Source: an uncultured Mycoplasmatota bacterium
GTDB taxonomy: Bacteria > Bacillota_I > Bacilli_A > RF39 > UBA660
NCBI GenBank assembly: GCA_948465965.1
Contig: CAOJYR010000001.1
Coordinates: 40,353 to 72,352 of the forward strand
Reading direction: 5' to 3'
Length of the DNA: 32,000 nt
In this document: in pieces, positions 1 through 32,000 of the stretch
How the letters are laid out: each line of letters opens with the position of its first letter
How positions within the stretch are numbered: the stretch's first letter is position 1
The notes under the pieces: generated by a model
The model's database searches: none
What the model saw: only the letters and a program-made list of their open reading frames with translations
What the model was told of the DNA's origin: nothing
Made by a program: the position numbers and the translations under genes

Positions 1-170
1 TCATTATCCTTGTTGTTATAACTAGATAAAGTAAATTTTCTACCATTAACAACAACTTCACTTTCACCAGTGTCTTCTAATATAACACCACTTCTTATTT
101 TTACGGCATCTTTTAATTTAACAGATACATTTAATATTCTTTTTCTATTCACAATTGGCAATATTAACAT
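1..170 (-). CDS. hypothetical protein, N-terminal part only (gene runs off the left edge)
   Basis: ATG at 170-168 lies 5 nt after GAGGTGG. The frame is open to position 1 (MLILPIVNRKRILNVSVKLKDAVKIRSGVILEDTGESEVVVNGRKF...). No family recognised. Confidence 0.4.
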   Translation of the reverse strand, partial: MLILPIVNRKRILNVSVKLKDAVKIRSGVILEDTGESEVVVNGRKFTLSSYNNKDN

Positions 171-191
171 CCATACCACCTCGCAGGAGTT

Positions 192-200
192 ATTATACCA
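192..200 (-). promoter_or_regulatory. second extended -10 element TGgTATAAT upstream of the left-edge ORF
   Basis: Identical 13-nt block to 410-422. Lies about 20 nt upstream of the GAGGTGG RBS of the ORF starting at 170. Confidence 0.3.
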
Positions 201-221
201 TATATAGCATTAAAACACAAC

Positions 222-404
222 AAAAAAAGCCAGAAAAGAGCGTCCTGTCCAACGATAAAACCTGCATATTTACAGGTGGGTGTTCTTACGTCATCCTTAG
301 GATCCCTACTAATAAGCAGGTATTCAACACAGATAACTGTTCAAAACTCCCTTATCGTCACTTTAGTCGGTTTTATATGAGAACAAGTCTCGCATCTTCC
401 TGAC
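222..404 (-). ncRNA. candidate structured small RNA of about 180 nt (6S-like end-to-end closing stem); identity unproven
   Basis: GC-enriched, non-coding stretch in an AT-rich context. An extended -10 box (TGgTATAAT, 419-411) sits about 7 nt upstream. The 5' GUCAGGAAG can pair with the 3' CUUUUCUGGC, with G-U pairs, just before a U7 tract (228-222). The + strand ORF 155..403 here looks spurious. Confidence 0.3.
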
Positions 405-410
405 AATTAT

Positions 411-419
411 ATTATACCA
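411..419 (-). promoter_or_regulatory. extended -10 promoter element TGgTATAAT (drives the candidate sRNA)
   Basis: Reverse complement of attatacca. The same 13-nt string tattataccatat recurs at 191-203. Confidence 0.35.
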
Positions 420-490
420 TATCTAAAGTTTTATATACAAGTCTTTTAACAAAAATAAGTAAAAAGAATAAATTATTATAGGTGAATGAT

Positions 491-1249
491 ATGTATTATA
501 ATACAGAAGATTTTTCTATTTACTATGAAAAATTTGGTAATAAAGAAAAAACAATTCTAATCCTTCCTGGTTGGGGAGATACTAGAAAAACATTCTACAA
601 TATAATAAACTACTTTAAAGAAGATTATACTATTTATATATTTGACTATCCAGGATTTGGAAACAGCATTTTTCCAAGTAATAATTTAACAATTTATGAT
701 TATGCCAATTTAGTAAGAAATTTCATGACAGATAACAAAATAAATAATCCTATAATAATAGCACATTCATTTGGTGGAAGAATTGCAACTCTTCTTACAG
801 GTTATTATAAAGAAAAAATTGATAAACTAATTATGATTGACGCAGCCTCTATAAAACCAAGAAAAAAACCATTACAATTTCTTAAGGAAAAACTATATAA
901 ATTATTAAAGAAATTATCTTATTTGTTACCAAAAGCAAAAAGAGAAAACTATCTTCAAAGATTAATAAAAAAATTTGGATCAACAGACTACAAAAGTATT
1001 CCTAAAACAATGCAAATAACTTTTAAAAATATAGTAAATGAAGACCTAATATACTATTTAAAATCCATAGAAAGTGAAACCCTTCTTCTTTGGGGAAAAC
1101 GAGATGATGCTACTCCATTAAAAGATGGCATTAAAATGAAAAAATTAATTAAAGATTCAGCCATTATCGTTTTTCCAGAAGGAAGCCATTTTTCTTATTT
1201 AGATTATCCAATATTAACAAATAAAATAATAAAAGAATTTATAAAATAA
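491..1249 (+). CDS. alpha/beta-fold hydrolase
   Basis: Nucleophile elbow AHSFGG, an ILPGWG oxyanion region and a C-terminal GSHF (His) are present. ATG 491 is 6 nt after AGGTGA; the ORF track starts at GTG 482. Confidence 0.75.
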   Translation: MYYNTEDFSIYYEKFGNKEKTILILPGWGDTRKTFYNIINYFKEDYTIYIFDYPGFGNSIFPSNNLTIYDYANLVRNFMTDNKINNPIIIAHSFGGRIATLLTGYYKEKIDKLIMIDAASIKPRKKPLQFLKEKLYKLLKKLSYLLPKAKRENYLQRLIKKFGSTDYKSIPKTMQITFKNIVNEDLIYYLKSIESETLLLWGKRDDATPLKDGIKMKKLIKDSAIIVFPEGSHFSYLDYPILTNKIIKEFIK

Positions 1250-1274
1250 AAAGTCTAATCAAAAGACTTTTTTT
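1248..1274. terminator. bidirectional rho-independent terminator
   Basis: aaaaagtct-aatcaaa-agacttttt hairpin flanked by A and T runs, between convergent genes. Confidence 0.6.
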
Positions 1275-1944
1275 ATTGTATAATTTCATCATTAGTATCA
1301 TCTAATGAGCGAACAACAATTTTTGAATGAAAATGTTTATTTGACATATCATCGTTGAACGTATTAGATACCCATATTCTAATAGAATGATTAACCTCTT
1401 CCTCACCAGATAATGTTTCTGAAAAAATTTGATAACTATCCTTCATTCCTTTAAGACTAATAGGCTTTTCCCCATCAATACTATATTTCAAAACATCCAC
1501 CTCAAGCAATTTATCCTGGCATTTGTCAGCTTCTATCATATCATAGTCCATTTCCAATTTAACAACATATGTACTCTTACCTTTCCTGTTATTAGTTATT
1601 GTAAAATAATAAGGTTTTGTTTTAAGACCATCCTGATCATCTAATGGATCTGAATTGACTAAGCTAATTATATCACCTAAACCTTTATTATCATCATTAA
1701 AGGAAACATTAAACCCTCCAGTCCTTAAAATATTATTTTCTCCTGTTTTTTGCACTGACGAAAAAGTAAAAAAGGCAGTGATCAAAATAACTATTAAAAT
1801 AGATACAACAGAAATGATAGTAAGTTCTACTTCACGAGCTTTCATTCTACTAATAACACTTCTAACTTGTATCCCATTTCCCCTTTTAATTTGAGAAATC
1901 GTTAATTTTTTCTTGTTTCTTTTTCTTACCTTTTTCTCTTCCAT
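1273..1944 (-). CDS. membrane-anchored hypothetical protein
   Basis: ATG 1944 (MEEKKVRKRNKK...) lies 6 nt after GGATGGAG. One TM segment (LTIISVVSILIVILITAFF). The track start at 2019 lacks an RBS. Confidence 0.5.
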   Translation of the reverse strand: MEEKKVRKRNKKKLTISQIKRGNGIQVRSVISRMKAREVELTIISVVSILIVILITAFFTFSSVQKTGENNILRTGGFNVSFNDDNKGLGDIISLVNSDPLDDQDGLKTKPYYFTITNNRKGKSTYVVKLEMDYDMIEADKCQDKLLEVDVLKYSIDGEKPISLKGMKDSYQIFSETLSGEEEVNHSIRIWVSNTFNDDMSNKHFHSKIVVRSLDDTNDEIIQ

Positions 1945-2024
1945 TATAATCTCCATCCATTCATATTGCCTATCATCTATATCTAATAAAAGTATAACAA
2001 AACCAAATAACGAAAACAAGCAAT

Positions 2025-2843
2025 TTATTTTCTTATTTCACGTTTAATCAATTTAGCATGTAATACCATTTTTTCATTATTATTATAACAAGTAGATAAA
2101 GTTATAATTTTATCATTTTCTAATACTTCAGTATTAAAATTATAAACACTTCTACCTCGAATAAGATGAATAAAACTATTAAATTGACTACTATTACCAA
2201 AATTAATATTCAAATAATCATCTGTAGTTTTGATATGATAAATACTAAACACTTCATATAAATAATTATTATTTGGAGTAGAAATTTTCACTAAGAAATT
2301 ACTATCATTAGAAAACCATTCCTGCCTCAAAGTACTTTTTAAACTCCCAAACATAGTTCCATCCACTCTACCATGAGCATAAATAATTGTATTTTTATCT
2401 AATTCATCAATATTATTTCGATAATCTAAAAACACCCAACCTGCATCATTATATTTTTTATTAAAAGAATGCTTTAAATAATAACTATTATCGCTATGTT
2501 GTACAAAAGGGTAATCTATATTAGTACCTAAAACCTTTATCCAACCAACAACTTCATTATTAACCTCCTGTAATTTAGAAAAGTCAACACGAAGCAATTT
2601 CTCATTATGATATTTACTATTTCCATATACTTCTGTTAAAGAACCATCCCCCGCTTCACTTCTTTTAGCCTTATCTTGAACATTCCTAATTTCATTGTTT
2701 GTATTCATATTATCAATCCACCAAGAAACTATCCTGTAAAAGGAATACATCATCAACAAACTAAAAAATATAAGTAAAACGAATAATATAATTGTCTTAA
2801 TTTTTCTTCTAGATCTTCTCCTAACCCTAAATATCCCCATCAC
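2025..2843 (-). CDS. class B-type sortase (transpeptidase)
   Basis: N-terminal TM anchor, catalytic His context IIYAHG, the TLSTC active-site motif, and a C-terminal Arg region. Confidence 0.75.
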   Translation of the reverse strand: MMGIFRVRRRSRRKIKTIILFVLLIFFSLLMMYSFYRIVSWWIDNMNTNNEIRNVQDKAKRSEAGDGSLTEVYGNSKYHNEKLLRVDFSKLQEVNNEVVGWIKVLGTNIDYPFVQHSDNSYYLKHSFNKKYNDAGWVFLDYRNNIDELDKNTIIYAHGRVDGTMFGSLKSTLRQEWFSNDSNFLVKISTPNNNYLYEVFSIYHIKTTDDYLNINFGNSSQFNSFIHLIRGRSVYNFNTEVLENDKIITLSTCYNNNEKMVLHAKLIKREIRK

Positions 2844-4213
2844 TACTCTCCTATTTTATCTAAAATATAATTAGAAACATCCTCTGTTTTTAATGTAATC
2901 TGTTCCATAGTATCCCTGTCTCTTACAGTGACTGTACCATTATTTATAGTCTCATCATCAACTGTAATACAATATGGAGTACCAATCGCATCACTTCTTC
3001 TGTAGCGTTTACCAATAGATCCAGTCTCATCATAGCTTGTCATAAATTTAGAGCTTAACTCACTATAAAGTTCTTTAGCCTTTTCTCCATGATATTTTTT
3101 ATTTAAAGGTAAAACAGCTACTTTATATGGAGCAAGATATGGAGTTAACTTCATAACTTCACGTCTATCTCCACCCTCAAGTTCTTCCACTGTATAAGCA
3201 TTATCTAAAACAGCTAAAACTAATCGATCACATCCAACAGTAGACTCAATGATATAAGGAATATATTTTTCATTAGTTATAGGATCCAAATATTCTTGGG
3301 ATACAGTAGAATACTCTTGATGACGACTCAAATCATAATTGGTTCTATTATGGGTTCCATTAATCTCTCCCCATCCAAAACTAAATTGATATTCAATATC
3401 ACATGCCTCTTTTGCATAATGAGCAAGTTTTTCATGATCATGATATCTTAACTTCTCTTCTGGAATTCCCAAATCTATAAAATATTTTTTAGCATATTCT
3501 CTAAAATAATTATAAAGATCTGAATCAAATCCTTCCTTACAAAATGTTTGATATTCCATTTGTTCAAATTCTATAGTTCTAAAAGTAAAGTTACCTGGAG
3601 TAATCTCATTTCGAAATGCTTTACCAATTTGACCAATACTAAACGGAAGCTTAGCTCTCATACTTCTTTGAACATTTAAGAAATTAACGTATTCTCCTTG
3701 TGCATTCTCAGGGCGCAAATAAACTTTATTTTTTCCATCTTCTGTAACACCGCGATGTGTTTCGAACATTAAATTAAATTGTCTAATATTCGTATAATCA
3801 CTCTTACCACACTTTGGACAAGGTACTTTATGTTCGCGAATATATTCCATCATCTCTTCTTGTGTCATACCATCCGCATGAGCATCAGGATCAAAATCAT
3901 CAATTAAGTTATCAGCACGATGCCTCATTTTACAACTCTTACAATCGATTAATGGATCCGAAAAACTTCCAACATGACCACTTGCTTCCCAAACACGAGG
4001 ATGCATTAAAATAGCCGCATCAACTTCATAAGCATTGGGACGTTGTTGTATAAATCTTTTCCTCCAAGAATCCTTAATATTATTCTTTAATCTCGCTCCA
4101 AGTGGTCCATAATCCCATGTATTCGCAAGGCCTCCATATATCTCACTCCCTTGAAATATAAAACCATATTGCTTACAATAATTTACTAATTTCTCCATTG
4201 TTAACTTTTCCAT
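2843..4213 (-). CDS. glyQS: glycine--tRNA ligase, single-chain type
   Basis: N-terminus KQYGFIFQGSEIYGGLANTWDYGPLG plus class II aaRS motifs throughout. AGGAGG lies 6 nt before the ATG. A T-box leader lies upstream. Confidence 0.95.
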   Translation of the reverse strand: MEKLTMEKLVNYCKQYGFIFQGSEIYGGLANTWDYGPLGARLKNNIKDSWRKRFIQQRPNAYEVDAAILMHPRVWEASGHVGSFSDPLIDCKSCKMRHRADNLIDDFDPDAHADGMTQEEMMEYIREHKVPCPKCGKSDYTNIRQFNLMFETHRGVTEDGKNKVYLRPENAQGEYVNFLNVQRSMRAKLPFSIGQIGKAFRNEITPGNFTFRTIEFEQMEYQTFCKEGFDSDLYNYFREYAKKYFIDLGIPEEKLRYHDHEKLAHYAKEACDIEYQFSFGWGEINGTHNRTNYDLSRHQEYSTVSQEYLDPITNEKYIPYIIESTVGCDRLVLAVLDNAYTVEELEGGDRREVMKLTPYLAPYKVAVLPLNKKYHGEKAKELYSELSSKFMTSYDETGSIGKRYRRSDAIGTPYCITVDDETINNGTVTVRDRDTMEQITLKTEDVSNYILDKIGE

Positions 4214-4445
4214 ATGTATCCTCCTTAAAATTAAAAAACTTCTAAAATTTATAAGGACGAGTTTTCCCGCGGTTCCACCTTACTTATTCTAGAAGAATCA
4301 TCTTTAACTTATACTGCTCGTAGCTTTCCACACCAGTCATCACACTTATCACTTAAAATAATACCTGTTTTACTTAAAAATGTCAATATTTTTAATTCTA
4401 CTTTCAGCAATCATGAAATAATTAATTTTCTCTTTTCACATCATT
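4214..4445 (-). promoter_or_regulatory. T-box leader (tRNA-sensing riboswitch) of glyQS
   Basis: The minus strand reads AAGGTGGAACCGCGGG (4281-4266), matching the conserved T-box antiterminator sequence. A GA/K-turn-like TGATGTGAAAAGAG lies near 4440. A possible specifier GGU followed by A lies at 4365-4362. The 5' boundary is approximate. Confidence 0.75.
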
Positions 4446-4487
4446 TTACATACTTAGTATTTAATAATCTCATTTATACAATATATA

Positions 4488-5408
4488 TTATGCAACATCA
4501 TCTATTTTATTTATCTGCTCTTTAGTCAAATGGGTATACTTAGATATAAATTCGATATCTATATCATCTTTTAACATCGCTTTAGCTATTTCTTTGGAAC
4601 CTTCTTGTTTACCTAAATCCTTCCATGCCCATTCCTTGTCATAACTTTCTCCAAAAAACTCATCTTCTACTACTTCCTCTGCTTCTTTTATATATTCTTC
4701 CATAATCTCCAAGTCTCCTCCTAATTCTTTTGAAGTTAGAATATCTGGCTCTATTAATCCTAGTGCATATCTTTCTTCTTCACTTAGTCTTTGTATGCCA
4801 CTAGTATACCATTTTCGTCTTAAATTTGGAATATAGATTTGAATAAATATTAACTTATCATTTAATACGACTCCTTCATCATTTTTAATCATATAAATAT
4901 CTATTATTTTATCATTCCCCTTAAAAGAAAAGTTATTCCAGTTGAATTGAATCACCTGTGTATAAGAATAGTCACTATTTCTTTTTACTTTACTTGCATA
5001 AAGTCTATGAGCATATTCCATATTTCGCTCTAGTACTTCTTTACTACTATTATTATTTATTTCTATATTTATTTTAATATCATTCACTATCGCAACATAA
5101 TCACATCTCTCTCCTTTATTTCTTTCTTTATCTTTATCCAATTCTCCTTTTGATAATTTAATATTATTTAGTAAGTCTTCATATTCAATATCTAGGTAAT
5201 ACGATAAAAACTTAGCCGAATACTTTATTCTGTTCTCATTATAAAACATAGTTTTAAACATACTATCTGACATTATAGATGGCTTTTGTCCTTCTTTCAA
5301 TTTTTCAATTTTTACTGAATCCTTATATGAAACAATATTATCATATAAAGACTTATAATTATAATCTCTTAATTTTAACACTTTATTCCTCCCAATAGTT
5401 TGACTCAT
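4488..5408 (-). CDS. PD-(D/E)XK nuclease family, putative transposase (Rpn/YhgA-like), island-flanking copy 1
   Basis: FKTMFYNENRIKYSAKFLSYYL...CDYVA...INIEINNN fits the Rpn-like D...ExQ/N core. Paralogous to 11639..12448. An alternative start is ATG 5273. Confidence 0.55.
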   Translation of the reverse strand: MSQTIGRNKVLKLRDYNYKSLYDNIVSYKDSVKIEKLKEGQKPSIMSDSMFKTMFYNENRIKYSAKFLSYYLDIEYEDLLNNIKLSKGELDKDKERNKGERCDYVAIVNDIKINIEINNNSSKEVLERNMEYAHRLYASKVKRNSDYSYTQVIQFNWNNFSFKGNDKIIDIYMIKNDEGVVLNDKLIFIQIYIPNLRRKWYTSGIQRLSEEERYALGLIEPDILTSKELGGDLEIMEEYIKEAEEVVEDEFFGESYDKEWAWKDLGKQEGSKEIAKAMLKDDIDIEFISKYTHLTKEQINKIDDVA

Positions 5409-5580
5409 TCGAATAAGTAGATAAACTATAACAGGAGAAACAATTTATTGCAAACTATACTTTTTACAAATACAAAAGAAAAAGATTAAGAAAAAATTAT
5501 ATTCTCCTAATCAATTATTTAAATTTATATAGATTACTTATTTTCTTTTACAAGTTTACAACAAACAATGAATAGTAATT

Positions 5581-7188
5581 TCATCTATGCATATTTACAT
5601 TAGAGTAATGGTTACTTGTATCAAGCAATAATCTTTTAAGTTGTTCATCTGTTATATTTATTACTTTTCCACCCTTAGGATTAATTTTTTTACCACCAAA
5701 AACAATCCATATTGCATCAATACTCCTATCTGGCATACTAGATTCTCCATCGGTAAAGATTATCTTGTTTTCAACTCTCCCAGTAAATACATTAACAGCA
5801 ACATCAAAGTTTGTTCCACCACCACCAAGAAATGGCATATTATCAATATCATTTTGATTTCTAATCTCGGTAAACCCATAAAATTCATCATCGAAACATC
5901 CTACTTTTACTTTAGATTCTTTTAAAATGTTTTTACATTCTCTTAAAAAATTCCTTAATAGCGTTTCAGAAACAGACCCACTTGTATCTAATAATATCTC
6001 AGTCTCAGGCTTAGGCATTTGTTCAAGATAAGGAGTTACTACGCCATCCTCTATAGAAGCATTTCTATAAGACCAATCAACATCATACCTCACAGCCTCT
6101 TTCAAGAGATATCTCCAATCGATTAATGGTTTACTTACACCTATATCAGTTACCTTTCTTTCATCACCATTTGACCCCTTCCCAGAACAATGTGACTGAC
6201 TAGCAAGTGATTTTCTTAATTCCTCCAATTGCTTTATTCGATCTATACTATTCTGTTTAAAAGATTTCTTTTCACCTAAATCTGTCAATTTTTTAATTTG
6301 TTGTTCCTTCTCTTTTCGCTTTTCATTCTTTTCCCTTTGAAAATTAGTTTTGGCATCCTCTGAAGTTTTCTCTATTGTTTGCTCATCTTGATTCGCATTA
6401 CCCTTTTTATCATTCCAATCCTTATGAAAAACTCTATCAAAAAAGCCTCTTTTATCTTTGGAGTTTATATTACCTTTAGTACCAACCATATCCGTATCAC
6501 TTGATTGTTGTACCGAATTGTCCTCTAAACCACTATCCTGTTTTTCATGTTGAAAGTCTTGATGTGGTGATTGTTCTAATTTATTATTATTAGCATCCTC
6601 ATCCTCTTGACGTCTTTTCTGGACACCCTTTTGCCACATATTATGTGTATCATACCCCACATCTATATTAGATGCTTGAGAATTTTCACTAGAACCTGAC
6701 CTGCTTTCATTTTGAGAATTCTGTTTCTGGGGACTAATACTATCCTGTGATTCATTACTGTTTTTATCCTGATGCCTTTTCTTATCCTCTAATAATTTCT
6801 CATAAAAAGACTCAGCATCATAATAAATAGCCTCTGGAATATTAATACTATCTTTTGGAATTACTATACCATCTTGTTTTAAATTAGCATTTACAACAGC
6901 ATCCGTTGCTATATTCCAAAGTTCAGGATCCTTCCCTTCACTTCTAAAAATATGATCAAAAGCTATATGACATATTTCATGTGCAAAAAGATACAATCTT
7001 TCTTCTTCTGTTGCATTCCTTAAATAATCTGGATGATAATAAACATTAGTTCCATCCGTCCCTCCAGTTGGTTGACCATTAGAATAACAATTGCTATCTT
7101 CTATATAATTTGTATTTGCTACTATACTTCCAAAAAAAGGATACTTAACTAATAACTTTCTTTTAATTGCTTCAATATCCACTTTCAA
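5581..7188 (-). CDS. putative Zn-metallopeptidase (HExxH) fused to a VWA domain (DUF2201-like), with a long low-complexity linker
   Basis: N-terminal FAHEICHIAFDH...ATDAVVN (HExxH). C-terminal ILLDTSGSVS (DxSGS MIDAS-type motif). A central linker of about 200 aa is rich in Q/S/N/E/K. Confidence 0.7.
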   Translation of the reverse strand: MKVDIEAIKRKLLVKYPFFGSIVANTNYIEDSNCYSNGQPTGGTDGTNVYYHPDYLRNATEEERLYLFAHEICHIAFDHIFRSEGKDPELWNIATDAVVNANLKQDGIVIPKDSINIPEAIYYDAESFYEKLLEDKKRHQDKNSNESQDSISPQKQNSQNESRSGSSENSQASNIDVGYDTHNMWQKGVQKRRQEDEDANNNKLEQSPHQDFQHEKQDSGLEDNSVQQSSDTDMVGTKGNINSKDKRGFFDRVFHKDWNDKKGNANQDEQTIEKTSEDAKTNFQREKNEKRKEKEQQIKKLTDLGEKKSFKQNSIDRIKQLEELRKSLASQSHCSGKGSNGDERKVTDIGVSKPLIDWRYLLKEAVRYDVDWSYRNASIEDGVVTPYLEQMPKPETEILLDTSGSVSETLLRNFLRECKNILKESKVKVGCFDDEFYGFTEIRNQNDIDNMPFLGGGGTNFDVAVNVFTGRVENKIIFTDGESSMPDRSIDAIWIVFGGKKINPKGGKVINITDEQLKRLLLDTSNHYSNVNMHR

Positions 7189-7198
7189 ATTTATATCC

Positions 7199-7597
7199 CT
7201 AAATATGCACCATCAATGAATATACTTCTTCACTAATTGGCTTTTCCTCTAGATTAGTAGCTGTTACAATAATAAAACAATTTCTTGGTAAGTCAAAGGT
7301 ACTAATTTTCTTATATTTTAATATTTCAATAAATTTTGTTTGTTTATCTAGTTTAAGTTGATTTATATTATCTATAATTAGTATTGCAGGTTTATCCTTA
7401 TTATTTGTTAATTCATAGTACCAATCAGGTGCTCTAAAAGTAAAACCTTCATAATGCCCATTTAATAATGAAATATCACAATTTGCATCTATTATGACAG
7501 CATTTTCAAAAATATTCGCAGGAATATCTTCTAACAAAATTGGAGACATACCTGATCGAATATATCCATCTAACATCGCTAATCTCTCTTTGTTCAT
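7199..7597 (-). CDS. small AAA-like protein lacking a Walker A motif
   Basis: PAILIIDNINQL resembles Walker B and CFIIVTATN resembles sensor 1, but no GxxxxGK(S/T) is present. The start overlaps the upstream stop (ATGA, 7597-7594). Confidence 0.45.
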   Translation of the reverse strand: MNKERLAMLDGYIRSGMSPILLEDIPANIFENAVIIDANCDISLLNGHYEGFTFRAPDWYYELTNNKDKPAILIIDNINQLKLDKQTKFIEILKYKKISTFDLPRNCFIIVTATNLEEKPISEEVYSLMVHI

Positions 7598-9207
7598 CGA
7601 CTCATTCCTCCTTCCGATAGCTCAACCATTTTTAATTCTGCTATTTTCTCTAGTCTAGACTCATCACCATGGGACCACAAGCTATCAAAAGTAGCTCCAA
7701 TTTCTGGTCCTAATTTCATAACAAAATTTCTTATAGTTAGTAAATTACTATCATCAACTGAGGAAAGCCCAACTGCTGTTGCAAACTTCTGTGCTGTATT
7801 CATTTCTAAATCCTCTTCTGTATAATTACCATTCAATACATCTTCAACCGTTATAACTCGCTGCCTAGTAAATGCAGTAAAATCTCTTGTTAACTCCTCT
7901 CCAATTAATGCCCTTAACATTTCAGGTTGCCCTGTAGCATACAAAACTTTAGATGCCATCTCCCATTTTCTGGGATCTGCATTTGGTTTTTCCCCATTAT
8001 AGGGAGTCCTTAGAACATCCTTACCACCAGAGGATTTATAAGCAACATATGCATATATTGAAGGATGAATTGTTAATTGTTCCTCTTCTTTTTTATAATT
8101 CAATCTTTCATATTGCTTTTTTGGAGTGGATGCCCATTGAAGCCAATTATCAACTGTTGTATTTATATATACATGAGCAAAACGATTAAATAGTGGTTCT
8201 GCCATTGTATTCGCAGCTAGAGAATCATTTAAATCATTTCCTGCAGCAACAATACGTACATTTTCTGGTAATTTCCAAATACCATTTACTTCTTTGTCCA
8301 AAACAATATTAAACGCCATACCCTGAATAGAAGGAAGCGCATTTGTAATTTCATCAAAAAATACAATATGCAATTTATCAGGTTCATCTTCACATTTCTT
8401 TTTAATTTTAGAAAGCCAAGTTGGAGCTACATCAATCATCTCTCCAGTTGCAGAATTAAAAACACTTTTTCCATTCAAACTCTCAGGAGTTGCATTCCTT
8501 AAATAAATAATCTCACAATCAGGATCAAATTGTTTTACTCTTGCACTTTTACCCTCACTACTTCTACCATGCAAAAAAACCGCAATATTACTTTCCAACG
8601 CACCCCTAATAATTTCTTCTTCTGATACATTTTCAAAATTAAAACCATATGGATTTTGTCTTCTCTCCATTCGTTTTCTTTCTTCATCTGTTAAAGGTTT
8701 GCTTTCTACAAATGATCTATTCTGCATTAAATCAGTTGAAAAATACGTATCCATATATTGTTTTATATCTGTTGTACTAAAATCCCCTTTATAATCTCTC
8801 TTATGTTTAAATTGAACCCCTGCAAATAATATCTTCTCACTAAGCATAATTCCTGATTGCTCATCAACTATCCACTTAACAGGTTCTACTTCTACCCAAA
8901 CATAATCTCCATCGACATACTCACACCCATTAGATAGTGTAAATTTACTACCACCAAAATCTGAATTCGCCAAAACCCTTACATATCTTTTATTATCATA
9001 TTCATATTCATCTATAGTCCTCGGTAAAAACTTTTCATCATATTCATCATATTTTCTTGAATCAACAGTATATGTATTACCTGTTCGTCTCATTCTACCG
9101 CTATGATACGCTTGCTCTAATGTAGACTGCATAAGTTGCGTAGCCACAGTTTGTGGATAGAATCCATACTCAACTTCTAAAATACCGTCATCCGCTCTTC
9201 TACTCAC
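7594..9207 (-). CDS. MoxR-like AAA+ ATPase with an N-terminal beta-rich (DUF6273-like) region; probable body of the DGR target
   Basis: Walker A GRSSEGKS, Walker B HIVFFDEITN, sensor-1 VRIVAAGN. The track start GTG 9207 has no spaced RBS, and the frame stays open upstream through the VR to 9303. Confidence 0.75.
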   Translation of the reverse strand: MSRRADDGILEVEYGFYPQTVATQLMQSTLEQAYHSGRMRRTGNTYTVDSRKYDEYDEKFLPRTIDEYEYDNKRYVRVLANSDFGGSKFTLSNGCEYVDGDYVWVEVEPVKWIVDEQSGIMLSEKILFAGVQFKHKRDYKGDFSTTDIKQYMDTYFSTDLMQNRSFVESKPLTDEERKRMERRQNPYGFNFENVSEEEIIRGALESNIAVFLHGRSSEGKSARVKQFDPDCEIIYLRNATPESLNGKSVFNSATGEMIDVAPTWLSKIKKKCEDEPDKLHIVFFDEITNALPSIQGMAFNIVLDKEVNGIWKLPENVRIVAAGNDLNDSLAANTMAEPLFNRFAHVYINTTVDNWLQWASTPKKQYERLNYKKEEEQLTIHPSIYAYVAYKSSGGKDVLRTPYNGEKPNADPRKWEMASKVLYATGQPEMLRALIGEELTRDFTAFTRQRVITVEDVLNGNYTEEDLEMNTAQKFATAVGLSSVDDSNLLTIRNFVMKLGPEIGATFDSLWSHGDESRLEKIAELKMVELSEGGMSR

Positions 9208-9510
9208 TCCGTTCGTAGAGATATCAGAGATTGAAGAGTACGTTAAAGCTGGGCGAGCACCACCATCGCGTTTAATAACATCGATGTCGTATCTATAACC
9301 ATTCTAGTAAACGACGCGCGCGTCATTATCCTGATCATCAGAACTTGTCCAATACCATCCTGTCCTATCCGCTAAAGTATTATTACTATGGTCAACATAA
9401 TAATCATCATCGACATAAGCGCCCAATAAAATTGAAAAATCTGTTACAGCCGCCTTTGTACCTCTTTTTTTTATAATATTAATTGGATTATTAAAATATT
9501 GATTTTTACA
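9208..9510 (-). pseudogene. DGR variable-region module (KAAVTDFSILLG...GWYWTSS...ARPAL) in frame with the AAA+ ORF, interrupted by TAG at 9306-9304, with no canonical start
   Basis: My translation: CKNQYFNNPINIIKKRGTKAAVTDFSILLGAYVDDDYYVDHSNNTLADRTGWYWTSSDDQDNDARVVY*NGYRYDIDVIKRDGGARPALTYSSISDISTNG, followed by VSRRADDG of the AAA ORF. The pseudogene label is provisional. Confidence 0.6.
9249..9322 (-). repeat. DGR variable repeat (VR)
   Basis: 74-nt match to 10763-10836 with 11 mismatches (9267, 9268, 9275, 9282, 9284, 9288, 9291, 9297, 9298, 9304, 9309). Each mismatch faces a T on the + strand of the TR, which is an A on the coding strand. Confidence 0.93.
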
Positions 9511-10539
9511 TTATTTGACATCTTTTGGTAAAATTTTCCTTTTAAAATTCAAACTTTCATCTGTATTTTTAACATGATTATAAAATGCATTTTTTCGCAT
9601 ATAAACATAAAAGGAATCTACAATATTCTTATTTTCTAATTTTTCTAGTGTTCGTAAATGTTTTTTCATTCTTGATTTAGAAGATGCTCTAAGTTTCCTA
9701 ATAATCTTTCCACTATCTGTTAGTATATGTCTGTAACCTAAAAAATCAATTCCATCACACACTTTCCCAATCTGTGTCTTTTGATTTAAAGATAATTTAA
9801 GTTCTAAAGAGCAAACTCTCTCTATTTCTTTTAAACATCTACGTAAATATGCTTTATCACGATGTATTAAAATCATATCATCCATATACCGAACATAACC
9901 TTTTATTCTAAACCTCTCTTTAATAAGTCGATCAACTTTATTTAAATATAGTAAAGCAAACCATTGACTAGTCTGGTTCCCCAAAGGTAGTCCAATTTTC
10001 ACATCATTAGGTTGCTGTCGTATCATCTTCTCTATAATCCACATTTCATCATCACTAAAGGATACTTCTTTCAATAATTTAATAAGTATATCATGATTAA
10101 TACTAGGAAAATACTTCTTTATATCACACTTTAAAAAGTAAAAATGATTATTATTCTCTTTTAAATACTCATGGCGCAAAAATTTTTCTAATCTATGAAT
10201 CGCAAAATCAGAACCCTTACCACACCTACATGCAGCATTATCAAATATAAGCTTTGCCTCAATCTTTTCTTTAACCGAATGATCACAAAGACACCTTATC
10301 ACTACTCTATCCTTATAAGGAAGAGCTTCAATTAATCTCTCTTTCGGTTCATAAATATAAAATTCGCGATATTTACCCAATTTATATTCTCTGGTAGTAA
10401 TTTCTTTTATTATCTTACTTATATTAACACTAAGATTAGCTTCAAATCGAATCACCTCACCCTTATGTTGTTTGCCTTTGCGACAATTTTTATGGGCTTC
10501 ATATAAATTTTCAAAAGTAAAAATATCTTCTAATTTCAT
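9511..10539 (-). CDS. DGR reverse transcriptase
   Basis: IGLPLGNQTSQ matches the DGR-type (I/L)GxxxSQ. YMDD catalytic box (VRYMDDMILI). An N-terminal FENLYEAHKNCRKGK region is present. Size of about 340 aa with no maturase or endonuclease domains. ATG 10539 lies 4 nt after GGAGGGAG. Confidence 0.9.
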   Translation of the reverse strand: MKLEDIFTFENLYEAHKNCRKGKQHKGEVIRFEANLSVNISKIIKEITTREYKLGKYREFYIYEPKERLIEALPYKDRVVIRCLCDHSVKEKIEAKLIFDNAACRCGKGSDFAIHRLEKFLRHEYLKENNNHFYFLKCDIKKYFPSINHDILIKLLKEVSFSDDEMWIIEKMIRQQPNDVKIGLPLGNQTSQWFALLYLNKVDRLIKERFRIKGYVRYMDDMILIHRDKAYLRRCLKEIERVCSLELKLSLNQKTQIGKVCDGIDFLGYRHILTDSGKIIRKLRASSKSRMKKHLRTLEKLENKNIVDSFYVYMRKNAFYNHVKNTDESLNFKRKILPKDVK

Positions 10540-10551
10540 AACTCCCTCCAA

Positions 10552-10762
10552 AAAAAGAACACCCCTTATAACCTCTAAAGATAGAATAATCTAACGTTAG
10601 AAAGTGTAAGTGTTCAAATTATTCCACCGCACTAATCTCTCCTAGCGGTTAGAAAAGAGAAAAATCCCTTCACTCTATGGAACTGATATATCTTACTTAA
10701 AATATATTTCTCTGTCCTGTTTTCTAGATTCACGATTTTTGTAAATCTCTTCAAAAGTGAAT
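10552..10762 (-). ncRNA. DGR spacer RNA region between TR and RT (part of the TR transcript)
   Basis: Non-coding and GC-enriched relative to its surroundings. Contains the 8-bp hairpin AGATTCAC/GTGAATCT (10726-10733 with 10757-10764) abutting the TR 3' end, and a CCGC...GCGG hairpin near 10628-10650. Confidence 0.6.
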
Positions 10763-10836
10763 CTGGGCGAGCACCACCATTTCGTTTATTAACATTGTTG
10801 TTGTTTCTATTTCCATTTTAGTTAACGACGCGCGCG
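10763..10836 (-). repeat. DGR template repeat (TR)
   Basis: In the target frame the coding strand reads cgc gtc gtt AAC TAA AAT gga AAT aga AAC AAC AAC AAT gtt AAT aaa cga AAT ggt ggt gct cgc cca. This is the AAY-codon-rich pattern typical of DGR TRs. It is non-coding, between avd and RT. Confidence 0.93.
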
Positions 10837-10924
10837 AGGCAACACGAGGGGGCTCAAGCGACGTAACCACCCTAAAATTAAATTTTTCTCTTAATTAAAA
10901 GCCTTTCGACTTAAAATCCTAAAA

Positions 10925-11503
10925 TCATTTTCTAAATCTTTTATCGTCACTTTTTTTCCAAGCAACAATCAAATTTATAGCATCAGCTGTCTGTAAAGAT
11001 ATCTGCCTATATTGCTTTCTTAAAATACAGCCAGATGATTCCGCAACCATTGCAATATAGCCAAGCATTTTAAGTTTAACAATTGCTTCTTTTTGAAAAT
11101 CTTCACGACGCTTCTTATTTAGATCACTATCCAGTCTTATAAAATTGGCCTGAAGCAAATCTTCTAAAACATCTAAACAATAATTTTGCATTCGATTAAC
11201 AAAAACTCCTCTAAATCTTTTAGGAGATTTCTCTGTAATAGCTATAACATAAGCACATAATTTCTTTACTTTAGTTATAACAATTAAATCATTAGAATTA
11301 AAAGGTATCTTAGAAACACTCTCTAATTCTCTGTCAAAGTCTTCCACCTGCTCTAAAATCTTCTTCTCATTGATTTTTTTATCATTCGCCATCGCAATAG
11401 ATATTTTTGATTCAACTTCATCATCTACACTATTCACGACTTTTACGACTTGTTCTACTTCTTTTGGTATTTTCAAACTACCATCTCTACTAACTTGTAA
11501 CAC
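10925..11503 (-). CDS. avd: Avd-like accessory variability determinant (four-helix-bundle family) with an N-terminal extension
   Basis: The C-terminal ~120 aa (KLCAYVIAITEKSPKRFRGVFVNRMQNYCLDVLEDLLQAN...LKMLGYIAMVAESSGCILRKQYRQISLQ...AWKKSD) resembles Avd and 23S-IVS helical bundle proteins, and the gene sits in the canonical position 5' of the TR. GTG 11503 lies 8 nt after GGAGGG. The track start 11563 falls in a -35 box. Confidence 0.7.
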   Translation of the reverse strand: MLQVSRDGSLKIPKEVEQVVKVVNSVDDEVESKISIAMANDKKINEKKILEQVEDFDRELESVSKIPFNSNDLIVITKVKKLCAYVIAITEKSPKRFRGVFVNRMQNYCLDVLEDLLQANFIRLDSDLNKKRREDFQKEAIVKLKMLGYIAMVAESSGCILRKQYRQISLQTADAINLIVAWKKSDDKRFRK

Positions 11504-11534
11504 TACTACTACCCTCCAAGTTAATTTTAATAAT

Positions 11535-11563
11535 AGTATAATGTAACACAAAAATTTACGCAA
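11535..11563 (-). promoter_or_regulatory. sigma-A-type promoter of the DGR operon (TTGCGT-17 nt-TATACT)
   Basis: -35 box at 11563-11558, -10 box at 11540-11535, spacer of 17 nt, about 30 nt upstream of the avd start. Confidence 0.45.
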
Positions 11564-11638
11564 TAAATATTTAGTTTACTTTTTACAAAAACTATAACAT
11601 AATTCTATTTTAAAACTAAAAAATCTTATAGATAGAAC

Positions 11639-12448
11639 CTATTTTAACTTTTCTACTTCTTCAATGGATAATTTTGTTATTTTAGAAATTGTACCAATAT
11701 CTATTTTTTCCTTTATCATCTCTTTTGCCATATTTATTGTATTGTCTTTCGCACCATCATTATATGATTCTTCTTTTAAAGCTAATTCTTTATCATAAAT
11801 CTCACCAAAATATTCATCATCTAATACCTCATTTACTTCTTTTATATAGTCTTTCATAATTTTTAAGTCTCCTCCCAATTCTTTAGAAGAAATTATATTT
11901 GGCTCTACTAAAGCCAATATAAATCTTTCTGCTTCGGTTAGGTTTTGTATACCTTGATTGTACCATTTTCTCCTTAAATTGGGAATATAGATTTGAATAA
12001 ATATTATATCATTTGAGAGTCTTAATTTTCCTTTATTATTTATTGTATAGATATCTATTACTTTATTATTTCCAACGAATGAAAAGTTATTTAAATTAAA
12101 TTGTATTATTTGCCTATATTTATAAGTGGATTTGTCTTTTCCTCTTTTTACTTTACTTCCATATAATTTGAATGCATAGTCCATGTTCCTCTTTAAATAT
12201 TTCATATTACTATTACTATTACTATTATTATTTACCTCAATATTTATTCTAGCATCATCTATACCCGCTACATAATCACTTCTATATTCCTTATTATTAT
12301 GTTTTTCTTTGTCCAACTCTCCCTTGCTTAACCTTATATTTTCTAACAATTCTTCATAACTTATATCTAGAAAGTATGAAATGAATTTAACACTATACTT
12401 AAGTCTATTTTCATTATAGAAAATAGTATGAAATAGCGTATCAGACAT
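11639..12448 (-). CDS. PD-(D/E)XK nuclease family, putative transposase (Rpn/YhgA-like), island-flanking copy 2, N-terminally shortened
   Basis: Collinear with 4488..5408 (FHTIFYNENRLKYSVKFISYFL...SDYVA...INIEVNNN) and shares identical nucleotide runs such as ggaatatagatttgaataaatatta. Homologous coding-like sequence continues upstream to the recO stop without a start codon. Confidence 0.55.
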   Translation of the reverse strand: MSDTLFHTIFYNENRLKYSVKFISYFLDISYEELLENIRLSKGELDKEKHNNKEYRSDYVAGIDDARINIEVNNNSNSNSNMKYLKRNMDYAFKLYGSKVKRGKDKSTYKYRQIIQFNLNNFSFVGNNKVIDIYTINNKGKLRLSNDIIFIQIYIPNLRRKWYNQGIQNLTEAERFILALVEPNIISSKELGGDLKIMKDYIKEVNEVLDDEYFGEIYDKELALKEESYNDGAKDNTINMAKEMIKEKIDIGTISKITKLSIEEVEKLK

Positions 12449-12532
12449 TATGGATGGTTTTTCTCCCTCCCTTAAACTTTCAATTTTTAAAGTTTTACTT
12501 TTCCTTACATTTTTTATTTTAATATAAAAAAC

Positions 12533-13273
12533 TTAACTAGTTAATTTGTTAAGCTCCCTAATAAAGTTTTTACTTTTTAAATAAATTCCTGTATATCGAT
12601 CATAATAATCATCTAAAAATTGATTAATCTCTTTTACCACACTCTCACTTACATCTAATTTAGTTATATTTTTAATATCAACATAATAAAACAATCTAAT
12701 CATCTTTATTGCTTTATCACTTACCAATGGCTCATTTTGATAACAATTCCGACAGATGTATCCTCCCGCAGTAGAGTCAATCGTTACAATCGCCTTATCA
12801 CTACCACATATACTGCAAAAATCAATAGATGGTCTAACCCCTAAAAAATCTAAAAGTTTTAATTCTAAAATATTAGTAAGAACAATTGGAGAAAAGCCTT
12901 CATCCATTTTTAGTAGTGTATCTTTAAAAAGTTCAAATATCTCCTCATCTTCACTTTCTTTAGTCACCTGATTAACAAGTTCTAAAATAAAAGAGGCATA
13001 ACTTACTCTTTCTAAATCCATTACGATATTAGAAAAAGAATTAATAATATCTACCCCAATTAATGTAGATAGTCCTTTTTCTTTAAAATAAATATGAAAA
13101 GTACCATAAACAAGTTTTCTACTCACCCCACGTAACTTACTTTTCATACTACGACATCCCTTAGACATAATTCCAATAAGACCAAATTCTTTTGTTAAAA
13201 CATTTAAAATCTTACTAGATTCACTATAATTTGTCTCACTTAAAACAATTCCTTCTACTGCTTCTATTTTCAT
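12533..13273 (-). CDS. recO: DNA repair protein RecO
   Basis: OB-fold N-terminus and a Cys4 zinc module (CSICGS...CRNC). Conserved era-yqzL-recO order. Confidence 0.85.
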   Translation of the reverse strand: MKIEAVEGIVLSETNYSESSKILNVLTKEFGLIGIMSKGCRSMKSKLRGVSRKLVYGTFHIYFKEKGLSTLIGVDIINSFSNIVMDLERVSYASFILELVNQVTKESEDEEIFELFKDTLLKMDEGFSPIVLTNILELKLLDFLGVRPSIDFCSICGSDKAIVTIDSTAGGYICRNCYQNEPLVSDKAIKMIRLFYYVDIKNITKLDVSESVVKEINQFLDDYYDRYTGIYLKSKNFIRELNKLTS

Positions 13274-13277
13274 ATAA

Positions 13278-13361
13278 TCACTTCTTCTTTATAACTTGTA
13301 ATAAATTATAATACTTTATATCTCCTGTTTTTTTAAACAAATCCCAAAGTATTTCATCCAT
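13278..13361 (-). CDS. yqzL: YqzL-family micro-protein (27 aa)
   Basis: MDEILWDLFKKTGDIKYYNLLQVIKKK. GAGGTGA lies 5 nt before the ATG. It occupies the same era/recO intergenic slot as Bacillus yqzL. Absent from the ORF track because of its size. Confidence 0.6.
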   Translation of the reverse strand: MDEILWDLFKKTGDIKYYNLLQVIKKK

Positions 13362-13432
13362 TAAAATCACCTCTACATTTCTATAGTGGTGATTATCTAT
13401 TTATATTATACACATTTTTTTAAATTTTTCTT

Positions 13433-14326
13433 TTAATTTTCATCCTCATCCTTAAGTCCAAGTTCTAAAAAGTATTTCTCTTCATCACGCCAATTCTTTA
13501 AAGTTTTAACGTACGTCTCTAAAAATACTTTCTTACCTAAGAATTTTTCCATATCATATCTCGCACGTGACCCTATCTCTTTAAGCATAGACCCACCTTT
13601 TCCAATAATAATTTTTTTAATATTATCACGATCGACTACAATTAATACCTGAATATGCACTAGATTTTCTTCTTCTTCATAACTCTCCACATAACAAGTG
13701 ACACTATGAGGAATCTCTTGTTTCGTTAATTCTAAAACTTTCTCTCTTACTAACTCTGCCATAATAAACCTTGTTGAAACATTAGTTAAATCCTCCTCGG
13801 AATAAATTTTATCCATCTCTGGTAAATATTTTTTCAAACAATGAACTAATTCATCAATATTGTTATTCTTCATTGCAGATATAGGAATAATTTCAGCAAA
13901 GTCATATAATTCTTTTAACTCATTAATTTTTTCAAGTAAAATGGTCTTATCTTTAATTTGATCAATTTTATTTAAAAGTAAGAATACTGGAACGCCCCTA
14001 TCCTTTATTTTATTTAAAATGAAAGCATCCCCCTTACCAAAACCTTTAGCTATATCAATTAAAAATAAAACAACGTCAACACCTTCCGTATTATTATAAG
14101 CCTTCTTATTCATTAAATTGCCTAATTTATGACTGGGTTTATGAATACCGGGTGTATCAATAAAAATAATTTGTGCATCACTAGTATTATAAATACCCTG
14201 TATAACATTACGAGTCGTACCACTAACATTAGAAGTTATAGCAAGCTTCATTCCAAGAAGACTATTTAAAAGGGTACTTTTCCCAACATTAGGACGTCCT
14301 ACTAAACTTACAAAACCACATCTCAT
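13433..14326 (-). CDS. era: GTPase Era
   Basis: G1 GRPNVGKST, G3 DTPG, G4 NKID, and a C-terminal KH domain (IIGKGGSMLK). Confidence 0.95.
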   Translation of the reverse strand: MRCGFVSLVGRPNVGKSTLLNSLLGMKLAITSNVSGTTRNVIQGIYNTSDAQIIFIDTPGIHKPSHKLGNLMNKKAYNNTEGVDVVLFLIDIAKGFGKGDAFILNKIKDRGVPVFLLLNKIDQIKDKTILLEKINELKELYDFAEIIPISAMKNNNIDELVHCLKKYLPEMDKIYSEEDLTNVSTRFIMAELVREKVLELTKQEIPHSVTCYVESYEEEENLVHIQVLIVVDRDNIKKIIIGKGGSMLKEIGSRARYDMEKFLGKKVFLETYVKTLKNWRDEEKYFLELGLKDEDEN

Positions 14327-14712
14327 ATCTCTAAATCCTCACTTCCAAATGGATAAGGGCAAAGTTCCCCAACTTTAAATTCTTTTACTTCTCCCACAGT
14401 ACTATAACATTTGATGGTATCTTCTTTATCAAAGAATTCAGCTATAACCTGACGGCAAGCAAAACAAGGCATCCCTATTCTTCCGTTTCCGACCATTAAA
14501 TTTAGCTCCTGAAAGTCTCCCTTTTTATACCCTGCACTAACAGCACCAAGAATAGCGCTTCTTTCAGCACAAATACAAGCCCCATAACTAGCATTTTCTA
14601 CATTAACCCCACAAAATTCACATCCATCTTTCGTAATAACAATAGCTGCTACCCTAAAATGTGAATATGGGCTATAACTATTTTCTAATAATTTTAATAA
14701 TTTATCTTTCAT
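14323..14712 (-). CDS. cdd: cytidine deaminase
   Basis: CAERSA and PCFACRQ zinc-ligand motifs, size of about 130 aa, start and stop overlaps with neighbouring genes. Confidence 0.9.
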   Translation of the reverse strand: MKDKLLKLLENSYSPYSHFRVAAIVITKDGCEFCGVNVENASYGACICAERSAILGAVSAGYKKGDFQELNLMVGNGRIGMPCFACRQVIAEFFDKEDTIKCYSTVGEVKEFKVGELCPYPFGSEDLEI

Positions 14713-15119
14713 AGTAAACCTCCAATAACTATTACTATCTTTGGCACAAATATAATAAGACCAACAACAGCTGAAATAATAGCCATCATCAAAACCCCAG
14801 CAGCCGCAGTATCTTTAGCAGCTTTCGCTAATGGATGCACTTCAGGAGAAGCAAGATCAACGACATACTCAATCGCAGTATTAAAAAACTCTGCCATCAA
14901 AACAAGTCCAATTAAGACTAAACATATAATAAATTCCAACTTACTAATTCTTAATAAAACTCCAAATATTAAAACTAATATTGCTATAACTGTATGGATC
15001 TTTAAATTCTGCTCTCCAATATAAGCCTGTATAATTCCACTAGATGCATATTTAAAACTATTCCTTAACCTTTTCTTGTCCAATTTAATACTTTTCTTAT
15101 CTTTTGATTCCGCACGCAT
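14709..15119 (-). CDS. dgkA: diacylglycerol/undecaprenol kinase (DgkA family)
   Basis: Three TM segments, the EFFNTAIE motif, and conserved position between ybeY and cdd. Confidence 0.85.
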
Positions 15120-15546
15120 CTAATACTTCCTCCTGCTTTTTAAACATTACCTCTTCTTCTTTTTTTGTCATATGATCATATCCAAGTAAATGATAAAAAC
15201 CATGAACTGCCAAAAAGCAAAGTTCTCTTTCTAAAGAATGCCCATACTCTTCCGCTTGTAAAATAGCTTTATCAATAGATATATATATATCCCCTAAAAC
15301 TCTTAATTCATCACCAACAATAACACTATCATCATCCTCTAAAGCAAAAGTAATAACATCAGTCTCACGATCTATATCACGATAATTTTTATTAAGCTCA
15401 TGAATATACGCATTGTCTACAATAATAACATTAAAATTAACATTACCTAAATTTTCTTTTTTTATCGCATAATCTAAAACTTCACTAACCCTATCCAATT
15501 CTTCTATTTTTTTATCTGTTTGATTAAAAAACTCTACTTTATCCAT
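15097..15546 (-). CDS. ybeY: rRNA maturation RNase YbeY
   Basis: [11 protein letters not shown] zinc motif. ATG 15546 lies 6 nt after AGGAGG; the track start 15570 is less likely. Confidence 0.9.
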
Positions 15547-15556
15547 TACTGTCCTC

Positions 15557-16156
15557 CTACAACAAACCAATTAATCCTATTAATATTATAATTGACAAAA
15601 TATCCAAAAACACTTCACTTTTTAATACTTTAGGAAGCTTATCTCCTAATCTATCTAAAATAGCATAAATAAAATAACCTAAAAATCCACCTAAGACATT
15701 AAGGAATATATCATCAACATCAAATACACGCCCTATTACCATTTGTACAAACTCTATAGAACAAGAAGCAATCACTGTAAGTAAAATAGTTAATCCTGGT
15801 TTATCATTTTTTAAATAATAGCTTACAAAAAAACCAAAAGGCAAAAACATTACCATATTACCTAAAACATTCTTAAAAAACAAACGACTTCCTATATTAT
15901 ATCTAAATATCTCTTTAAATGGAATAAAATTATTGCTTGCCCAACTAACTTCATCCTGAAAAGTTACAACCTGGAATAAACAAAGAATATAAATCATAAA
16001 ACTAAGCATTAAAAGTTCCTGATATAAAACGATTCTTTCATGGTTTTTAAAAATATAAGCTAATCTAAAAGACACAATGATAATAGTAGAAATAAGAATC
16101 ATTGGCCATGTAAAATGTACTACACCCTGAATTGTACTAGAAAGACCTCCAAACAA
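15557..16156 (-). CDS. VanZ-family membrane protein
   Basis: Multi-pass membrane protein with a VanZ-like core (SIEFVQ...[17 protein letters not shown]). Confidence 0.65.
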
Positions 16157-16160
16157 AATA

Positions 16161-17339
16161 TCACTGCTCCTTACTATTTTCCTCTTCTATATTGATATCT
16201 TCAATACTCGCTGTATCAGTTATATCTTCTTTTACTTTAATAAATACATCTACTACTATTTTACTATCTTTTTCTGACTTTTTCAAAACTTTTTTAGATA
16301 AGATTTCATCACCCTTAGAAAGTTTATTCTTAAGTCTAGATTCTGCCATAGATAAAGCCTTGGAATCAACAGTATCCAATTTATATGTTTCCTTAATAAC
16401 TTCGGTCTCTAAATACTTACTAAAATCCAAACTAATTGGTAATAAATTAGACTTAAGAAGACTAATACTTTCTTTTTTATAAGTTTTAAAATGATTAAAC
16501 AACGTATAGCTTTTATTAAAAATATTAATTTCTATCTGATTTTTCTTCTTTCCAGTTACATTTTCTTCATAATAGTTAGTAGGCAATTCTAAATTAACAC
16601 GATACCACACTTCTCCAAACACCCTACCTCTAGCACATCTTTTACTAACAATATCTTCTTTATTATAAATAAGTCCGCTTATTAAAACGTCACCTTTTTT
16701 AACATAATCCAACTTTTTCTTTACTACTTCGCCCTCTTCAGCCTCAATACTTAAAATCATCGCATCCTTCTTTGCAATAATATTTCTTTCTGAGCATTTC
16801 TTCTCTTCCTTATTCTTTTTTCTTTGTTCCACTTTAACAACATACTTAGTACCAACCTCTTCTATTTCTAACCACTCTATATCATTAGTTTCTTTTTTTA
16901 AAATTTTATCTACAATTTCCTCTTTTTCCCTAAAACCTACTTTAAAATGAAACCTACTAATCCCTAGTTCCTCTAGATCTCGAGTAACCATTTCTCTTAT
17001 ATCTTGATTAGAATGAACAACCTCTACTTTAAAAATAACATTACTTAAAAAGATATTAATTCCAACACCAAGCAAACAAGCCGCCAAAAAGATAGAATAC
17101 TTTTTTACTAAATACTCTACTTTCGCAAGACCATATCTATTAATTACTTCTATTTTATAGCTTGTTTTAATTTTTTTTATTTTTTCATAATCATCACTAT
17201 TAACTATTAAGGCAATTTCTCTTCCTCTTTTTTCAAGGTCATATATAGAAATATTTTGCCTAATTAACTTATCTATAAAATAGCTAGGATTTCTCCCCTT
17301 AATTAATAATTTAAATCTACTAATCATGGGAAACCTCAA
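16161..17339 (-). CDS. yqfD: sporulation protein YqfD
   Basis: N-terminal pattern (KGRNPSYFIDKLIRQNISIYDL), a single central TM, and position downstream of yqfC. Confidence 0.8.
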   Translation of the reverse strand: MRFPMISRFKLLIKGRNPSYFIDKLIRQNISIYDLEKRGREIALIVNSDDYEKIKKIKTSYKIEVINRYGLAKVEYLVKKYSIFLAACLLGVGINIFLSNVIFKVEVVHSNQDIREMVTRDLEELGISRFHFKVGFREKEEIVDKILKKETNDIEWLEIEEVGTKYVVKVEQRKKNKEEKKCSERNIIAKKDAMILSIEAEEGEVVKKKLDYVKKGDVLISGLIYNKEDIVSKRCARGRVFGEVWYRVNLELPTNYYEENVTGKKKNQIEINIFNKSYTLFNHFKTYKKESISLLKSNLLPISLDFSKYLETEVIKETYKLDTVDSKALSMAESRLKNKLSKGDEILSKKVLKKSEKDSKIVVDVFIKVKEDITDTASIEDINIEEENSKEQ

Positions 17340-17568
17340 TACTTAAAACTTCTCCACCTATTAAGACTTCTTTTTCCAATAATTTATTCAGAGTCAGATT
17401 ATTACCCTTAACTACAATTCTTCCATCGGCTACCTTAAATGATATTCTATCACTTTCTAAAGATAAAATTTCTGAATAATTAATTGCATAGATTCTATTA
17501 TTAAAAAGAGTTAATCTAAATTCATTATCAACAATATAGTCCTGTAATCTTGAAAACATAACTATCAC
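17320..17568 (-). CDS. yqfC: sporulation protein YqfC
   Basis: YabP/YqfC-like protein of about 80 aa that overlaps the yqfD start, in syntenic position. Confidence 0.7.
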   Translation of the reverse strand: MIVMFSRLQDYIVDNEFRLTLFNNRIYAINYSEILSLESDRISFKVADGRIVVKGNNLTLNKLLEKEVLIGGEVLSIEVSHD

Positions 17569-17582
17569 CTAATGAAATATAT

Positions 17583-17608
17583 GAAAAAAAAAGACTTTTT
17601 AGTCTTTA
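17583..17608 (-). terminator. rho-independent terminator after yqeY
   Basis: The minus strand reads aaagact-aaaa-agtcttttttttt, beginning at the stop codon. Confidence 0.6.
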
Positions 17609-18043
17609 TTGTAACTTACTTCTAATAATTTCACTGACTTTCTTCATATCAAAGCGTCCCTTAAGTTTAGGAGTAACCTCTCCCATAATCTTTCCCATAT
17701 CCTTCATCCCACTAGGATTAATAGAAGAAAAAGCCTCATCTATAATCTGATTAACATCATCCAAACTTAATTGTTCAGGTAAATATTTCATAAGTATATC
17801 CACTTCGCTTTGCGTTTTACTTACTAAATCACCACGCCCTGCTTTTTCAAATTCACTAATAGAATCTTTTCTCATCTTTATCTGTTTATTAACAACATCT
17901 ATTAGTAACTCATCATTTTCTTCCCTTTTATGATCAATCACCTCTTGTTTTATAGAAGCTTTAACCATACGAATAACTGTAAGTTTCTCCTTTTCTTTAG
18001 CCTTCATAGCTTCTATCATATCTTTATTTAATTCTTCTAACAT
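17606..18043 (-). CDS. yqeY: GatB/YqeY domain protein
   Basis: The typical N-terminus (L...L..DM..AMKAKEK..L...R) is present as MLEELNKDMIEAMKAKEKEKLTVIRM. Size of 145 aa. Confidence 0.85.
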   Translation of the reverse strand: MLEELNKDMIEAMKAKEKEKLTVIRMVKASIKQEVIDHKREENDELLIDVVNKQIKMRKDSISEFEKAGRGDLVSKTQSEVDILMKYLPEQLSLDDVNQIIDEAFSSINPSGMKDMGKIMGEVTPKLKGRFDMKKVSEIIRSKLQ

Positions 18044-18101
18044 ATTATCTCCTCTCCTATAACCATTATATCCATTAATATAAATATCTTCAACAGAAAT
18101 A

Positions 18102-19010
18102 TTACTTACTAATATAAGTATTTACTAATTGTTTAACTTTATATCTATTATAACTAAATGGATCTTTATCCTTTACTAGATTATCTATTCCTGTAGATAA
18201 TTCCATAAATTTATCTTCTCCTAATCTATGATTAAAATCATTATAAATATTCTCTATATTGCCATTAAGGCGATTAGGTAATATAATATTTTTATAACTT
18301 GGGCTAATATAAATTGGTCTTATTTCATTTAAGATAGTCCTATAGGCAGTCGAATCATAATGACAGTTTCTAACCTTATCTAAGGCCACAGATAACATAG
18401 AATCATCTATTTTAAACTTTGTAAAGTTTATGATTTCATTCATAATATCATTGGTTTGAAGCTGATTTATTCCCTCTTCCAATCCAAGAAACTGATTACT
18501 TTTTTCAAATAAACTCGCCGAACATAAACCAGTCCTGACATTTATTTTGCCGTTATAAAAAACTATTTGCCTATTTATAGAATTTACAATATGATTTTCC
18601 TCATGGCATAATGCTTCAAGCATTGAATTGTAAATAAAATTAGGATTATAATAAATATAGATTGAATTAACAACATTTATTATCCCCAAAAATGGATTAC
18701 TATCATCACTTAAATAAATATCAGTAAACGTAGGAACTGTTCCGCTAAGCATCATTTCTTTATAATCATCATCTATTTCTGAATACCGATTATTAATTAA
18801 ATCATCTCTACTCAAAAAGTTAACTTTACATCTAAATGCTTCATAAATTTCCTTAATATTATCAAATCCATAATGAGCCACCATTCCCGCAAAAACTAAA
18901 TATTGCATTTCTTTTAATCTCTCACAATAATTATAACCACTAGTAGCATTATCAACTAATTTTTTACTATAATTCAACAAATAGTTTACACTCTCATCTG
19001 TCTCAAACAT
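18102..19010 (-). CDS. hypothetical protein with an HExxH motif (possible metallopeptidase)
   Basis: EALCHEENHIVNS contains HEENH. No family recognised. It sits between rpsU and yqeY, which are adjacent in Bacillus. Confidence 0.35.
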   Translation of the reverse strand: MFETDESVNYLLNYSKKLVDNATSGYNYCERLKEMQYLVFAGMVAHYGFDNIKEIYEAFRCKVNFLSRDDLINNRYSEIDDDYKEMMLSGTVPTFTDIYLSDDSNPFLGIINVVNSIYIYYNPNFIYNSMLEALCHEENHIVNSINRQIVFYNGKINVRTGLCSASLFEKSNQFLGLEEGINQLQTNDIMNEIINFTKFKIDDSMLSVALDKVRNCHYDSTAYRTILNEIRPIYISPSYKNIILPNRLNGNIENIYNDFNHRLGEDKFMELSTGIDNLVKDKDPFSYNRYKVKQLVNTYISK

Positions 19011-19061
19011 AGTATCCCCCTTTAAACGTCCCCTATTATAACAAAAATCATAAAGAATGTC

Positions 19062-19090
19062 AAAAAAATAGAGACAGATTAGTCTCTATT
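19062..19090 (-). terminator. rho-independent terminator overlapping the rpsU stop
   Basis: The minus strand reads atagagac-taatct-gtctctat followed by tttttt. Confidence 0.55.
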
Positions 19091-19288
19091 ATTCTTATTA
19101 TTTTTATTTCTCTTTTGTGAATTTTTAATTCCTTCTTTTTTAGCTGCTCTTCTTCTTACACCAGGTTTATCATAAGCTTCACGTTTTTTGCATTCTGAAG
19201 GGACACCGTCTCTAGCTACTTTTTGTTTGAATTTTCTTAGTGCTAAATCTAAATTACCATTTTTAACTGTTACTTGAGTTGCCATCAT
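19079..19288 (-). CDS. rpsU: 30S ribosomal protein S21
   Basis: VKNGNLDLALRKFKQKVARDGV...EAYDKPGVRRR with a basic tail. GGGAGGG RBS. Confidence 0.9.
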   Translation of the reverse strand: MMATQVTVKNGNLDLALRKFKQKVARDGVPSECKKREAYDKPGVRRRAAKKEGIKNSQKRNKNNKNNRD

Positions 19289-19378
19289 TATCCCTCCCTT
19301 CGCTTTAACTACAATGAATTATATCAAAACTTTCCTTACTTTTCAACAATTTTTAACATTTTTTTAAAAAAATATTAC

Positions 19379-19531
19379 TTAAACTACCAATCTATACAAA
19401 AATCTAATAAAAATTCCTAAATAAATACCACTGTGATAAATAAAGTTAATTAAAATATTAATAACAGGTAAACTAAAAACTATTACAACAATAGTAACTA
19501 CCTTACAATATTTTTTTACTCTAAAGGACAT
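19379..19531 (-). CDS. putative bacteriocin immunity peptide (50 aa, two hydrophobic segments)
   Basis: MSFRVKKYCKVVTIVVIVFSLPVINILINFIYHSGIYLGIFIRFLYRLVV. Its ATG overlaps the 3' end of peptide B, with GAAGG 8 nt upstream. Not in the ORF track. Confidence 0.4.
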   Translation of the reverse strand: MSFRVKKYCKVVTIVVIVFSLPVINILINFIYHSGIYLGIFIRFLYRLVV

Positions 19532-19686
19532 AAATTACCTTCACCAATGCGCCTTAATGCTGAACCAACTCCATGTCCAGCATCCATCAATACTTTTATA
19601 ATATTAGTAAAAGCATTAATAATACCACTAGATACAGTAGTACCACCATATATATTCTCTAATTCTTCTGTTCTACATTTTCTCAT
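19516..19686 (-). CDS. class II bacteriocin precursor B with a double-glycine leader (56 aa)
   Basis: MRKCRTEELENIYGG|TTVSSGIINAFTNIIKVLMDAGHGVGSALRRIGEGNLCPLE. The leader shows the ELxxIxGG pattern. Its ATG overlaps the stop of peptide A (ATGA). Confidence 0.75.
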   Translation of the reverse strand: MRKCRTEELENIYGGTTVSSGIINAFTNIIKVLMDAGHGVGSALRRIGEGNLCPLE

Positions 19687-19823
19687 CCGCCACACTTATC
19701 TGGATTGGTTATACCCTCTAGTACTCCTGAAAAAAACACAACTAAAGCCGCAATTCCTACACCCATCCAAACTGAAAAACCTCCTTTAATATTTTCTAAT
19801 TCTTGCCTATTAACTTCTCTCAA
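19683..19823 (-). CDS. class II bacteriocin precursor A with a double-glycine leader (46 aa)
   Basis: (TTG)MREVNRQELENIKGG|FSVWMGVGIAALVVFFSGVLEGITNPDKCGG. AAGGAG lies 5 nt before the TTG, which directly follows the stop of the upstream gene. Confidence 0.7.
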   Translation of the reverse strand: MREVNRQELENIKGGFSVWMGVGIAALVVFFSGVLEGITNPDKCGG

Positions 19824-20246
19824 TTATACTCCTTTCCAAACTATTTTAATCATCGAAATAACGTCTACCTTCTTATCAAAAAATAACAAGGCAACTAAAT
19901 CATTCGTCTTGACTTTACTATTTAAATTAACTTTAAGTAAAACATTATGATAATTTTTACTCTCTCTTTTTAAAATATTTCTATCTATTCTTTCTATTTT
20001 AATTAATCTTTTCTTTTTATCAACAAATAAATATTTATTATGATAAATAGTTTTTAACTCTTTATCAGTAACTAAAGCCTCAACTAAATTATCTTTGATA
20101 ACACTAGCATTTATTACCTTATAAATTCTAATATGATCATTAAAACTAAACATTGTAATTAAAACAAACATCAAAGCTAATATAAAAGTCATAGCAAAGA
20201 CTAAGACTTTTGATTCATACTTTGCCAACTTCATAAATCTTACCAC
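19824..20246 (-). CDS. small membrane-anchored accessory protein of the bacteriocin exporter (short HlyD-like?)
   Basis: One N-terminal TM followed by a beta-rich domain. Overlaps the ABC gene by 32 nt and abuts peptide A. Assignment rests on context only. Confidence 0.4.
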   Translation of the reverse strand: MVRFMKLAKYESKVLVFAMTFILALMFVLITMFSFNDHIRIYKVINASVIKDNLVEALVTDKELKTIYHNKYLFVDKKKRLIKIERIDRNILKRESKNYHNVLLKVNLNSKVKTNDLVALLFFDKKVDVISMIKIVWKGV

Positions 20247-22296
20247 CCTCTAATTTTATAACCTGATCAAATAAATTTTGATTATTAAATCTGTGGCTTA
20301 TCACAATAATAGTCTTATTCTTTAAATATCTAAAAATATTTTTAAGTATCTTTTCTTCACGTTCAATATCAATTTGACTTAAAGCCTCATCAAAAATGTA
20401 AATATCACTGTCTTTAAGCAATGTTCTAGCAAGTATGATTCTCTGACGCTCTCCACCACTAAAATTAAATCCATTCTCTTCAACTAATTTTTGATATTTC
20501 AAATTATCTTTTTCGACAACCTCATCAACCAACACTAATTTAGAAATAGTCAAAACCTTATCTCTATCTATCTCTCTATTAAGAACAATATTATTATAAA
20601 TAGTATTAGAAAATAAAAATTCATTTCCCGTAACATAAGTTATCTTATTTCTTAGTACTTCCAAATGATAATGATTAATATCGATTCCATTAATTTTTAT
20701 TTGATCAAAAGGAACCTCAATATACCTCATCAACATCTTCATCAAAGTACTCTTTCCTGCACCACTAGAACCTGTAATAAGCACCTTAGATCCCCTTTTA
20801 ATAGTAAAATTAAGTTCATTAAATAAAAAAGTATGATTATAAGAATAGGCTAAATTATTATATTCTATATCACCACATAAATCATATAAATTATAATACA
20901 TTCCACCATCAAATACCTCCTGTTTAATAGTAAACATATCATGTATTCGATTGATAGCCGCCTTAAAAGAATGAACTTCAGCTTGTAAATAAATCAAATT
21001 ATTTAAAGCCCCTAAAAAATAACTTAAAATCCCCTGATAAATAAAAAGCTCAGCTACATTTAATCTATCCAGAACAACAAAAAAAACACCTATTCCATAA
21101 ATAATAATTAGTAAAAGATTATTAATATTATTCTTAAAAAAATTATTAATTTCAAATAAGAAAGACATTCTATAATAAGATTCTAAATACCTTTTGTATT
21201 TCATTTTAAATCGAGCAACAAAATCATTTTCTATATGAAGCCCTTTTAAGGATTCAACACTAGCCAATGATTCAATCAAATAAGAATTTATTTTCTCCTC
21301 ACATCTATGATACTTATTTATTACCCTTTTCTTATATTTACTAATAATTATATTATAAATAAAAATAATACTTATTATAACCAAAACATAACAGGTTAAT
21401 TGACAACTAATATTAAACATGAAAATTATAAAAATAACAACTGTAAATAAATCGGTTGTCAAAGAACAAATAAATTTAGCCAGAAAATTTTTAATAATCG
21501 TTAAATCTTTTATTCTTGATACAACCTCTCCTGTAGTTCTATTTTTATAATAAAGATAAGGAAGTAGAAGAAGCCTTTTATAAGTACTTATAGTAATTTC
21601 TGAATCAAACATGCTAATCCATTTTAAAAGTAATAGATTTCGCAAGAAGAAGGTTATTTCTTTTACACTATATACAATAAAGAGGTAACAACTTATAAAC
21701 AAAACATTAGAACTTATTCGATAATTAATTACGAATTCTAATAAATATTTAAAATGAAAAGCAACGATTACATTCAAAATAAAGTACAAAGAAGATAAAA
21801 GAATAATCAAAAATATCATAAACTTATTATGCTTAGAAAATTCTTTTATACTATCGATGATAACCTTTTTATAAGAAACCACTGGTAACTTTTTAATTGG
21901 TTTTAAATAAATAAAATTATTACTAGACAAGAGCCTAAATTCTGAGAAAGAAAGTATTCTCCTACCCTTAGCAGGATCCATAATTAATACCTTATTATTG
22001 GAAAAATCAACGTCATATATAACAACAAAGTGTTGATAACTTTTATTAATTATTAAATGGGCAAGACAAGGTAAGTTATTTTTATCTATATTTTTCAAAT
22101 CTCCCCGAACCCCGTAACCTTTAAAACCAATTTTTTCAGCACATTCAATAATTTTATAAGCTGATACACCAGACTTGGTAGTATTAGTCAATTCTCTCAA
22201 ATATTCCTTAGATACATCTCCCCCATAAAATCTAATTACAGAAAGAAGAGAACAAATACCACAATCCTTTATACCATCCTGTAAAACAATTTTCAT
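20215..22296 (-). CDS. bacteriocin-processing ABC transporter with an N-terminal C39 peptidase domain
   Basis: C39 catalytic Cys context QDGIKDCGICSL, six-TM domain, Walker A GSSGAGKST, signature FSGGERQR, Walker B IYIFDEALS. Confidence 0.9.
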   Translation of the reverse strand: MKIVLQDGIKDCGICSLLSVIRFYGGDVSKEYLRELTNTTKSGVSAYKIIECAEKIGFKGYGVRGDLKNIDKNNLPCLAHLIINKSYQHFVVIYDVDFSNNKVLIMDPAKGRRILSFSEFRLLSSNNFIYLKPIKKLPVVSYKKVIIDSIKEFSKHNKFMIFLIILLSSLYFILNVIVAFHFKYLLEFVINYRISSNVLFISCYLFIVYSVKEITFFLRNLLLLKWISMFDSEITISTYKRLLLLPYLYYKNRTTGEVVSRIKDLTIIKNFLAKFICSLTTDLFTVVIFIIFMFNISCQLTCYVLVIISIIFIYNIIISKYKKRVINKYHRCEEKINSYLIESLASVESLKGLHIENDFVARFKMKYKRYLESYYRMSFLFEINNFFKNNINNLLLIIIYGIGVFFVVLDRLNVAELFIYQGILSYFLGALNNLIYLQAEVHSFKAAINRIHDMFTIKQEVFDGGMYYNLYDLCGDIEYNNLAYSYNHTFLFNELNFTIKRGSKVLITGSSGAGKSTLMKMLMRYIEVPFDQIKINGIDINHYHLEVLRNKITYVTGNEFLFSNTIYNNIVLNREIDRDKVLTISKLVLVDEVVEKDNLKYQKLVEENGFNFSGGERQRIILARTLLKDSDIYIFDEALSQIDIEREEKILKNIFRYLKNKTIIVISHRFNNQNLFDQVIKLEGGKIYEVGKV

Positions 22297-22430
22297 ATAC
22301 TATCTTCTTCCACCTCCTACTAAATTATTTACAATAAATAAATTTTTTCCTCAAAAAAAGAAAAAATTTAAGTTTTTTCATTGTTTTTTTACCATATATT
22401 TAAATTTCTATTAATTAATAGGTATCTACT

Positions 22431-22460
22431 ATGTCAAAATGACACCTATTCTAATATAAT
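22431..22460 (+). promoter_or_regulatory. candidate promoter (aTGtCA-18 nt-TATAAT) with an operator-like palindrome TGTCA-aaa-TGACA
   Basis: TATAAT lies at 22455-22460. The 5-3-5 inverted repeat at 22432-22444 overlaps the -35 box. The small ORF follows about 24 nt downstream. Confidence 0.35.
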
Positions 22461-22483
22461 ATATTGAAAGGAGATTTGATTTT

Positions 22484-22636
22484 ATGTACGGATATACAAC
22501 CTGCTGCAACAACCAAGGATATGGCGATGGAGCTGGATTCAACTGGTTTTGGATTATAATTATAATATTTATTTTATTCTTCTTATTCGGTGGTTTTGGA
22601 AATGGATATTCAGGAAACAATTGTTGTAGAAACTAA
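22484..22636 (+). CDS. YjcZ-like tiny Gly/Tyr-rich hydrophobic peptide (50 aa)
   Basis: MYGYTTCCNNQGYGDGAGFNWFWIIIIIFILFFLFGGFGNGYSGNNCCRN. AAAGGAG lies 9 nt before the ATG and a terminator follows. The minus-strand track ORF 22429..22620 is its antisense shadow. Confidence 0.65.
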   Translation: MYGYTTCCNNQGYGDGAGFNWFWIIIIIFILFFLFGGFGNGYSGNNCCRN

Positions 22637-22670
22637 AAATAAGATATAAATAACCACTTTCATAATATTA

Positions 22671-22695
22671 AGGGACAATAAATTGTCTCTTTTTA
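22671..22695 (+). terminator. rho-independent terminator of the small peptide gene
   Basis: 8-bp stem agggacaa/ttgtctct with loop taaa, followed by ttttatc. Confidence 0.55.
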
Positions 22696-22705
22696 TCAAA
22701 ACTAA

Positions 22706-22740
22706 AACACAAAAATAAAACCCTTGCTATACAAGGGTTT
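22706..22740 (-). terminator. rho-independent terminator downstream of tRNA-Arg
   Basis: aaacccttg-tatag-caagggttt followed on the minus strand by tatttttgtgtttt. Confidence 0.6.
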
Positions 22741-22749
22741 AATTTCTAA

Positions 22750-22826
22750 TGGTGTCCGCGAGGCGACTCGAACGCCTGACCGATCGCTTAGAAGGCGATT
22801 GCTCTATCCAGCTGAGCTACGCAGAC
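22750..22826 (-). tRNA. tRNA-Arg (anticodon TCT), CCA encoded
   Basis: The minus strand reads GTCTGCGTAGCTCAGCTGGATAGAGCAATCGCCTTCTAAGCGATCGGTCAGGCGTTCGAGTCGCCTCGCGGACACCA. It has the D-loop AGCTCAGCTGGATAGAGC, the anticodon loop CTTCTAA, and the T-loop GTTCGAGTC. Confidence 0.9.
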
Positions 22827-23075
22827 ATAAATCAACTGACAAATAGAATTATACAATAAAAGTACTTATCTTTCAAGTACTTTTTTTATTTTTATATTAA
22901 TTAATCACTTATAAATATACGATAAAGTTTCCATTATCTAAAAAAAAGAATAAACCTACACACATCGGATCAAGAATTTTAAAAGTAATCTTTCTATCTT
23001 CGTTCCATTCAGATACCATGCTTCCCCAACAAAAATCAATACACTATACAAAAAACATTAGAACATATTCTCTAT

Positions 23076-24023
23076 TTATGGCAAATCCTTAATCCCTATA
23101 GTATCAACATTCTTCCCATTTACCTGTAACATAACCTGATTTACATCATAATTATCAAAAACCGAATAAGCTATAGTATAAGCAACTTCCTCAAGCACCT
23201 TATCGTTACTATCAAATAAATAATCATTAAAATTTAGAAACATAACGTTCTCCTGCTCTTTATAATCTAAAAGACGAACATTACTATGCAAAAAACTCAT
23301 CAAATTATTTTCGTATATATAACTAGTTGCTAACTCCTCAACAATAATTTTCACTTTATCTCTATCATCATTTAAATACTTTGTAACTGGAACATAATAA
23401 TTATCATTACCAATTCTATCAATATAATAAATGACCACCTTAGATATATCATTACGCGATGACAAATTATACTTCTTATTAATACCTATGCTCTTATCAA
23501 GTACTAATGGCAATTTTTCATGAGTATTAGGATACTCTTCTAAATTTTCTCCTTCAACCAATAAGCTAACTCCCTCTACATCATCTAAATCAAAAAGACT
23601 ATAAACTATACTAGAAATGATTTGTTTTTCCTTATCCACTTCCATATTTAAAAAATTCTTAGAAAAATCAACTGTTATCTTCTTATCTGCATAAACTATT
23701 TCATTTATCTTAGTACCTTCTGGAATTAGAGCCTTTAATCCATTAGGAAAATTAGAACCGTCACTTATAGTTAAATTAGAAATCATTTTACTAACCTGCT
23801 CTTTTTTATCATTAGAATCAATTAATATTTTTGTTTTAACTAAATAATTATCACTATTAAGTAAATAAATACTATTCGTATATAAACCTGTGGTGGTCTC
23901 AATTTCCAAATTAGTCTTTAAAACATTCGACTCCAAAGTATTTGGTATAGAATAAACAGTAAGTAAAATGAATAATGTTAAAGTAGTTATAAAAATTTTT
24001 CTTAAAGCCTTAGTTCTTAGCAT
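23076..24023 (-). CDS. GerM-like (GerMN domain) secreted or lipoprotein
   Basis: Signal-anchor N-terminus and two repeats of the GerMN-type pattern (...VDFS.NF... and ...FLNFNDYLF...). Adjacent to sporulation regulators. Confidence 0.45.
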   Translation of the reverse strand: MLRTKALRKIFITTLTLFILLTVYSIPNTLESNVLKTNLEIETTTGLYTNSIYLLNSDNYLVKTKILIDSNDKKEQVSKMISNLTISDGSNFPNGLKALIPEGTKINEIVYADKKITVDFSKNFLNMEVDKEKQIISSIVYSLFDLDDVEGVSLLVEGENLEEYPNTHEKLPLVLDKSIGINKKYNLSSRNDISKVVIYYIDRIGNDNYYVPVTKYLNDDRDKVKIIVEELATSYIYENNLMSFLHSNVRLLDYKEQENVMFLNFNDYLFDSNDKVLEEVAYTIAYSVFDNYDVNQVMLQVNGKNVDTIGIKDLP

Positions 24024-24044
24024 AATATCACCTATAGAATAATA

Positions 24045-24072
24045 TGAAAAATCGTACTAAAATAGTACGATT
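24045..24072 (-). terminator. rho-independent terminator after the GerE-like gene
   Basis: atcgtact-atttt-agtacgat followed by ttttc on the minus strand. Confidence 0.5.
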
Positions 24073-24278
24073 TATAAAGATAATTCTTTAAGTTTTAATA
24101 ATTCTACAACAGCGCCAGCTCTACCATTAACTCCAAGTTTCTGCATTACATTAGAAATATGATTTCTAACTGTTTTTTCACTTATACCTAAAGTATTAGC
24201 TATTTCTTTAGTACTTTTATTAATTATCAAAAGTTCAAAAACATCTCTTTCTCTGGCTGTCAATATACCTTTTGCCAT
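24072..24278 (-). CDS. GerE/LuxR-type HTH transcriptional regulator (single-domain)
   Basis: LTARERDVFELL...STKEIANTLGISEKTVRNHISNVMQKLGV. ATG 24278 lies 6 nt after AGGTGGTG. Confidence 0.8.
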   Translation of the reverse strand: MAKGILTARERDVFELLIINKSTKEIANTLGISEKTVRNHISNVMQKLGVNGRAGAVVELLKLKELSL

Positions 24279-24338
24279 TTTTAGCACCACCTAGAGTATT
24301 TTATGTAAATATTACTCTTTGTTGTATGCTTTTACCTA

Positions 24339-24845
24339 TTAAGATTTTTGAAATTTAACAGTTATATACATTTTATCTTTATATTCATTTTGAATCAGAC
24401 GCATGATATTGTTTGCAACACTACTATCATGTTTAGCTGAAACACATACCACAGATACATTAGAATTATCCATTTTTACAAAACAATCTAATTTATAATT
24501 TTCCTTAATTTTCTTTTCAAATTCTTCTTCTTTTCCCTGAACTTCATTTAAATATTTTAATTTCTCATAAGCGTTATTCTTCTCTTCACTACTTGTTTCT
24601 TCACTAGTTAATTGTTCCTGCAGATCAGTCATAACAGATTGCCTTTCCTCTTCTAAACTAACTCTCATAGCAACAAGTGACGATACTTCTTCTACAGTTT
24701 CCTTAGTTGCTTCTTTCTTTTGTTCAACGTTATCACTCTTCACTGCTTTAGTAAGTAAGTCATTTGGCATAGTAATATAATATACACTAAGTACTAGTAT
24801 CAAGCTAAATAATGTTAAAAACCACAAATTTTGTTTATTAATCAT
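24339..24845 (-). CDS. SpoIIIAH-like protein
   Basis: N-terminus KQNLWFLTLFSLILVLSVYY mirrors SpoIIIAH. An acidic linker and a C-terminal YscJ/FliF-like region follow. Confidence 0.5.
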   Translation of the reverse strand: MINKQNLWFLTLFSLILVLSVYYITMPNDLLTKAVKSDNVEQKKEATKETVEEVSSLVAMRVSLEEERQSVMTDLQEQLTSEETSSEEKNNAYEKLKYLNEVQGKEEEFEKKIKENYKLDCFVKMDNSNVSVVCVSAKHDSSVANNIMRLIQNEYKDKMYITVKFQKS

Positions 24846-24907
24846 ACGACTTCCTCCTTGTTCTAATAAAATATATGTACAAAAAAAAAGAATATTCTAA
24901 AAATATT

Positions 24908-25594
24908 CTATAACCGCCTACCACAGCTAGGACAAAATTTAGAATCCTCTTCAATCTTTGTACCACAGTTTGGACAAAAGCTAGTTTTTATTGACTGTTC
25001 ATTTAAAACCTCAACATCACTTACACTATTTGCTGTATTTACAGTGTTGCCATTATTATTCACATTTTGACTAGCAGTATTATTTGCAGAGTTACTGTTG
25101 AATTTATTCATGATAACATCATCCATTGGTTTAGGACCTAAGTACTCACTTTTTCCAACACCCAAAGCTAACATAAAAAATGGTTGTAGGAAAAATAATC
25201 CAACTGCCCATCCAGTATCCTTCCCAAAACTATTTGCTAAACTAACATATAACAATATTGAGAAATAAATAGATACAGCGGCACATAATAAAGATCCAAA
25301 CACTGGAATAATATTACAAATTGGTGAAAGTAAAACAATCAATATCCACCAAGGATTAACTCCTGTAATTTTACACAACATATAGGTATTGTAAAATGGA
25401 ATCAATGCTGGCCATCCAGGTTGTCCTGCTTTCTTAAGAACTTTCCATTGACCTACAATTCCAATAATACCAACAATTAAAGCTATCAGTACAATAACTC
25501 CAACAAATATCATCAACCCTGCAAAAATACCTCCTACTGCACTAGCAGTATCATAACTACTATATAAATCATATCCATTAGCATAACTATCCAT
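24908..25594 (-). CDS. DUF5684-type membrane protein with a C-terminal zinc ribbon
   Basis: WKVLKKAGQPGWPALIPFYNTYMLCKI core, multiple TM segments, and the C-terminal motif CPNCG...CPSCG. Confidence 0.6.
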   Translation of the reverse strand: MDSYANGYDLYSSYDTASAVGGIFAGLMIFVGVIVLIALIVGIIGIVGQWKVLKKAGQPGWPALIPFYNTYMLCKITGVNPWWILIVLLSPICNIIPVFGSLLCAAVSIYFSILLYVSLANSFGKDTGWAVGLFFLQPFFMLALGVGKSEYLGPKPMDDVIMNKFNSNSANNTASQNVNNNGNTVNTANSVSDVEVLNEQSIKTSFCPNCGTKIEEDSKFCPSCGRRL

Positions 25595-25599
25595 AATTT

Positions 25600-26856
25600 T
25601 TACCTCCTCATTTCTAATAGATTACATATTGCCTTCATCAACCCAATTTTTCCATAAGGATAAGTTAATGAACCTTGCATATATGCTATATACGGCTCTC
25701 TAATAGGTCCATCACAAGAAAGCTCTATAGAAGAACCTTGTGTAAATGACCCACTGGCCATAATCACCTTATCATCATAACCCGGCATATCCCATGCTTC
25801 TACTATTGCATTAGAATCTACTGGAGAAGCTTGTTGAATCCCTCTTGTAAATTCAATTAGTTTATCCGGATCATGAAAAATGATATTTTGTACAATATCT
25901 GCACGTTTTTCATTATATTTAGGTTCTACATCGTATCCTAACTCTTCCATAACACGACTTGTTAAAACCGCAGTTTTTAAGGCAGAAGCCACAACAGATG
26001 GAGCCATAAATACACCTTGTAAAATCTGCTTGTTTATTCCAAGGGATGGACCAACCTCTCTTCCTTCGCCTGGTAAAGTAAGTCTTTCAGCACATAATTC
26101 AATCAAATCACGCCTTCCTGCAATATAAGCGCCATTTGGTGCAATACCTCCACCAAGATTTTTAATTAGTGAACCAACAATAACATCAGCACCTACATGA
26201 GTAGGTTCATATCGACCTACCATTTCACAATAACAGTTATCAACCATAATAATAACATCACTATCAATATTTTTAATTATCTTAATAACTTTCTCTAATT
26301 TTTCTAAAGAAAGACTTTTCCTTGTTGAATATCCCTTACTCCTTTGAATTTCAACTACTCTAACCTTATTGTCTTTCAAATATTTTTCTATTTTATTATA
26401 ATCAAAATCATCATCAACTAAATCAATTTGATCATAGAAAATACCAAAACTTTTTAAAGAACTTTTATTTTCCTTAATACCAATAACTTCATCTAATGTA
26501 TCATAAGGTTTCCCACTAATACTCAATAGTAAATCTCCTGGACGTAAAAGAGCAAATAAACAAACAGTTAAAGCATGACTTCCCGAAATAAATTGACTTC
26601 GAACCAAAGCATCTTCACTTTCTAAAATATCTTTAAAAATATCTTCAATTACATCTCGTCCTACGTCATTATAACCATAACCTGTCGTCGCATTAAAATG
26701 TCCCTCCACTACTTGATTCTTATGAAAACTATTAAGAACCTTTAAGCTATTATATGAACAATCATCATCTATCTTTCTAAATTCTTCTAAACAATCTCTC
26801 TCACATTTATCAACGAGCTCTATCACTTCTTTACTAATACCTAAACTACTTTCCAA
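25600..26856 (-). CDS. PLP-dependent aluminium-resistance/YnbB-family protein (Cys/Met-metabolism fold)
   Basis: Length and motifs (TGYGYNDVGRD, ISGSHAL, GSLIKNLGG with the Lys) are typical of the YnbB family. Confidence 0.7.
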   Translation of the reverse strand: MESSLGISKEVIELVDKCERDCLEEFRKIDDDCSYNSLKVLNSFHKNQVVEGHFNATTGYGYNDVGRDVIEDIFKDILESEDALVRSQFISGSHALTVCLFALLRPGDLLLSISGKPYDTLDEVIGIKENKSSLKSFGIFYDQIDLVDDDFDYNKIEKYLKDNKVRVVEIQRSKGYSTRKSLSLEKLEKVIKIIKNIDSDVIIMVDNCYCEMVGRYEPTHVGADVIVGSLIKNLGGGIAPNGAYIAGRRDLIELCAERLTLPGEGREVGPSLGINKQILQGVFMAPSVVASALKTAVLTSRVMEELGYDVEPKYNEKRADIVQNIIFHDPDKLIEFTRGIQQASPVDSNAIVEAWDMPGYDDKVIMASGSFTQGSSIELSCDGPIREPYIAYMQGSLTYPYGKIGLMKAICNLLEMRR

Positions 26857-26889
26857 TATATCACCTCCTTCTTTAAACCATGAACCATA

Positions 26890-27633
26890 TTATCCATTAT
26901 ACCTTCCACCATCAACTCGAATAACACTATCATTAATATAACTCGCCTTACTACTAGCCAAAAAGGCAACTGTTTTCGCAATCTCCTCTGGATTTGCAAA
27001 TCTCTTTAATAATATCTTTTTCTTCTCTTCTTCAATCTGTTCAATAGATAAATCTTTATTCATATCCGTTTTCACCCAACCCGGACAAACACAATTAACA
27101 TTTATATAAGGAGAAAATTCTCTCGCCATATTATGAGTTAAAGAAATAACCCCTGCTTTAGAAGCATCATAATCACAAGACTCTGGATAGTAAGAATCAA
27201 TTGCATTAGTAGATGAAATATTAATAATTTTACCACTCTTATTCGATAACATAATAGGTGCTACATACTTACTACATAAATAAGTACCAATTAAATTAAT
27301 ATCTAAAATTCTTCTAAAGTTGTTAACACTCTTATCGAAAAATAAGCTATCCTTACAAATACTAGCATTATTAACTAAAATATCAATTCTACCAAATGTA
27401 TCTGTAATGGTATTAACCATCACTTCTACCTCTTCCTCATTAGAAATATCACAACGAATACAAAGAACCTCTACATCATAATTTTCCTTTATATAATTCT
27501 GTAATTCAACAGCTTCGTTTTCATGTTTATTATAATTAATCACAACGTTAACTCCTGCTTTAGCAAATTCCTCTATAATACTTTTACCAATTCCCCTACT
27601 ACTACCAGTAACTAACGCAACTATACCACTCAT
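26890..27633 (-). CDS. short-chain dehydrogenase/reductase (FabG-like)
   Basis: TGSSRGIG cofactor motif, NNAS, and the catalytic YxxxK (YDASKAG). ATG 27633 lies 8 nt after GGAG. Confidence 0.85.
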   Translation of the reverse strand: MSGIVALVTGSSRGIGKSIIEEFAKAGVNVVINYNKHENEAVELQNYIKENYDVEVLCIRCDISNEEEVEVMVNTITDTFGRIDILVNNASICKDSLFFDKSVNNFRRILDINLIGTYLCSKYVAPIMLSNKSGKIINISSTNAIDSYYPESCDYDASKAGVISLTHNMAREFSPYINVNCVCPGWVKTDMNKDLSIEQIEEEKKKILLKRFANPEEIAKTVAFLASSKASYINDSVIRVDGGRYNG

Positions 27634-27656
27634 AAAACCCACTCCATCATACTCTG

Positions 27657-27685
27657 ATTATATCGAAAAAGACATCAAAACTCAA
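27657..27685 (-). promoter_or_regulatory. candidate sigma-A promoter TTGAGT-17 nt-TATAAT for the SDR/ynbB operon
   Basis: -35 box at 27685-27680, -10 box at 27662-27657, about 24 nt upstream of the ATG. Confidence 0.4.
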
Positions 27686-27944
27686 GAACTAATAAAATAA
27701 ATAACTTAATTTCATTACCCTCTACTATAACAACTAAAAATATAAATACCTTTTATTTAATTTCACTTTCATTAATATCATATATATCATAATTATCTAA
27801 AATATTTCTAGCAATATTAAATATTACTTTTATAATGTGCAATTAATTATTATCTTCTATTTTTATAGTTATAATTCTACATAAAGAAAAACATCACAAT
27901 TATAAAATTATGATGCCAAAATAAAATTACTAATTCTTTTTCTT

Positions 27945-28220
27945 TTATTTACCATAATACTGAATGTTTTTACATAATACAGCGCTACTTCTTTTAGTTC
28001 CTACTACACCATCACATAAAGTAGAGGGAAATTCTCTTTCATTGTATTCTTCTAGCTCGCGTTTCTCTTCTAATTTTATATTTTCCATTTCTTCTATTCG
28101 CTTCATTCTCTTATTATATAGTTCTGTTCTTTTTTTACTATTAGATCTATTTATTTTATATTTCGTACTAGTTTGCTCATTTAGTTCTTTAAGATTTAAT
28201 TTCTTAAGTCTTTTTTTCAT
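27945..28220 (-). CDS. hypothetical Lys/Glu-rich small protein
   Basis: Open frame with a coiled-coil-like composition. The strand choice over the overlapping + strand ORF rests on the hydrophilic, non-repetitive sequence and an upstream GGAGGGG. Confidence 0.35.
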   Translation of the reverse strand: MKKRLKKLNLKELNEQTSTKYKINRSNSKKRTELYNKRMKRIEEMENIKLEEKRELEEYNEREFPSTLCDGVVGTKRSSAVLCKNIQYYGK

Positions 28221-28267
28221 TCAGACCCCTCCTATAACAATTTATTTACCATATATAATAATACAAT

Positions 28268-30055
28268 TTATTTAAATAGTCTATCTTTTTCTTTCCTTTT
28301 AATCTTTTTCTTAGACTTATGTTTGATAACTCCTATAGCACCACCAACACTTCCTATAGCAAAAGCTATCGATCCTAAAGCCAAAGGATAATCTACTCGA
28401 TTAAACTCCTTAATAGAAAATTCATCTTCAGAAGCAACAGAGTCAGTATTTACCAATTCCTTAGTATAATCTACCAAACAAAAATTAATATCTAAATGAC
28501 CTAATCCATTATAAGCACCAGCACCAATCGCGCTATCAGTAGACTGTGCCATAACAGCTCCATAATCCTTATTTAAAACACTTGAAGGTACAACATCTTC
28601 AAACAATACATCTTGATTTTCACCTGTATATTGATCTCCACCAGCAATCCAAAGTTCAAATTTTTCACCTAAATCATAATCTACACACTCTTGTAAGTAC
28701 TTAAACCCCGACTGATTACAATAAATTCCTGGAATATAGCCAGATAAAGATACTTTATCATTCCATATCTTTAACATATCTTTTACATACTTCTTAGATA
28801 AAATATCTTTTAAAGATTTTCCCTTAGGAGCTTCAATATCAAAATAAACAGGATAATCAATTCTTTTATTATTTAGATTCTTTAAAGTAAACTCCACCTG
28901 TTCCTTTTGTTTCTTATTAAACTCTTTAATATCACTACAATTCCGTAAATCAAATCCATTATAACAATAAACACCAATAGGAATATTACTTGTATTGCAA
29001 TTTAAAGCATTCACCTCAAAACAAGAATCAACATTTAACCCTTGAGAACACTTCAAAATAATAAAATCAAACTGATCGCGTAACTTATCCCAATCAGGAC
29101 TACTACCTTGTGCATAAGAAATATCACAACCTCTAAGTGGAGTAGAAACCCTCATATACTCACCACTACCAATAGGTCCAACTTTCCCAATAATCATAGG
29201 AATTCTAAGTACAGTTCCAACATGAACATCCTCTTTATGCATTTCATTAAACTCTAAAAGTTCATTTACACTCATACCATACTGCAAAGCAATATCCAAC
29301 AAATCATCATCCTTATCAAAAATATAAGCACCATCTGTTGTAAATTTATCTTTAAGATTAAGCTTTCTCTTCTTAATAGCTTTAGCTAAATTTGTCTTAG
29401 AGTATATGTTTCCCTCTAAATCCTTATAAACGTTATAATCTCCATTATATTGAATAGAATCATCATCCATAACCAAAAAAGCATCATAATTAGTAATACC
29501 ACAATATTTTTTTACGCGACATAAATTAGTATCTGTACCATAAAGTCCTACGTAAATATTATTGGCAGAACACTTCTCTAAAAAATCTTTCATTAATTTT
29601 GTTTTCATCTCAACATTTAAATCATCATTAGTAATAATTCCATCAATATTTAAATAAACTGGATAATCAATAGAATAGTTAGATAAAATTCCCTTTACAT
29701 ACTCAACATCATCATAAATAGCATCCTCAGTAGTAGAATCAGTTGATAAAACTATTCCTAAAGAAATAGAATGTTCATTACAGTATTTGATTTTTTTCTT
29801 TTGAAAGTGAACACTAACATCATCATGGTCACCCACATCCAAAACAACAAAATTATTCTCACGTACATCATTAAAGAAAGGAACCATTTGATCAATCCCA
29901 AAATCAAAAAAATCATCATACCCAACTGTATTCTCTTTTGTACCATCGTTATAATTTATTCTTTTCTTAATACCAAAATACCCTCCTGTACCAAGTAAGG
30001 CAATCGTAGTACCTAAAGCAAGAACTCTTTTCCAATTAACTCTTAAATTTCTCAT
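28268..30055 (-). CDS. membrane-anchored GH25 muramidase with a LysM domain and a degenerate N-terminal GH25-like domain
   Basis: GCDISYAQGSSPDWDKL...DFIILKCSQG...YPVYFDIE matches GH25. The LysM domain reads DIALQYGMSVNELLEFNEMHKEDVHVGTVLRIP. There is an N-terminal signal anchor and a C-terminal TM with a basic tail. ATG 30055 lies 3 nt after GGGGGAG. Confidence 0.75.
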   Translation of the reverse strand: MRNLRVNWKRVLALGTTIALLGTGGYFGIKKRINYNDGTKENTVGYDDFFDFGIDQMVPFFNDVRENNFVVLDVGDHDDVSVHFQKKKIKYCNEHSISLGIVLSTDSTTEDAIYDDVEYVKGILSNYSIDYPVYLNIDGIITNDDLNVEMKTKLMKDFLEKCSANNIYVGLYGTDTNLCRVKKYCGITNYDAFLVMDDDSIQYNGDYNVYKDLEGNIYSKTNLAKAIKKRKLNLKDKFTTDGAYIFDKDDDLLDIALQYGMSVNELLEFNEMHKEDVHVGTVLRIPMIIGKVGPIGSGEYMRVSTPLRGCDISYAQGSSPDWDKLRDQFDFIILKCSQGLNVDSCFEVNALNCNTSNIPIGVYCYNGFDLRNCSDIKEFNKKQKEQVEFTLKNLNNKRIDYPVYFDIEAPKGKSLKDILSKKYVKDMLKIWNDKVSLSGYIPGIYCNQSGFKYLQECVDYDLGEKFELWIAGGDQYTGENQDVLFEDVVPSSVLNKDYGAVMAQSTDSAIGAGAYNGLGHLDINFCLVDYTKELVNTDSVASEDEFSIKEFNRVDYPLALGSIAFAIGSVGGAIGVIKHKSKKKIKRKEKDRLFK

Positions 30056-30198
30056 AGACTCCCCCTTAAAAGCAAGAATAATTATAACATAAAATAAATA
30101 ATTATACAACAATAATATGCTAAATCATAATACCCTCATCAAGAAAAAAGGATGAATTTTCATCACCTCTATATATAACATAAATCTATAAAAATATA

Positions 30199-31383
30199 TT
30201 ATTTCAAATTTTCACTTATCTCATTACTATATAAAAATTCACCCGTACCAGCATTATAATATGTTTTATCATTTACTACATCGTATAAACAAGGAATATT
30301 ATTTAGATCTAAGGCAGGTAAATAATATCTAATTAAATTACCATTTTCATAAATTTTACAAGAATAGAGTTTCATATACATAACTTTTCGGTTGTAAGGA
30401 GTATTTGTCTTATTGTCAGTTGCCATTGCAAATAATAAATATGTAGAAGCATATGATGAGTAGGCACCATTCCAATTTTTTGTTGAAATTAGTATATCAT
30501 CTATATACAAACTAGAATTCCAATTATAGGCATTTTGCTTAAAAAGATGACGCTTTCCATCATTTATAAATTCATTTTGTAATACAACGGAACCACTCAT
30601 TCTAAACCGATTATTACTATCTATTACTATCTGAAAGTGTACATTAGCACCAATATATGTTCCTTTATTCCTTTCAATATTATCTACTGCTGCATCTAAT
30701 TCAATAGATACATCTACAGAGGTAATATTTATGTAATTAGGATTAATATATGCATAGTTATCTTTATTATATAAATAACTTATTTTTTTATATCCCTCCG
30801 GTAATTTTATATAATCATGTTCTACAGAGACAGCTGATGAATCTGCTTGGACATAGTTTATACTAAACGATAAGTTTAGTATTATTTCTGTAGTCGGTAA
30901 GTCTGATGCTGTTATATCCTTCTTAAATTCGACTCTTACTTTTATTCCTTCCTTTTTGTCTGCTGCCAATAATTGTTTTTCAGAAACAATAGCTCCACTA
31001 CTATACATTACTGTGTAGTCTAAATATTTTGCTTGCTCTTCTGTGACTCCTGTTTTTACTATACTAGATACCATAGCATCGATTGTTCCTTTATTTACCT
31101 CATCTACACTAAACTCATAAAAATCTCCTGGTGTATTTAAACTTACTCCAAAGTTTACTGTTGTCTTATTTGCATCTATCTCAGCTGGATTTGTCGCAGT
31201 TACACTTCCATCTGTAACACGCAAATTATCAAAGTGTATATCCCAACTTACTTTATTAATTGTTGTAGTTCCAAAGATATTTAGGTTACTCGTTAGTATA
31301 GCATATCCTACTCCTACGAATAAGACTAATCCAGAGATTAAGACTAAATATAAATGTATTTCCTTCTTTCGATTAAGTGCCAT
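30199..31383 (-). CDS. membrane-anchored hypothetical surface protein
   Basis: AGGAGAG RBS, an N-terminal anchor LVLISGLVLFVGVGYAILTSNLNI, and a beta-rich extracellular part. Confidence 0.5.
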   Translation of the reverse strand: MALNRKKEIHLYLVLISGLVLFVGVGYAILTSNLNIFGTTTINKVSWDIHFDNLRVTDGSVTATNPAEIDANKTTVNFGVSLNTPGDFYEFSVDEVNKGTIDAMVSSIVKTGVTEEQAKYLDYTVMYSSGAIVSEKQLLAADKKEGIKVRVEFKKDITASDLPTTEIILNLSFSINYVQADSSAVSVEHDYIKLPEGYKKISYLYNKDNYAYINPNYINITSVDVSIELDAAVDNIERNKGTYIGANVHFQIVIDSNNRFRMSGSVVLQNEFINDGKRHLFKQNAYNWNSSLYIDDILISTKNWNGAYSSYASTYLLFAMATDNKTNTPYNRKVMYMKLYSCKIYENGNLIRYYLPALDLNNIPCLYDVVNDKTYYNAGTGEFLYSNEISENLK

Positions 31384-31464
31384 ATCTTCTCTCCTACTAT
31401 ATATTTAAATAATACTATCACTATAAAATCTTCTAAATATTCCTATATGAAATAAAACAAAAAA

Positions 31465-32000
31465 TCAATATTTTATTTTATACTTTTCTATTTCCACTAC
31501 TGGACGTACACCAAAGTAAGAAGAATTTTTTACATCATATATATCAAGACTACGATTATATCCAGACACACGCCAAGCAGTTGATGAATCTTTTATGGTT
31601 TCTATCCAATACCCATGTGATATTTGACTATTAGAATACATTGTATTCTCTAGTAAATATTTACATTTTGCTAATAAACTTCCTGTACTTGTAATAGGTC
31701 TAATTCTATCATAACACATATTTTGTATCTCATGATATGTTAAAAATCTGGCAGAATATCCAGAATAATCAAATGTAGTATATTGATTCTTACTTTCATC
31801 GCTGATAGTCCTTACCTTATTAAACAAATCAACTTTACTCCACTGTAATCTTGTCGGCAACTGCAAAACTGATACTACTGGACCAGCCTCTGCTGTACTT
31901 GAGGTTAAAGCATACGCAAAATTTCTAGTATTATTTGGAAGTCCTTTAGCTACATTATTATAATAAATCAATACTGCATAATTATTATTTTCATCTAAAT
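31465..32000 (-). CDS. hypothetical protein ending in a W...S...GVRP module (same fold class as the DGR VR module), 5' end outside the window
   Basis: C-terminus HGYWIETIKDSSTAWRVSGYNRSLDIYDVKNSSYFGVRPVVEI. The frame stays open to position 32000. Confidence 0.5.
   Translation of the reverse strand, partial: LDENNNYAVLIYYNNVAKGLPNNTRNFAYALTSSTAEAGPVVSVLQLPTRLQWSKVDLFNKVRTISDESKNQYTTFDYSGYSARFLTYHEIQNMCYDRIRPITSTGSLLAKCKYLLENTMYSNSQISHGYWIETIKDSSTAWRVSGYNRSLDIYDVKNSSYFGVRPVVEIEKYKIKY

Follow-up and report, generated by a model that had tools for sequence, protein, structure and literature searches.

Rpn (YhgA-like) recombination-promoting nucleases are toxic proteins with antiphage activity whose antitoxin is encoded within the gene itself (Kingston 2017, PMC5350276; Zhong 2023, PMC10400941). 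The rpn genes are reported to be enriched in defence islands, to act in phage defence, and to behave as single-gene units whose gain and loss involve neither target-site duplications nor inverted repeats, with no evidence of transposition in published work (PMC10400941); when overproduced, the E. coli Rpn proteins raise RecA-independent recombination (PMC5350276). In diversity-generating retroelements (DGRs) of the BPP-1 type, the variable repeat (VR) sits in the C-terminal end of a C-type lectin (CLec) protein encoded upstream of Avd. DGRs have also been tied to the MoxR-vWA "ternary" conflict systems of cyanobacteria and gammaproteobacteria (Kaur et al. 2020, PMC7159879).

Relatives of all these systems are found together in the stretch of 32,000 nucleotides analysed here (the window), which comes from a clade of uncultured low-GC gut Bacilli. 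About 8.1 kb separates the recO stop (12533) from the glyQS promoter and T-box leader (Table 1), and read from the recO side the interval holds a 5′-truncated Rpn-like gene (RpnB′), Avd, the template repeat (TR), the reverse transcriptase (RT), the DGR target, a 132-aa gene, a DUF2201/VWA gene and a complete Rpn-like unit (RpnA). We consider it probable that this interval is a variable hotspot, occupied here by a patchwork of three separately acquired, partly decayed modules of the conflict or defence type. The first would be the truncated Rpn-family nuclease gene; the second a DGR operon comprising Avd, TR, RT, a target that joins a variable domain to a MoxR-like AAA+ ATPase, the 132-aa protein and the DUF2201 metallopeptidase/VWA protein; and the third the complete single-gene Rpn unit, whose own leader carries a terminator and a promoter. 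These modules may have arrived separately, through horizontal transfer and recombination between related Bacilli that are alike in composition. We likewise read the Rpn genes as probable defence-type toxic nucleases and not transposon ends, and the cluster as probably not a self-mobile unit.

Table 1. Features of the recO–glyQS interval and its edges (positions in the window)
Feature	Position	Strand	Basis or remark
glyQS, single-chain glycyl-tRNA synthetase	2843..4213	-	downstream-edge backbone gene; Pfam tRNA-synt_2b + HGTP_anticodon
glyQS promoter and T-box leader (backbone)	4214..4395	-	Rfam, promoter scan, conservation
glyQS-side edge of variable segment	4397..4487	-	between 4397-4425 and RpnA stop at 4488
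RpnA, full-length Rpn-family PD-(D/E)XK gene	4488..5381 (ORF 4488-5408)	-	297 aa from GTG 5381
Leader of RpnA unit	5382..5558	-	terminator-like hairpin and T run, then promoter-like site
DUF2201_N (HExxH metallopeptidase-like) + DUF2201 (VWA-like) protein	5581..7188	-	Pfam E 2.6e-27, 4.7e-11
Conserved 132-aa partner gene	7199..7597	-	conserved position between AAA and VWA genes
AAA+ ATPase body of DGR target	7594..9207	-	Walker A GRSSEGKS, Walker B FFDE
N-terminal variable domain remnant of DGR target (DUF6273-like)	9208..9510	-	same frame as AAA ORF
DGR reverse transcriptase (RT)	9511..10551	-	Pfam RVT_1 E 1e-17
DGR template repeat (TR)	10760..10836	-	77 nt, 29 adenines; direct repeat
Avd, DGR accessory protein	10925..11563	-	weak profile matches and relatives
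RpnB′, 5′-truncated Rpn-family gene	11639..12503 (ORF 11639-12448)	-	first usable start ATG 12448, 269 aa
recO-side breakpoint of variable segment	12500..12514	-	ends of backbone and Rpn homology
recO	12533..13273	-	upstream-edge backbone gene; Pfam RecO_N + RecO_C

The recO–glyQS interval and its modules in relatives

None of the seven island genes was found at the recO–glyQS junction in 40 GTDB species representatives and two closer lineages (recO 87% and 80% identical), which supports an interpretation of the segment as lineage-specific accessory DNA and agrees with an earlier sequence-only reading that had described an inserted island of about 8 kb. That reading had also called the junction deeply conserved, and this does not hold in the clade, where the spacing varies between 168 bp and more than 10 kb, or the junction is broken, and the content changes. 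Specifically, recO and glyQS lie 168–3663 bp apart with differing genes between them in the 23 species with both genes, and in 8 further species glyQS is absent from the 4–10 kb of sequence examined downstream of recO. The genes at these junctions include one for a small membrane protein, a LOG/SLOG gene, one for a TPR protein and orphan genes. recO itself is 87% identical to that of its nearest relative (L054) and forms a singleton in a set of about 15 billion proteins, with no same-species genome in the collections. The comparison with related genomes that had been proposed does place the cassette at other sites and not at the junction, which in the relatives contains other, changing genes.

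The modules occur independently elsewhere. The DGR cassette lies after valS in L052 and L053 and between greA and pyk in L064, and an RT-less version lies between yetF and addB in L049–51 and L043; none of these cassettes has an adjacent Rpn gene. Lone Rpn units are found between an Fe-ADH and an ABC gene in L041, between thrS and addB in L061 and beside a DUF6273 gene in L062, and there is no Rpn match in approximately 640 kb of recO loci. It is also worth considering that the unit in L062 has this DUF6273 neighbour and that, in L049 and L051, an Rpn relative lies about 7 kb away from the RT-less cassette. With a low copy number, chance would be unlikely to place two Rpn genes within 7 kb, and thus the Rpn genes may be linked to this cluster in some way.

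The identity of glyQS among relatives is bimodal, with classes of 61–68% and 82–87% that do not track recO or era (Spearman −0.28, compared with +0.82 for era against recO), suggesting recombination breakpoints in the interval across the clade. The same pattern could reflect replacement of the entire interval, possibly along with the glyQS allele and T-box leader, by one homologous recombination from a related donor with the same gene order. Island composition equal to that of the backbone is expected of a same-clade donor, and the nearest recO relatives (80–87%) carry different genes after recO. We nonetheless regard such a replacement as unlikely: a donor with this gene order was found in none of the collections searched, the cut in RpnB′ (12500–12514) is an illegitimate and not a homologous junction, and the modules occur separately elsewhere.

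By GC3, which is 0.165–0.211 in the island and 0.165–0.240 in the backbone, the segment shows no mark of a mobile unit; such backbone-like composition is also compatible with long residence. That the cassette stood at the junction in a common ancestor and was later deleted in the other lineages is very improbable, even though backbone-like GC3 and decay, seen in the truncated RpnB′ and in the disabled target, speak for it. It needs loss in all 42 sampled lineages with unrelated genes substituting, neither remnants of the relatives' gap genes in the window nor remnants of the island genes in the relatives were found, and orthologous cassettes lie at other loci.

Two diverged Rpn-like genes and the edges of the segment

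RpnA matches Pfam PDDEXK_2 (E 4.1e-12, 46.7 bits; cut-off 27.4) and TIGR01784 (E 9.8e-12), and its homologs carry HTH_Rpn_C and variable 4-aa repeats. GTG 5381, preceded by a ribosome-binding site (GGGAGG), is most likely its start. In the leader, a hairpin at approximately 5512–5484 (11 bp, −10 kcal/mol) is followed by a T run, a promoter scan places a promoter-like site at 5453–5425, and about 150 nt are conserved upstream of Rpn genes in unrelated contexts in L061 and L062. RpnB′ matches the TIGR01784 Rpn family at E 2.3e-9 and 37.5 bits, below the 52.1 cut-off. Members of the family are 295–335 aa long, the alignment covering 96% of RpnA, and their conserved N-terminus (MLNLRxYNYKxLYD...) is absent from RpnB′. 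The loss noticed from the sequence is therefore real, but it comprises about 21 codons plus a leader of roughly 150 nt and not some 45 codons.

Likewise, codons homologous to the Rpn family do persist upstream of the RpnB′ ATG, as untranslated remnants at 12449–12503, yet they end approximately 30–45 nt short of the recO stop instead of reaching it. Nucleotide homology to L054 and L055 runs out at 12514–12515, and homology to full-length Rpn genes starts at about 12503 (L061) and 12489 (L041); the breakpoint, first placed at about 12530, does cut the recO-proximal Rpn gene but is located slightly further inside. Judged from these alignments, illegitimate recombination or deletion joined the recO 3′ flank to the interior of RpnB′. 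On the other side, homology to relatives begins at 4360–4425. The glyQS leader is 82–89% identical in nucleotides to those of about 30 relatives over most of its length (~130–140 nt), contains a TTGACA-17-TATTAT promoter at 4386–4358 (11 of 12 positions matched in the promoter scan), and matches the Rfam T-box model at E 2.9e-7 and 38.7 bits, under the gathering score of 93.

On alignment the two Rpn genes are true paralogs, as had been claimed (BLASTP E 1e-113, 59% identity over 283 aa), and they are anciently diverged. The "long identical nucleotide runs" also attributed to them amount to 25 nt at the longest, followed by 16 and 15 nt, in DNA that is 72–77% identical. P0002 shares 78% identity with RpnA, and P0042, the nearest homolog of RpnB′, shares 71% with that copy, compared with only 58–59% between the two island genes. 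Both do lie on the minus strand, but so does every ORF of at least 130 aa between 1273 and 31971, and their common orientation is thus uninformative. A cargo bracketed by directly oriented paralogs of one family invites the idea of a composite element, in which the Rpn genes are functional ends that brought the DGR/AAA/VWA cargo into the junction and can move or delete it by recombination between the copies or by Rpn nuclease activity; the 25-nt run, the recombination raised by Rpn overproduction in E. coli (PMC5350276) and the proximity of Rpn relatives to DUF6273 or AAA genes in two further lineages are in keeping with it. We consider it improbable. Each copy is closer to genes of other genomes, which argues against their acting as ends of one element; one has lost its leader and 5′ end; in relatives, two further sites carry this cargo with no Rpn genes flanking it; Rpn units are found alone; and published work gives no evidence that rpn genes transpose (PMC10400941). 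Moreover, the suggested search of the edges yielded no target-site duplication and no terminal or inverted repeat (best match 8 nt, equalled in 437 of 500 shuffles), and Pfam found no integrase or recombinase domain in the island. The proposal that the paralogs mobilise the cassette is therefore unsupported, and its deletion by recombination between them has thin support from the single 25-nt run.

The retroelement and its target

Avd matches Pfam bAvd (E 5.5e-5) and NCBIfam DivGenRetAVD (E 1.7e-6), both under cut-off, and is 63% identical to a 191–197-aa gene upstream of RT in L052, L053 and L064; its real start is probably 15–20 codons inside the called ORF. The RT carries the motifs LGNQTSQ and YMDD and shares 65% identity with its counterpart in L052 and L053. 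The VR lies at 9246–9322 in the N-terminal domain of the target, and all 12 of its mismatches to the TR, which contains an in-frame TAA, fall at TR adenines; to judge from this signature, the DGR was active in the past. By sequence the target is now disabled at its 5′ end: the VR holds an in-frame TAG (9304–9306), the N-terminal region has no canonical start codon, and by comparison with L053 about 92 nt comprising a ribosome-binding site, ATG and 9 codons are missing.

Homologs of the target are continuous proteins of 630–650 aa, and 5 of 25 family members match DUF6273. The AAA+ body gives weak Pfam matches to Sigma54_activat and AAA_5, and its AlphaFold model (pLDDT 74.5) gives weak Foldseek matches to MCM and dynein AAA+ modules (E about 1e-5, TM 0.15–0.22). 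The 132-aa gene, for which a Pfam search gave no match, has counterparts of 53–64% identity in L043, L046, L047–L053 and L064, again lying between the AAA and VWA genes, and the DUF2201 gene comes after the AAA gene in all related cassettes whose contig reaches that far. No PADLOC model matches the Rpn, AAA or VWA proteins, and "defence" is a label suggested by the literature and family resemblance only.

Comparison with described systems

Like the Rpn nucleases, the island proteins have an N-terminal PD-(D/E)XK domain (PF12784; TIGR01784 aligned end to end), HTH_Rpn_C in their homologs, a C-terminal tail whose variable 4-aa repeats generate a length series (295, 299 ... 335 aa), and a distribution as scattered single-gene units, without inverted repeats or target-site duplications and often amid defence-type genes. 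In contrast to those nucleases, the island copies score under the TIGR01784 cut-off, are not members of PF04754 as the E. coli proteins are, carry about 36 additional, conserved residues at the N-terminus, and by eye have E-x-N and not E-x-Q at the third catalytic position, the nuclease role being predicted; one copy is truncated.

The retroelement resembles the BPP-1 type in its Avd-TR-RT order, its RT motifs, a 77-nt TR/VR pair mismatched exclusively at TR adenines, and a GC-rich end common to TR and VR. It differs in the placement of the VR, which is carried by a small N-terminal domain of a 630–650-aa AAA+ protein downstream of RT; the target is now disabled, and the in-frame TAA of the TR departs from the stop-free AAY design (PMC7826257). 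With the MoxR-vWA systems the locus shares an AAA+ ATPase of the MoxR/dynein/MCM superclade (matching MoxR models weakly), a VWA protein, a small third gene and a ligand-binding domain diversified by a DGR; here, however, it is the ATPase and not the vWA protein that bears the fused variable domain, the vWA partner is of the DUF2201 metallopeptidase type, and the host belongs to a small-genome lineage of gut Bacilli instead of being a multicellular bacterium. Finally, as at chromosomal hotspots and in defence islands, an unchanging pair of core genes encloses accessory content that varies by species, with conflict-type cargo and no integrase; unlike in those islands, the relatives' cargo consists mostly of orphan genes without a recognised defence domain, and recognisable conflict systems are confined to this lineage.

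A variable interval between recO and glyQS

The DNA of the window is low in GC (~28%), and its host is an uncultured gut Bacilli lineage whose relatives appear in public records as Tenericutes, Bacilli or Mycoplasmatota MAGs. The minus strand holds all ORFs of at least 130 aa, from 1273 to 31971. A 6S RNA gene was also recognized at 224–408 on this strand (Rfam, 47.9 bits, barely over the gathering score).

Features around the recO–glyQS interval, in transcriptional order
Feature	Position in window	Strand	Remark
era	13433–14326	-	transcriptionally ahead of the YqzL-like ORF
YqzL-like ORF	between era and recO	-	30 aa
recO	12533–13273	-
RpnB'	11639–12448	-	5'-truncated Rpn-like gene
Avd	10925–11563	-	candidate DGR accessory protein
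TR	10760–10836	-	template repeat
RT	9511–10551	-	reverse transcriptase
DGR target, variable domain	9208–9510	-
VR	9246–9322		variable repeat
DGR target, AAA+ body	7594–9207	-
132-aa gene	7199–7597	-
DUF2201_N/DUF2201 gene	5581–7188	-	VWA-like
RpnA unit	4488–5558	-	full-length Rpn-like gene
Rpn leader	5382–5558		ahead of RpnA
glyQS promoter and predicted T-box leader	4214–4395	-
glyQS	2843–4213	-

The recO loci of 40 GTDB species representatives (recO 53–78% identical) and of two closer metagenomic lineages (87% and 80%) were compared. None of the seven island genes gave a tblastn match at the junction in any of these 40 representatives or two closer lineages, and absence from the same site in close relatives, a classical feature of genomic islands, is seen across loci L001–L040 and L054–L060. 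The collections hold no genome of the same species: recO is a singleton by homology search, its nearest relative being 87% identical, and exact-protein look-ups of recO, glyQS and era returned no match from other strains.

Nucleotide homology with the 87% relative stops at 12514, 19 nt beyond the recO stop, and Rpn homology begins at 12489–12503, which together place the breakpoint on the recO side at about 12500–12514. On the glyQS side, the homology of relatives extends to ~4425 at most; the variable segment therefore covers approximately 4426–12513 (8.1 kb), close to the island limits drawn in the sequence-only reading. Comparison of the two edges with each other gave a best direct match of 8 nt, reached in 437 of 500 shuffles, and a best inverted match of 7 nt, reached in 479 of 500, neither exceeding chance. 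A candidate border repeat of 41 nt (4201–4241 versus 12494–12534, 71% identity) was rejected as AT-rich chance, because the similarity runs over the start of glyQS and the comparison of the edges had found no shared repeat beyond chance.

The same reading had treated this site as a deeply conserved recO–glyQS junction, but across the clade the junction is far from fixed. Where glyQS does follow recO (23 species), the spacing ranges from 168 to 3663 bp; it falls below 220 bp in only four species, and one more has 465 bp devoid of any ORF of at least 60 aa. Elsewhere among the 23, the gap holds a small membrane protein, a LOG/SLOG gene under a T-box, a TPR protein or orphan genes lacking Pfam matches. 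Other housekeeping genes (rluB, ferredoxin, polC, nusA/infB) come after recO in eight species, and in these glyQS was not found in the 4–10 kb of available sequence downstream of recO. The 87% relative carries an unrelated 283-aa orphan gene directly after recO, and the 80% relative carries two orphan genes. A search of the window for remnants of the relatives' gap genes (LOG, the small membrane protein and others) returned nothing apart from spurious matches over the T-box leader.

The glyQS gene itself points to repeated exchange in this interval. Its identity to the window copy is bimodal across L001–L060 (61–68% or 82–87%) and uncorrelated with that of recO or era (Spearman -0.28, versus +0.82 for era against recO); recombination breakpoints therefore recur in the recO–glyQS interval across the clade, and the pattern of identities suggests that the glyQS allele was replaced by transfer within the clade. 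The distant glyQS type is the one carried by the closest recO relatives.

The predicted glycine T-box leader is strongly conserved before glyQS, or before LOG–glyQS, in relatives, with ~130–140 nt, most of the window's leader, 82–89% identical to about 30 of them. It aligns with Rfam RF00230 (T-box) at E 2.9e-7 and 38.7 bits, under the gathering score of 93; the alignment is good in the 3' half, which includes AAGGUGGAACCGCGGG. A promoter scan places TTGACA-17-TATTAT ahead of the leader. In many relatives (for example, loci L012 at 13712–14394 and L006 at 1982–2677) the leader is followed by a LOG/SLOG (lysine-decarboxylase-like) gene abutting glyQS, implying a LOG–glyQS operon under T-box control; the window has no LOG gene.

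Apart from its absence in relatives, the segment has none of the usual marks of a classical island. No integrase or recombinase Pfam domain was found within it, the sole tRNA lies at 22753–22826, no repeats border the segment, and its composition is not atypical, the GC3 of island genes (0.165–0.211) being indistinguishable from that of the backbone (0.165–0.240).

Rpn-like genes at the two ends

The genes at the two ends are indeed paralogs, as had been proposed from the sequence (BLASTP E 1e-113, 59% identity, 78% positives). The accompanying claim of long identical nucleotide runs was overstated: DNA identity is 72–77%, and the exact runs reach at most 25 nt (about 12006 in one copy and 4852 in the other), the next being 16 and 15 nt. 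Each copy proved closer to a gene elsewhere (RpnA to P0002, 78%; RpnB to P0042, 71%) than to the other (58–59%). The sample that yielded the nearest recO relative is also the source of P0042, a lone Rpn gene flanked by thrS and addB; no contig was found when the placement of P0002 was sought. Many RpnA homologs lie on contigs of 1–2 kb, as repeated genes do.

Membership in the Rpn family is supported by several features. RpnA matches Pfam PF12784 (PDDEXK_2) at 46.7 bits (cut-off 27.4), and the N-terminal PD-(D/E)XK domain of the family is present; RpnB alone has no Pfam match at E <= 0.01. The profile TIGR01784 ([quoted passage not shown]) aligns end to end with both copies (profile positions 2–273 of 273) but scores 45.2 bits for RpnA and 37.5 for RpnB, short of its cut-off of 52.1. 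Judged by eye, both copies show the motifs SD..., (C/S)DY and INIE(I/V)N; the residues D, D and E-x-N in them are candidate counterparts of the catalytic D11, D63, E82 and Q84 of E. coli RpnA. A search across 5.8 billion protein clusters returned a family of proteins of 295–335 aa, with 96% of RpnA covered. The lengths of the homologs (P0001–P0120) step by 4 aa (295, 299, 303, 311 ... 335), since the C-terminal tail has a variable count of repeats such as SQGK, AEGK and EEGR; most homologs also have a precomputed match to PF27070 (HTH_Rpn_C), the C-terminal HTH of the family. In RpnA and RpnB the number of repeats is at its minimum. Searches of the PDB by sequence and profile returned nothing for the Rpn proteins, and none of the plasmid records searched encodes a relative of RpnA.

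The two copies differ at their 5' ends. The family N-terminus is conserved (MLNLRxYNYKxLYD..V.I.KLK.GEKPSI(L/M)SD), and in RpnB homology to the family sets in only near codon 22, the first usable start being an internal ATG at 12448. For RpnA the most likely start is GTG 5381, with the ribosome-binding site GGGAGG ahead of it. A leader of ~150 nt precedes Rpn genes in three unrelated contexts, namely after the VWA gene (window), after thrS (L061) and after a DUF6273 gene (L062), and is predicted to contain a terminator-like hairpin with a T run followed by a promoter; RpnB has no such leader. In the window and in L061 (372–532) it starts ~9–23 nt from the stop of the upstream gene; in L062 it lies at ~9800–10000. 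A 410-aa DUF6273 protein is followed immediately by the Rpn homolog P0015 (L062 8550–10888; L063 5754–8092); its domain is of the kind varied by the DGR in the window, and no RT was seen within 10 kb.

Together, these observations are at odds with a composite transposon, which would have near-identical, transposase-encoding flanks and, at its outer edges, terminal inverted repeats and a target-site duplication; the flanks here are neither near-identical nor bordered in this way, and Rpn proteins are not known transposases (PMC10400941). Published rpn genes are reported to come and go one at a time, with neither inverted repeats nor target-site duplications and no evidence that they transpose; defence islands are enriched in them, and they can protect against phage (PMC10400941). 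Rpn units were found alone at three other sites. The proposal that the cassette is mobilised or deleted via its Rpn paralogs is not supported by these observations, and a single element defined or moved by Rpn flanks seems improbable. The case also cautions against taking same-strand paralogs for transposon ends where the whole chromosome arm is co-oriented.

E. coli Rpn proteins, when overproduced, are non-specific endonucleases and increase RecA-independent recombination (PMC5350276). One can imagine Rpn-family nuclease genes serving as landing pads for recombination: by cutting and joining DNA independently of RecA, they would have made both the hotspot and the illegitimate recO/RpnB junction and caught the DGR–AAA/VWA cassette between two Rpn units. 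We consider this improbable; if true, it would mean that Rpn genes help assemble and reshuffle conflict-gene clusters in reduced gut Bacilli.

A DGR-linked AAA+/VWA cassette

The cassette between the Rpn genes has its own distribution. The order Avd–TR–RT–target–132-aa gene–VWA gene recurs, ~72% identical in DNA, after valS in L052/L053, and in L064 a further copy is flanked by greA and pyk; no Rpn genes stand beside the copies in L052/L053 or L064. A cassette without an RT is found between yetF and addB in L049–51. From these placements, the modules of the island appear not to form one unit. At locus L043 (8943–12776), two tandem targets of the variable-domain AAA+ type (629 and 640 aa) are followed by one 130-aa gene and one VWA gene, and no RT was detected in the ~9 kb upstream of them.

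A TR and VR that differ only at TR adenines, with an RT adjoining, are the mark of a DGR. Here all 12 mismatches across the 77-nt TR/VR pair fall at TR adenines, of which there are 29, and the adjoining RT (RVT_1, E 1e-17) carries the motifs LGNQTSQ and YMDD. The Avd candidate scores below cut-off against bAvd (24.1 bits, cut-off 40) and DivGenRetAVD (28.3 bits, cut-off 80); both its position and its 63% identity to the gene that precedes the RT in L052 and L064 agree with an Avd.

The target belongs to a family of more than 3,000 matching proteins, typically 630–650 aa, which join a variable N-terminal domain resembling DUF6273 to a divergent AAA+ ATPase. Relative to L053, ~92 nt are missing, comprising the ribosome-binding site, the ATG and nine codons, and the reading frame is broken within VR by an in-frame TAG (9304–9306) where TR has TAA. 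Judged from its sequence, the window's DGR target thus seems disabled in two ways, by loss of the start region and by the VR stop. An alternative genetic code for the TAG was rejected, because TAA and TAG terminate neighbouring genes.

In-frame stops occur in the TR of all three DGR-linked cassettes, at a different codon in each (window, TAA; L053, TAG; L064, TAA; TR/VR at 2727–2810/4325–4400 in L053 and 8349–8432/9900–10008 in L064), contradicting a stop-free AAY design. The targets are interrupted in all three, L053 by a TAG and a -2 frameshift and L064 by a TAA five codons ahead of VR; copies without an RT are intact (629–649 aa). Such interruptions could represent decay, a switch between on and off states, or noise from assembling a hypervariable region.

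The ATPase body has weak matches only, to AAA_5 and Sigma54. In Foldseek its AlphaFold model (pLDDT 74.5) resembled AAA+ modules from MCM and dynein weakly and at low TM, which would fit the MoxR/AAA_5 superclade and the VWA-like DUF2201 partner present in the cassette. PDB sequence and profile searches returned no solved relative of the AAA protein, a viral-contig scan no relative and a metagenome scan six loci only. Among phage records, the relatives of the AAA+ module (residues 167–473) are annotated "ATPase" and share only 29% identity with it; they occur in 560 records, including jumbo Pseudomonas phages of the PA5oct type. PADLOC recognized only the RT and had no model matching the Rpn, AAA or VWA proteins.

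An accessory cluster and its relation to known systems

What lies between recO and glyQS is a real accessory cluster, specific to this lineage, in an interval that varies and is prone to recombination; it was put together from modules that are mobile separately, and it has partly decayed. Viewed as an island it is unremarkable, another of the variable hotspots between core genes. Its usefulness is as a worked example from an uncultured gut Bacilli clade, in which one hotspot is shared by single-gene units of the Rpn type and an AAA+/VWA system diversified by a DGR, and the trio of variable-domain AAA+, 132-aa and DUF2201 proteins is a large, barely described family.

The variable 4-aa-repeat tail of the RpnA homologs matches the hallmark reported for Rpn and RpnS proteins, a feature described both in Rpn proteins and in the antitoxins encoded within them (PMC10400941). 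The AAA+/VWA cassette resembles the DGR-linked MoxR–vWA conflict systems described by Kaur et al. (PMC7159879), although in those systems the variable domain resides on the vWA protein, whereas in the window it is fused to the ATPase.

Follow-up and report, generated by a model that had tools for sequence, protein, structure and literature searches.

A 32,000-nucleotide stretch of an uncultured Mycoplasmatota genome (contig CAOJYR010000001.1, positions 40,353 to 72,352; hereafter the window) carries a diversity-generating retroelement (DGR) next to what had been annotated as a gene for a cytoplasmic AAA+ ATPase. This locus raises the question of which part of the target protein is rewritten, what the protein and its neighbors might do, and whether the copy at hand still works. 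The reading that we favor, with a probability of roughly 0.6, is that the DGR diversifies the N-terminal module of a cytoplasmic AAA+ ATPase in a three-gene sensor operon, of which the window holds a dead or OFF copy.

Table 1. Features of the island, in window coordinates and in the direction of transcription
Feature	Position	Strand	Description
Rpn-family / PD-(D/E)XK transposase-like gene	11639..12448	-	upstream island edge; TIGR01784 E 2.3e-9
Avd accessory gene	10925..11563	-	212-aa mechanical ORF from TTG
Template repeat (TR)	10760..10836	-	77 nt
DGR reverse transcriptase (RT)	9511..10551	-	346 aa; LGNQTSQ and YMDD motifs
Remnant of target N-terminal module	8718..9510	-	5' end (promoter, RBS, ATG, ~8 codons) deleted; broken by VR stop
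Variable repeat (VR)	9246..9322	-	77 nt; 3' end is GC-rich GGTGGTGCTCGCCCAG, common to TR
In-frame TAG inside VR	9304..9306	-	codon where TR has TAA
Largest intact target ORF	7594..9207	-	537 aa from GTG 9207; sole mechanical ORF
Walker A GRSSEGKS	8568-8545	-	motif
Walker B IVFFDE	8367-8350	-	motif
Sensor-1 IVAAGN	8253-8236	-	motif
PLFNRF	8196-8179	-	motif
Mini-AAA	7199..7597	-	132 aa; P-loop-less paralog of AAA+ alpha/beta core
HExxH/VWA protein	5581..7188	-	535 aa; DUF2201_N and DUF2201
Second Rpn-family / PDDEXK_2 gene	4488..5408	-	downstream island edge; PDDEXK_2 E 4.1e-12

The retroelement

The window holds a genuine DGR with all four elements (Avd, TR, RT, and VR), as the first-pass annotation had claimed. 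The Avd gene matches Pfam bAvd (E = 5.5e-5), NCBIfam DivGenRetAVD (E = 1.7e-6), and phrog_3206 of PHROGs, "Avd protein of DGR" (E = 6.5e-16); the domain occupies residues ~93-205 of the ORF, whose real start may be an ATG at 11392. The RT, apparently intact as judged from its sequence, matches RVT_1 (E = 1e-17) and phrog_1423 (E = 7e-102), and among phage proteins it is nearest to the RTs encoded by the DGRs of nd12 (41%) and FP_Brigit (35%). Over 77 nt the TR and VR differ at 12 positions, 12 of 12 falling at TR adenines on the coding (minus) strand, and the complete lack of non-adenine mismatches points to recent homing. Read in the target frame, the TR gives ARVVN*NGNRNNNNVNKRNGGARP, with one in-frame TAA among AAY codons.

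The target allele in the window

The target had been described as a gene open from 9510 to 7594, which did not hold: a TAG interrupts the frame within the VR, and no possible start codon (ATG, GTG, or TTG) precedes position 9426. The genetic code of this genome is standard, because all three stop codons terminate other genes, and TAG is a genuine stop. It is templated by the TAA codon of the TR; the latest mutagenic homing event probably changed that TAA to TAG in the VR. At the 5' end, a deletion of ~100 nt took the promoter, the ribosome-binding site, the ATG, and the first ~8 codons: intact homologs begin MNNFTFLTEEQIFG, and what remains of the target in the window begins at NQYFNNPINIIKKRGTKAAV immediately past the RT stop codon (9513-9511), which abuts the position matching codon ~9 of these homologs. 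The deletion thereby joined the target, from roughly its codon 9 onward, to the stop codon of the RT gene. The window allele is null, and the 537-aa ORF that is left comprises the second half of the N-terminal module, the AAA+ core, and the C-terminal helical region. A second assembly carries the identical null-allele sequence. Since the full target protein cannot be translated here, the window copy is no demonstration of a working system, which in this genome is dead or in an OFF state. The first-pass annotation made no mention of this disabled state.

The N-terminal variable module and the ATPase core

Members of the target family are normally about 645 aa long. Their N-terminal module of 270 aa, with the VR near the N-terminus, is followed by an AAA+ core and a helical tail. 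The proposal that a cytoplasmic AAA+ ATPase bears the VR at its N-terminal end stands: Walker A, Walker B, and sensor-1 lie where they had been placed, and a signal peptide or TM segment was found in none of the three operon proteins (maximum 19-aa hydropathy about 1.1). The N-terminal placement of the VR had been called non-canonical; it is indeed rare, but it has a precedent in the DUF6273 tentaclins of phages (PMC10743442).

Whether the variable module is of the C-type-lectin class, as was also suggested, received a mixed answer. The VR-bearing segment matches Pfam DUF6273, which others have reported as a C-type-lectin-like scaffold whose VR forms a beta-hairpin (PMC10743442), at profile positions ~103-169 in the C-terminal part, and AlphaFold2 (AF2) predicts the VR to form a beta-hairpin and loop. 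The match is confined to this segment, and a reported second DUF6273-like stretch was not confirmed. A confident AF2 model of a homologous N-terminal module (pLDDT 95.2, pTM 0.93) had no significant match in the PDB or BFVD by Foldseek, which leaves both the C-type-lectin fold and a lectin-type binding site putative.

The nearest Pfam family of the AAA+ core is AAA_5. Among 39 family members, 11 matched AAA_5, 8 Sigma54_activat, 2 bpMoxR, and 1 AAA_3, mostly with weak E-values, and a profile search of the PDB retrieved no MoxR; of the original label "MoxR-like," the AAA+ ATPase remains and the MoxR assignment is weak. The protein matches phrog_1297, "ATPase" (E = 1.2e-41), and the Foldseek matches of the full-length AF2 model (pLDDT 87.9) are MCM-type AAA+ proteins.

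The partner genes

The three genes are as tightly coupled as first described, with a 4-nt overlap between the ATPase and mini-AAA genes (7594-7597) and a 10-nt gap between the latter and the DUF2201 gene (7189-7198). The mini-AAA protein lacks both the P-loop and the lid, and IIDNIN takes the place of the acidic Walker B pair; hhalign nevertheless aligned it to the AAA core of the family over 125 columns (probability 98.35%, E = 1.1e-14), which agrees with its initial description as a Walker-A-less AAA-like protein. The identification of the third protein as a peptidase joined to a MIDAS-bearing VWA domain was likewise correct. Its N-terminus is a putative metallopeptidase with the HExxH motif HEICH (6981-6967), its middle a ~200-aa linker rich in K, S, Q, D, N, and E, and its C-terminus a VWA-like domain with the MIDAS motif DTSGS (5988-5974); it matches DUF2201_N (E = 2.6e-27), DUF2201 (E = 4.7e-11), and phrog_1314 (E = 2.5e-56).

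Distribution, variability, and mobility

The design of a DGR, an ATPase, and a peptidase/VWA protein is common in uncultured gut Bacilli. The ATPase family search gave >3262 matches at E <= 1e-5, mostly ~645 aa long at 100% coverage, and the family comprises 655 clusters (50% identity, E <= 1e-30). The mini-AAA gene lies directly downstream of the ATPase gene in 53/56 loci and is followed by the DUF2201 gene in 51/56; this almost invariable co-occurrence means that the three are not unrelated neighbors. An Avd-TR-RT cassette is found directly upstream of the ATPase gene in 20/57 sampled loci, and an adjacent RT is absent at 37/57, several of which carry frozen VRs. At least 10 relatives have TR/VR pairs with A-biased mismatches. 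Among near-identical genes the VR is the variability hotspot, with 24-34 variable columns per 60 nt in the VR block versus mostly 0-15 in the background; loci L016 and L018, for example, differ mostly within the VR.

The cassette is mobile cargo that occupies differing chromosomal sites. In the window, the Rpn-family genes at the two island edges are paralogs (the 4488-5408 gene has 72-77% nucleotide identity to 11772-12489) and form direct repeats 7.17 kb apart, between recO and glyQS. Most cassette neighborhoods are made up of housekeeping genes and do not resemble defence islands; in one relative (L008), the cassette follows a prophage's genes for tail, holin, and endolysin.

Proposed mechanism and alternatives

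The RT copies the TR, making errors specifically at adenines, and the VR is replaced by the resulting cDNA, so that about 20 codons of the predicted beta-hairpin and loop in the N-terminal module are rewritten. Past this step, the mechanism that we propose is modeled on MoxR/VWA pairs and DGR-diversified NTPase conflict systems. By this analogy, the N-terminal modules would sit on an ATPase ring and may bind an intracellular ligand that varies, for which a protein of a phage or mobile element is the most plausible candidate; remodelling driven by ATP would then be coupled via the VWA partner to its peptidase, the presumed effector, with the inactive mini-AAA protein as a possible regulatory or structural subunit. 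A role in defence or conflict would be plausible. Against it, none of the three operon proteins had a match in PADLOC, and the loci mostly lie among housekeeping genes, not in defence islands. The AAA/DUF2201 pair also recurs in distant phages and, because it is common in lytic phage genomes, its ancestral role may have been that of a chaperone or in host takeover rather than in immunity.

The lesions in the target invite the view that the island is a decaying, non-functional relic with no current role, whether or not its DGR still acts. The 5' deletion, the stop in the VR, and the recurrence of this allele in the second assembly all fit it, and relatives decay independently: nonsense mutations affect L016, L018, and L094, the VR of L095 is frameshifted, L091 is left with a 106-aa RT remnant, and L096 lost its RT and the 5' part of the target through TR-VR recombination. 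However, the RT, Avd, mini-AAA, and DUF2201 genes and the 537-aa ATPase ORF are all uninterrupted, the adenine-only mismatches point to recent homing, and decay accounts for the state of the window copy, not for the function of the family; we therefore consider this view possible but distinctly less probable than the favored one. Alternatively, the in-frame TAA of the TR might be selected, and homing would stochastically give nonsense (OFF) or sense (ON) alleles of a costly sensor, the latter with Tyr, Trp, Ser, Cys, Leu, or Phe at the TAA codon. Of ~10 distinct TRs, 5 contain an in-frame TAA, which falls at four different codon positions (the TRs of the window, L008, L016/L018, L094, and L081/L059/L031); exactly at the codon that it templates, a stop is found in the window (TAG), L016 (TGA), and L018 (TGA), and a sense codon in L008 (TAC) and L081 (TCG). 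Among the 120 closest homologs, about 7% are called as N-truncated ORFs. Yet the observed stop fraction agrees with neutral expectation and, because TRs are untranslated, a single substitution in AAA is enough to produce TAA neutrally; moreover, other null alleles are due to unrelated lesions, and the window allele, which also has no start codon, is beyond repair by any homing event. We regard a selected switch as improbable.

A third view accepts the diversification and changes its purpose: the operon would be a phage-derived AAA+ and VWA/peptidase module for chaperoning or remodelling, of the kind found in N4-like and jumbo phages, with its substrate-recognition domain diversified for something other than defence. 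It might, for example, tune the recognition of host or prophage proteins that vary, or serve a prophage in superinfection or host takeover. The strong matches to phrog_1297 and phrog_1314, the presence of the ATPase in 560 phage records and of the pair in phiAxp-3, the prophage setting of L008, and the kinship of the RT to gut-phage DGR RTs all lean this way. On the other hand, the scan of viral contigs turned up just 1 with the complete fusion of N-terminal module and ATPase, the majority of loci are chromosomal, among housekeeping genes, and phage versions have neither the variable module nor the mini-AAA protein. This makes the third view unlikely, although less so than the switch.

Comparison with known systems

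Both N-terminal VRs on DUF6273 and DGR-diversified MoxR/vWA systems are already known, the former from phage tentaclins and the latter from other phyla; in the literature searched, we found no description of a VR-bearing N-terminal module fused to an AAA+ ATPase with a peptidase/VWA partner. The DGR-associated vWA-MoxR (VMAP) ternary conflict systems of cyanobacteria, Chromatiales, and other multicellular bacteria (Kaur et al. 2020, PMC7159879; Dore et al. 2024, PMC10907252) share with the present family a diversified, predicted cytoplasmic sensor, three components that include an AAA+ ATPase, VWA, and peptidase-type effectors, and a proposed logic of sensing, ATP-driven remodelling, and effector action. 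In those systems, however, the VR lies in a C-terminal FGE/CLec domain on the vWA protein, MoxR is separate and undiversified, and the third component is VMAP, whereas here the VR is N-terminal and on the ATPase, a P-loop-less AAA paralog serves as third component, the VWA partner is a DUF2201 protein that also contains an HExxH domain, and the host bacteria are gut Bacilli, unicellular and of low GC content. No PADLOC model matches the present operon.

Tentaclins, which are defined by DUF6273-type N-terminal VRs (PMC10743442), and other DUF6273 gut-phage DGR targets (Baykov et al. 2023, PMC10743442; PMC11792537; bioRxiv 10.1101/2024.10.15.618418) provide the closest parallel to the variable module. 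Common to tentaclins and the window family are the order Avd-TR-RT-target, a VR close to the target's 5' end, the match to the C-terminal part of DUF6273, the predicted beta-hairpin and loop, and an RT near those of nd12 and FP_Brigit. In tentaclins, Ig-like domains follow and the protein binds receptors at the virion or surface, whereas here an AAA+ ATPase follows and there is no export signal; furthermore, only part of the DUF6273 profile is matched, and no structure is significantly similar to the entire 270-aa module in the databases searched. Direct fusion of a variable domain to an AAA-type ATPase, suggested to transduce ligand binding, is shared with the CLec-AAA DGR targets of CPR bacteria (Paul et al. 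2017, cited in PMC10907252; UVR4/Midasin-like targets in Wu et al. 2018, PMC5758913); as described in these papers, they differ in having a C-terminal variable domain, with no DUF2201 or mini-AAA partners reported.

Homologous gene neighbors without a DGR occur in phages as the phrog_1297 and phrog_1314 pair, for example ADP65_00028 / ADP65_00031 of Achromobacter phage phiAxp-3, where the partner of the ATPase is an HExxH/DxSxS protein (phmmer E = 1.8e-24). The ATPases of this pair are ~360 aa long and have no variable N-terminal module, and no mini-AAA homolog was found between the two genes. Finally, in the chaperone pairs RavA-ViaA, CoxD-CoxE, NorQ-NorD, and CbbQ-CbbO, as in the window, a helix-2-insert/AAA_5-type AAA+ ATPase gene adjoins a gene for a MIDAS-bearing VWA protein. 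Apart from the weak MoxR assignment (AAA_3 in 1/39, no MoxR from the PDB by profile search), the window operon differs from these pairs in that the VWA partner bears a peptidase domain and the ATPase a hypervariable one.

The DGR and its island

The diversity-generating retroelement (DGR) in the window is real. Its template repeat (TR) and variable repeat (VR) form a 77-nt alignment with 12 mismatches, each of which falls at one of the 29 adenines of the TR, and both carry the GC-rich 3' end GGTGGTGCTCGCCCAG, beyond which they diverge. The TR adjoins a DGR-type reverse transcriptase (RT) gene, the product of which matches RVT_1 (E 1e-17) and the DGR RT family (E 7e-102) and has the LGNQTSQ and YMDD motifs in its translation; its closest phage relatives are the RTs of gut-phage DGRs with DUF6273 targets (nd12, 41%; FP_Brigit, 35%). 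The accessory gene Avd is found upstream of the TR, which is its canonical position, and its product matches phrog_3206 (E 6.5e-16) as well as bAvd and DivGenRetAVD, the latter two with scores below their curated cut-offs. The adenine-directed rewriting applies to approximately 20 codons in the N-terminal module (N-module) of an AAA+ ATPase.

All island features lie on the minus strand of a low-GC (27-33%) chromosome. The 8-kb island is bounded by recO (ends at 12533) and glyQS (starts at 4213); it is flanked by ybeY, dgkA, cdd, era, and recO on one side, whereas the genes on the other encode glycyl-tRNA synthetase and a sortase. Between recO and glyQS, the entire DGR-plus-operon island is bracketed by two Rpn-family/PDDEXK_2 paralogs, which are direct repeats with 72-77% nucleotide identity, 7.17 kb apart; flanked in this way, the island could be mobile as a composite unit or serve as a substrate for deletion. 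A promoter scan of this AT-rich DNA was uninformative (36 promoter-like sites versus 35 expected), and a terminator scan of the same DNA found no terminators. Elsewhere in the window are a tRNA gene and a 6S RNA gene that scores marginally above the Rfam gathering score (47.9 versus 46.4 bits).

Coordinates of features in the window and in related loci
Sequence	Feature	Position	Strand	Remark
Window	Rpn/PDDEXK_2-like gene	11639-12448	-	First in island
Window	Avd gene	10925-11563	-	Profile matches in three libraries
Window	TR	10760-10836	-	77-nt repeat with VR; compared for TAA
Window	RT gene	9511-10551	-	RVT_1, phrog_1423
Window	Target (ATPase) region	7594-9510	-
Window	VR	9246-9322	-	Inside target region
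Window	EYEY.GKKYVRV segment	~8990-8880	-	N-module profile residues ~168-204
Window	132-aa gene (mini-AAA)	7199-7597	-
Window	535-aa DUF2201_N + DUF2201 gene	5581-7188	-
Window	Second Rpn-family/PDDEXK_2 gene	4488-5408	-	Paralog of 11639-12448
Window	tRNA-Arg(TCT) gene	22750-22826	-
Window	6S RNA gene	224-408	-
L001/L010	Tandem duplication	8081-11911
L002	Tandem duplication	6326-11890
L008	Avd-TR-RT-target-mini-AAA-DUF2201	173-13622		IMG/VR contig
L008	TR	8621-8714		Compared for TAA
L014	Split RT gene	~4190-6400
L016	TR	8612-8699		Compared for TAA
L018	TR	7980-8067		Compared for TAA
L081	TR	8860-8945		Compared for TAA
L089	DUF2201-type partner locus	3561-6339		Achromobacter phage phiAxp-3; 560 phage records
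L094	TR	2349-2428		Compared for TAA
L096	Avd, TR-like segment, post-VR target	916-1500

The target gene is disabled in the window

The first-pass annotation, made from the sequence alone, described a DGR-diversified sensor module on a MoxR-like ATPase in an operon with an HExxH/VWA partner. This observation was largely right, but it treated the target as an open gene and missed its disabled state. Translation of the target region does reproduce the reported protein; however, the reading frame is interrupted by an in-frame TAG (9306-9304) inside the VR, and there is no ATG, GTG, or TTG upstream of 9426. The gene is intact and translatable in most relatives but not in the window. The largest remaining ORF, of 537 aa, starts at a GTG (9207) without a well-spaced Shine-Dalgarno sequence.

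We considered stop codon recoding as the reason for the VR TAG and rejected it: long ORFs in the window, the adjacent mini-AAA gene among them, end in TAA (17), TGA (8), and TAG (5), and because all three codons end other long ORFs, the TAG is a true stop here. The TR, read in the frame of its AAY codons, has TAA at the matching position; therefore, the VR stop was written by the DGR itself, by a third-position A-to-G change. The second lesion is at the 5' end. Intact homologs start with MNNFTFLTEEQIFG.NKLDII.KRGTKAA, and ahead of this sequence lie a TATGGTAAAAT-like -10 element, a GGTGAT ribosome-binding site (RBS), and an ATG, 70-110 nt past the RT stop. In the window, ...NQYFNNPINIIKKRGTKAAV comes immediately after the RT stop; thus, a deletion of approximately 100 nt took the promoter, the RBS, the start codon, and the first ~8 codons. 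A second, independent assembly (locus L007) has exactly the same sequence, with 100% identity over the RT/target junction and the VR, which makes an assembly artefact an unlikely source of the lesion. We also tried VR variation between assemblies as a gauge of DGR activity, which was uninformative because L007 is identical to the window. The cassette in the window is a recently disabled copy, and we assign a probability of about 0.85 to the structural description and to the null state of this copy.

The ATPase family and its AAA+ core

With the reconstructed protein as a query, database searches identified more than 3262 relatives at E<=1e-5, most of them ~645 aa long and matched at full coverage; an exhaustive search yielded 655 clusters (50% identity) at E<=1e-30 and 5363 at E<=1e-3. 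The AlphaFold model of a full-length member 69% identical to the window protein, built from a 39-sequence alignment (pLDDT 87.9), starts with a compact N-module (residues 1-272); after a disordered linker come the AAA+ alpha/beta core and, behind it, helical domains. The window ATPase has the Walker A (GRSSEGKS), Walker B (IVFFDE), sensor-1 (IVAAGN), and Arg (PLFNRF) motifs, all of which are kept across the family, except in some paralogs with a degenerate P-loop. Such a Walker A was seen in the full-length members P0136, P0155, and P0182 (alignment A2; e.g., LHTRLDEDTT and HTRNNKEKK), and judging by these motifs the proteins are probably inactive ATPase paralogs. Tandem duplication has also expanded the family: two consecutive ATPase genes, or two copies of the complete operon, are found at some loci, and some proteins (P0002-P0004, ~910 aa) have two tandem N-modules ahead of one AAA core.

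The label "AAA_5/MoxR-like" is fair but loose: in the AAA region of 39 diverse members, AAA_5 was matched in 11 (best 1.6e-6), Sigma54_activat in 8, AAA in 5, bpMoxR in 2, and AAA_3 in 1, and a PDB profile search with the family retrieved NtrC-type AAA+ proteins only, at a marginal E of ~0.01. A PDB sequence search with the single protein gave no match, and none of the three operon proteins matched an NCBIfam family; the ATPase does match phrog_1297 "ATPase" (E 1.2e-41). The MCM-type matches obtained with Foldseek for the full-length model (TM about 0.2) show only a generic architecture of a beta-domain plus AAA+. The genomic pairing with a MIDAS-bearing VWA protein that is usual for MoxR ATPases is present here, the partner being the VWA-like domain of the DUF2201 protein (DTSGS).

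The variable N-module

Modelled alone with AF2, the N-module gave a pLDDT of 95.2 and a pTM of 0.93 and thus behaves as one domain; in this model, the VR forms a beta-strand, a turn, a second beta-strand, and the next loop (approximately residues 72-95). The first-pass annotation had assigned the VR module to a C-type-lectin class. The model is confident, but Foldseek found no neighbor at E<=0.001 in PDB (best 0.07) or BFVD (best 0.05) and retrieved none of the Mtd, TvpA, and FGE structures. A phage DUF6273 protein ranked 32nd in the BFVD list. The window-derived sequence scores 12.5 bits against the Pfam DUF6273 cut-off of 23.5, which is passed by family members P0002 (27.3 bits) and P0026 (25.4 bits); 5 of 26 N-modules match DUF6273 at E<=1 (best 2.9e-4). 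The match is confined to the VR-bearing segment (profile positions ~77/103-169 of 172), where weak Fib_succ_major matches are also found. A lectin-type fold of the VR module is plausible from these sequence matches. We found no support for the proposed second DUF6273-like stretch. A circularly permuted full DUF6273 domain was considered, and constructs joining the C-part to the N-part (window and four relatives) neither extended nor improved the match and left the N-terminal half of the profile unmatched. Another segment of the N-module, EYEY.GKKYVRV, repeatedly gave a weak match to hemopexin-fold blades (3oyo, E 3.5e-4), probably a resemblance of short beta-hairpin motifs only.

The VR is indeed on the N-module of the ATPase, but an N-terminal VR is less unusual than was claimed. 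DUF6273 is reported to be a C-lec-like scaffold with the VR as a surface beta-hairpin, and in phage tentaclins an N-terminal DUF6273 VR is followed by Ig domains (PMC10743442, PMC11792537, bioRxiv 10.1101/2024.10.15.618418); a few N-terminal VRs were also listed by Wu et al. (PMC5758913). Thus, the position has precedent. Tentaclins consist of the N-terminal C-lec/DUF6273 domain, Ig-like domains, and a conserved C-terminal Ig anchor, whereas the window module continues into an AAA+ ATPase, and profile searches with the window protein and 39 family members found no match to Ig-like families.

Operon partners

The mini-AAA protein is a paralog of the alpha/beta core of the ATPase (hhalign probability 98.35%, E 1.1e-14, 125 columns) that has no P-loop, acidic Walker B pair, or lid. 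The 535-aa protein consists of DUF2201_N (E 2.6e-27; 96.5 bits, cut-off 23.2) with HEICH and DUF2201 (E 4.7e-11; 43.3 bits, cut-off 26.4) with the MIDAS motif DTSGS, joined by a charged low-complexity linker of ~200 residues. The catalytic motif set is intact in the ATPase and in the peptidase-VWA protein. The hydrophobic segments of the three proteins are all too short for a transmembrane helix or signal peptide, and the location of the proteins is cytoplasmic. A literature search on DUF2201/COG3864/APE2220 provided nothing useful on the partner protein.

The genes are tightly coupled, by a 4-nt overlap and a 10-nt gap, as noted in the first-pass annotation, and their linkage was borne out by a comparison of 88 related loci from genomes, metagenomes, and one viral contig. 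The small gene lies directly 3' of the ATPase gene in 53 of 56 loci and is followed by the DUF2201 gene in 51 of 56, the exceptions being mostly tandem duplications or incomplete downstream sequence. The three genes are a conserved unit. The earlier interpretation is partly supported: a VR-bearing N-module on an AAA+ ATPase, a ternary operon, and proteins free of membrane or export signals all stand.

DGR linkage and genomic context across the family

Of 57 loci with at least 1.5 kb of upstream sequence, 20 have Avd-TR-RT directly before the target, as do 8 of 26 with at least 9 kb; the loci sampled are not independent. At least 10 loci have TR/VR pairs with adenine-biased differences. Among near-identical target genes, variable columns concentrate in a 120-nt segment containing the VR, which also accounts for most of the differences between loci L016 and L018. 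In lineages that lack an adjacent RT, one identical VR is often seen across many samples, which suggests that the VR was frozen after DGR loss, although a remote TR is possible.

Cassettes are found at unrelated chromosomal positions amid housekeeping genes; one adjoins a TnpB/IS605 gene and a HipA-like gene, and in L008 the complete cassette follows the tail, tail-fibre, holin, and endolysin genes of a prophage, in the cargo position. Thus, the cassette behaves as mobile cargo. No recognisable defence island was seen at the cassette loci, and the operon proteins matched no PADLOC model.

Null alleles and stop codons in template repeats

Disabled copies occur in other lineages. L016 and L018 have TGA in the VR at the codon where their own TR has TAA, L094 has a nonsense codon slightly upstream of the core VR, the VR of L095 contains a frameshift, and the RT of L091 is reduced to a 106-aa remnant. 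L096 lacks the RT as well as the target's 5' end, apparently via TR-VR recombination; there, the sequence after Avd is TR-like (ARVVNNDGNSNNN*VNKRNGAARP) and continues without a break into the post-VR target. The 538-aa ORF that results (P0010) represents 21 member sequences, and N-truncated ORF calls make up ~8 of the 120 closest database homologs. The DGR RT gene of L014 is interrupted by an insertion of ~2.3 kb that encodes a protein resembling a group II intron reverse transcriptase/maturase; beyond it, the C-terminal part of the RT and the target are intact.

TRs are usually said to avoid stop-prone codons. In this DGR lineage, approximately half of the distinct TRs examined have an in-frame TAA, at four codon positions. 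At the corresponding position of the VR, the window (TAG), L016, and L018 (both TGA) have a stop, and L008 (TAC) and L081 (TCG) have a sense codon; the TRs of the latter two were therefore active while carrying TAA. On the one hand, these codons could be neutral drift of a template that is not translated. On the other hand, they could be a tolerated or even selected OFF switch. Many independent null alleles together with stop-prone TRs raise a testable question, namely the cost of a hypervariable intracellular binder.

Comparison with known systems and possible function

We rate the system as a DGR-diversified NTPase/VWA system that uses a DUF6273-type VR scaffold. The proposed mechanism parallels the ternary logic of DGR-linked vWA-MoxR systems (PMC7159879, PMC10907252), from which the window differs in the VR site, all three partner families, and host biology. 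In the VMAP-type systems (Kaur et al. 2020), the third component is VMAP and the variable FGE/CLec domain is on the vWA protein, whereas here the third component is a mini-AAA paralog and the VR is on the ATPase. We found no description of the N-module/AAA/DUF2201 architecture in the literature searched.

The AAA+ protein would form a ring displaying variable N-modules. These would bind a variable ligand inside the cell, for which a phage or mobile-element protein is the most plausible candidate. Binding would be coupled, via ATP hydrolysis and a VWA MIDAS contact, to the HExxH peptidase as the effector, with the inactive mini-AAA as a putative regulatory subunit. By analogy with the known systems, we give a role in defence or conflict slightly less than an even chance. 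A more specific scenario seems unlikely: that gut Bacilli and some of their prophages have a DGR-programmable AAA+ ring, the six hypervariable N-modules of which, built on a scaffold for which no structural neighbor was detected, catch changing invader proteins for the tethered VWA-metallopeptidase, with the TR TAA as a stochastic OFF switch. If true, this would be anticipatory, antibody-like proteolytic immunity in unicellular bacteria, and the in-frame TAA would be a built-in switch curbing its cost.

DGR-diversified intracellular sensors have so far come from multicellular bacteria, as C-terminal CLec domains on vWA/STAND proteins, and from CPR lineages. The present family would extend them to abundant, unicellular, uncultured human-gut Bacilli, place the variable domain directly on a motor ATPase, and add a tethered metallopeptidase-VWA partner, which hints at programmable recognition coupled to proteolysis. 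The message for the window itself, a recently disabled cassette copy, is more modest.

The 535-aa protein strongly matches phrog_1314, and in the N4-like phage phiAxp-3 the ATPase gene and a gene for a DUF2201-type protein are two genes apart, without mini-AAA. Together with the strong phrog_1297 match, this indicates that the ATPase/DUF2201 pairing is older than the fusion family in the window; the family also offers a possible function for the unexplained AAA/DUF2201 gene pair of hundreds of phage genomes. Small ORFs between the two genes in phiAxp-3 and PA5oct were considered as mini-AAA candidates but show no homology to it. The DUF2201-type HExxH/VWA partner carries the label "HNH endonuclease" both in phage records and in phrog_1314; from its motifs, it looks like a misannotated metallopeptidase/VWA protein paired with an AAA ATPase.

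Follow-up and report, generated by a model that had tools for sequence, protein, structure and literature searches.

On the minus strand of the window (the whole 32,000-nucleotide stretch of DNA analysed here), the reading frame of a reverse transcriptase (RT) gene continues beyond its stop codon into a module containing a variable repeat (VR), and from there into an AAA+ ATPase ORF. This arrangement raises the question of whether these segments form one translated unit and, if they do not, how a VR module without a start codon might be expressed. Single-frame translation of 10551-7594 confirmed what an earlier note had read from this DNA: the 986 codons contain only two internal stops, the TAA at 9513-9511 that ends the RT and a TAG at 9306-9304, with 68 sense codons (9510-9307) between them. 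The note had proposed a decaying target, unusual initiation or re-initiation after the RT, or stop-codon readthrough, and we weigh these possibilities below, chiefly against the orthologous loci.

The retroelement cassette and its target gene

The region is one diversity-generating retroelement (DGR) cassette, in which avd, the template repeat (TR), the RT and the target follow one another in this order, all on the minus strand. Its features and those of the adjoining partner genes are:

10925..11563, minus: avd-like DGR accessory gene, the true start of which is probably inside the ORF
10760..10836, minus: TR, a 77-nt direct repeat of the VR, with a TAA at 10820-10818 in the VR frame
9511..10551, minus: DGR reverse transcriptase, 346 aa, stop TAA 9513-9511
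9501..9502, minus: deletion junction, where ~56 nt of the orthologues are absent
9307..9510, minus: 5' remainder of the target gene, 68 codons (CKNQYFNNPINIIKKRGTKAAVTDFSILLGAYV...), without a start codon
9246..9322, minus: VR within the N-terminal module, with TAG 9306-9304 at the position of the TR TAA
9200..9218, minus: conserved hairpin 3' of the VR, stem CTAC/GTAG, loop GAACGGAGTGA
7594..9303, minus: remainder of the target gene: the last part of the variable module, then a beta-rich middle domain, then a MoxR-like AAA+ ATPase
7199..7597, minus: 132-aa partner gene, overlapping the target stop codon (ATGA)
5581..7188, minus: partner gene with DUF2201_N (putative metallopeptidase) and VWA-like DUF2201 domains

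The RT matches Pfam RVT_1 (E=1e-17), shares 62-71% identity with the RTs that occupy this place in orthologous loci, and displays YMDD together with a DGR-type ...GNQTSQ motif, of which the SQ dipeptide is a signature of DGR RTs (PMC3521204). Matches of the avd-like gene to Pfam bAvd (E=5.5e-5) and NCBIfam DivGenRetAVD (E=2.7e-7) are both below the curated cut-offs; in about 20 loci a gene of 68-77% identity stands in synteny ahead of the TR and RT, and the position and conservation of the gene fit an Avd. All 12 differences between TR and VR over their 77 nt sit at TR adenines, the first difference at another base being found beyond the shared 3' end. The VR 3' end is invariant and G+C-rich (ATGGTGGTGCTCGCCCAG), and the 18-nt 3' element occurs, within the whole window, in the TR and VR only. 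In the hairpin at 9200-9218, 96.4% of cells are paired across 21 loci, as against 42-63% in slid controls, and three of its four pairs show compensatory changes (16 cells; 21 loci). By these patterns, the cis elements for homing are intact.

Comparison of the predicted proteins shows the VR module and the ATPase to be two parts of one target gene. In over 100 homologues the whole is a single protein of 630-660 aa beginning MNNFTFLTEEQIFG, and window 9307-9510 corresponds to residues ~10-78 when aligned to more than 100 full-length ones. Among 3213 homologues, the best 120 mostly measure 630-660 aa, cover 98-100% of the fused 638-aa query and have the N-terminus M(N/S)(N/D)FTFLTEEQIFG...KRGTKAAITDF. 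The target is normally a protein of ~640 aa, in which an N-terminal hypervariable module, with the VR at residues ~65-95, is followed by a beta-rich domain and then by a MoxR-like AAA+ ATPase. That the VR module and the ATPase share a frame is trivial, because both belong to one gene.

The ATPase part gave weak, sub-threshold matches to AAA_5 and Sigma54_activat, and none of the curated MoxR models of Pfam and NCBIfam reached its cut-off. In tblastn searches it matched annotated MoxR-family ATPases at 22-28% identity, and in Foldseek its structure matched the MCM and dynein AAA+ domains (helix-2-insert type). The structure of target residues 1-272 is predicted with high confidence (pLDDT 92.6); Foldseek found nothing significant for this model in PDB (best E 0.13) or BFVD. 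A PDB sequence-profile search with the variable module gave no match, and weak Pfam DUF6273 matches were obtained in seven of 49 members. Downstream, the 132-aa gene is conserved directly behind the target in nearly all loci and has no family match in Pfam, NCBIfam or PADLOC. The DUF2201 gene, also kept downstream in orthologous loci, matches DUF2201_N (Pfam E=2.6e-27) and VWA-like DUF2201 (4.7e-11). NCBIfam offered nothing useful for the target or partner genes, PADLOC no defence-system match, and phage and plasmid collections distant AAA+ domain matches only. The gene pair resembles MoxR AAA+/VWA pairs, in having a MoxR-resembling ATPase and a downstream gene with a VWA-like DUF2201 domain, and differs from them in the 270-residue N-terminal extension of the ATPase, which includes the DGR-diversified module.

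The cassette shares with the DGR of Bordetella phage BPP-1 (Avd, TR, Brt and the target mtd) an Avd-like gene, a TR, an RT with YMDD and the SQ motif, VR/TR differences confined to TR adenines and an invariant G+C-rich VR 3' end. The structured hairpin with a covarying stem downstream of the VR is likewise comparable to the hairpin/cruciform of the BPP-1 target (PMC3240598); it has a stem of 4-7 bp and an 11-nt loop, whereas the BPP-1 type has a stem of 7-10 bp and a 4-nt GRNA loop (PMC3240598). The cassette departs from BPP-1 in its avd-TR-RT-target order, in the in-frame stop of its TR and in its N-terminal VR, which places the IMH-like end and the hairpin inside coding sequence. Also in contrast to BPP-1, and to the C-terminal C-type-lectin (CLec) fold that holds the VR in DGR variable proteins such as Mtd and TvpA, no CLec match was found for the variable module, though it may be a very divergent version of that fold. 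A VR that is not C-terminal, with recognition elements overlapping coding sequence, recalls the N-terminal or internal-VR DGRs of Wu et al. 2018 (PMC5758913), whose survey itself notes this overlap and lists an N-terminal VR in only three of 372 cases (PMC5758913). Its text makes no mention of TR stop codons or of an AAA+/DUF2201 architecture (PMC5758913).

The homologues also bear on the 537-aa ORF that gene callers begin at GTG 9207, here and in several relatives (P0001, P0010, P0044, P0079). These calls would fit an AAA+ protein that naturally begins at 9207, with the upstream sequence being non-coding or a dead remnant; the earlier note had named such homologues as what would overturn its reading. 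We consider a natural start at this GTG highly improbable, since the homologues, more than 100 in number, include the N-terminal module, and every truncated call examined has an explaining lesion: a VR stop in L161 and L162, a VR frameshift in L162 and L165, a stop four codons upstream of the VR in L164, and a TR-VR deletion in L002. Furthermore, the GTG and the GGA abutting it lie in the loop of the covarying hairpin ('GGAG GTG(9207)') and encode a conserved N-G-V. The 537-aa ORF is only the open remainder of the target gene. Such targets are routinely split in annotation into a small ORF and a "537-aa ATPase", and would probably escape DGR-finding pipelines that demand an uninterrupted ORF or a CLec-fold VR at the C-terminus.

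The missing start codon and the shared frame

We scanned the target frame over 9510-9100 for ATG, GTG or TTG codons with a Shine-Dalgarno (SD) match at 3-13 nt spacing. None was found, in agreement with the earlier claim that the VR module has no usable start. The only in-frame candidates in this interval are TTG 9426 and ATG 9132, both lacking an SD, and GTG 9207, which a GGA adjoins without spacing; across all frames of 9600-9100 there is no canonical start with an SD of at least 5 nt. The SD-like AAGAGGT that had been reported is present, one base away from the earlier coordinates (9466-9460 rather than 9467-9461); it was rejected as an SD site, as it provides the codons for a K-R-G that is conserved in orthologues. 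Slippage on the A8 run at 9472-9465, which encodes K-K in the target frame, was similarly discarded as a cause of frame change, the +1-frame ORF ending at a TAA drawn from the first bases of the run. An ATG in "gATGtcaaataatg" (+1 frame, MSNNVKINILIIQLIL-stop) was considered as an original start followed by a frameshift and rejected, because this stretch aligns with the intergenic -35-like "TTGTCAAATAATGG" of the orthologues and not with a start codon.

At all 42 orthologous loci an SD and ATG follow within 42-184 nt of the RT stop, and a -10-like box is present at all 18 junctions examined at the nucleotide level. From the FYNH[IV]K motif to [IV]TDF the window measures 138 nt, as compared with 207-250 nt at 14 loci, and every one of these 14 carries TATGnTAnnAT, GGTGAT and ATG. 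At the window junction (9502 to 9501) ...TGTCAAATAATGTAAAAAT directly abuts CAATATTTTAATAATCCA, whereas the counterpart in L161 reads ...TGTCGAATAATGGAAAAAT, then 56 nt, then CAATGCTTTAATAATCCA; an alignment of 15 loci places the same gap in the window. With the boundaries set against L161, L164 and L165, the window lacks ~56 nt comprising the -10-like box, the SD GGTGAT, the ATG and ~9 codons (MNNFTFLTE). This comparison of aligned sequences shows that the target's own start was lost through a ~56-nt deletion, the size (51-57 nt) and age of which are estimates, as identity to the nearest intact-junction relatives is only ~70%. No closer relative with an intact junction was found above 70% identity in a metagenome scan with the RT, or above 66% in a genome scan.

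After the deletion, the remaining target codons directly follow the RT stop, by chance in the same frame. The shared frame of RT and target is incidental, no more than chance, because their frame relation varies among orthologues: in-frame placement has a prior of one in three and is seen at seven of the 42 orthologous loci (relation 0 at 7, 1 at 12 and 2 at 23). The window itself is an ordinary case: a DGR target gene lost its start to a small deletion, and the shared frame is meaningless.

Could the gene nevertheless be expressed, with translation of the VR module coupled to that of the RT, re-initiated behind the RT stop or begun at a non-canonical codon? The gap between the RT stop and the first remaining target codon is 0 nt, and ATT/ATA codons lie in frame at 9483, 9477 and 9474. 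However, none of these has an SD, no ATG, GTG or TTG of the target frame is near the RT stop, and the ATG that overlaps the TAA (TAATG) meets a TAA at once. In the orthologues the targets are separately initiated, each from its own SD and ATG, in a variable frame, and any such translation in the window would still end at TAG 9306-9304. We therefore regard the unusual initiation or re-initiation proposed earlier as very unlikely.

The same comparison speaks against readthrough. A single frame broken only by a TAA and a TAG would be compatible with programmed stop-codon readthrough or recoding, giving a polyprotein of RT, VR module and ATPase; yet the code is standard, with all three stop codons closing ordinary genes of the window (TAA 18, TGA 8 and TAG 5 among the stops of 31 long ORFs), on which ground an alternative genetic code was also rejected. 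TAA followed by T is a strong termination context, and it is the context of the RT stop. The conserved in-frame arrangement and stop context expected of a recoding fusion were not found in the 42 orthologues, in which RT and target are instead separated by 42-184 nt of intergenic sequence with an SD and ATG, and with a -10-like box at the 18 junctions examined at the nucleotide level. The TAG site, for its part, is a hypervariable TR-templated codon and not a conserved recoding site. Readthrough, as put forward in the earlier note, is hardly credible, and RT, VR module and ATPase are probably not made as a single translation product.

The TAG in the VR and stop codons of the template repeat

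The TAG has another origin than the lost start. It matches the TR TAA at 10820-10818 with an A-to-G change at the third base, and is the product of adenine-mutagenic retrohoming of this TR codon, in an event separate from the deletion. The idea of a decaying target consequently holds for the missing start, where ~56 nt are gone relative to the 42 orthologous junctions, and fails for the TAG, which was copied from the TR.

Either lesion might in principle be an assembly or sequencing artefact of a repeat-containing, hypervariable locus. The window apparently derives from a metagenome-type assembly, VRs vary within populations, and the consensus of a hypervariable repeat in a MAG or metagenome can be unrepresentative. 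A second assembly (L001; ENA ERZ14864794), which has low coverage (3.8x) and may share its sample with the window, is identical to it base for base over 441 nt (100%) that include the RT 3' end, the junction, the VR and the TAG. Further, the deletion lies outside the repeat, and the TAG is not a TR/VR chimera, because it differs from the TR codon TAA; VR stop codons differ from the TR codon also in L006, L013 and L019. An artefact is on these grounds quite unlikely.

The stop in the TR is not peculiar to this locus. In-frame TR stops are present in 13 of 17 DGRs of the clade; they are absent from all nine DGRs of the sister clade and from all 35 further DGRs for which the frame was credible. 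Stops in the VR are confined to the TR stop positions (7/13 there versus 0/625 at other codons), with roughly half of the sampled genomes carrying the cognate nonsense codon in the VR. Among 19 targets of the clade, every internal stop lies in the VR or within a few codons of it. The ATPase part has a dN/dS of 0.13-0.27, indicative of purifying selection, and the pair L009/L019, both with TR stops, gives 0.145. These alignments show that in-frame TR stops are common in this DGR clade while the ATPase part stays under purifying selection.

Stop-bearing TRs are the unexpected part of our results. It is stated as general that TR adenines are placed such that mutagenesis cannot create nonsense codons (10.1101/2023.09.22.558884; PMC12875486), and the stop-bearing TRs contradict this repeated statement; the TR of the window has an in-frame TAA. 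Its membership among DGRs stands nonetheless, nonsense avoidance being a usual and not a defining property. A parallel exists with the NTPase 'antigen sensor' DGR targets of multicellular bacteria, in which a chromosomal DGR also diversifies a module that is presumed to bind ligands and is fused to an NTPase (10.1101/2023.09.22.558884), likewise within a multi-gene operon resembling conflict systems (10.1101/2023.09.22.558884). There, unlike here, the TR adenines are reported to be positioned so that nonsense codons do not arise (10.1101/2023.09.22.558884). The present system also differs in its MoxR-like AAA+ with a VWA/DUF2201 partner, its gut low-GC Bacilli hosts and the lack of a defence-system match in PADLOC.

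State of the allele and a possible ON/OFF switch

Taking the deletion and the templated TAG together, we consider it probable that this is a double-null copy with separate lesions. The target copy would currently be a double-null allele, with a VR stop and a deleted start, and we infer from the sequence that it is not translated, though translation may still begin weakly at a non-canonical codon, or internally to give a product of the ATPase alone. The two lesions would differ in their prospects. With TR, RT, G+C-rich VR end and downstream hairpin intact, a further round of retrohoming could rewrite the TAG, so that the VR stop should be reversible. The lost start would be irreversible, since the DGR cannot rewrite it.

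For the clade as a whole, a more tentative possibility is that the in-frame TAA, TGA or TAG codons of the TRs are a maintained feature, and that they make the DGR a phase-variation switch of the MoxR-like AAA+/VWA system. Each retrohoming event would diversify the N-terminal module anew and, with a chance of ~0.6 for every TR stop codon, turn the system OFF, and a later event could turn it ON again. The T-N-N codons would also offer Trp, Cys, Phe, Tyr and Leu, of which Trp in particular cannot be obtained from the usual AAY codons. Should the TR stops be kept by selection, DGRs would be ON/OFF switches as well as diversifiers. Such functional TR stops would resemble classical phase variation in the stochastic, reversible ON/OFF switching of a gene, and would differ from slipped-strand repeats and invertible promoters in the proposed mechanism, namely retrohoming from a stop-bearing template, coupled to diversification.

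The retroelement and its target gene

The locus lies entirely on the minus strand of the window. Over 10551-7594 a single reading frame spans 986 codons and is interrupted only twice, by TAA at 9513-9511 and by TAG at 9306-9304. Its features are:

10836-10760, minus strand: template repeat (TR), a 77-nt direct repeat with the variable repeat
9511-10551, minus strand: reverse transcriptase (RT) ORF of the ORF table
9322-9246, minus strand: variable repeat (VR), a 77-nt direct repeat with the TR
ending at TAG 9306-9304, minus strand: 40-aa ORF of the ORF table, with a TTG start
GTG 9207 to 7594, minus strand: 537-aa ORF of the ORF table
9200-9218, minus strand: hairpin within coding sequence, stem CTAC/GTAG at 9218-9215 and 9203-9200, loop GAACGGAGTGA
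downstream of the ATPase ORF, minus strand: 132-aa gene, then a DUF2201_N/VWA-like gene

All 12 differences between TR and VR fall at TR adenines, and both repeats have an 18-nt G+C-rich 3' end, of which the window holds no other copy. The ORF between them encodes a reverse transcriptase (RVT_1, E=1e-17; YMDD and TSQ motifs) and that upstream of the TR gives weak matches to Avd; the cassette is a diversity-generating retroelement (DGR). On either side of the block of avd, TR, RT, target and partner genes lies, on the minus strand, one of two paralogous putative transposase/nuclease genes of the PD-(D/E)XK 'Rpn-like' kind: the gene at 4488-5408 matches Pfam PDDEXK_2, and that at 11639-12448 has motifs in common with it, such as FYNENR(I/L)KYS(A/V)KF, recognized by eye. 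The block adjoins recO-like and era-like ORFs, which look like housekeeping genes and were assigned by eye from translations. Unrelated to the DGR locus are a 6S RNA at 224-408 (minus strand; 47.9 bits, just over the gathering score) and a single tRNA gene at 22753-22826 (minus strand).

An earlier note had described RT, VR module and ATPase as one reading frame broken by two stops and lacking a usable start, and this was confirmed by translation, by a start scan and by a second assembly (L001, ENA ERZ14864794), which matches the window without a single difference over the 441 nt compared, a stretch that runs from the 3' end of the RT across the VR to where the called 537-aa ORF begins. Between 9510 and 9100 the only canonical start candidates in the target frame are TTG 9426, GTG 9207 and ATG 9132, none with a Shine-Dalgarno (SD) match at workable spacing, and no canonical start in any frame over 9600-9100 has an SD of at least 5 nt. 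The SD-like AAGAGGT is present as described, at 9466-9460, one base from where it had been placed. TAA, TGA and TAG end 18, 8 and 5 of the window's 31 long ORFs, respectively, and the genetic code is the standard one.

A search with the fused target translation, in which X stood in place of the TAG, recovered 3213 homologues, of which the best 120 are mostly 630-660 aa long with 98-100% query coverage and begin with M(N/S)(N/D)FTFLTEEQIFGxxxLDIIKKRGTKAAITDFSILLGGYV. The window's translation enters this alignment only from ...NQYFNNPINIIKKRGTKAAVTDF, and since about 10 N-terminal residues are thus absent, the natural start of the AAA+ protein is not 9207; a native start there was rejected, as the homologues carry the N-terminal module. 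VR module and ATPase are one gene. Many genomes hold tandem arrays of two to four target-gene paralogues (loci L062, L063, L067, L072, L075 and L077), some with no RT within the fetched flank.

The lost start of the target, and a hairpin downstream of the VR

A scan of species-representative genomes yielded 78 loci, mostly from gut MAGs labelled "Bacilli" or "Tenericutes", and the order avd, TR, RT, target, 132-aa gene, DUF2201/VWA gene is kept in about 20 of them and in further metagenome loci. At 42 of 42 RT-to-target junctions a spacer of 42-184 nt lies between the RT stop and a start signal made up of an SD, GGTGAT in most cases, and an ATG; a -10-like box TATGnTAnnAT is also found in all 18 junctions inspected at the nucleotide level. 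The motifs FYNH[IV]K of the RT and [IV]TDF of the target are 138 nt apart in the window, as against 207-250 nt in 14 orthologues. The window reads ...TGTCAAATAATGTAAAAAT|CAATATTTTAATAATCCA, with the breakpoint between 9502 and 9501 (minus strand), and the related locus L161 has ...TGTCGAATAATGGAAAAAT[ATGGTATGATGATATTGGTGATATGTATGAAAAATTTTACATTTTTAACAGAAGAT]CAATGCTTTAATAATCCA, the bracketed part being absent from the window. These junctions show a deletion of about 56 nt as the cause of the missing start (51-57 nt according to the relative compared, with breakpoints clear against the nearest loci); with the deleted segment went the -10 box, the ATG with its SD, and about nine codons. The RT now reads into the leftover of the former intergenic region and ends at a TAA there, with the remaining target codons directly after it; this target copy is in all likelihood untranslated. 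The shared frame is trivial for VR module and ATPase, because both belong to one gene, and coincidental for RT and target: their frame relation among orthologues is 0, 1 and 2 in 7, 12 and 23 cases, and a common frame is a one-in-three accident.

All loci have a hairpin that lies 37-40 nt past the end of the VR. Over 21 loci its four core pairs are 96.4% paired, as against 42-63% for slid controls, with compensatory changes in three of the four (16 cells), and its 11-nt loop is almost invariant in the window and 20 loci. Its role is probably that of the target-recognition hairpin of the DGR. A hairpin or cruciform 4-34 bp downstream of the VR is required for retrohoming in BPP-1 and other DGRs, and in known examples the stem is 7-10 bp long and the loop is a 4-nt GRNA (PMC3240598). 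In its position and covarying stem the window's hairpin resembles the BPP-1 type; the size of its loop is different. The "GGAG GTG" at 9207 is the loop, and it also codes for a conserved N-G-V. We accordingly rejected the GGAG as a ribosome-binding site for GTG 9207; the hairpin, which lies within coding sequence, accounts for the conservation of the peptide SxNGV as well as for the spurious start. The cis elements for homing appear intact, and the window's DGR may still be able to rewrite its VR.

Stop codons in the template repeat

In the VR frame the window's TR reads A R V V N * N G N R N N N N V N K R N G G A R P, with a TAA at 10820-10818 (minus strand). The corresponding VR codon is TAG, so the stop in the VR was copied from a templated one with an A-to-G mutation; a random lesion was rejected, as the template already has a stop there. 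Decay of the target, one explanation offered earlier, thus suits the start, with its deletion of about 56 nt, and not the TAG, a TR-templated DGR product. Alignment of TR/VR pairs was possible for 28 related loci, with clades assigned on the RT tree: 13 of 17 TRs of the window's clade (VR consensus ARVV/ARAV) contain one or more in-frame stops (TAA, TAG or TGA), as against 0 of 9 in its sister clade. The stops sit at several different codon positions and so had more than one origin. As a control, 39 more distant DGRs found via RT gave 35 TR/VR pairs with a credible reading frame, none with an in-frame TR stop.

The 22 ungapped pairs contain 564 TR adenines, of which 40% have another base in the VR (19% G, 10% T, 10% C); of 1157 non-adenine positions 18 are changed. 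From these rates unselected homing would retain about 60% of TR stop codons as stops; 7 of 13 were observed to be retained, and 6 of 13 in the unbiased subset of genome representatives, RT-based metagenome loci and the window (L035 codon included). None of 625 codons lacking a TR stop has a VR stop. An assembly chimera of TR and VR was ruled out for the window, L006, L013 (twice) and L019, where the two repeats have different stop codons. Adenine mutagenesis normally leaves non-adenine bases unchanged. At templated stops, however, the first T is altered in 3 of 16 VR codons, compared with 1.6% (18/1157) of other non-adenine positions (Fisher p=0.002), the VRs of L010, L035 and L164 having AGA, CCG and GAA opposite a TR TAA; escape from the stop thus seems to be selected for.

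All internal stops in 19 clade targets lie at residues 59-80 of the fused query, within the VR or a few codons away, and none in the ATPase part of about 520 codons, whose dN/dS is 0.13-0.27 (0.145 for L009/L019, both with two TR stops). Clade-wide decay was rejected on these grounds. Single copies do die: the window lost its start, the VR is frameshifted in L165 and L162, in L164 a stop lies four codons ahead of the VR, and L002, without RT and N-terminal module, has at 1260-1440 an avd remnant and then a TR/VR hybrid repeat fused directly to an ATPase part 77% identical, apparently through TR-VR recombination.

TR adenine placement is said to avoid nonsense codons (10.1101/2023.09.22.558884; 10.1101/2024.11.15.621889; PMC12875486), and the main texts of two large DGR surveys make no mention of TR stop codons and record N-terminal VRs as rare, 3 of 372 (PMC5758913; 10.1101/2020.04.01.020958). 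A DGR clade with template stops and an N-terminal VR on a MoxR-like AAA+ protein is worth following up: about half of the sampled alleles are nonsense although the target gene is under purifying selection, and such stops fall outside the earlier note's interpretation. That they form a maintained ON/OFF device is a tentative and rather doubtful proposition, the alternative being a tolerated cost.

Structure and relatives of the target protein

The AlphaFold model of an intact orthologue (P0005) is very confident for residues 1-270 and moderately confident for the AAA+ part, which matches MCM and dynein ATPase domains and is 22-28% identical to annotated plasmid MoxR-family ATPases and jumbo-phage "ATPase" genes. 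Modelled alone, residues 1-272, that is, the variable module and beta-rich domain equivalent to window positions of about 9510-8700, gave pLDDT 92.6 and pTM 0.91, and Foldseek found no significant match to them in PDB or BFVD; this model may represent a fold so far absent from solved DGR variable proteins. A C-type-lectin fold for the variable module gained no support from these searches, and Pfam DUF6273 was reached by only 7 of 49 family members. PADLOC gave no defence-system match. More distant DGRs (L088-L092; RT about 52-54% identical), without in-frame TR stops, have a VR of the type WLRSAY...NGCARPAL that starts only 81-96 codons into the ORF, so that DUF6273-like N-terminal VR modules extend beyond the window's clade.

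Follow-up and report, generated by a model that had tools for sequence, protein, structure and literature searches.

To our knowledge, little is understood of what cellular diversity-generating retroelements (DGRs) do, and the targets described to date are, with few exceptions, proteins of the cell surface or the virion which bear the variable repeat (VR) in a C-terminal C-type lectin domain. We examined a stretch of 32,000 nucleotides from an uncultured Mycoplasmatota bacterium (GCA_948465965.1, CAOJYR010000001.1:40353-72352), here called the window and numbered from its first letter. A first-pass annotation had described a complete DGR at 9249-11503. Is this a genuine DGR, which gene does it diversify, and what does it mean that the VR contains a stop codon? 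The features of the locus are listed below.

4488..5408, minus strand: second Rpn-family paralog, at the downstream edge of the module; shares 59% identity with the ORF at 11639..12448
5581..7188, minus strand: DUF2201 partner protein, a DUF2201_N putative metallopeptidase domain plus a DUF2201 VWA-like domain
7199..7597, minus strand: 132-aa ORF, overlaps the ATPase stop
7594..9521, minus strand: DGR target gene, ~270-aa N-terminal module with the VR, then a MoxR-like AAA+ ATPase
9244..9264, minus strand: IMH-like 3' end of the VR, GGTGGTGCTCGCCCAG followed by CTTTA; within coding sequence (GGARPAL)
9249..9322, minus strand: variable repeat (VR), target codons ~68-92
9304..9306, minus strand: in-frame TAG within the VR, from TR codon TAA by a third-position A>G change
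9503..9507, minus strand: A5 run at which the frame is off by one; second lesion, near the target start
9511..10539, minus strand: DGR reverse transcriptase (RT), 342 aa, ATG after GGAGGGAG
10540..10762, minus strand: TR-RT spacer, 223 nt, structured, five conserved helices
10754-10761/10669-10676, 10743-10748/10726-10731 and 10699-10707/10686-10694, minus strand: spacer helices 1-3
10645-10653/10623-10630 and 10608-10615/10557-10564, minus strand: spacer helices 4-5
10758..10778, minus strand: IMH*-like 3' end of the TR, GGTGGTGCTCGCCCAG followed by ATTCA; same as the VR through CCAG, then diverges
10763..10836, minus strand: template repeat (TR), non-coding, AAY-rich, in-register TAA at 10818-10820
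10925..11503, minus strand: avd-like accessory gene encoding 192 aa, with GGAGGG 8 nt ahead of its GTG start
11639..12448, minus strand: putative recombination-promoting nuclease of the Rpn family (PD-(D/E)XK), at the upstream edge of the module

Template and variable repeat differ at adenines only

The first-pass annotation had aligned TR and VR by hand. A fresh alignment of the minus (coding) strand confirmed 63 identities in 74 positions between 10763-10836 and 9249-9322. All 11 mismatches are at a TR adenine; thus, 11 of the 28 TR adenines and 0 of the 46 non-A positions are substituted. The spectrum was likewise as described, A>T six times, A>G four times and A>C once. A non-A mismatch would have argued against a DGR; the new alignment has none across 74 nt. 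Both translations were reproduced exactly, stop included: the TR reads ARVV N [stop] N G N R N N N N V N K R N GGARP and the VR reads ARVV Y [stop] N G Y R Y D I D V I K R D GGARP. The TR is rich in AAY codons, as the annotation had stated.

The TR is composed of 28 A, 17 G, 15 C and 14 T, and the hypergeometric probability that 11 of 11 mismatches land on A is 5.1e-6. An independent repeat search placed the pair first among the direct repeats of the region (77 nt, 9246-9322 and 10760-10836). When the TR was compared with the whole window by blastn, the VR was the only second copy (E = 2e-12). The TR sits in the 385-nt gap which separates avd from the RT gene; the VR is in frame within an ATPase-family ORF. 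Pooled over 15 related loci, VR substitutions were found at 158 of 378 TR adenines (42%) compared to 18 of 702 non-A positions (2.6%); these counts exclude L011, in which the VR was mis-anchored in the alignment. L025, L063 and L077 were left unused because of gapped alignments.

TR and VR share a GC-rich 3' end (GGTGGTGCTCGCCCAG), beyond which the VR continues with CTTTA and the TR with ATTCA. Directly 3' of the VR as originally delimited there is a 12th difference, C at 9248 and A at 10762. It is kept, identically or as a close variant, in 11 related loci which were checked codon by codon (VR CCAGCTTTA or CCAGCTTTG, TR CCAGATTCA or CCAGATTTG). We read it as the probable IMH/IMH* boundary rather than as a product of mutagenesis. 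Neither a stable hairpin nor a cruciform was detected 3' of the IMH (z = +1.5).

The mutagenesis machinery is of the DGR type

The RT is located 3' of the TR and has both motifs reported earlier; LGNQTSQ (residue 186) precedes YMDD (residue 218). It matched Pfam RVT_1 with E = 1e-17. The best PDB match was 8ub7 (E = 2.5e-38), a chain 100% identical to Brt of the Bordetella phage BPP-1. Among the other solved classes, group II RTs reached 6.5e-11 and retron RTs 5e-10, i.e. Brt was ahead by 27 orders of magnitude. At the level of sequence, membership in the DGR RTs is supported. RTs from gut and other phages were 33-41% identical among the matches listed, and Bordetella phages were among the 144 matching records. 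RTs of related loci were 62-70% identical. An exact look-up of the 342-aa RT returned no record.

An Avd-like ORF is present 5' of the TR; its GTG start at 11503 coincides with the end coordinate given in the first-pass annotation. The protein consists of ~75 additional N-terminal aa and, behind them, a putative bAvd-like helical bundle. It scored against Pfam bAvd PF22296 with E = 2.3e-5 (25.3 bits, under the cutoff of 40) and against NCBIfam DivGenRetAVD NF033474 with E = 3.7e-7 (30.4 bits, under the cutoff of 80). A sequence search against the PDB gave only noise. Homologs with 63-73% identity are present at the same position in 22 related loci.

The spacer between TR and RT was folded with RNAalifold using 14 species. 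This yielded 39 pairs, 19 with compensatory changes; 97.6% of the cells were paired compared to 39-59% when the partners were slid, and the observed value was reached in 0 of 500 shuffles. A structured spacer RNA downstream of the TR is known as Sp in BPP-1 (PMC6182149; bioRxiv 10.1101/2023.10.23.563531). We infer that the spacer is the structured non-coding part of the putative DGR RNA. No Rfam family was detected over TR or spacer, and in a promoter/terminator scan matches were no more numerous than in shuffled sequence.

RT or Avd homologs were found upstream of the target in 33 of 78 species-level loci examined; both were present, in the order seen in the window, in 21 of 78. The Avd-TR-RT-VR layout, with adenine-specific mismatches of its own, recurs in about 20 species. 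The DGR call of the first-pass annotation is thus supported by an RT with DGR affinity, an Avd-like protein, a non-coding TR and adenine-only VR differences. With high probability the locus is a genuine DGR of the standard mechanistic type with an unusual target and an unusual template. By analogy to BPP-1, an RNA consisting of TR and structured spacer would be bound by RT and Avd, the TR RNA would be reverse-transcribed with misincorporation opposite template adenines, and the cDNA would replace the VR, with the IMH/IMH* difference setting the direction.

The prototypical BPP-1 DGR (mtd-avd-TR-brt) shares with the window an RT with [I/L]GxxxSQ and YMDD motifs, Brt being the closest solved relative, a putative Avd-type accessory gene, and a non-coding TR which is rich in AAY and is separated from the RT by a structured spacer RNA. 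Adenine-specific TR/VR differences and a GC-rich repeat 3' end which diverges between TR and VR (IMH*/IMH) are also common to both. In the window, however, the genes run in the order avd-TR-RT-target and the VR comes after the RT; it falls close to the N-terminus of a cytoplasmic ATPase, whereas that of BPP-1 is at the C-terminus of a tail-fibre C-type lectin domain. Further differences from BPP-1 are the nonsense codon in the TR, the ~75-aa extension of Avd, the missing hairpin after the IMH and a chromosomal instead of a phage-borne location.

The target is an AAA+ ATPase with a hypervariable N-terminal module

Which gene is diversified? The position of the VR relative to the genes, not given in the first-pass annotation, is near the 5' end of the gene downstream of the RT. 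The ATG of this gene (9519-9521) overlaps the RT stop. The VR lies ~70 codons into the target (residues ~68-92 of ~645) rather than at the 3' terminus of a target gene upstream of avd. Only three DGRs with the VR at the N-terminus were listed by Wu et al. (2018; PMC5758913). The target is interrupted twice in the window, and gene annotation retains only a 537-aa ORF at 7594-9207. A read-through translation matches a family of ~645-aa proteins over 98-100% of its length.

The Walker A (GRSSEGKS) and Walker B (FFDE) motifs of the ATPase are both invariant in the family. In a Foldseek search with the ATPase half NorQ and CbbQ came out best (E = 4e-9 to 1.6e-6), followed by dynein AAA+ and MCM. 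None of the Pfam AAA families reached threshold, and the target family profile had no match among PDB sequences. Judged by the structural model, the ATPase half resembles the MoxR type and appears closest in fold to NorQ/CbbQ. The likeness to the NorQ-NorD and CbbQ-CbbO pairs extends beyond the superposition of the ATPase half: an adjoining gene encodes a VWA protein whose MIDAS-like motif is of the DxSxS form. In contrast, none of the NorQ/CbbQ ATPases has a hypervariable N-terminal module of ~270 aa, and the ATPase reported here lacks a threshold-level sequence match to any PDB chain or Pfam AAA family.

The N-terminal module was modelled by AlphaFold with a pLDDT of 88.5 and a pTM of 0.90. 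Foldseek retrieved nothing significant for it from the PDB (best E = 0.11) or BFVD (best E = 0.09), C-type lectin DGR variable proteins included. Over the WWxS...ARVV stretch some family members resemble DUF6273 and Fib_succ_major below threshold (5 of 18 each; best E = 5e-6 for DUF6273 and 0.008 for Fib_succ_major). The module may still be a C-type lectin fold that has diverged strongly. With the CLec2-type cellular DGRs (Legionella LdtA; DUF1566/Fib_succ_major class, Wu et al., 2018, PMC5758913) only this weak sub-threshold similarity is shared. Their targets are surface lipoproteins with a C-terminal VR, whereas the AlphaFold model of the module has no C-type lectin structure match.

Variability of the target is concentrated in the VR. 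In 52 close homologs the mean entropy was 1.54 bits in the VR stretch vs 0.18 bits elsewhere; G78, V85, R88, G90-91 and R93-P94 are invariant scaffold positions. One 90%-identity cluster of target homologs has 818 members; among the nine full-length ones listed, most differences are in the VR stretch. Three contigs share an identical neighbouring gene; two of them have clearly different VRs and the third is off by one residue.

The ATPase is part of a conserved gene module

Next to the ATPase, the 132-aa ORF is present in 74 of 76 related loci and the DUF2201 gene also in 74 of 76; all three genes are together in 72 of 76. The 132-aa ORF had no match in Pfam, NCBIfam or PADLOC. The DUF2201 partner scored with E = 2.6e-27 for DUF2201_N and E = 4.7e-11 for the VWA-like DUF2201 domain, and it has an HEICH motif at residue 70 and a MIDAS-like DTSGS motif at residue 401. 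PADLOC assigned none of the ATPase, 132-aa, DUF2201 and Avd proteins to a defence family. The DGR module is chromosomal, located between recO and glyQS and bracketed by the two Rpn-family paralogs; the ORF at 11639..12448 matched NCBIfam TIGR01784 below cutoff (E = 2.3e-9). No phage genes were found near the module.

DGR-associated MoxR-vWA 'ternary' conflict systems have been described in multicellular cyanobacteria and gammaproteobacteria (Kaur et al., 2020, PMC7159879; Dore et al., 2024, PMC10907252). There, a hypervariable domain is proposed to be an invader sensor which feeds an ATPase-controlled switch (PMC7159879; PMC10907252). The analogy suggests a role in conflict or defence for the target system reported here. 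In the ternary systems the VR is in a C-terminal FGS/C-type lectin domain of the vWA protein or in a separate target beside the ATPase, whereas here the VR is N-terminal and in the ATPase itself. The partner combines a DUF2201 VWA with an HExxH domain, and the third gene is the 132-aa ORF. VMAP, STAND, TIR, caspase, trypsin or EAD, known from the ternary systems (Kaur et al., 2020), were not found in the module, and the hosts are small-genome gut Bacilli, not multicellular bacteria.

The target allele of this genome is null

The stop in the translations above, passed over in the first-pass annotation, is a real in-frame TAG which truncates the target. The other lesion is the frameshift in the A5 run. 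One extra A in this run restores a 642-codon ORF (MSNNVKNQYFNNPINIIKKRGTK...) with the VR TAG as the sole internal stop. Exact look-ups of the 537-aa and 132-aa ORFs retrieved one other contig only, L001, 99.98% identical, in which the sequence of the A5 run is the same. JGI metagenome contigs were scanned for both VR flanks with 0 matches. The frameshift is outside the VR and, therefore, the DGR cannot repair it. The TAG is one adenine substitution of the TR TAA; therefore, another homing event could reverse it. The machinery is complete, yet the target allele in this genome is null.

According to an accepted rule, AAY codons in the TR keep adenine mutagenesis from creating nonsense codons (PMC6328139; PMC10907252). 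This is not so here: the TR holds a TAA, and stops are present in the VR of the window and in related VRs. Besides TAA, the TR codons AAA and AGA can mutate to stops. A nonsense codon is present in 11 of 16 TRs of the lineage. VR stops interrupt otherwise intact ORFs (at least 640 aa) in L006, L012, L014 and L018, and L080 also has a VR stop; all of these are MAG consensus sequences which assembly across similar TR/VR copies could distort. Of the VR codons templated by a TR nonsense codon, 6 of 13 are stops compared to ~55% expected without selection against stops. Because these values are similar, OFF alleles seem to be frequent and tolerated.

Alternative explanations

Several other readings were weighed. 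That the pair is a chance or duplicated repeat next to an RT of another class, i.e. a retron, group II intron, Abi or DRT defence RT, would agree with a weak similarity to group II, Drt3a, retron and UG-class RTs in NCBIfam/PADLOC, yet all such matches are far under their cutoffs. The lead of BPP-1 Brt over all other solved structures, the TR-adenine specificity (P = 5e-6) and the recurrence of the layout with own A-specific mismatches in ~20 species leave this reading next to no chance; it is effectively refuted already. Hardly better, and very improbable, is a TAG which is recoded or read through and leaves the target intact. Some gut phages and bacteria reassign stop codons, and the ORF is open on either side of the TAG. 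However, the 31 long ORFs in the window end with TAA (18), TGA (8) or TAG (5); reassignment was rejected because TAG is in ordinary use as a stop. Housekeeping genes are intact under table 11, and tryptophan in conserved motifs is encoded by TGG, with no stop at any conserved W position. TR-templated codons of related loci are TAA, TAG or TGA, which no single reassignment fits, and the stop in the window coincides exactly with the TR TAA codon.

A decaying DGR has to be taken more seriously, although we consider it quite unlikely. In this case the target would be a pseudogene, the TR/VR differences would reflect past activity only and the cassette would be heading for loss. The two independent lesions, frameshift and nonsense codon, are compatible with decay, as is the state of the N-terminal FTFL motif, near-invariant in the family and absent or diverged in this target. 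L001, the sole other assembly of this species, has the same VR. Elsewhere in the lineage only RT fragments are left in L003, L023, L027, L030, L041, L043, L047 and L051, and L082 has a TR-VR recombination deletion. On the other hand, RT, Avd, TR and spacer are full length with intact catalytic motifs and conserved RNA helices, and not a single non-A mismatch has accumulated over the 74-nt repeat. The TAG is the exact product of one adenine substitution in the TR TAA, and the frameshift is in a homopolymer and could be a slippage variant or an assembly error.

A possible ON/OFF switch

A genuine DGR with a nonsense codon at a mutable TR position has a consequence for the target: retrohoming therefore gives F, L, S, Y, C, W or a stop at this site. 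The last homing event would have given TAG and, therefore, full-length target is OFF in this genome. Ligands or substrates may be recognised by the hypervariable surface of the N-terminal module, which would guide the AAA+/VWA remodelling pair, and possibly the peptidase, to changing cytoplasmic targets. The DGR may still be active in this strain, and the OFF states could be adaptive.

Are the TR nonsense codons a designed feature? The DGR would then be a diversifier and at the same time a stochastic ON/OFF switch, similar to phase variation, of a cytoplasmic AAA+/VWA-metallopeptidase machine. The N-terminal recognition module would constitute a previously unrecognised hypervariation scaffold, and the whole would operate as an anticipatory intracellular sensor against phages or invaders in small-genome gut Bacilli. 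We put this forward tentatively and consider it rather unlikely in its entirety.

The lineage is set apart by a hypermutated N-terminal module of a cytoplasmic MoxR-like ATPase with a VWA/metallopeptidase partner, by a scaffold without a detectable C-type lectin match and by a TR which departs from the avoidance of nonsense outcomes generally accepted for DGR templates. The literature on DGRs and RF39, on DGRs and MoxR and on DUF2201 contained no account of such an architecture that we could find. If true, a new target architecture would be added to the DGR repertoire, DGRs would be tied to AAA+-based conflict systems outside multicellular bacteria, and a compact 6-kb cassette would be at hand to test N-terminal, in-frame IMH sites. 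Relatives of the ATPase are present in 239 species-level genomes, mostly of uncultured gut Bacilli. Among the hosts is one complete MAG chromosome of 1.46 Mb.

A complete retroelement upstream of an ATPase gene

The machinery in the window is a diversity-generating retroelement (DGR). Its parts and their order, together with the neighbouring genes, are the following.

Features of the DGR and ATPase module
11503-10925, minus strand: gene like avd (accessory variability determinant), GTG start after GGAGGG, 192 aa
10836-10763, minus strand: template repeat (TR), aligned with the variable repeat (VR)
10762-10540, minus strand: spacer, 223 nt
10539-9511, minus strand: reverse transcriptase (RT), 342 aa, with LGNQTSQ and YMDD
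9521, minus strand: ATG of the target gene, overlapping the RT stop codon (ATGTCAAATAA)
9322-9249, minus strand: VR, inside the target
7594, minus strand: position to which the ORF in the VR frame runs on
7597-7199, minus strand: 132-aa ORF
7188-5581, minus strand: DUF2201_N/DUF2201 protein with HEICH (HExxH motif) and a DTSGS MIDAS-like motif
12533-13273: recO, flanking the module
2843-4213: glyQS, flanking the module on the side opposite recO
4488-5408 and 11639-12448, both minus strand: Rpn-family (PD-(D/E)XK, 'putative transposase') paralogs, 59% identical

TR (10836-10763) and VR (9322-9249) aligned without gaps on the minus strand with 63 of 74 positions identical, and all 11 mismatches were located at TR adenines (A>T six times, A>G four times, A>C once). 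The first-pass annotation had proposed this alignment and its restriction to adenines, and both held; its translations of the two repeats were exact, stop codon included. With 28 A among the 74 TR bases, 11 mismatches placed at random would all fall on A with a probability of 5.1e-6. In a mechanical repeat search the pair was the top direct repeat of the region; a third TR copy was absent from the 32-kb window. After the shared 3' end of the repeats, GGTGGTGCTCGCCCAG, the VR continues with CTTTA and the TR with ATTCA. The divergence is retained, as such or slightly varied, in the 11 related loci inspected and is read as the putative IMH/IMH*, the 3' ends of VR and TR. No hairpin was found 3' of the IMH in the window.

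The best solved relative of the RT was 8ub7 (E = 2.5e-38), compared with E = 6.5e-11 for group II and 5e-10 for retron RTs. The 8ub7 chain matched is Brt of Bordetella phage BPP-1 (100% sequence identity), to which the RT has affinity. Identity to the listed gut and other phage RTs was 33-41%, and Bordetella phages were among the 144 matching records. The putative Avd-like identity of the 192-aa protein rests on matches to bAvd and DivGenRetAVD, both sub-threshold, and on conserved position: 22 related loci carry a homolog, 63-73% identical, upstream of the TR. The spacer between TR and RT was kept across 14 species with five helices. Compensatory changes were present in 19 of 39 pairs; pairing amounted to 97.6% versus 39-59% with the partners slid, and none of 500 shuffles equalled the observed value. 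The spacer RNA covaries. The BPP-1 DGR needs a structured spacer RNA 3' of the TR (bioRxiv 10.1101/2023.10.23.563531), and the folded spacer of the window agrees with this. In the window's strain RT and Avd would copy the TR-spacer RNA and then home into the VR. No Rfam family covered the spacer. The sole Rfam matches in the window were a 6S RNA (224-408, minus strand; its 47.9 bits barely clear the 46.4-bit gathering score) and a tRNA gene (22753-22826, minus strand).

The module is located between recO and glyQS in housekeeping surroundings including era, cdd and ybeY; phage genes were absent from its neighbourhood. The G+C content of the window is 28.7%. The two Rpn-family paralogs bracket, in direct orientation, the approximately 6.2-kb DGR and ATPase module between glyQS and recO, and the surroundings vary by species (greA and pyk in the related locus L081, an rsmD-like gene in L080). 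Therefore, the module may be mobile or prone to recombination.

The target is a MoxR-like ATPase with its VR near the N-terminus

Positions 9510-7594, translated in the VR frame with the TAG read through, were used as a search query. More than 3,200 relatives were retrieved, typically of about 645 aa and covering 98-100% of the query; the match extended beyond the annotated 537-aa ORF into the sequence that precedes it. The VR therefore falls at residues ~68-92 of a ~645-aa protein. In an AlphaFold model of a 68%-identical homolog, residues 1-270 were confidently predicted (module alone: pLDDT 88.5, pTM 0.90). The C-terminal half has a MoxR-like fold; its closest superpositions were with NorQ and CbbQ, two AAA+ ATPases of the MoxR type, and the next with dynein AAA and MCM. 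Neither Walker motif, GRSSEGKS (A) or FFDE (B), varied across the target family. For the N-terminal module, no structure in the PDB (best E = 0.11) or BFVD (best E = 0.09) matched significantly. At the sequence level DUF6273 was touched by 5 of 18 family members (best E = 5e-6) and Fib_succ_major, a Pfam family tied to CLec2-type DGR targets (Wu et al. 2018, PMC5758913), also by 5 of 18 (best E = 0.008). In view of this weak similarity a very diverged lectin-like fold is possible. A search profile of residues 1-105 matched 1,082 representative clusters (E <= 1e-3), with the domain nearly always N-terminal.

In 72 of 76 loci the ATPase gene was linked to both the 132-aa ORF and the DUF2201 gene, the latter encoding the VWA/HExxH partner. 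PADLOC recognized none of these three genes. DGRs linked to MoxR-ATPase/vWA are known from multicellular cyanobacteria and gammaproteobacteria; there, a C-terminal FGS/C-type lectin domain carries the VR and belongs either to the vWA protein or to an adjacent target, and VMAP, STAND and effector domains occur alongside (PMC7159879, PMC10907252). N-terminal VRs are rare, with three DGRs in Wu et al. (PMC5758913). In the literature we found no description of a DGR which targets the ATPase itself, or of any DGR in this gut Bacilli group. The N-terminal module may be a surface that recognises variable ligands in the cytoplasm and steers the AAA+/VWA pair towards them; a part in conflict or defence would be the most plausible.

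Homologous variable repeats are hypervariable

A scan of one genome per species identified target relatives in 239 genomes. The 78 loci retained were nearly all from uncultured gut "Bacilli"/"Tenericutes" MAGs and included Coprobacillus sp. CAG:605, Clostridium sp. CAG:417, Ca. Faecisoma and one complete 1.46-Mb chromosome. RT or Avd homologs were present upstream of the target in 33 of the 78 loci, and both, in the order of the window, in 21; several further loci had RT fragments only. TR/VR pairs were obtained from about 20 loci. In 15 cleanly anchored pairs (locus L011 was left out of the pooled counts) 158 of 378 TR adenines were substituted (42%) versus 18 of 702 other positions (2.6%).

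The homologous VRs are hypervariable. In 52 close homologs the mean entropy was 1.54 bits at residues 72-92 versus 0.18 bits elsewhere; ten VR positions carried 9-13 residue types, and G78, V85, R88, G90-91 and R93-P94 were fixed scaffold positions. In a 90%-identity cluster of 818 members the nine full-length members listed differed mainly in the VR stretch. Three contigs with an identical neighbouring gene had two clearly different VRs, the third being off by one residue. In a sister cluster, that of protein P0027 (45 members; branch NIYIVNLEGHESSFQRYERICAARP, with L002, 5081 and 7001), the stretch at the VR position was invariant and not N-rich across the 15 members listed, and no RT or Avd homolog was found at the L002 locus. 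Therefore, the target scaffold exists also without a DGR.

Template-encoded stops and the state of the target

The VR codon 9306-9304 of the window is TAG, the matching TR codon TAA. TAG is a normal stop in this genome because 5 of 31 long ORFs of the window end with it (TAA 18, TGA 8). In-register TAA, TAG or TGA was present at mutable codons in 11 of 16 lineage TRs, mostly at repeat codon 6 or 12. The VR outcomes at TR-nonsense codons comprised TTA, TGG, TAT and TGC among others, and TR-templated stops were recurrent. Besides the window, VR stops were observed in L006 (TGA), L012 (TGA), L014 (TGA and TAG) and L018 (TAA), where an ORF of at least 640 aa was otherwise intact; the same holds for L080, in which the TAA had stayed unchanged. 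These related-locus stops are MAG consensus sequences, with contigs often breaking at the VR. Stops made up 6 of the 13 TR-nonsense-templated codons counted in the window and the genome-collection loci. From the pooled rates (P(A kept) = 0.58, P(A>G) = 0.18) we calculated a neutral expectation of approximately 0.55 for a stop at TAA. TR codon composition is said to prevent nonsense outcomes (PMC6328139, PMC10907252); this lineage departs from that rule. As the VR is N-terminal, a stop in it removes nearly the whole protein. OFF alleles may carry biological meaning.

The target ATG at 9521 lies in a frame shifted by one base relative to the remainder of the gene. An additional A in the A5 run at 9503-9507 yields MSNNVKNQYFNNPINIIKKRGTK... 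and a 642-codon ORF whose sole internal stop is the VR TAG. The FTFL motif of the family was unrecognisable in the N-terminus of the window target. The only other assembly of the organism (L001) has the same sequence. Because of the VR TAG and the out-of-frame start, this genome has its full-length target OFF. A further round of homing could revert the TAG; only slippage could revert the frameshift in the A5 run.

In L081 a target TAA is located just upstream of the aligned VR (~3900-3925, SDD*DNDARVV). The L081 TR (2349-2450) has TAA where the VR has GAA, a T/G difference outside adenine mutagenesis; L008 is similar (TR TAA, VR AGA). A mutation of the TR itself, later than the last homing, may account for this. 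Among the 150 best N-terminal-domain representatives, about 10 (P0156, P0184-P0292) were products of 66-86 aa ending inside the VR; in P0156 the VR passes into a TR-type flank (GGARPDSLL). Such short products may reflect stops in the VR, ends of contigs or chimeras of TR and VR.

Unusual related loci

In L082 (Logan contig of SRR13292339, ~1240-1440; protein P0010, 21 members) the RT and the target N-terminus are missing. An N-rich TR-like sequence (ARVVNNDGNSNNN*VNKRNGAARPAS) directly follows the Avd gene and is fused in frame to the remaining ATPase, which looks like a deletion through recombination of TR with VR. L020 has two paralogous targets (7001, 10883) whose VRs, ARVVNIGGDSNNNYVNKRTVGVRP and ARVVHYDGDSNSNLVNKRTGGVRP, differ from each other and are each compatible with the one TR, ARVVNNDGNSNNNNVNKRNGGVRP; therefore, one DGR appears to serve two targets. 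Tandem arrays of at least four paralogous ATPase genes were present in L056/L075 (contig CAKOQK010000005.1) and in L063, each gene with a different VR-like stretch resembling a VRAVNKNGNRNNKYRYKRNG-type TR. In L063 the N-termini of four copies are identical, perhaps through an error of assembly. Most of L083-L092, contigs of one species with the 133-aa neighbour P0137, stop at or just upstream of the target VR. This fits assembly breakage at the hypervariable TR/VR repeat and calls for caution, as VR sequences from MAGs may be consensus or chimeric. Lastly, some family members have 900-1000 aa (proteins P0002-P0004, P0039, P0101; P0166, P0213, P0241). In several of these proteins the VR-type domain is located at about residue 270-380 and not at the N-terminus, and in several representatives the 105-residue profile matched two stretches. 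Both point to a putative added or duplicated N-terminal module.

Follow-up and report, generated by a model that had tools for sequence, protein, structure and literature searches.

A mutable in-frame stop codon recurs in the template repeats of a diversity-generating retroelement family from gut Bacilli

In diversity-generating retroelements (DGRs), the adenines of the template repeat (TR) have been described as placed so that stop codons are avoided in the target (bioRxiv 10.1101/2024.11.15.621889; 10.1101/2023.09.22.558884; PMC12875486), and a 2026 study argues that the misincorporation bias of the reverse transcriptase (RT) reduces the stops arising from AAA and AAG. The locus studied here raises the question of what it means when a TR encodes, in the frame of its target, a nonsense codon whose adenines are themselves mutable. 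An earlier note on this DNA had proposed that such a codon could act as a built-in switch linking hypervariation to stochastic expression.

The window, by which we mean the whole stretch of 32,000 nucleotides that was analysed, comes from an uncultured low-GC gut Bacilli-type bacterium (genome GC 28-32%). It contains a complete chromosomal DGR on the minus strand in the order Avd-TR-RT-target, with the following elements upstream of and around the variable repeat (VR).

10925..11563, minus strand: Avd-like accessory gene, taken as the listed open reading frame, with the Avd domain at residues 93-205
10760-10836, minus strand: TR, 77 nt, an adenine-rich direct repeat shared with the VR
10539-9511, minus strand: DGR RT, 342 aa, ATG at 10539 and TAA at 9513-9511
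9246-9322, minus strand: VR, 77 nt, with its mismatches to the TR at TR adenines

The Avd-like gene lies upstream of the TR, a placement kept in relatives, and its product matches Pfam bAvd (E = 5.5e-5, 24.1 bits, curated cut-off 40) and NCBIfam DivGenRetAVD (E = 1.7e-6, 28.3 bits, curated cut-off 80). The RT matches Pfam RVT_1 (E = 1e-17), and its NCBIfam matches are generic RT families, all under their cut-offs. It carries LPLGNQTSQWFA with an SQ dipeptide inside, the SQ of motif 4 sitting within LGNQTSQWFA; this dipeptide is a hallmark of DGR RTs (PMC3521204). Identity to the RTs of related loci is 64-73%, and the RT and Avd reading frames are unbroken in the window and in most loci with a stop in the TR. 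A phage origin was considered and rejected: a blastn search of positions 7000-12000 against phage genomes gave no match and RecO is encoded among the neighbours, and the locus is therefore chromosomal.

TR and VR are 84% identical over 77 nt, and all 12 mismatches fall at TR adenines, one of them being the GAT (TR) versus GCT (VR) difference at the 3' end that is fixed in every relative. The substitutions are confined to codon positions 1 and 2 of the target frame, and AAC or AAT makes up 9 of the 15 codons of the TR variable region (AAC TAA AAT GGA AAT AGA AAC AAC AAC AAT GTT AAT AAA CGA AAT). The 16-nt 3' core GGTGGTGCTCGCCCAG is present just twice in the window, against 0 expected occurrences, and there is therefore one TR and one VR; repeat and core searches for a second VR elsewhere in the window found none. 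Read on the minus strand, the TR runs ...GTC GTT AAC TAA AAT GGA... and the VR ...GTC GTT TAC TAG AAT GGT..., with the translations ARVVN*NGNRNNNNVNKRNGGARPD and ARVVY*NGYRYDIDVIKRDGGARPAL, respectively. Direct reading thus bears out both stop codons reported previously.

10818..10820, minus strand: in-frame TAA of the TR at codon 6, following A-R-V-V; both of its adenines are mutable
9304..9306, minus strand: in-frame TAG of the VR, the A-to-G product of the TR codon TAA, identical in a second assembly (L001)

The reading frame in which these codons are stops is the one claimed before. More than 100 homologues of 630-650 aa run uninterrupted across the VR module in this same frame, and the variable sites fall at its codon positions 1 and 2; translation of the module in a different frame is incompatible with these homologues. 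It is very improbable that the TAG or the TAA is an assembly or consensus artefact, that is, a sequencing error or a chimera of heterogeneous VRs. The contigs are metagenome-derived, VRs are heterogeneous in populations, a VR consensus from metagenomes can be chimeric, and the second assembly (ENA ERZ14864794 NODE_13477) has a coverage of 3.8x. Against this, the second assembly, which may rest on the same reads, shows 100% identity across 1.29 kb including the TAG and weakens the error account that the earlier note had raised against itself. Moreover, it is the TR, which is not heterogeneous, that holds the stop; four further species have this codon in their TRs, and the samples and assemblers behind the 13 distinct stop-bearing TRs described below are many and independent.

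Recoding of TAG or TGA is known from some gut phages and Mollicutes. If the VR codon were sense in vivo through reassignment, a suppressor tRNA, pyrrolysine or readthrough, the allele would really be ON, which we regard as highly unlikely. TAA, TGA and TAG terminate 16, 8 and 5 of the tightly packed genes of the window, respectively; the only tRNA in the window is Arg-TCT, and no suppressor tRNA is found there. Across the family each of the three stops is used at VR stop positions, TGA is absent from the 569 codons that follow the VR stop of L003, and the window copy has no start codon anyway. On stop-codon usage and tRNA content we reject code reassignment and take the genetic code to be standard, the TAG being a genuine terminator here.

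The sequences interrupted by this codon and the genes that follow are arranged as listed.

9307..9510, minus strand: 5'-truncated remnant of the N-terminal module (CKNQYF...ARVVY), with neither a ribosome-binding site nor an ATG or GTG start
7594..9303, minus strand: rest of the target reading frame, 569 open codons, comprising a middle domain rich in beta structure and a probable AAA+ ATPase of MoxR-like type
7199..7597, minus strand: 132-aa partner gene, conserved and syntenic in all related loci
5581..7188, minus strand: DUF2201 protein with a metallopeptidase-like N-terminal domain and a VWA-like domain, syntenic in relatives

The VR is placed, unusually, in the N-terminal module, putatively DUF6273-like (C-type-lectin-like), of a probable MoxR-like AAA+ ATPase of ~640 aa. 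No Pfam AAA family scored above threshold for the target; a Foldseek search with the AlphaFold model of the homologue P0018 matched NorQ/MoxR (NorQD complex), sigma-54 activators, dynein and MCM AAA+ modules at E about 1e-5, with low TM-scores for this multidomain model. That full-length search is dominated by the AAA domain and says little on the N-terminal module. For the latter, PF19789 (DUF6273) matched P0026 with 27.0 bits (cut-off 23.5), the sole homologue above threshold, and matched neither the window module nor two other homologues; precomputed PF19789 matches are those of P0002, P0004, P0026 and P0055. Fib_succ_major matches the VR-bearing module weakly, and the N-terminal fragment modelled alone reached a pLDDT of 50, which is low confidence. 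The ATPase forms an operon with the 132-aa protein and the DUF2201 (peptidase/VWA) protein, which matches Pfam DUF2201_N (E = 2.6e-27) and DUF2201 (E = 4.7e-11). The 132-aa partner matched no family in Pfam, PADLOC or NCBIfam, neither PADLOC nor NCBIfam assigned the target or its partners to one, and a PDB sequence search found nothing; a defence role of the target system is conjecture.

In the window itself, the state of the target is determined by more than the TAG. The remnant begins directly after the RT stop and in the same frame, the RT stop abutting about codon 9, at a place where relatives have a spacer of 50-100 nt, a ribosome-binding site of the GGAGG/GGTGAT type and an ATG-NNFTFLTEEQ start. 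Compared with L094 and L095, the window target lacks ~59 nt, comprising the ribosome-binding site, the ATG and the first 8 codons. The earlier view of the present allele as OFF was correct in that the TAG is real, but expression is decided by this 5' loss and not by the TAG. Because the start is missing, rewriting of the TAG to a sense codon would leave the protein unrestored, and the window copy would be locked OFF and is probably dead. Two contigs of the window's own species are known, both with TAG and together representing one VR allele, and they provide no ON/OFF pair.

The reading frame 7594..9303 has been annotated as a 537-aa protein (P0001) with a GTG start at 9207, a position that falls within a conserved structure.

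9199..9219, minus strand: conserved hairpin 3' of the VR, stem TCTAC/GTAGA, loop GAACGGAGTGA

The hairpin lies ~27 nt downstream of the VR. In 21 distinct sequences its stem covaries (CTAC/GTAG, CCAC/GTGG, CCTC/GAGG) and its 11-nt loop is nearly invariant, being identical in 16 of them, which makes it a candidate DGR target-recognition element. All 17 loci with Val at this place in the hairpin use GTG, a codon whose background share is 10.8%. The sole conserved in-frame GTG after the stop is the one in the hairpin loop, and it lacks Shine-Dalgarno spacing. Its conservation would be better explained by the hairpin as a DNA/RNA element than by an internal start of a sensor-less ATPase.

To place the stop in the context of its family, we consider a metagenome scan that reported 349 relatives, 80 of which were taken in. 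In-frame stops were found in 13 distinct TRs at five codon positions, 5 of the 13 sharing the codon-6 TAA.

Codon 5 of the TR: TAA in L092; TAG in L101-L111
Codon 6 of the TR: TAA in the window, L003, L004, L023 and L096
Codon 12 of the TR: TGA in L003; TAA in L005 and L098
Codon 14 of the TR: TAA in L014; TAG in L095
Codon 17 of the TR: TAA in L093 and L100

The comparison with orthologous DGRs that had been suggested thus returned the codon-6 TAA in four relatives and other stops in eight more TRs, and the notion that orthologous TRs lack the stop does not hold. A nonsense-free TR in the target frame, a usual though not a formally required property of DGRs, is violated by the window TR and 12 further related TRs. 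When relatives were taken whatever the state of their VR, stops were present in 5 of 12 distinct TRs, compared with 0 of 21 in other DGR families from the same scan (Fisher p = 0.003); several of the remaining loci were found through a search for truncated proteins and carry an ascertainment bias, of which only the 5/12 figure is free. These data indicate that stops in about one third of templates are a trait of this whole DGR family in gut Bacilli MAGs.

VR stops coincide with TR-encoded stops in every case with a readable TR; in L094, codon 12 of the VR is TAA and the TR is off the contig. An origin of VR stops from AAA (Lys) or AGA (Arg) codons of the TR, considered for fragments that end at codons 17 and 10, was rejected on the two codon-17 cases whose DNA was read: in L093 and L100 the TR already encodes TAA. 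For AAA, a stop is predicted in 7.5% of cases. The fragment that ends at codon 10 is P0157.

What such a template does can be seen in the species represented by P0019. Its TR, with TAG at codon 5, is identical in the five loci read, and its VRs number at least nine distinct sequences. Six distinct OFF alleles keep TAG (L101-L108), and the ON alleles have TCG (L109-L116, and P0212 on 23 contigs), TGG (P0214) or TTG (P0220). TNG can yield no sense residues other than Ser, Trp and Leu, and these are the ones seen in the ON alleles. Identity between the compared ON and OFF strains is 98%, and they are not isogenic. Elsewhere in the family, L017 and L019 have RTs that are 100% identical, and the VR is their sole difference. 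The allele comparisons indicate that the DGR is active in nature, with ongoing mutagenic homing that is evident for the family (one allele being known in the window strain), and that it yields ON/OFF variation in natural populations of one related species.

Sequence comparison shows that the adenine-specific misincorporation of the RT acts on the adenines of the TR nonsense codon, each mutagenic homing event writing either a stop (TAA, TAG or TGA) or Tyr, Ser, Cys, Trp, Leu or Phe. The earlier note had counted 13 sense codons among 16 outcomes, which is right as arithmetic but assumes that every adenine is equally randomised. In the family, 198 of 351 TR adenines (56%) were copied unchanged, and because of this retention the ON share would be about 48% rather than 81%; the probability of a stop given TAA is 0.52, and a TAA in the TR would thus give a stop in ~52% of events. 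The observed OFF fractions are 3/5 among the relatives taken irrespective of VR state and 5/8 in the polymorphic species, or 6/9 with the L103 allele added, and none of them departs from the selection-free expectation. Of the switching hypothesis, the toggling between stop and sense under one TR stands, as variation among strains, for one related species, whereas a selected, 'built-in' switch does not follow from an OFF frequency close to that expected in the absence of selection.

In the species of L095, the best sampled, 11 distinct VRs with identical flanks lie upstream of the codon-14 TAG, and 0 of these 11 variants are full-length, a pattern closer to that of a permanently dead module than to that of a switch. 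This species is one of the points in favour of pure decay, in which the sensor module and the DGR are being lost in reduced gut Bacilli, the TR stops are early lesions, the window copy is a pseudogene and no switching occurs. The window copy adds two independent lesions, the absent start and the TAG; the closest AAA homologue (L006, 77% nucleotide identity) has neither the N-terminal module nor a DGR, 8 of the 15 members listed in the cluster of its species are 326-aa forms, and L091 has lost the RT and the N-terminus through recombination between TR and VR. We nevertheless find decay doubtful, given the intact RT and Avd frames in the window and most TR-stop loci, and the 569 codons that remain open past the TAG in a genome of such low GC. 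VR and TR differ at adenines only, so the VR has not drifted since it was last rewritten. Under a TAG-bearing TR there are full-length alleles that have the predicted Ser, Trp and Leu, and TR stops occur across deeply diverged lineages with complete systems.

The opposite reading is that of a selected bet-hedging switch, in which the TR stop is kept so that the DGR both diversifies and phase-varies the sensor-ATPase, for example if that system is costly or prone to autoimmunity. TR stops are found throughout the RT tree, and the codon-6 TAA is common to lineages whose RTs are just 64-67% identical and to L096, whose target is ~40% identical. The target reading frames of TR-stop loci contain no stop or frameshift outside the VR, and OFF alleles at consensus frequency in otherwise intact genes are the classical signature of a contingency locus. 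In L004, the VR body departs from the TR at just one base that is not an adenine, and this base opens the stop codon (TAA versus AGA); ON alleles are widespread, as with P0212. We hold this reading to be possible but improbable, since the OFF/ON ratios fit the selection-free expectation and irreversible states are common in the family: the 5' deletion of the window, an RT frameshift in L004, VR indels in L093 and L103 (and, as judged from protein sequences, in P0019, P0217 and P0221), the TR-VR deletion of L091 and the forms of L006 that lack the N-terminal module. The target has no known phenotype and no PADLOC match, and the position of the stop codon differs by lineage, which points to recurrent drift more than to a conserved device. 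On this improbable reading, the DGR of this family would be at once a diversifier and a phase-variation engine, and about one homing event in two would flip an intracellular system of lectin sensor, MoxR ATPase and VWA protein between its full-length state and a null or sensor-less one.

The explanation that we consider probable is a genuine DGR in which a mutable TR stop recurs and is tolerated and reversible, with the window copy locked OFF. Tolerance and reversibility may stem from weak selection on the sensor module, and the window copy, judged from its sequence, would be a recently decapitated member that can still be rewritten by an intact DGR. The stop would behave like a coin-flip ON/OFF switch, a behaviour that is short of proof of an adaptive device.

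Compared with canonical DGRs (Mtd of Bordetella phage BPP-1, TvpA of Treponema and the Bacteroides pilus-tip proteins), the locus is alike in its RT with the SQ motif and its putative Avd-like protein, in TR/VR differences that are restricted to adenines and lie mostly in AAY codons, in the fixed, IMH-like GAT versus GCT at the 3' end and in the conserved hairpin downstream of the VR. It differs in the in-frame nonsense codon with mutable adenines in the TR, in the order Avd-TR-RT-target and in the place of the VR near the N-terminus of a multidomain, cytoplasmic-type ATPase; because of this place, a stop removes ~85% of the protein and not a C-terminal tip.

The target recalls the MoxR/vWA 'ternary' conflict systems and the CLec-AAA targets of CPR/DPANN (Kaur et al. 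2020, PMC7159879; Dore et al., 10.1101/2023.09.22.558884), with which it would share a DGR-variable, lectin-like sensor, a MoxR-type AAA+ ATPase and a VWA partner, a likeness that suggests, by analogy, a sensor of an intracellular ligand or invader. Here, in contrast, the ATPase itself bears the VR module at its N-terminus, the partner is a DUF2201 protein (metallopeptidase-like plus VWA), no VMAP or effector domain was recognised, PADLOC gave no match and the hosts are gut Bacilli MAGs. Phage tentaclins (PMC10743442) also have a VR-bearing, N-terminal module that is DUF6273-like and C-type-lectin-like, but they are phage receptor-binding proteins in which Ig-like domains follow, whereas the window target is a chromosomal ATPase, and among its homologues P0026 alone passes the Pfam threshold for DUF6273.

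Classical phase variation by slipped-strand repeats or invertible elements resembles the present case in acting on a single gene in a stochastic, in principle reversible and high-rate manner, and in common null alleles with a reading frame that is otherwise intact. The change is brought about here by template-directed reverse transcription at adenines, not by slippage or recombinases, and the ON alleles differ among themselves. In engineered DGR reporters (TAATAA/TGATAA; PMC3240598, PMC12875486), stop-codon adenines in the TR have been mutagenised experimentally and conversion of stop to sense is possible; those stops are artificial and serve as terminators or selection markers, whereas the stop described here is natural and internal to the coding frame. 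A retroelement-driven mode of phase variation would be a mode of DGR action not described in the literature searched.

Our findings indicate that the AAY design rule, by which hypermutation never makes a stop, is broken by a whole natural DGR family. This affects the interpretation of metagenomes, where DGR targets of such a kind are annotated as two reading frames or as pseudogenes, and the ratio of stop to sense at one codon in deep-sequenced VRs offers a readout of selection on the target. If the stop is selected, DGRs would serve as phase-variation devices besides being diversifiers, and gut Bacilli would hedge between the cost and the benefit of a sensor-ATPase system; if it is only tolerated, the family would show how a hypermutator goes on rewriting a gene that has lost the protection of selection.

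The window carries a diversity-generating retroelement (DGR), which is laid out as follows together with two other genes.

13273-12533, minus strand: RecO
11563-10925, minus strand: Avd-like ORF, with weak matches to Avd models
10836-10760, minus strand: template repeat (TR), 77 nt, adenine-rich, a direct repeat with the variable repeat
10539-9511, minus strand: reverse transcriptase (RT), RVT_1 domain, E = 1e-17
9322-9246, minus strand: variable repeat (VR), within a long ORF that continues to 7594
22750-22826, minus strand: tRNA-Arg(TCT)

The RT motif LGNQTSQWFA includes the SQ dipeptide known from the RTs of DGRs (PMC3521204). TR and VR are the sole long direct repeat that a repeat finder returned for the region (84% identity), all 12 of their mismatches fall on TR adenines, and the window has exactly two copies of the 16-nt 3' core, with 0 expected. 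Because RecO is a neighbour and comparison of the locus with phage sequences gave no match, the locus is placed in an ordinary chromosomal context and not in a prophage. Nearly all genes of the window (1-32000) lie on the minus strand, with a strongly negative GC skew throughout and a GC content of 24-33%, and the titles of related contigs name gut MAGs of uncultured Bacilli, Tenericutes or Clostridium.

Direct reading confirmed the observation in the earlier note that the VR codon 9306-9304 is TAG and the TR codon 10820-10818 is TAA. In the VR frame, GWYWTSSDDQDNDARVVY is followed by the stop and NGYRYDIDVIKRDGGARPAL, and the TR in the same frame gives ARVVN, a stop and NGNRNNNNVNKRNGGARPD. 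A protein search with the target yielded more than 3,000 relatives; most of the best 120 are 630-650 aa long, stay open in this frame across the VR module and run on into the same ATPase, so that homology leaves the reading frame in no doubt. The genome uses the standard genetic code, the densely packed window genes ending in TAA (16), TGA (8) and TAG (5), and the only tRNA in the window is Arg-TCT. Another assembly of this strain (L001, ENA ERZ14864794), which may share reads with the first, agrees with it at every position of 1.29 kb, TAG included. Explaining the stop codons by artefact or readthrough is very improbable.

The earlier note had proposed that the window copy itself is switchable, a claim that fails on a 5' deletion it had missed. 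All relatives have the RT, a spacer of 50-100 nt, a ribosome-binding site and an ATG, followed by xNFTFLTEEQ(I/C/Y)FG. In the window (9470-9520, minus strand), the RT stop TAA (9513-9511) abuts in frame CKNQYFNNPINIIKKRGT, the equivalent of homologue residues from about 9 on. In the alignment with L094 and L095, the two nearest relatives that carry a DGR, the deletion spans about 59 nt and takes away the ribosome-binding site, the ATG and codons 1 to 8. No ATG, GTG or TTG with a plausible Shine-Dalgarno sequence is left 5' of the VR, and the module would therefore be untranslatable whatever the codon at 9304-9306. The TAG thus appears to be a symptom of an OFF locus and not an on/off lever. 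The damage is recent, since the 569 codons of the target that remain are still uninterrupted, as are the ORFs of RT and Avd.

Related loci (L-numbers) were collected by searching reference genomes with the target protein, by searching metagenomes with an RT alignment, and by exact look-up of truncated and full-length homologues (P-numbers denote homologous proteins or clusters). Among the TR/VR pairs extracted from them and from the window, 13 distinct TRs have in-frame stops and seven are free of stops. Counted after the invariant A-R-V-V, the stops lie as follows.

Codon 5: TAA in L092, TAG in the species of L101-L111
Codon 6: TAA in the window, L003, L004, L023 and L096
Codon 12: TGA in L003, TAA in L005 and L098
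Codon 14: TAA in L014, TAG in L095
Codon 17: TAA in L093 and L100

Conservation of the TR stop in orthologues, a matter raised in the earlier note, is borne out by the four relatives that share the codon-6 TAA of the window. Counting only loci retrieved irrespective of VR state, a stop is present in 5 of 12 distinct TRs, as against none of the 21 TRs that the same scan recovered from DGRs of other families (Fisher p = 0.003). In the RT tree, stop-bearing TRs are scattered over the whole family, and the codon-6 TAA is found across lineages with only 64-67% RT identity. Every VR stop with a readable TR coincides with a TR stop; L094 stands apart, its contig ending short of the TR. An origin of codon-17 stops by mutagenesis of AAA proved wrong for the two cases fetched (L093, L100), in which TAA is already present in the TR.

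In relatives, the stop adenines are mutagenised, with full-length (ON) and truncated (OFF) alleles coexisting. The species of cluster P0019, whose loci are 98% identical at the nucleotide level, has the same TR in the five loci read (GTC TAG AAT AAT GGA...). At VR codon 5, six distinct OFF alleles (L101, L102=L108, L103, L104=L107, L105, L106) have TAG, and the gene is called there as a 73-aa and a 540-aa ORF; L109-L116, which encode the 647-aa P0212, present on 23 contigs, have TCG. Two further ON codons come from protein sequences, P0214 having Trp (TGG) and P0220 having Leu (TTG). The sense codons that TNG can yield specify Ser, Trp and Leu, precisely the three residues seen. The L095 species, whose TR has TAG at codon 14, shows eleven distinct N-terminal fragments of 83 aa; they have the same residues 1-74, vary across VR codons 5-13 and end without exception at codon 14. 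These eleven variants indicate a DGR active in nature, repeatedly writing null alleles that dominate the assemblies; six of the 21 members of this ATPase cluster were unlisted and may include full-length alleles. Between L017 and L019, which have 100% identical RTs and identical TRs, several VR codons (around 4303-4382) differ between samples, which is direct evidence of activity of the DGR family in the gut; the partial VR of L018 equals that of L017.

The mechanistic core of the earlier idea, a mutable TR stop with ON and OFF alleles, thus holds at the family level. The stop rate of 3/16 that it implied does not: across 14 TR/VR pairs, the VR retains 198 of 351 TR adenines (A-to-G 18%, A-to-T 14%, A-to-C 11%), giving a computed stop probability of 0.52 for TAA and 0.56 for TAG. 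A TR nonsense codon with mutable adenines makes each homing event close to a coin flip between full-length and truncated protein. OFF alleles account for 3 of 5 relatives retrieved irrespective of VR state, 6 of 9 distinct alleles in the P0019-cluster species (5 of 8 as tested, before L103) and at least 11 of 17 in the L095 species, none departing from expectation. Null alleles show no detectable purging and, with these numbers, are not clearly favoured either.

These neutral-looking ratios favour mere tolerance or decay over an adaptive switch in which selection keeps the TR stop, as do the different stop positions in different lineages and the frequency of irreversible degenerate states. Such a switch is possible but doubtful; it would account for TR stops that recur, and may persist, across deep divergence, for target ORFs without stop or frameshift outside the VR at TR-stop loci, for the resemblance to contingency loci (otherwise intact genes with high-frequency null alleles), and for L004, where the sole non-adenine mismatch of the VR body is the first base of the stop codon. 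The degenerate states would fit either tolerance or pure decay of module and DGR: the 5' deletion of the window copy, an RT frameshift in L004, VR indels (L093 and L103, and, from protein sequences, P0019, P0217 and P0221), loss of RT and N-terminus by TR-VR recombination in L091, and the closest AAA homologue, L006, which has neither N-terminal module nor DGR. We consider decay alone unlikely. Most of the remaining weight falls on a coin flip that is reversible and tolerated because the sensor module is only weakly selected.

L004 (TR/VR at 4308-4380 and 5887-5960) has TAA at TR codon 6 versus AGA in the VR, a T/A difference, and its frameshift splits the RT at 4599-5611; it is either a dead DGR with a stop allele rescued by point mutation or a case of recent TR change from AAA to TAA. 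In L091 (1380-1440; Logan SRR13292339), which shares 98% ATPase identity with L095, TR-like sequence with its stop codon was left fused to the remaining ATPase gene. L006 (5998-7101; CALVQK010000006.1; 77% nucleotide identity to the window ATPase) and 326-aa members of cluster P0010 also lack the middle domain, and L006 has retained both partner genes (140-aa and DUF2201), so the system occurs in nature in sensor-less forms too.

About 27 nt 3' of the VR, a hairpin is conserved in the window (9199-9219, minus strand) and at the equivalent site in 20 related sequences. Its 11-nt loop, GAACGGAGTGA, is near-invariant (16 of 21) and its 4-5-bp stem covaries (CTAC/GTAG, CCAC/GTGG, CCTC/GAGG); its probable role is target recognition by the DGR. 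The Val codon within it is GTG in all 17 loci with Val there, because the hairpin forces this codon, which makes up only 10.8% of Val codons.

About 90 residues separate the VR from the N-terminus in family proteins. The module of one homologue passed the threshold for Pfam DUF6273, matching the C-terminal part of that domain, and gave a weak match to Fib_succ_major. DUF6273 N-terminal domains of phage tentaclins are known C-type-lectin-like DGR targets (PMC10743442). In the AlphaFold model of homologue P0018, pLDDT exceeds 90 for residues 1-270, and the C-terminal half gives matches to the AAA+ modules of NorQ/MoxR, sigma-54 activators, dynein and MCM. A conserved 132-aa gene and then a DUF2201 protein with metallopeptidase-like and VWA-like domains follow the target, a synteny kept in all relatives. 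L002 contains two tandem full-length target paralogues (5668-7551 and 7588-9486; 56% and 65% identical to P0018) at a locus with neither TR nor RT. In architecture the locus is similar to the MoxR/vWA systems associated with DGRs that Kaur et al. (PMC7159879) and Dore et al. (10.1101/2023.09.22.558884) discuss; PADLOC gave no match for the target system, and a defence role is conjecture.

Published DGR work describes a design rule by which TR adenines are positioned to avoid stops (10.1101/2024.11.15.621889; 10.1101/2023.09.22.558884; PMC12875486), and the TR stops of this family contradict it. A full-text literature search on TRs with stop or nonsense codons and on DGR phase variation found engineered reporters only and no natural example. 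The main interest of our findings lies in this family-wide breach of the rule, together with a natural ON/OFF polymorphism.
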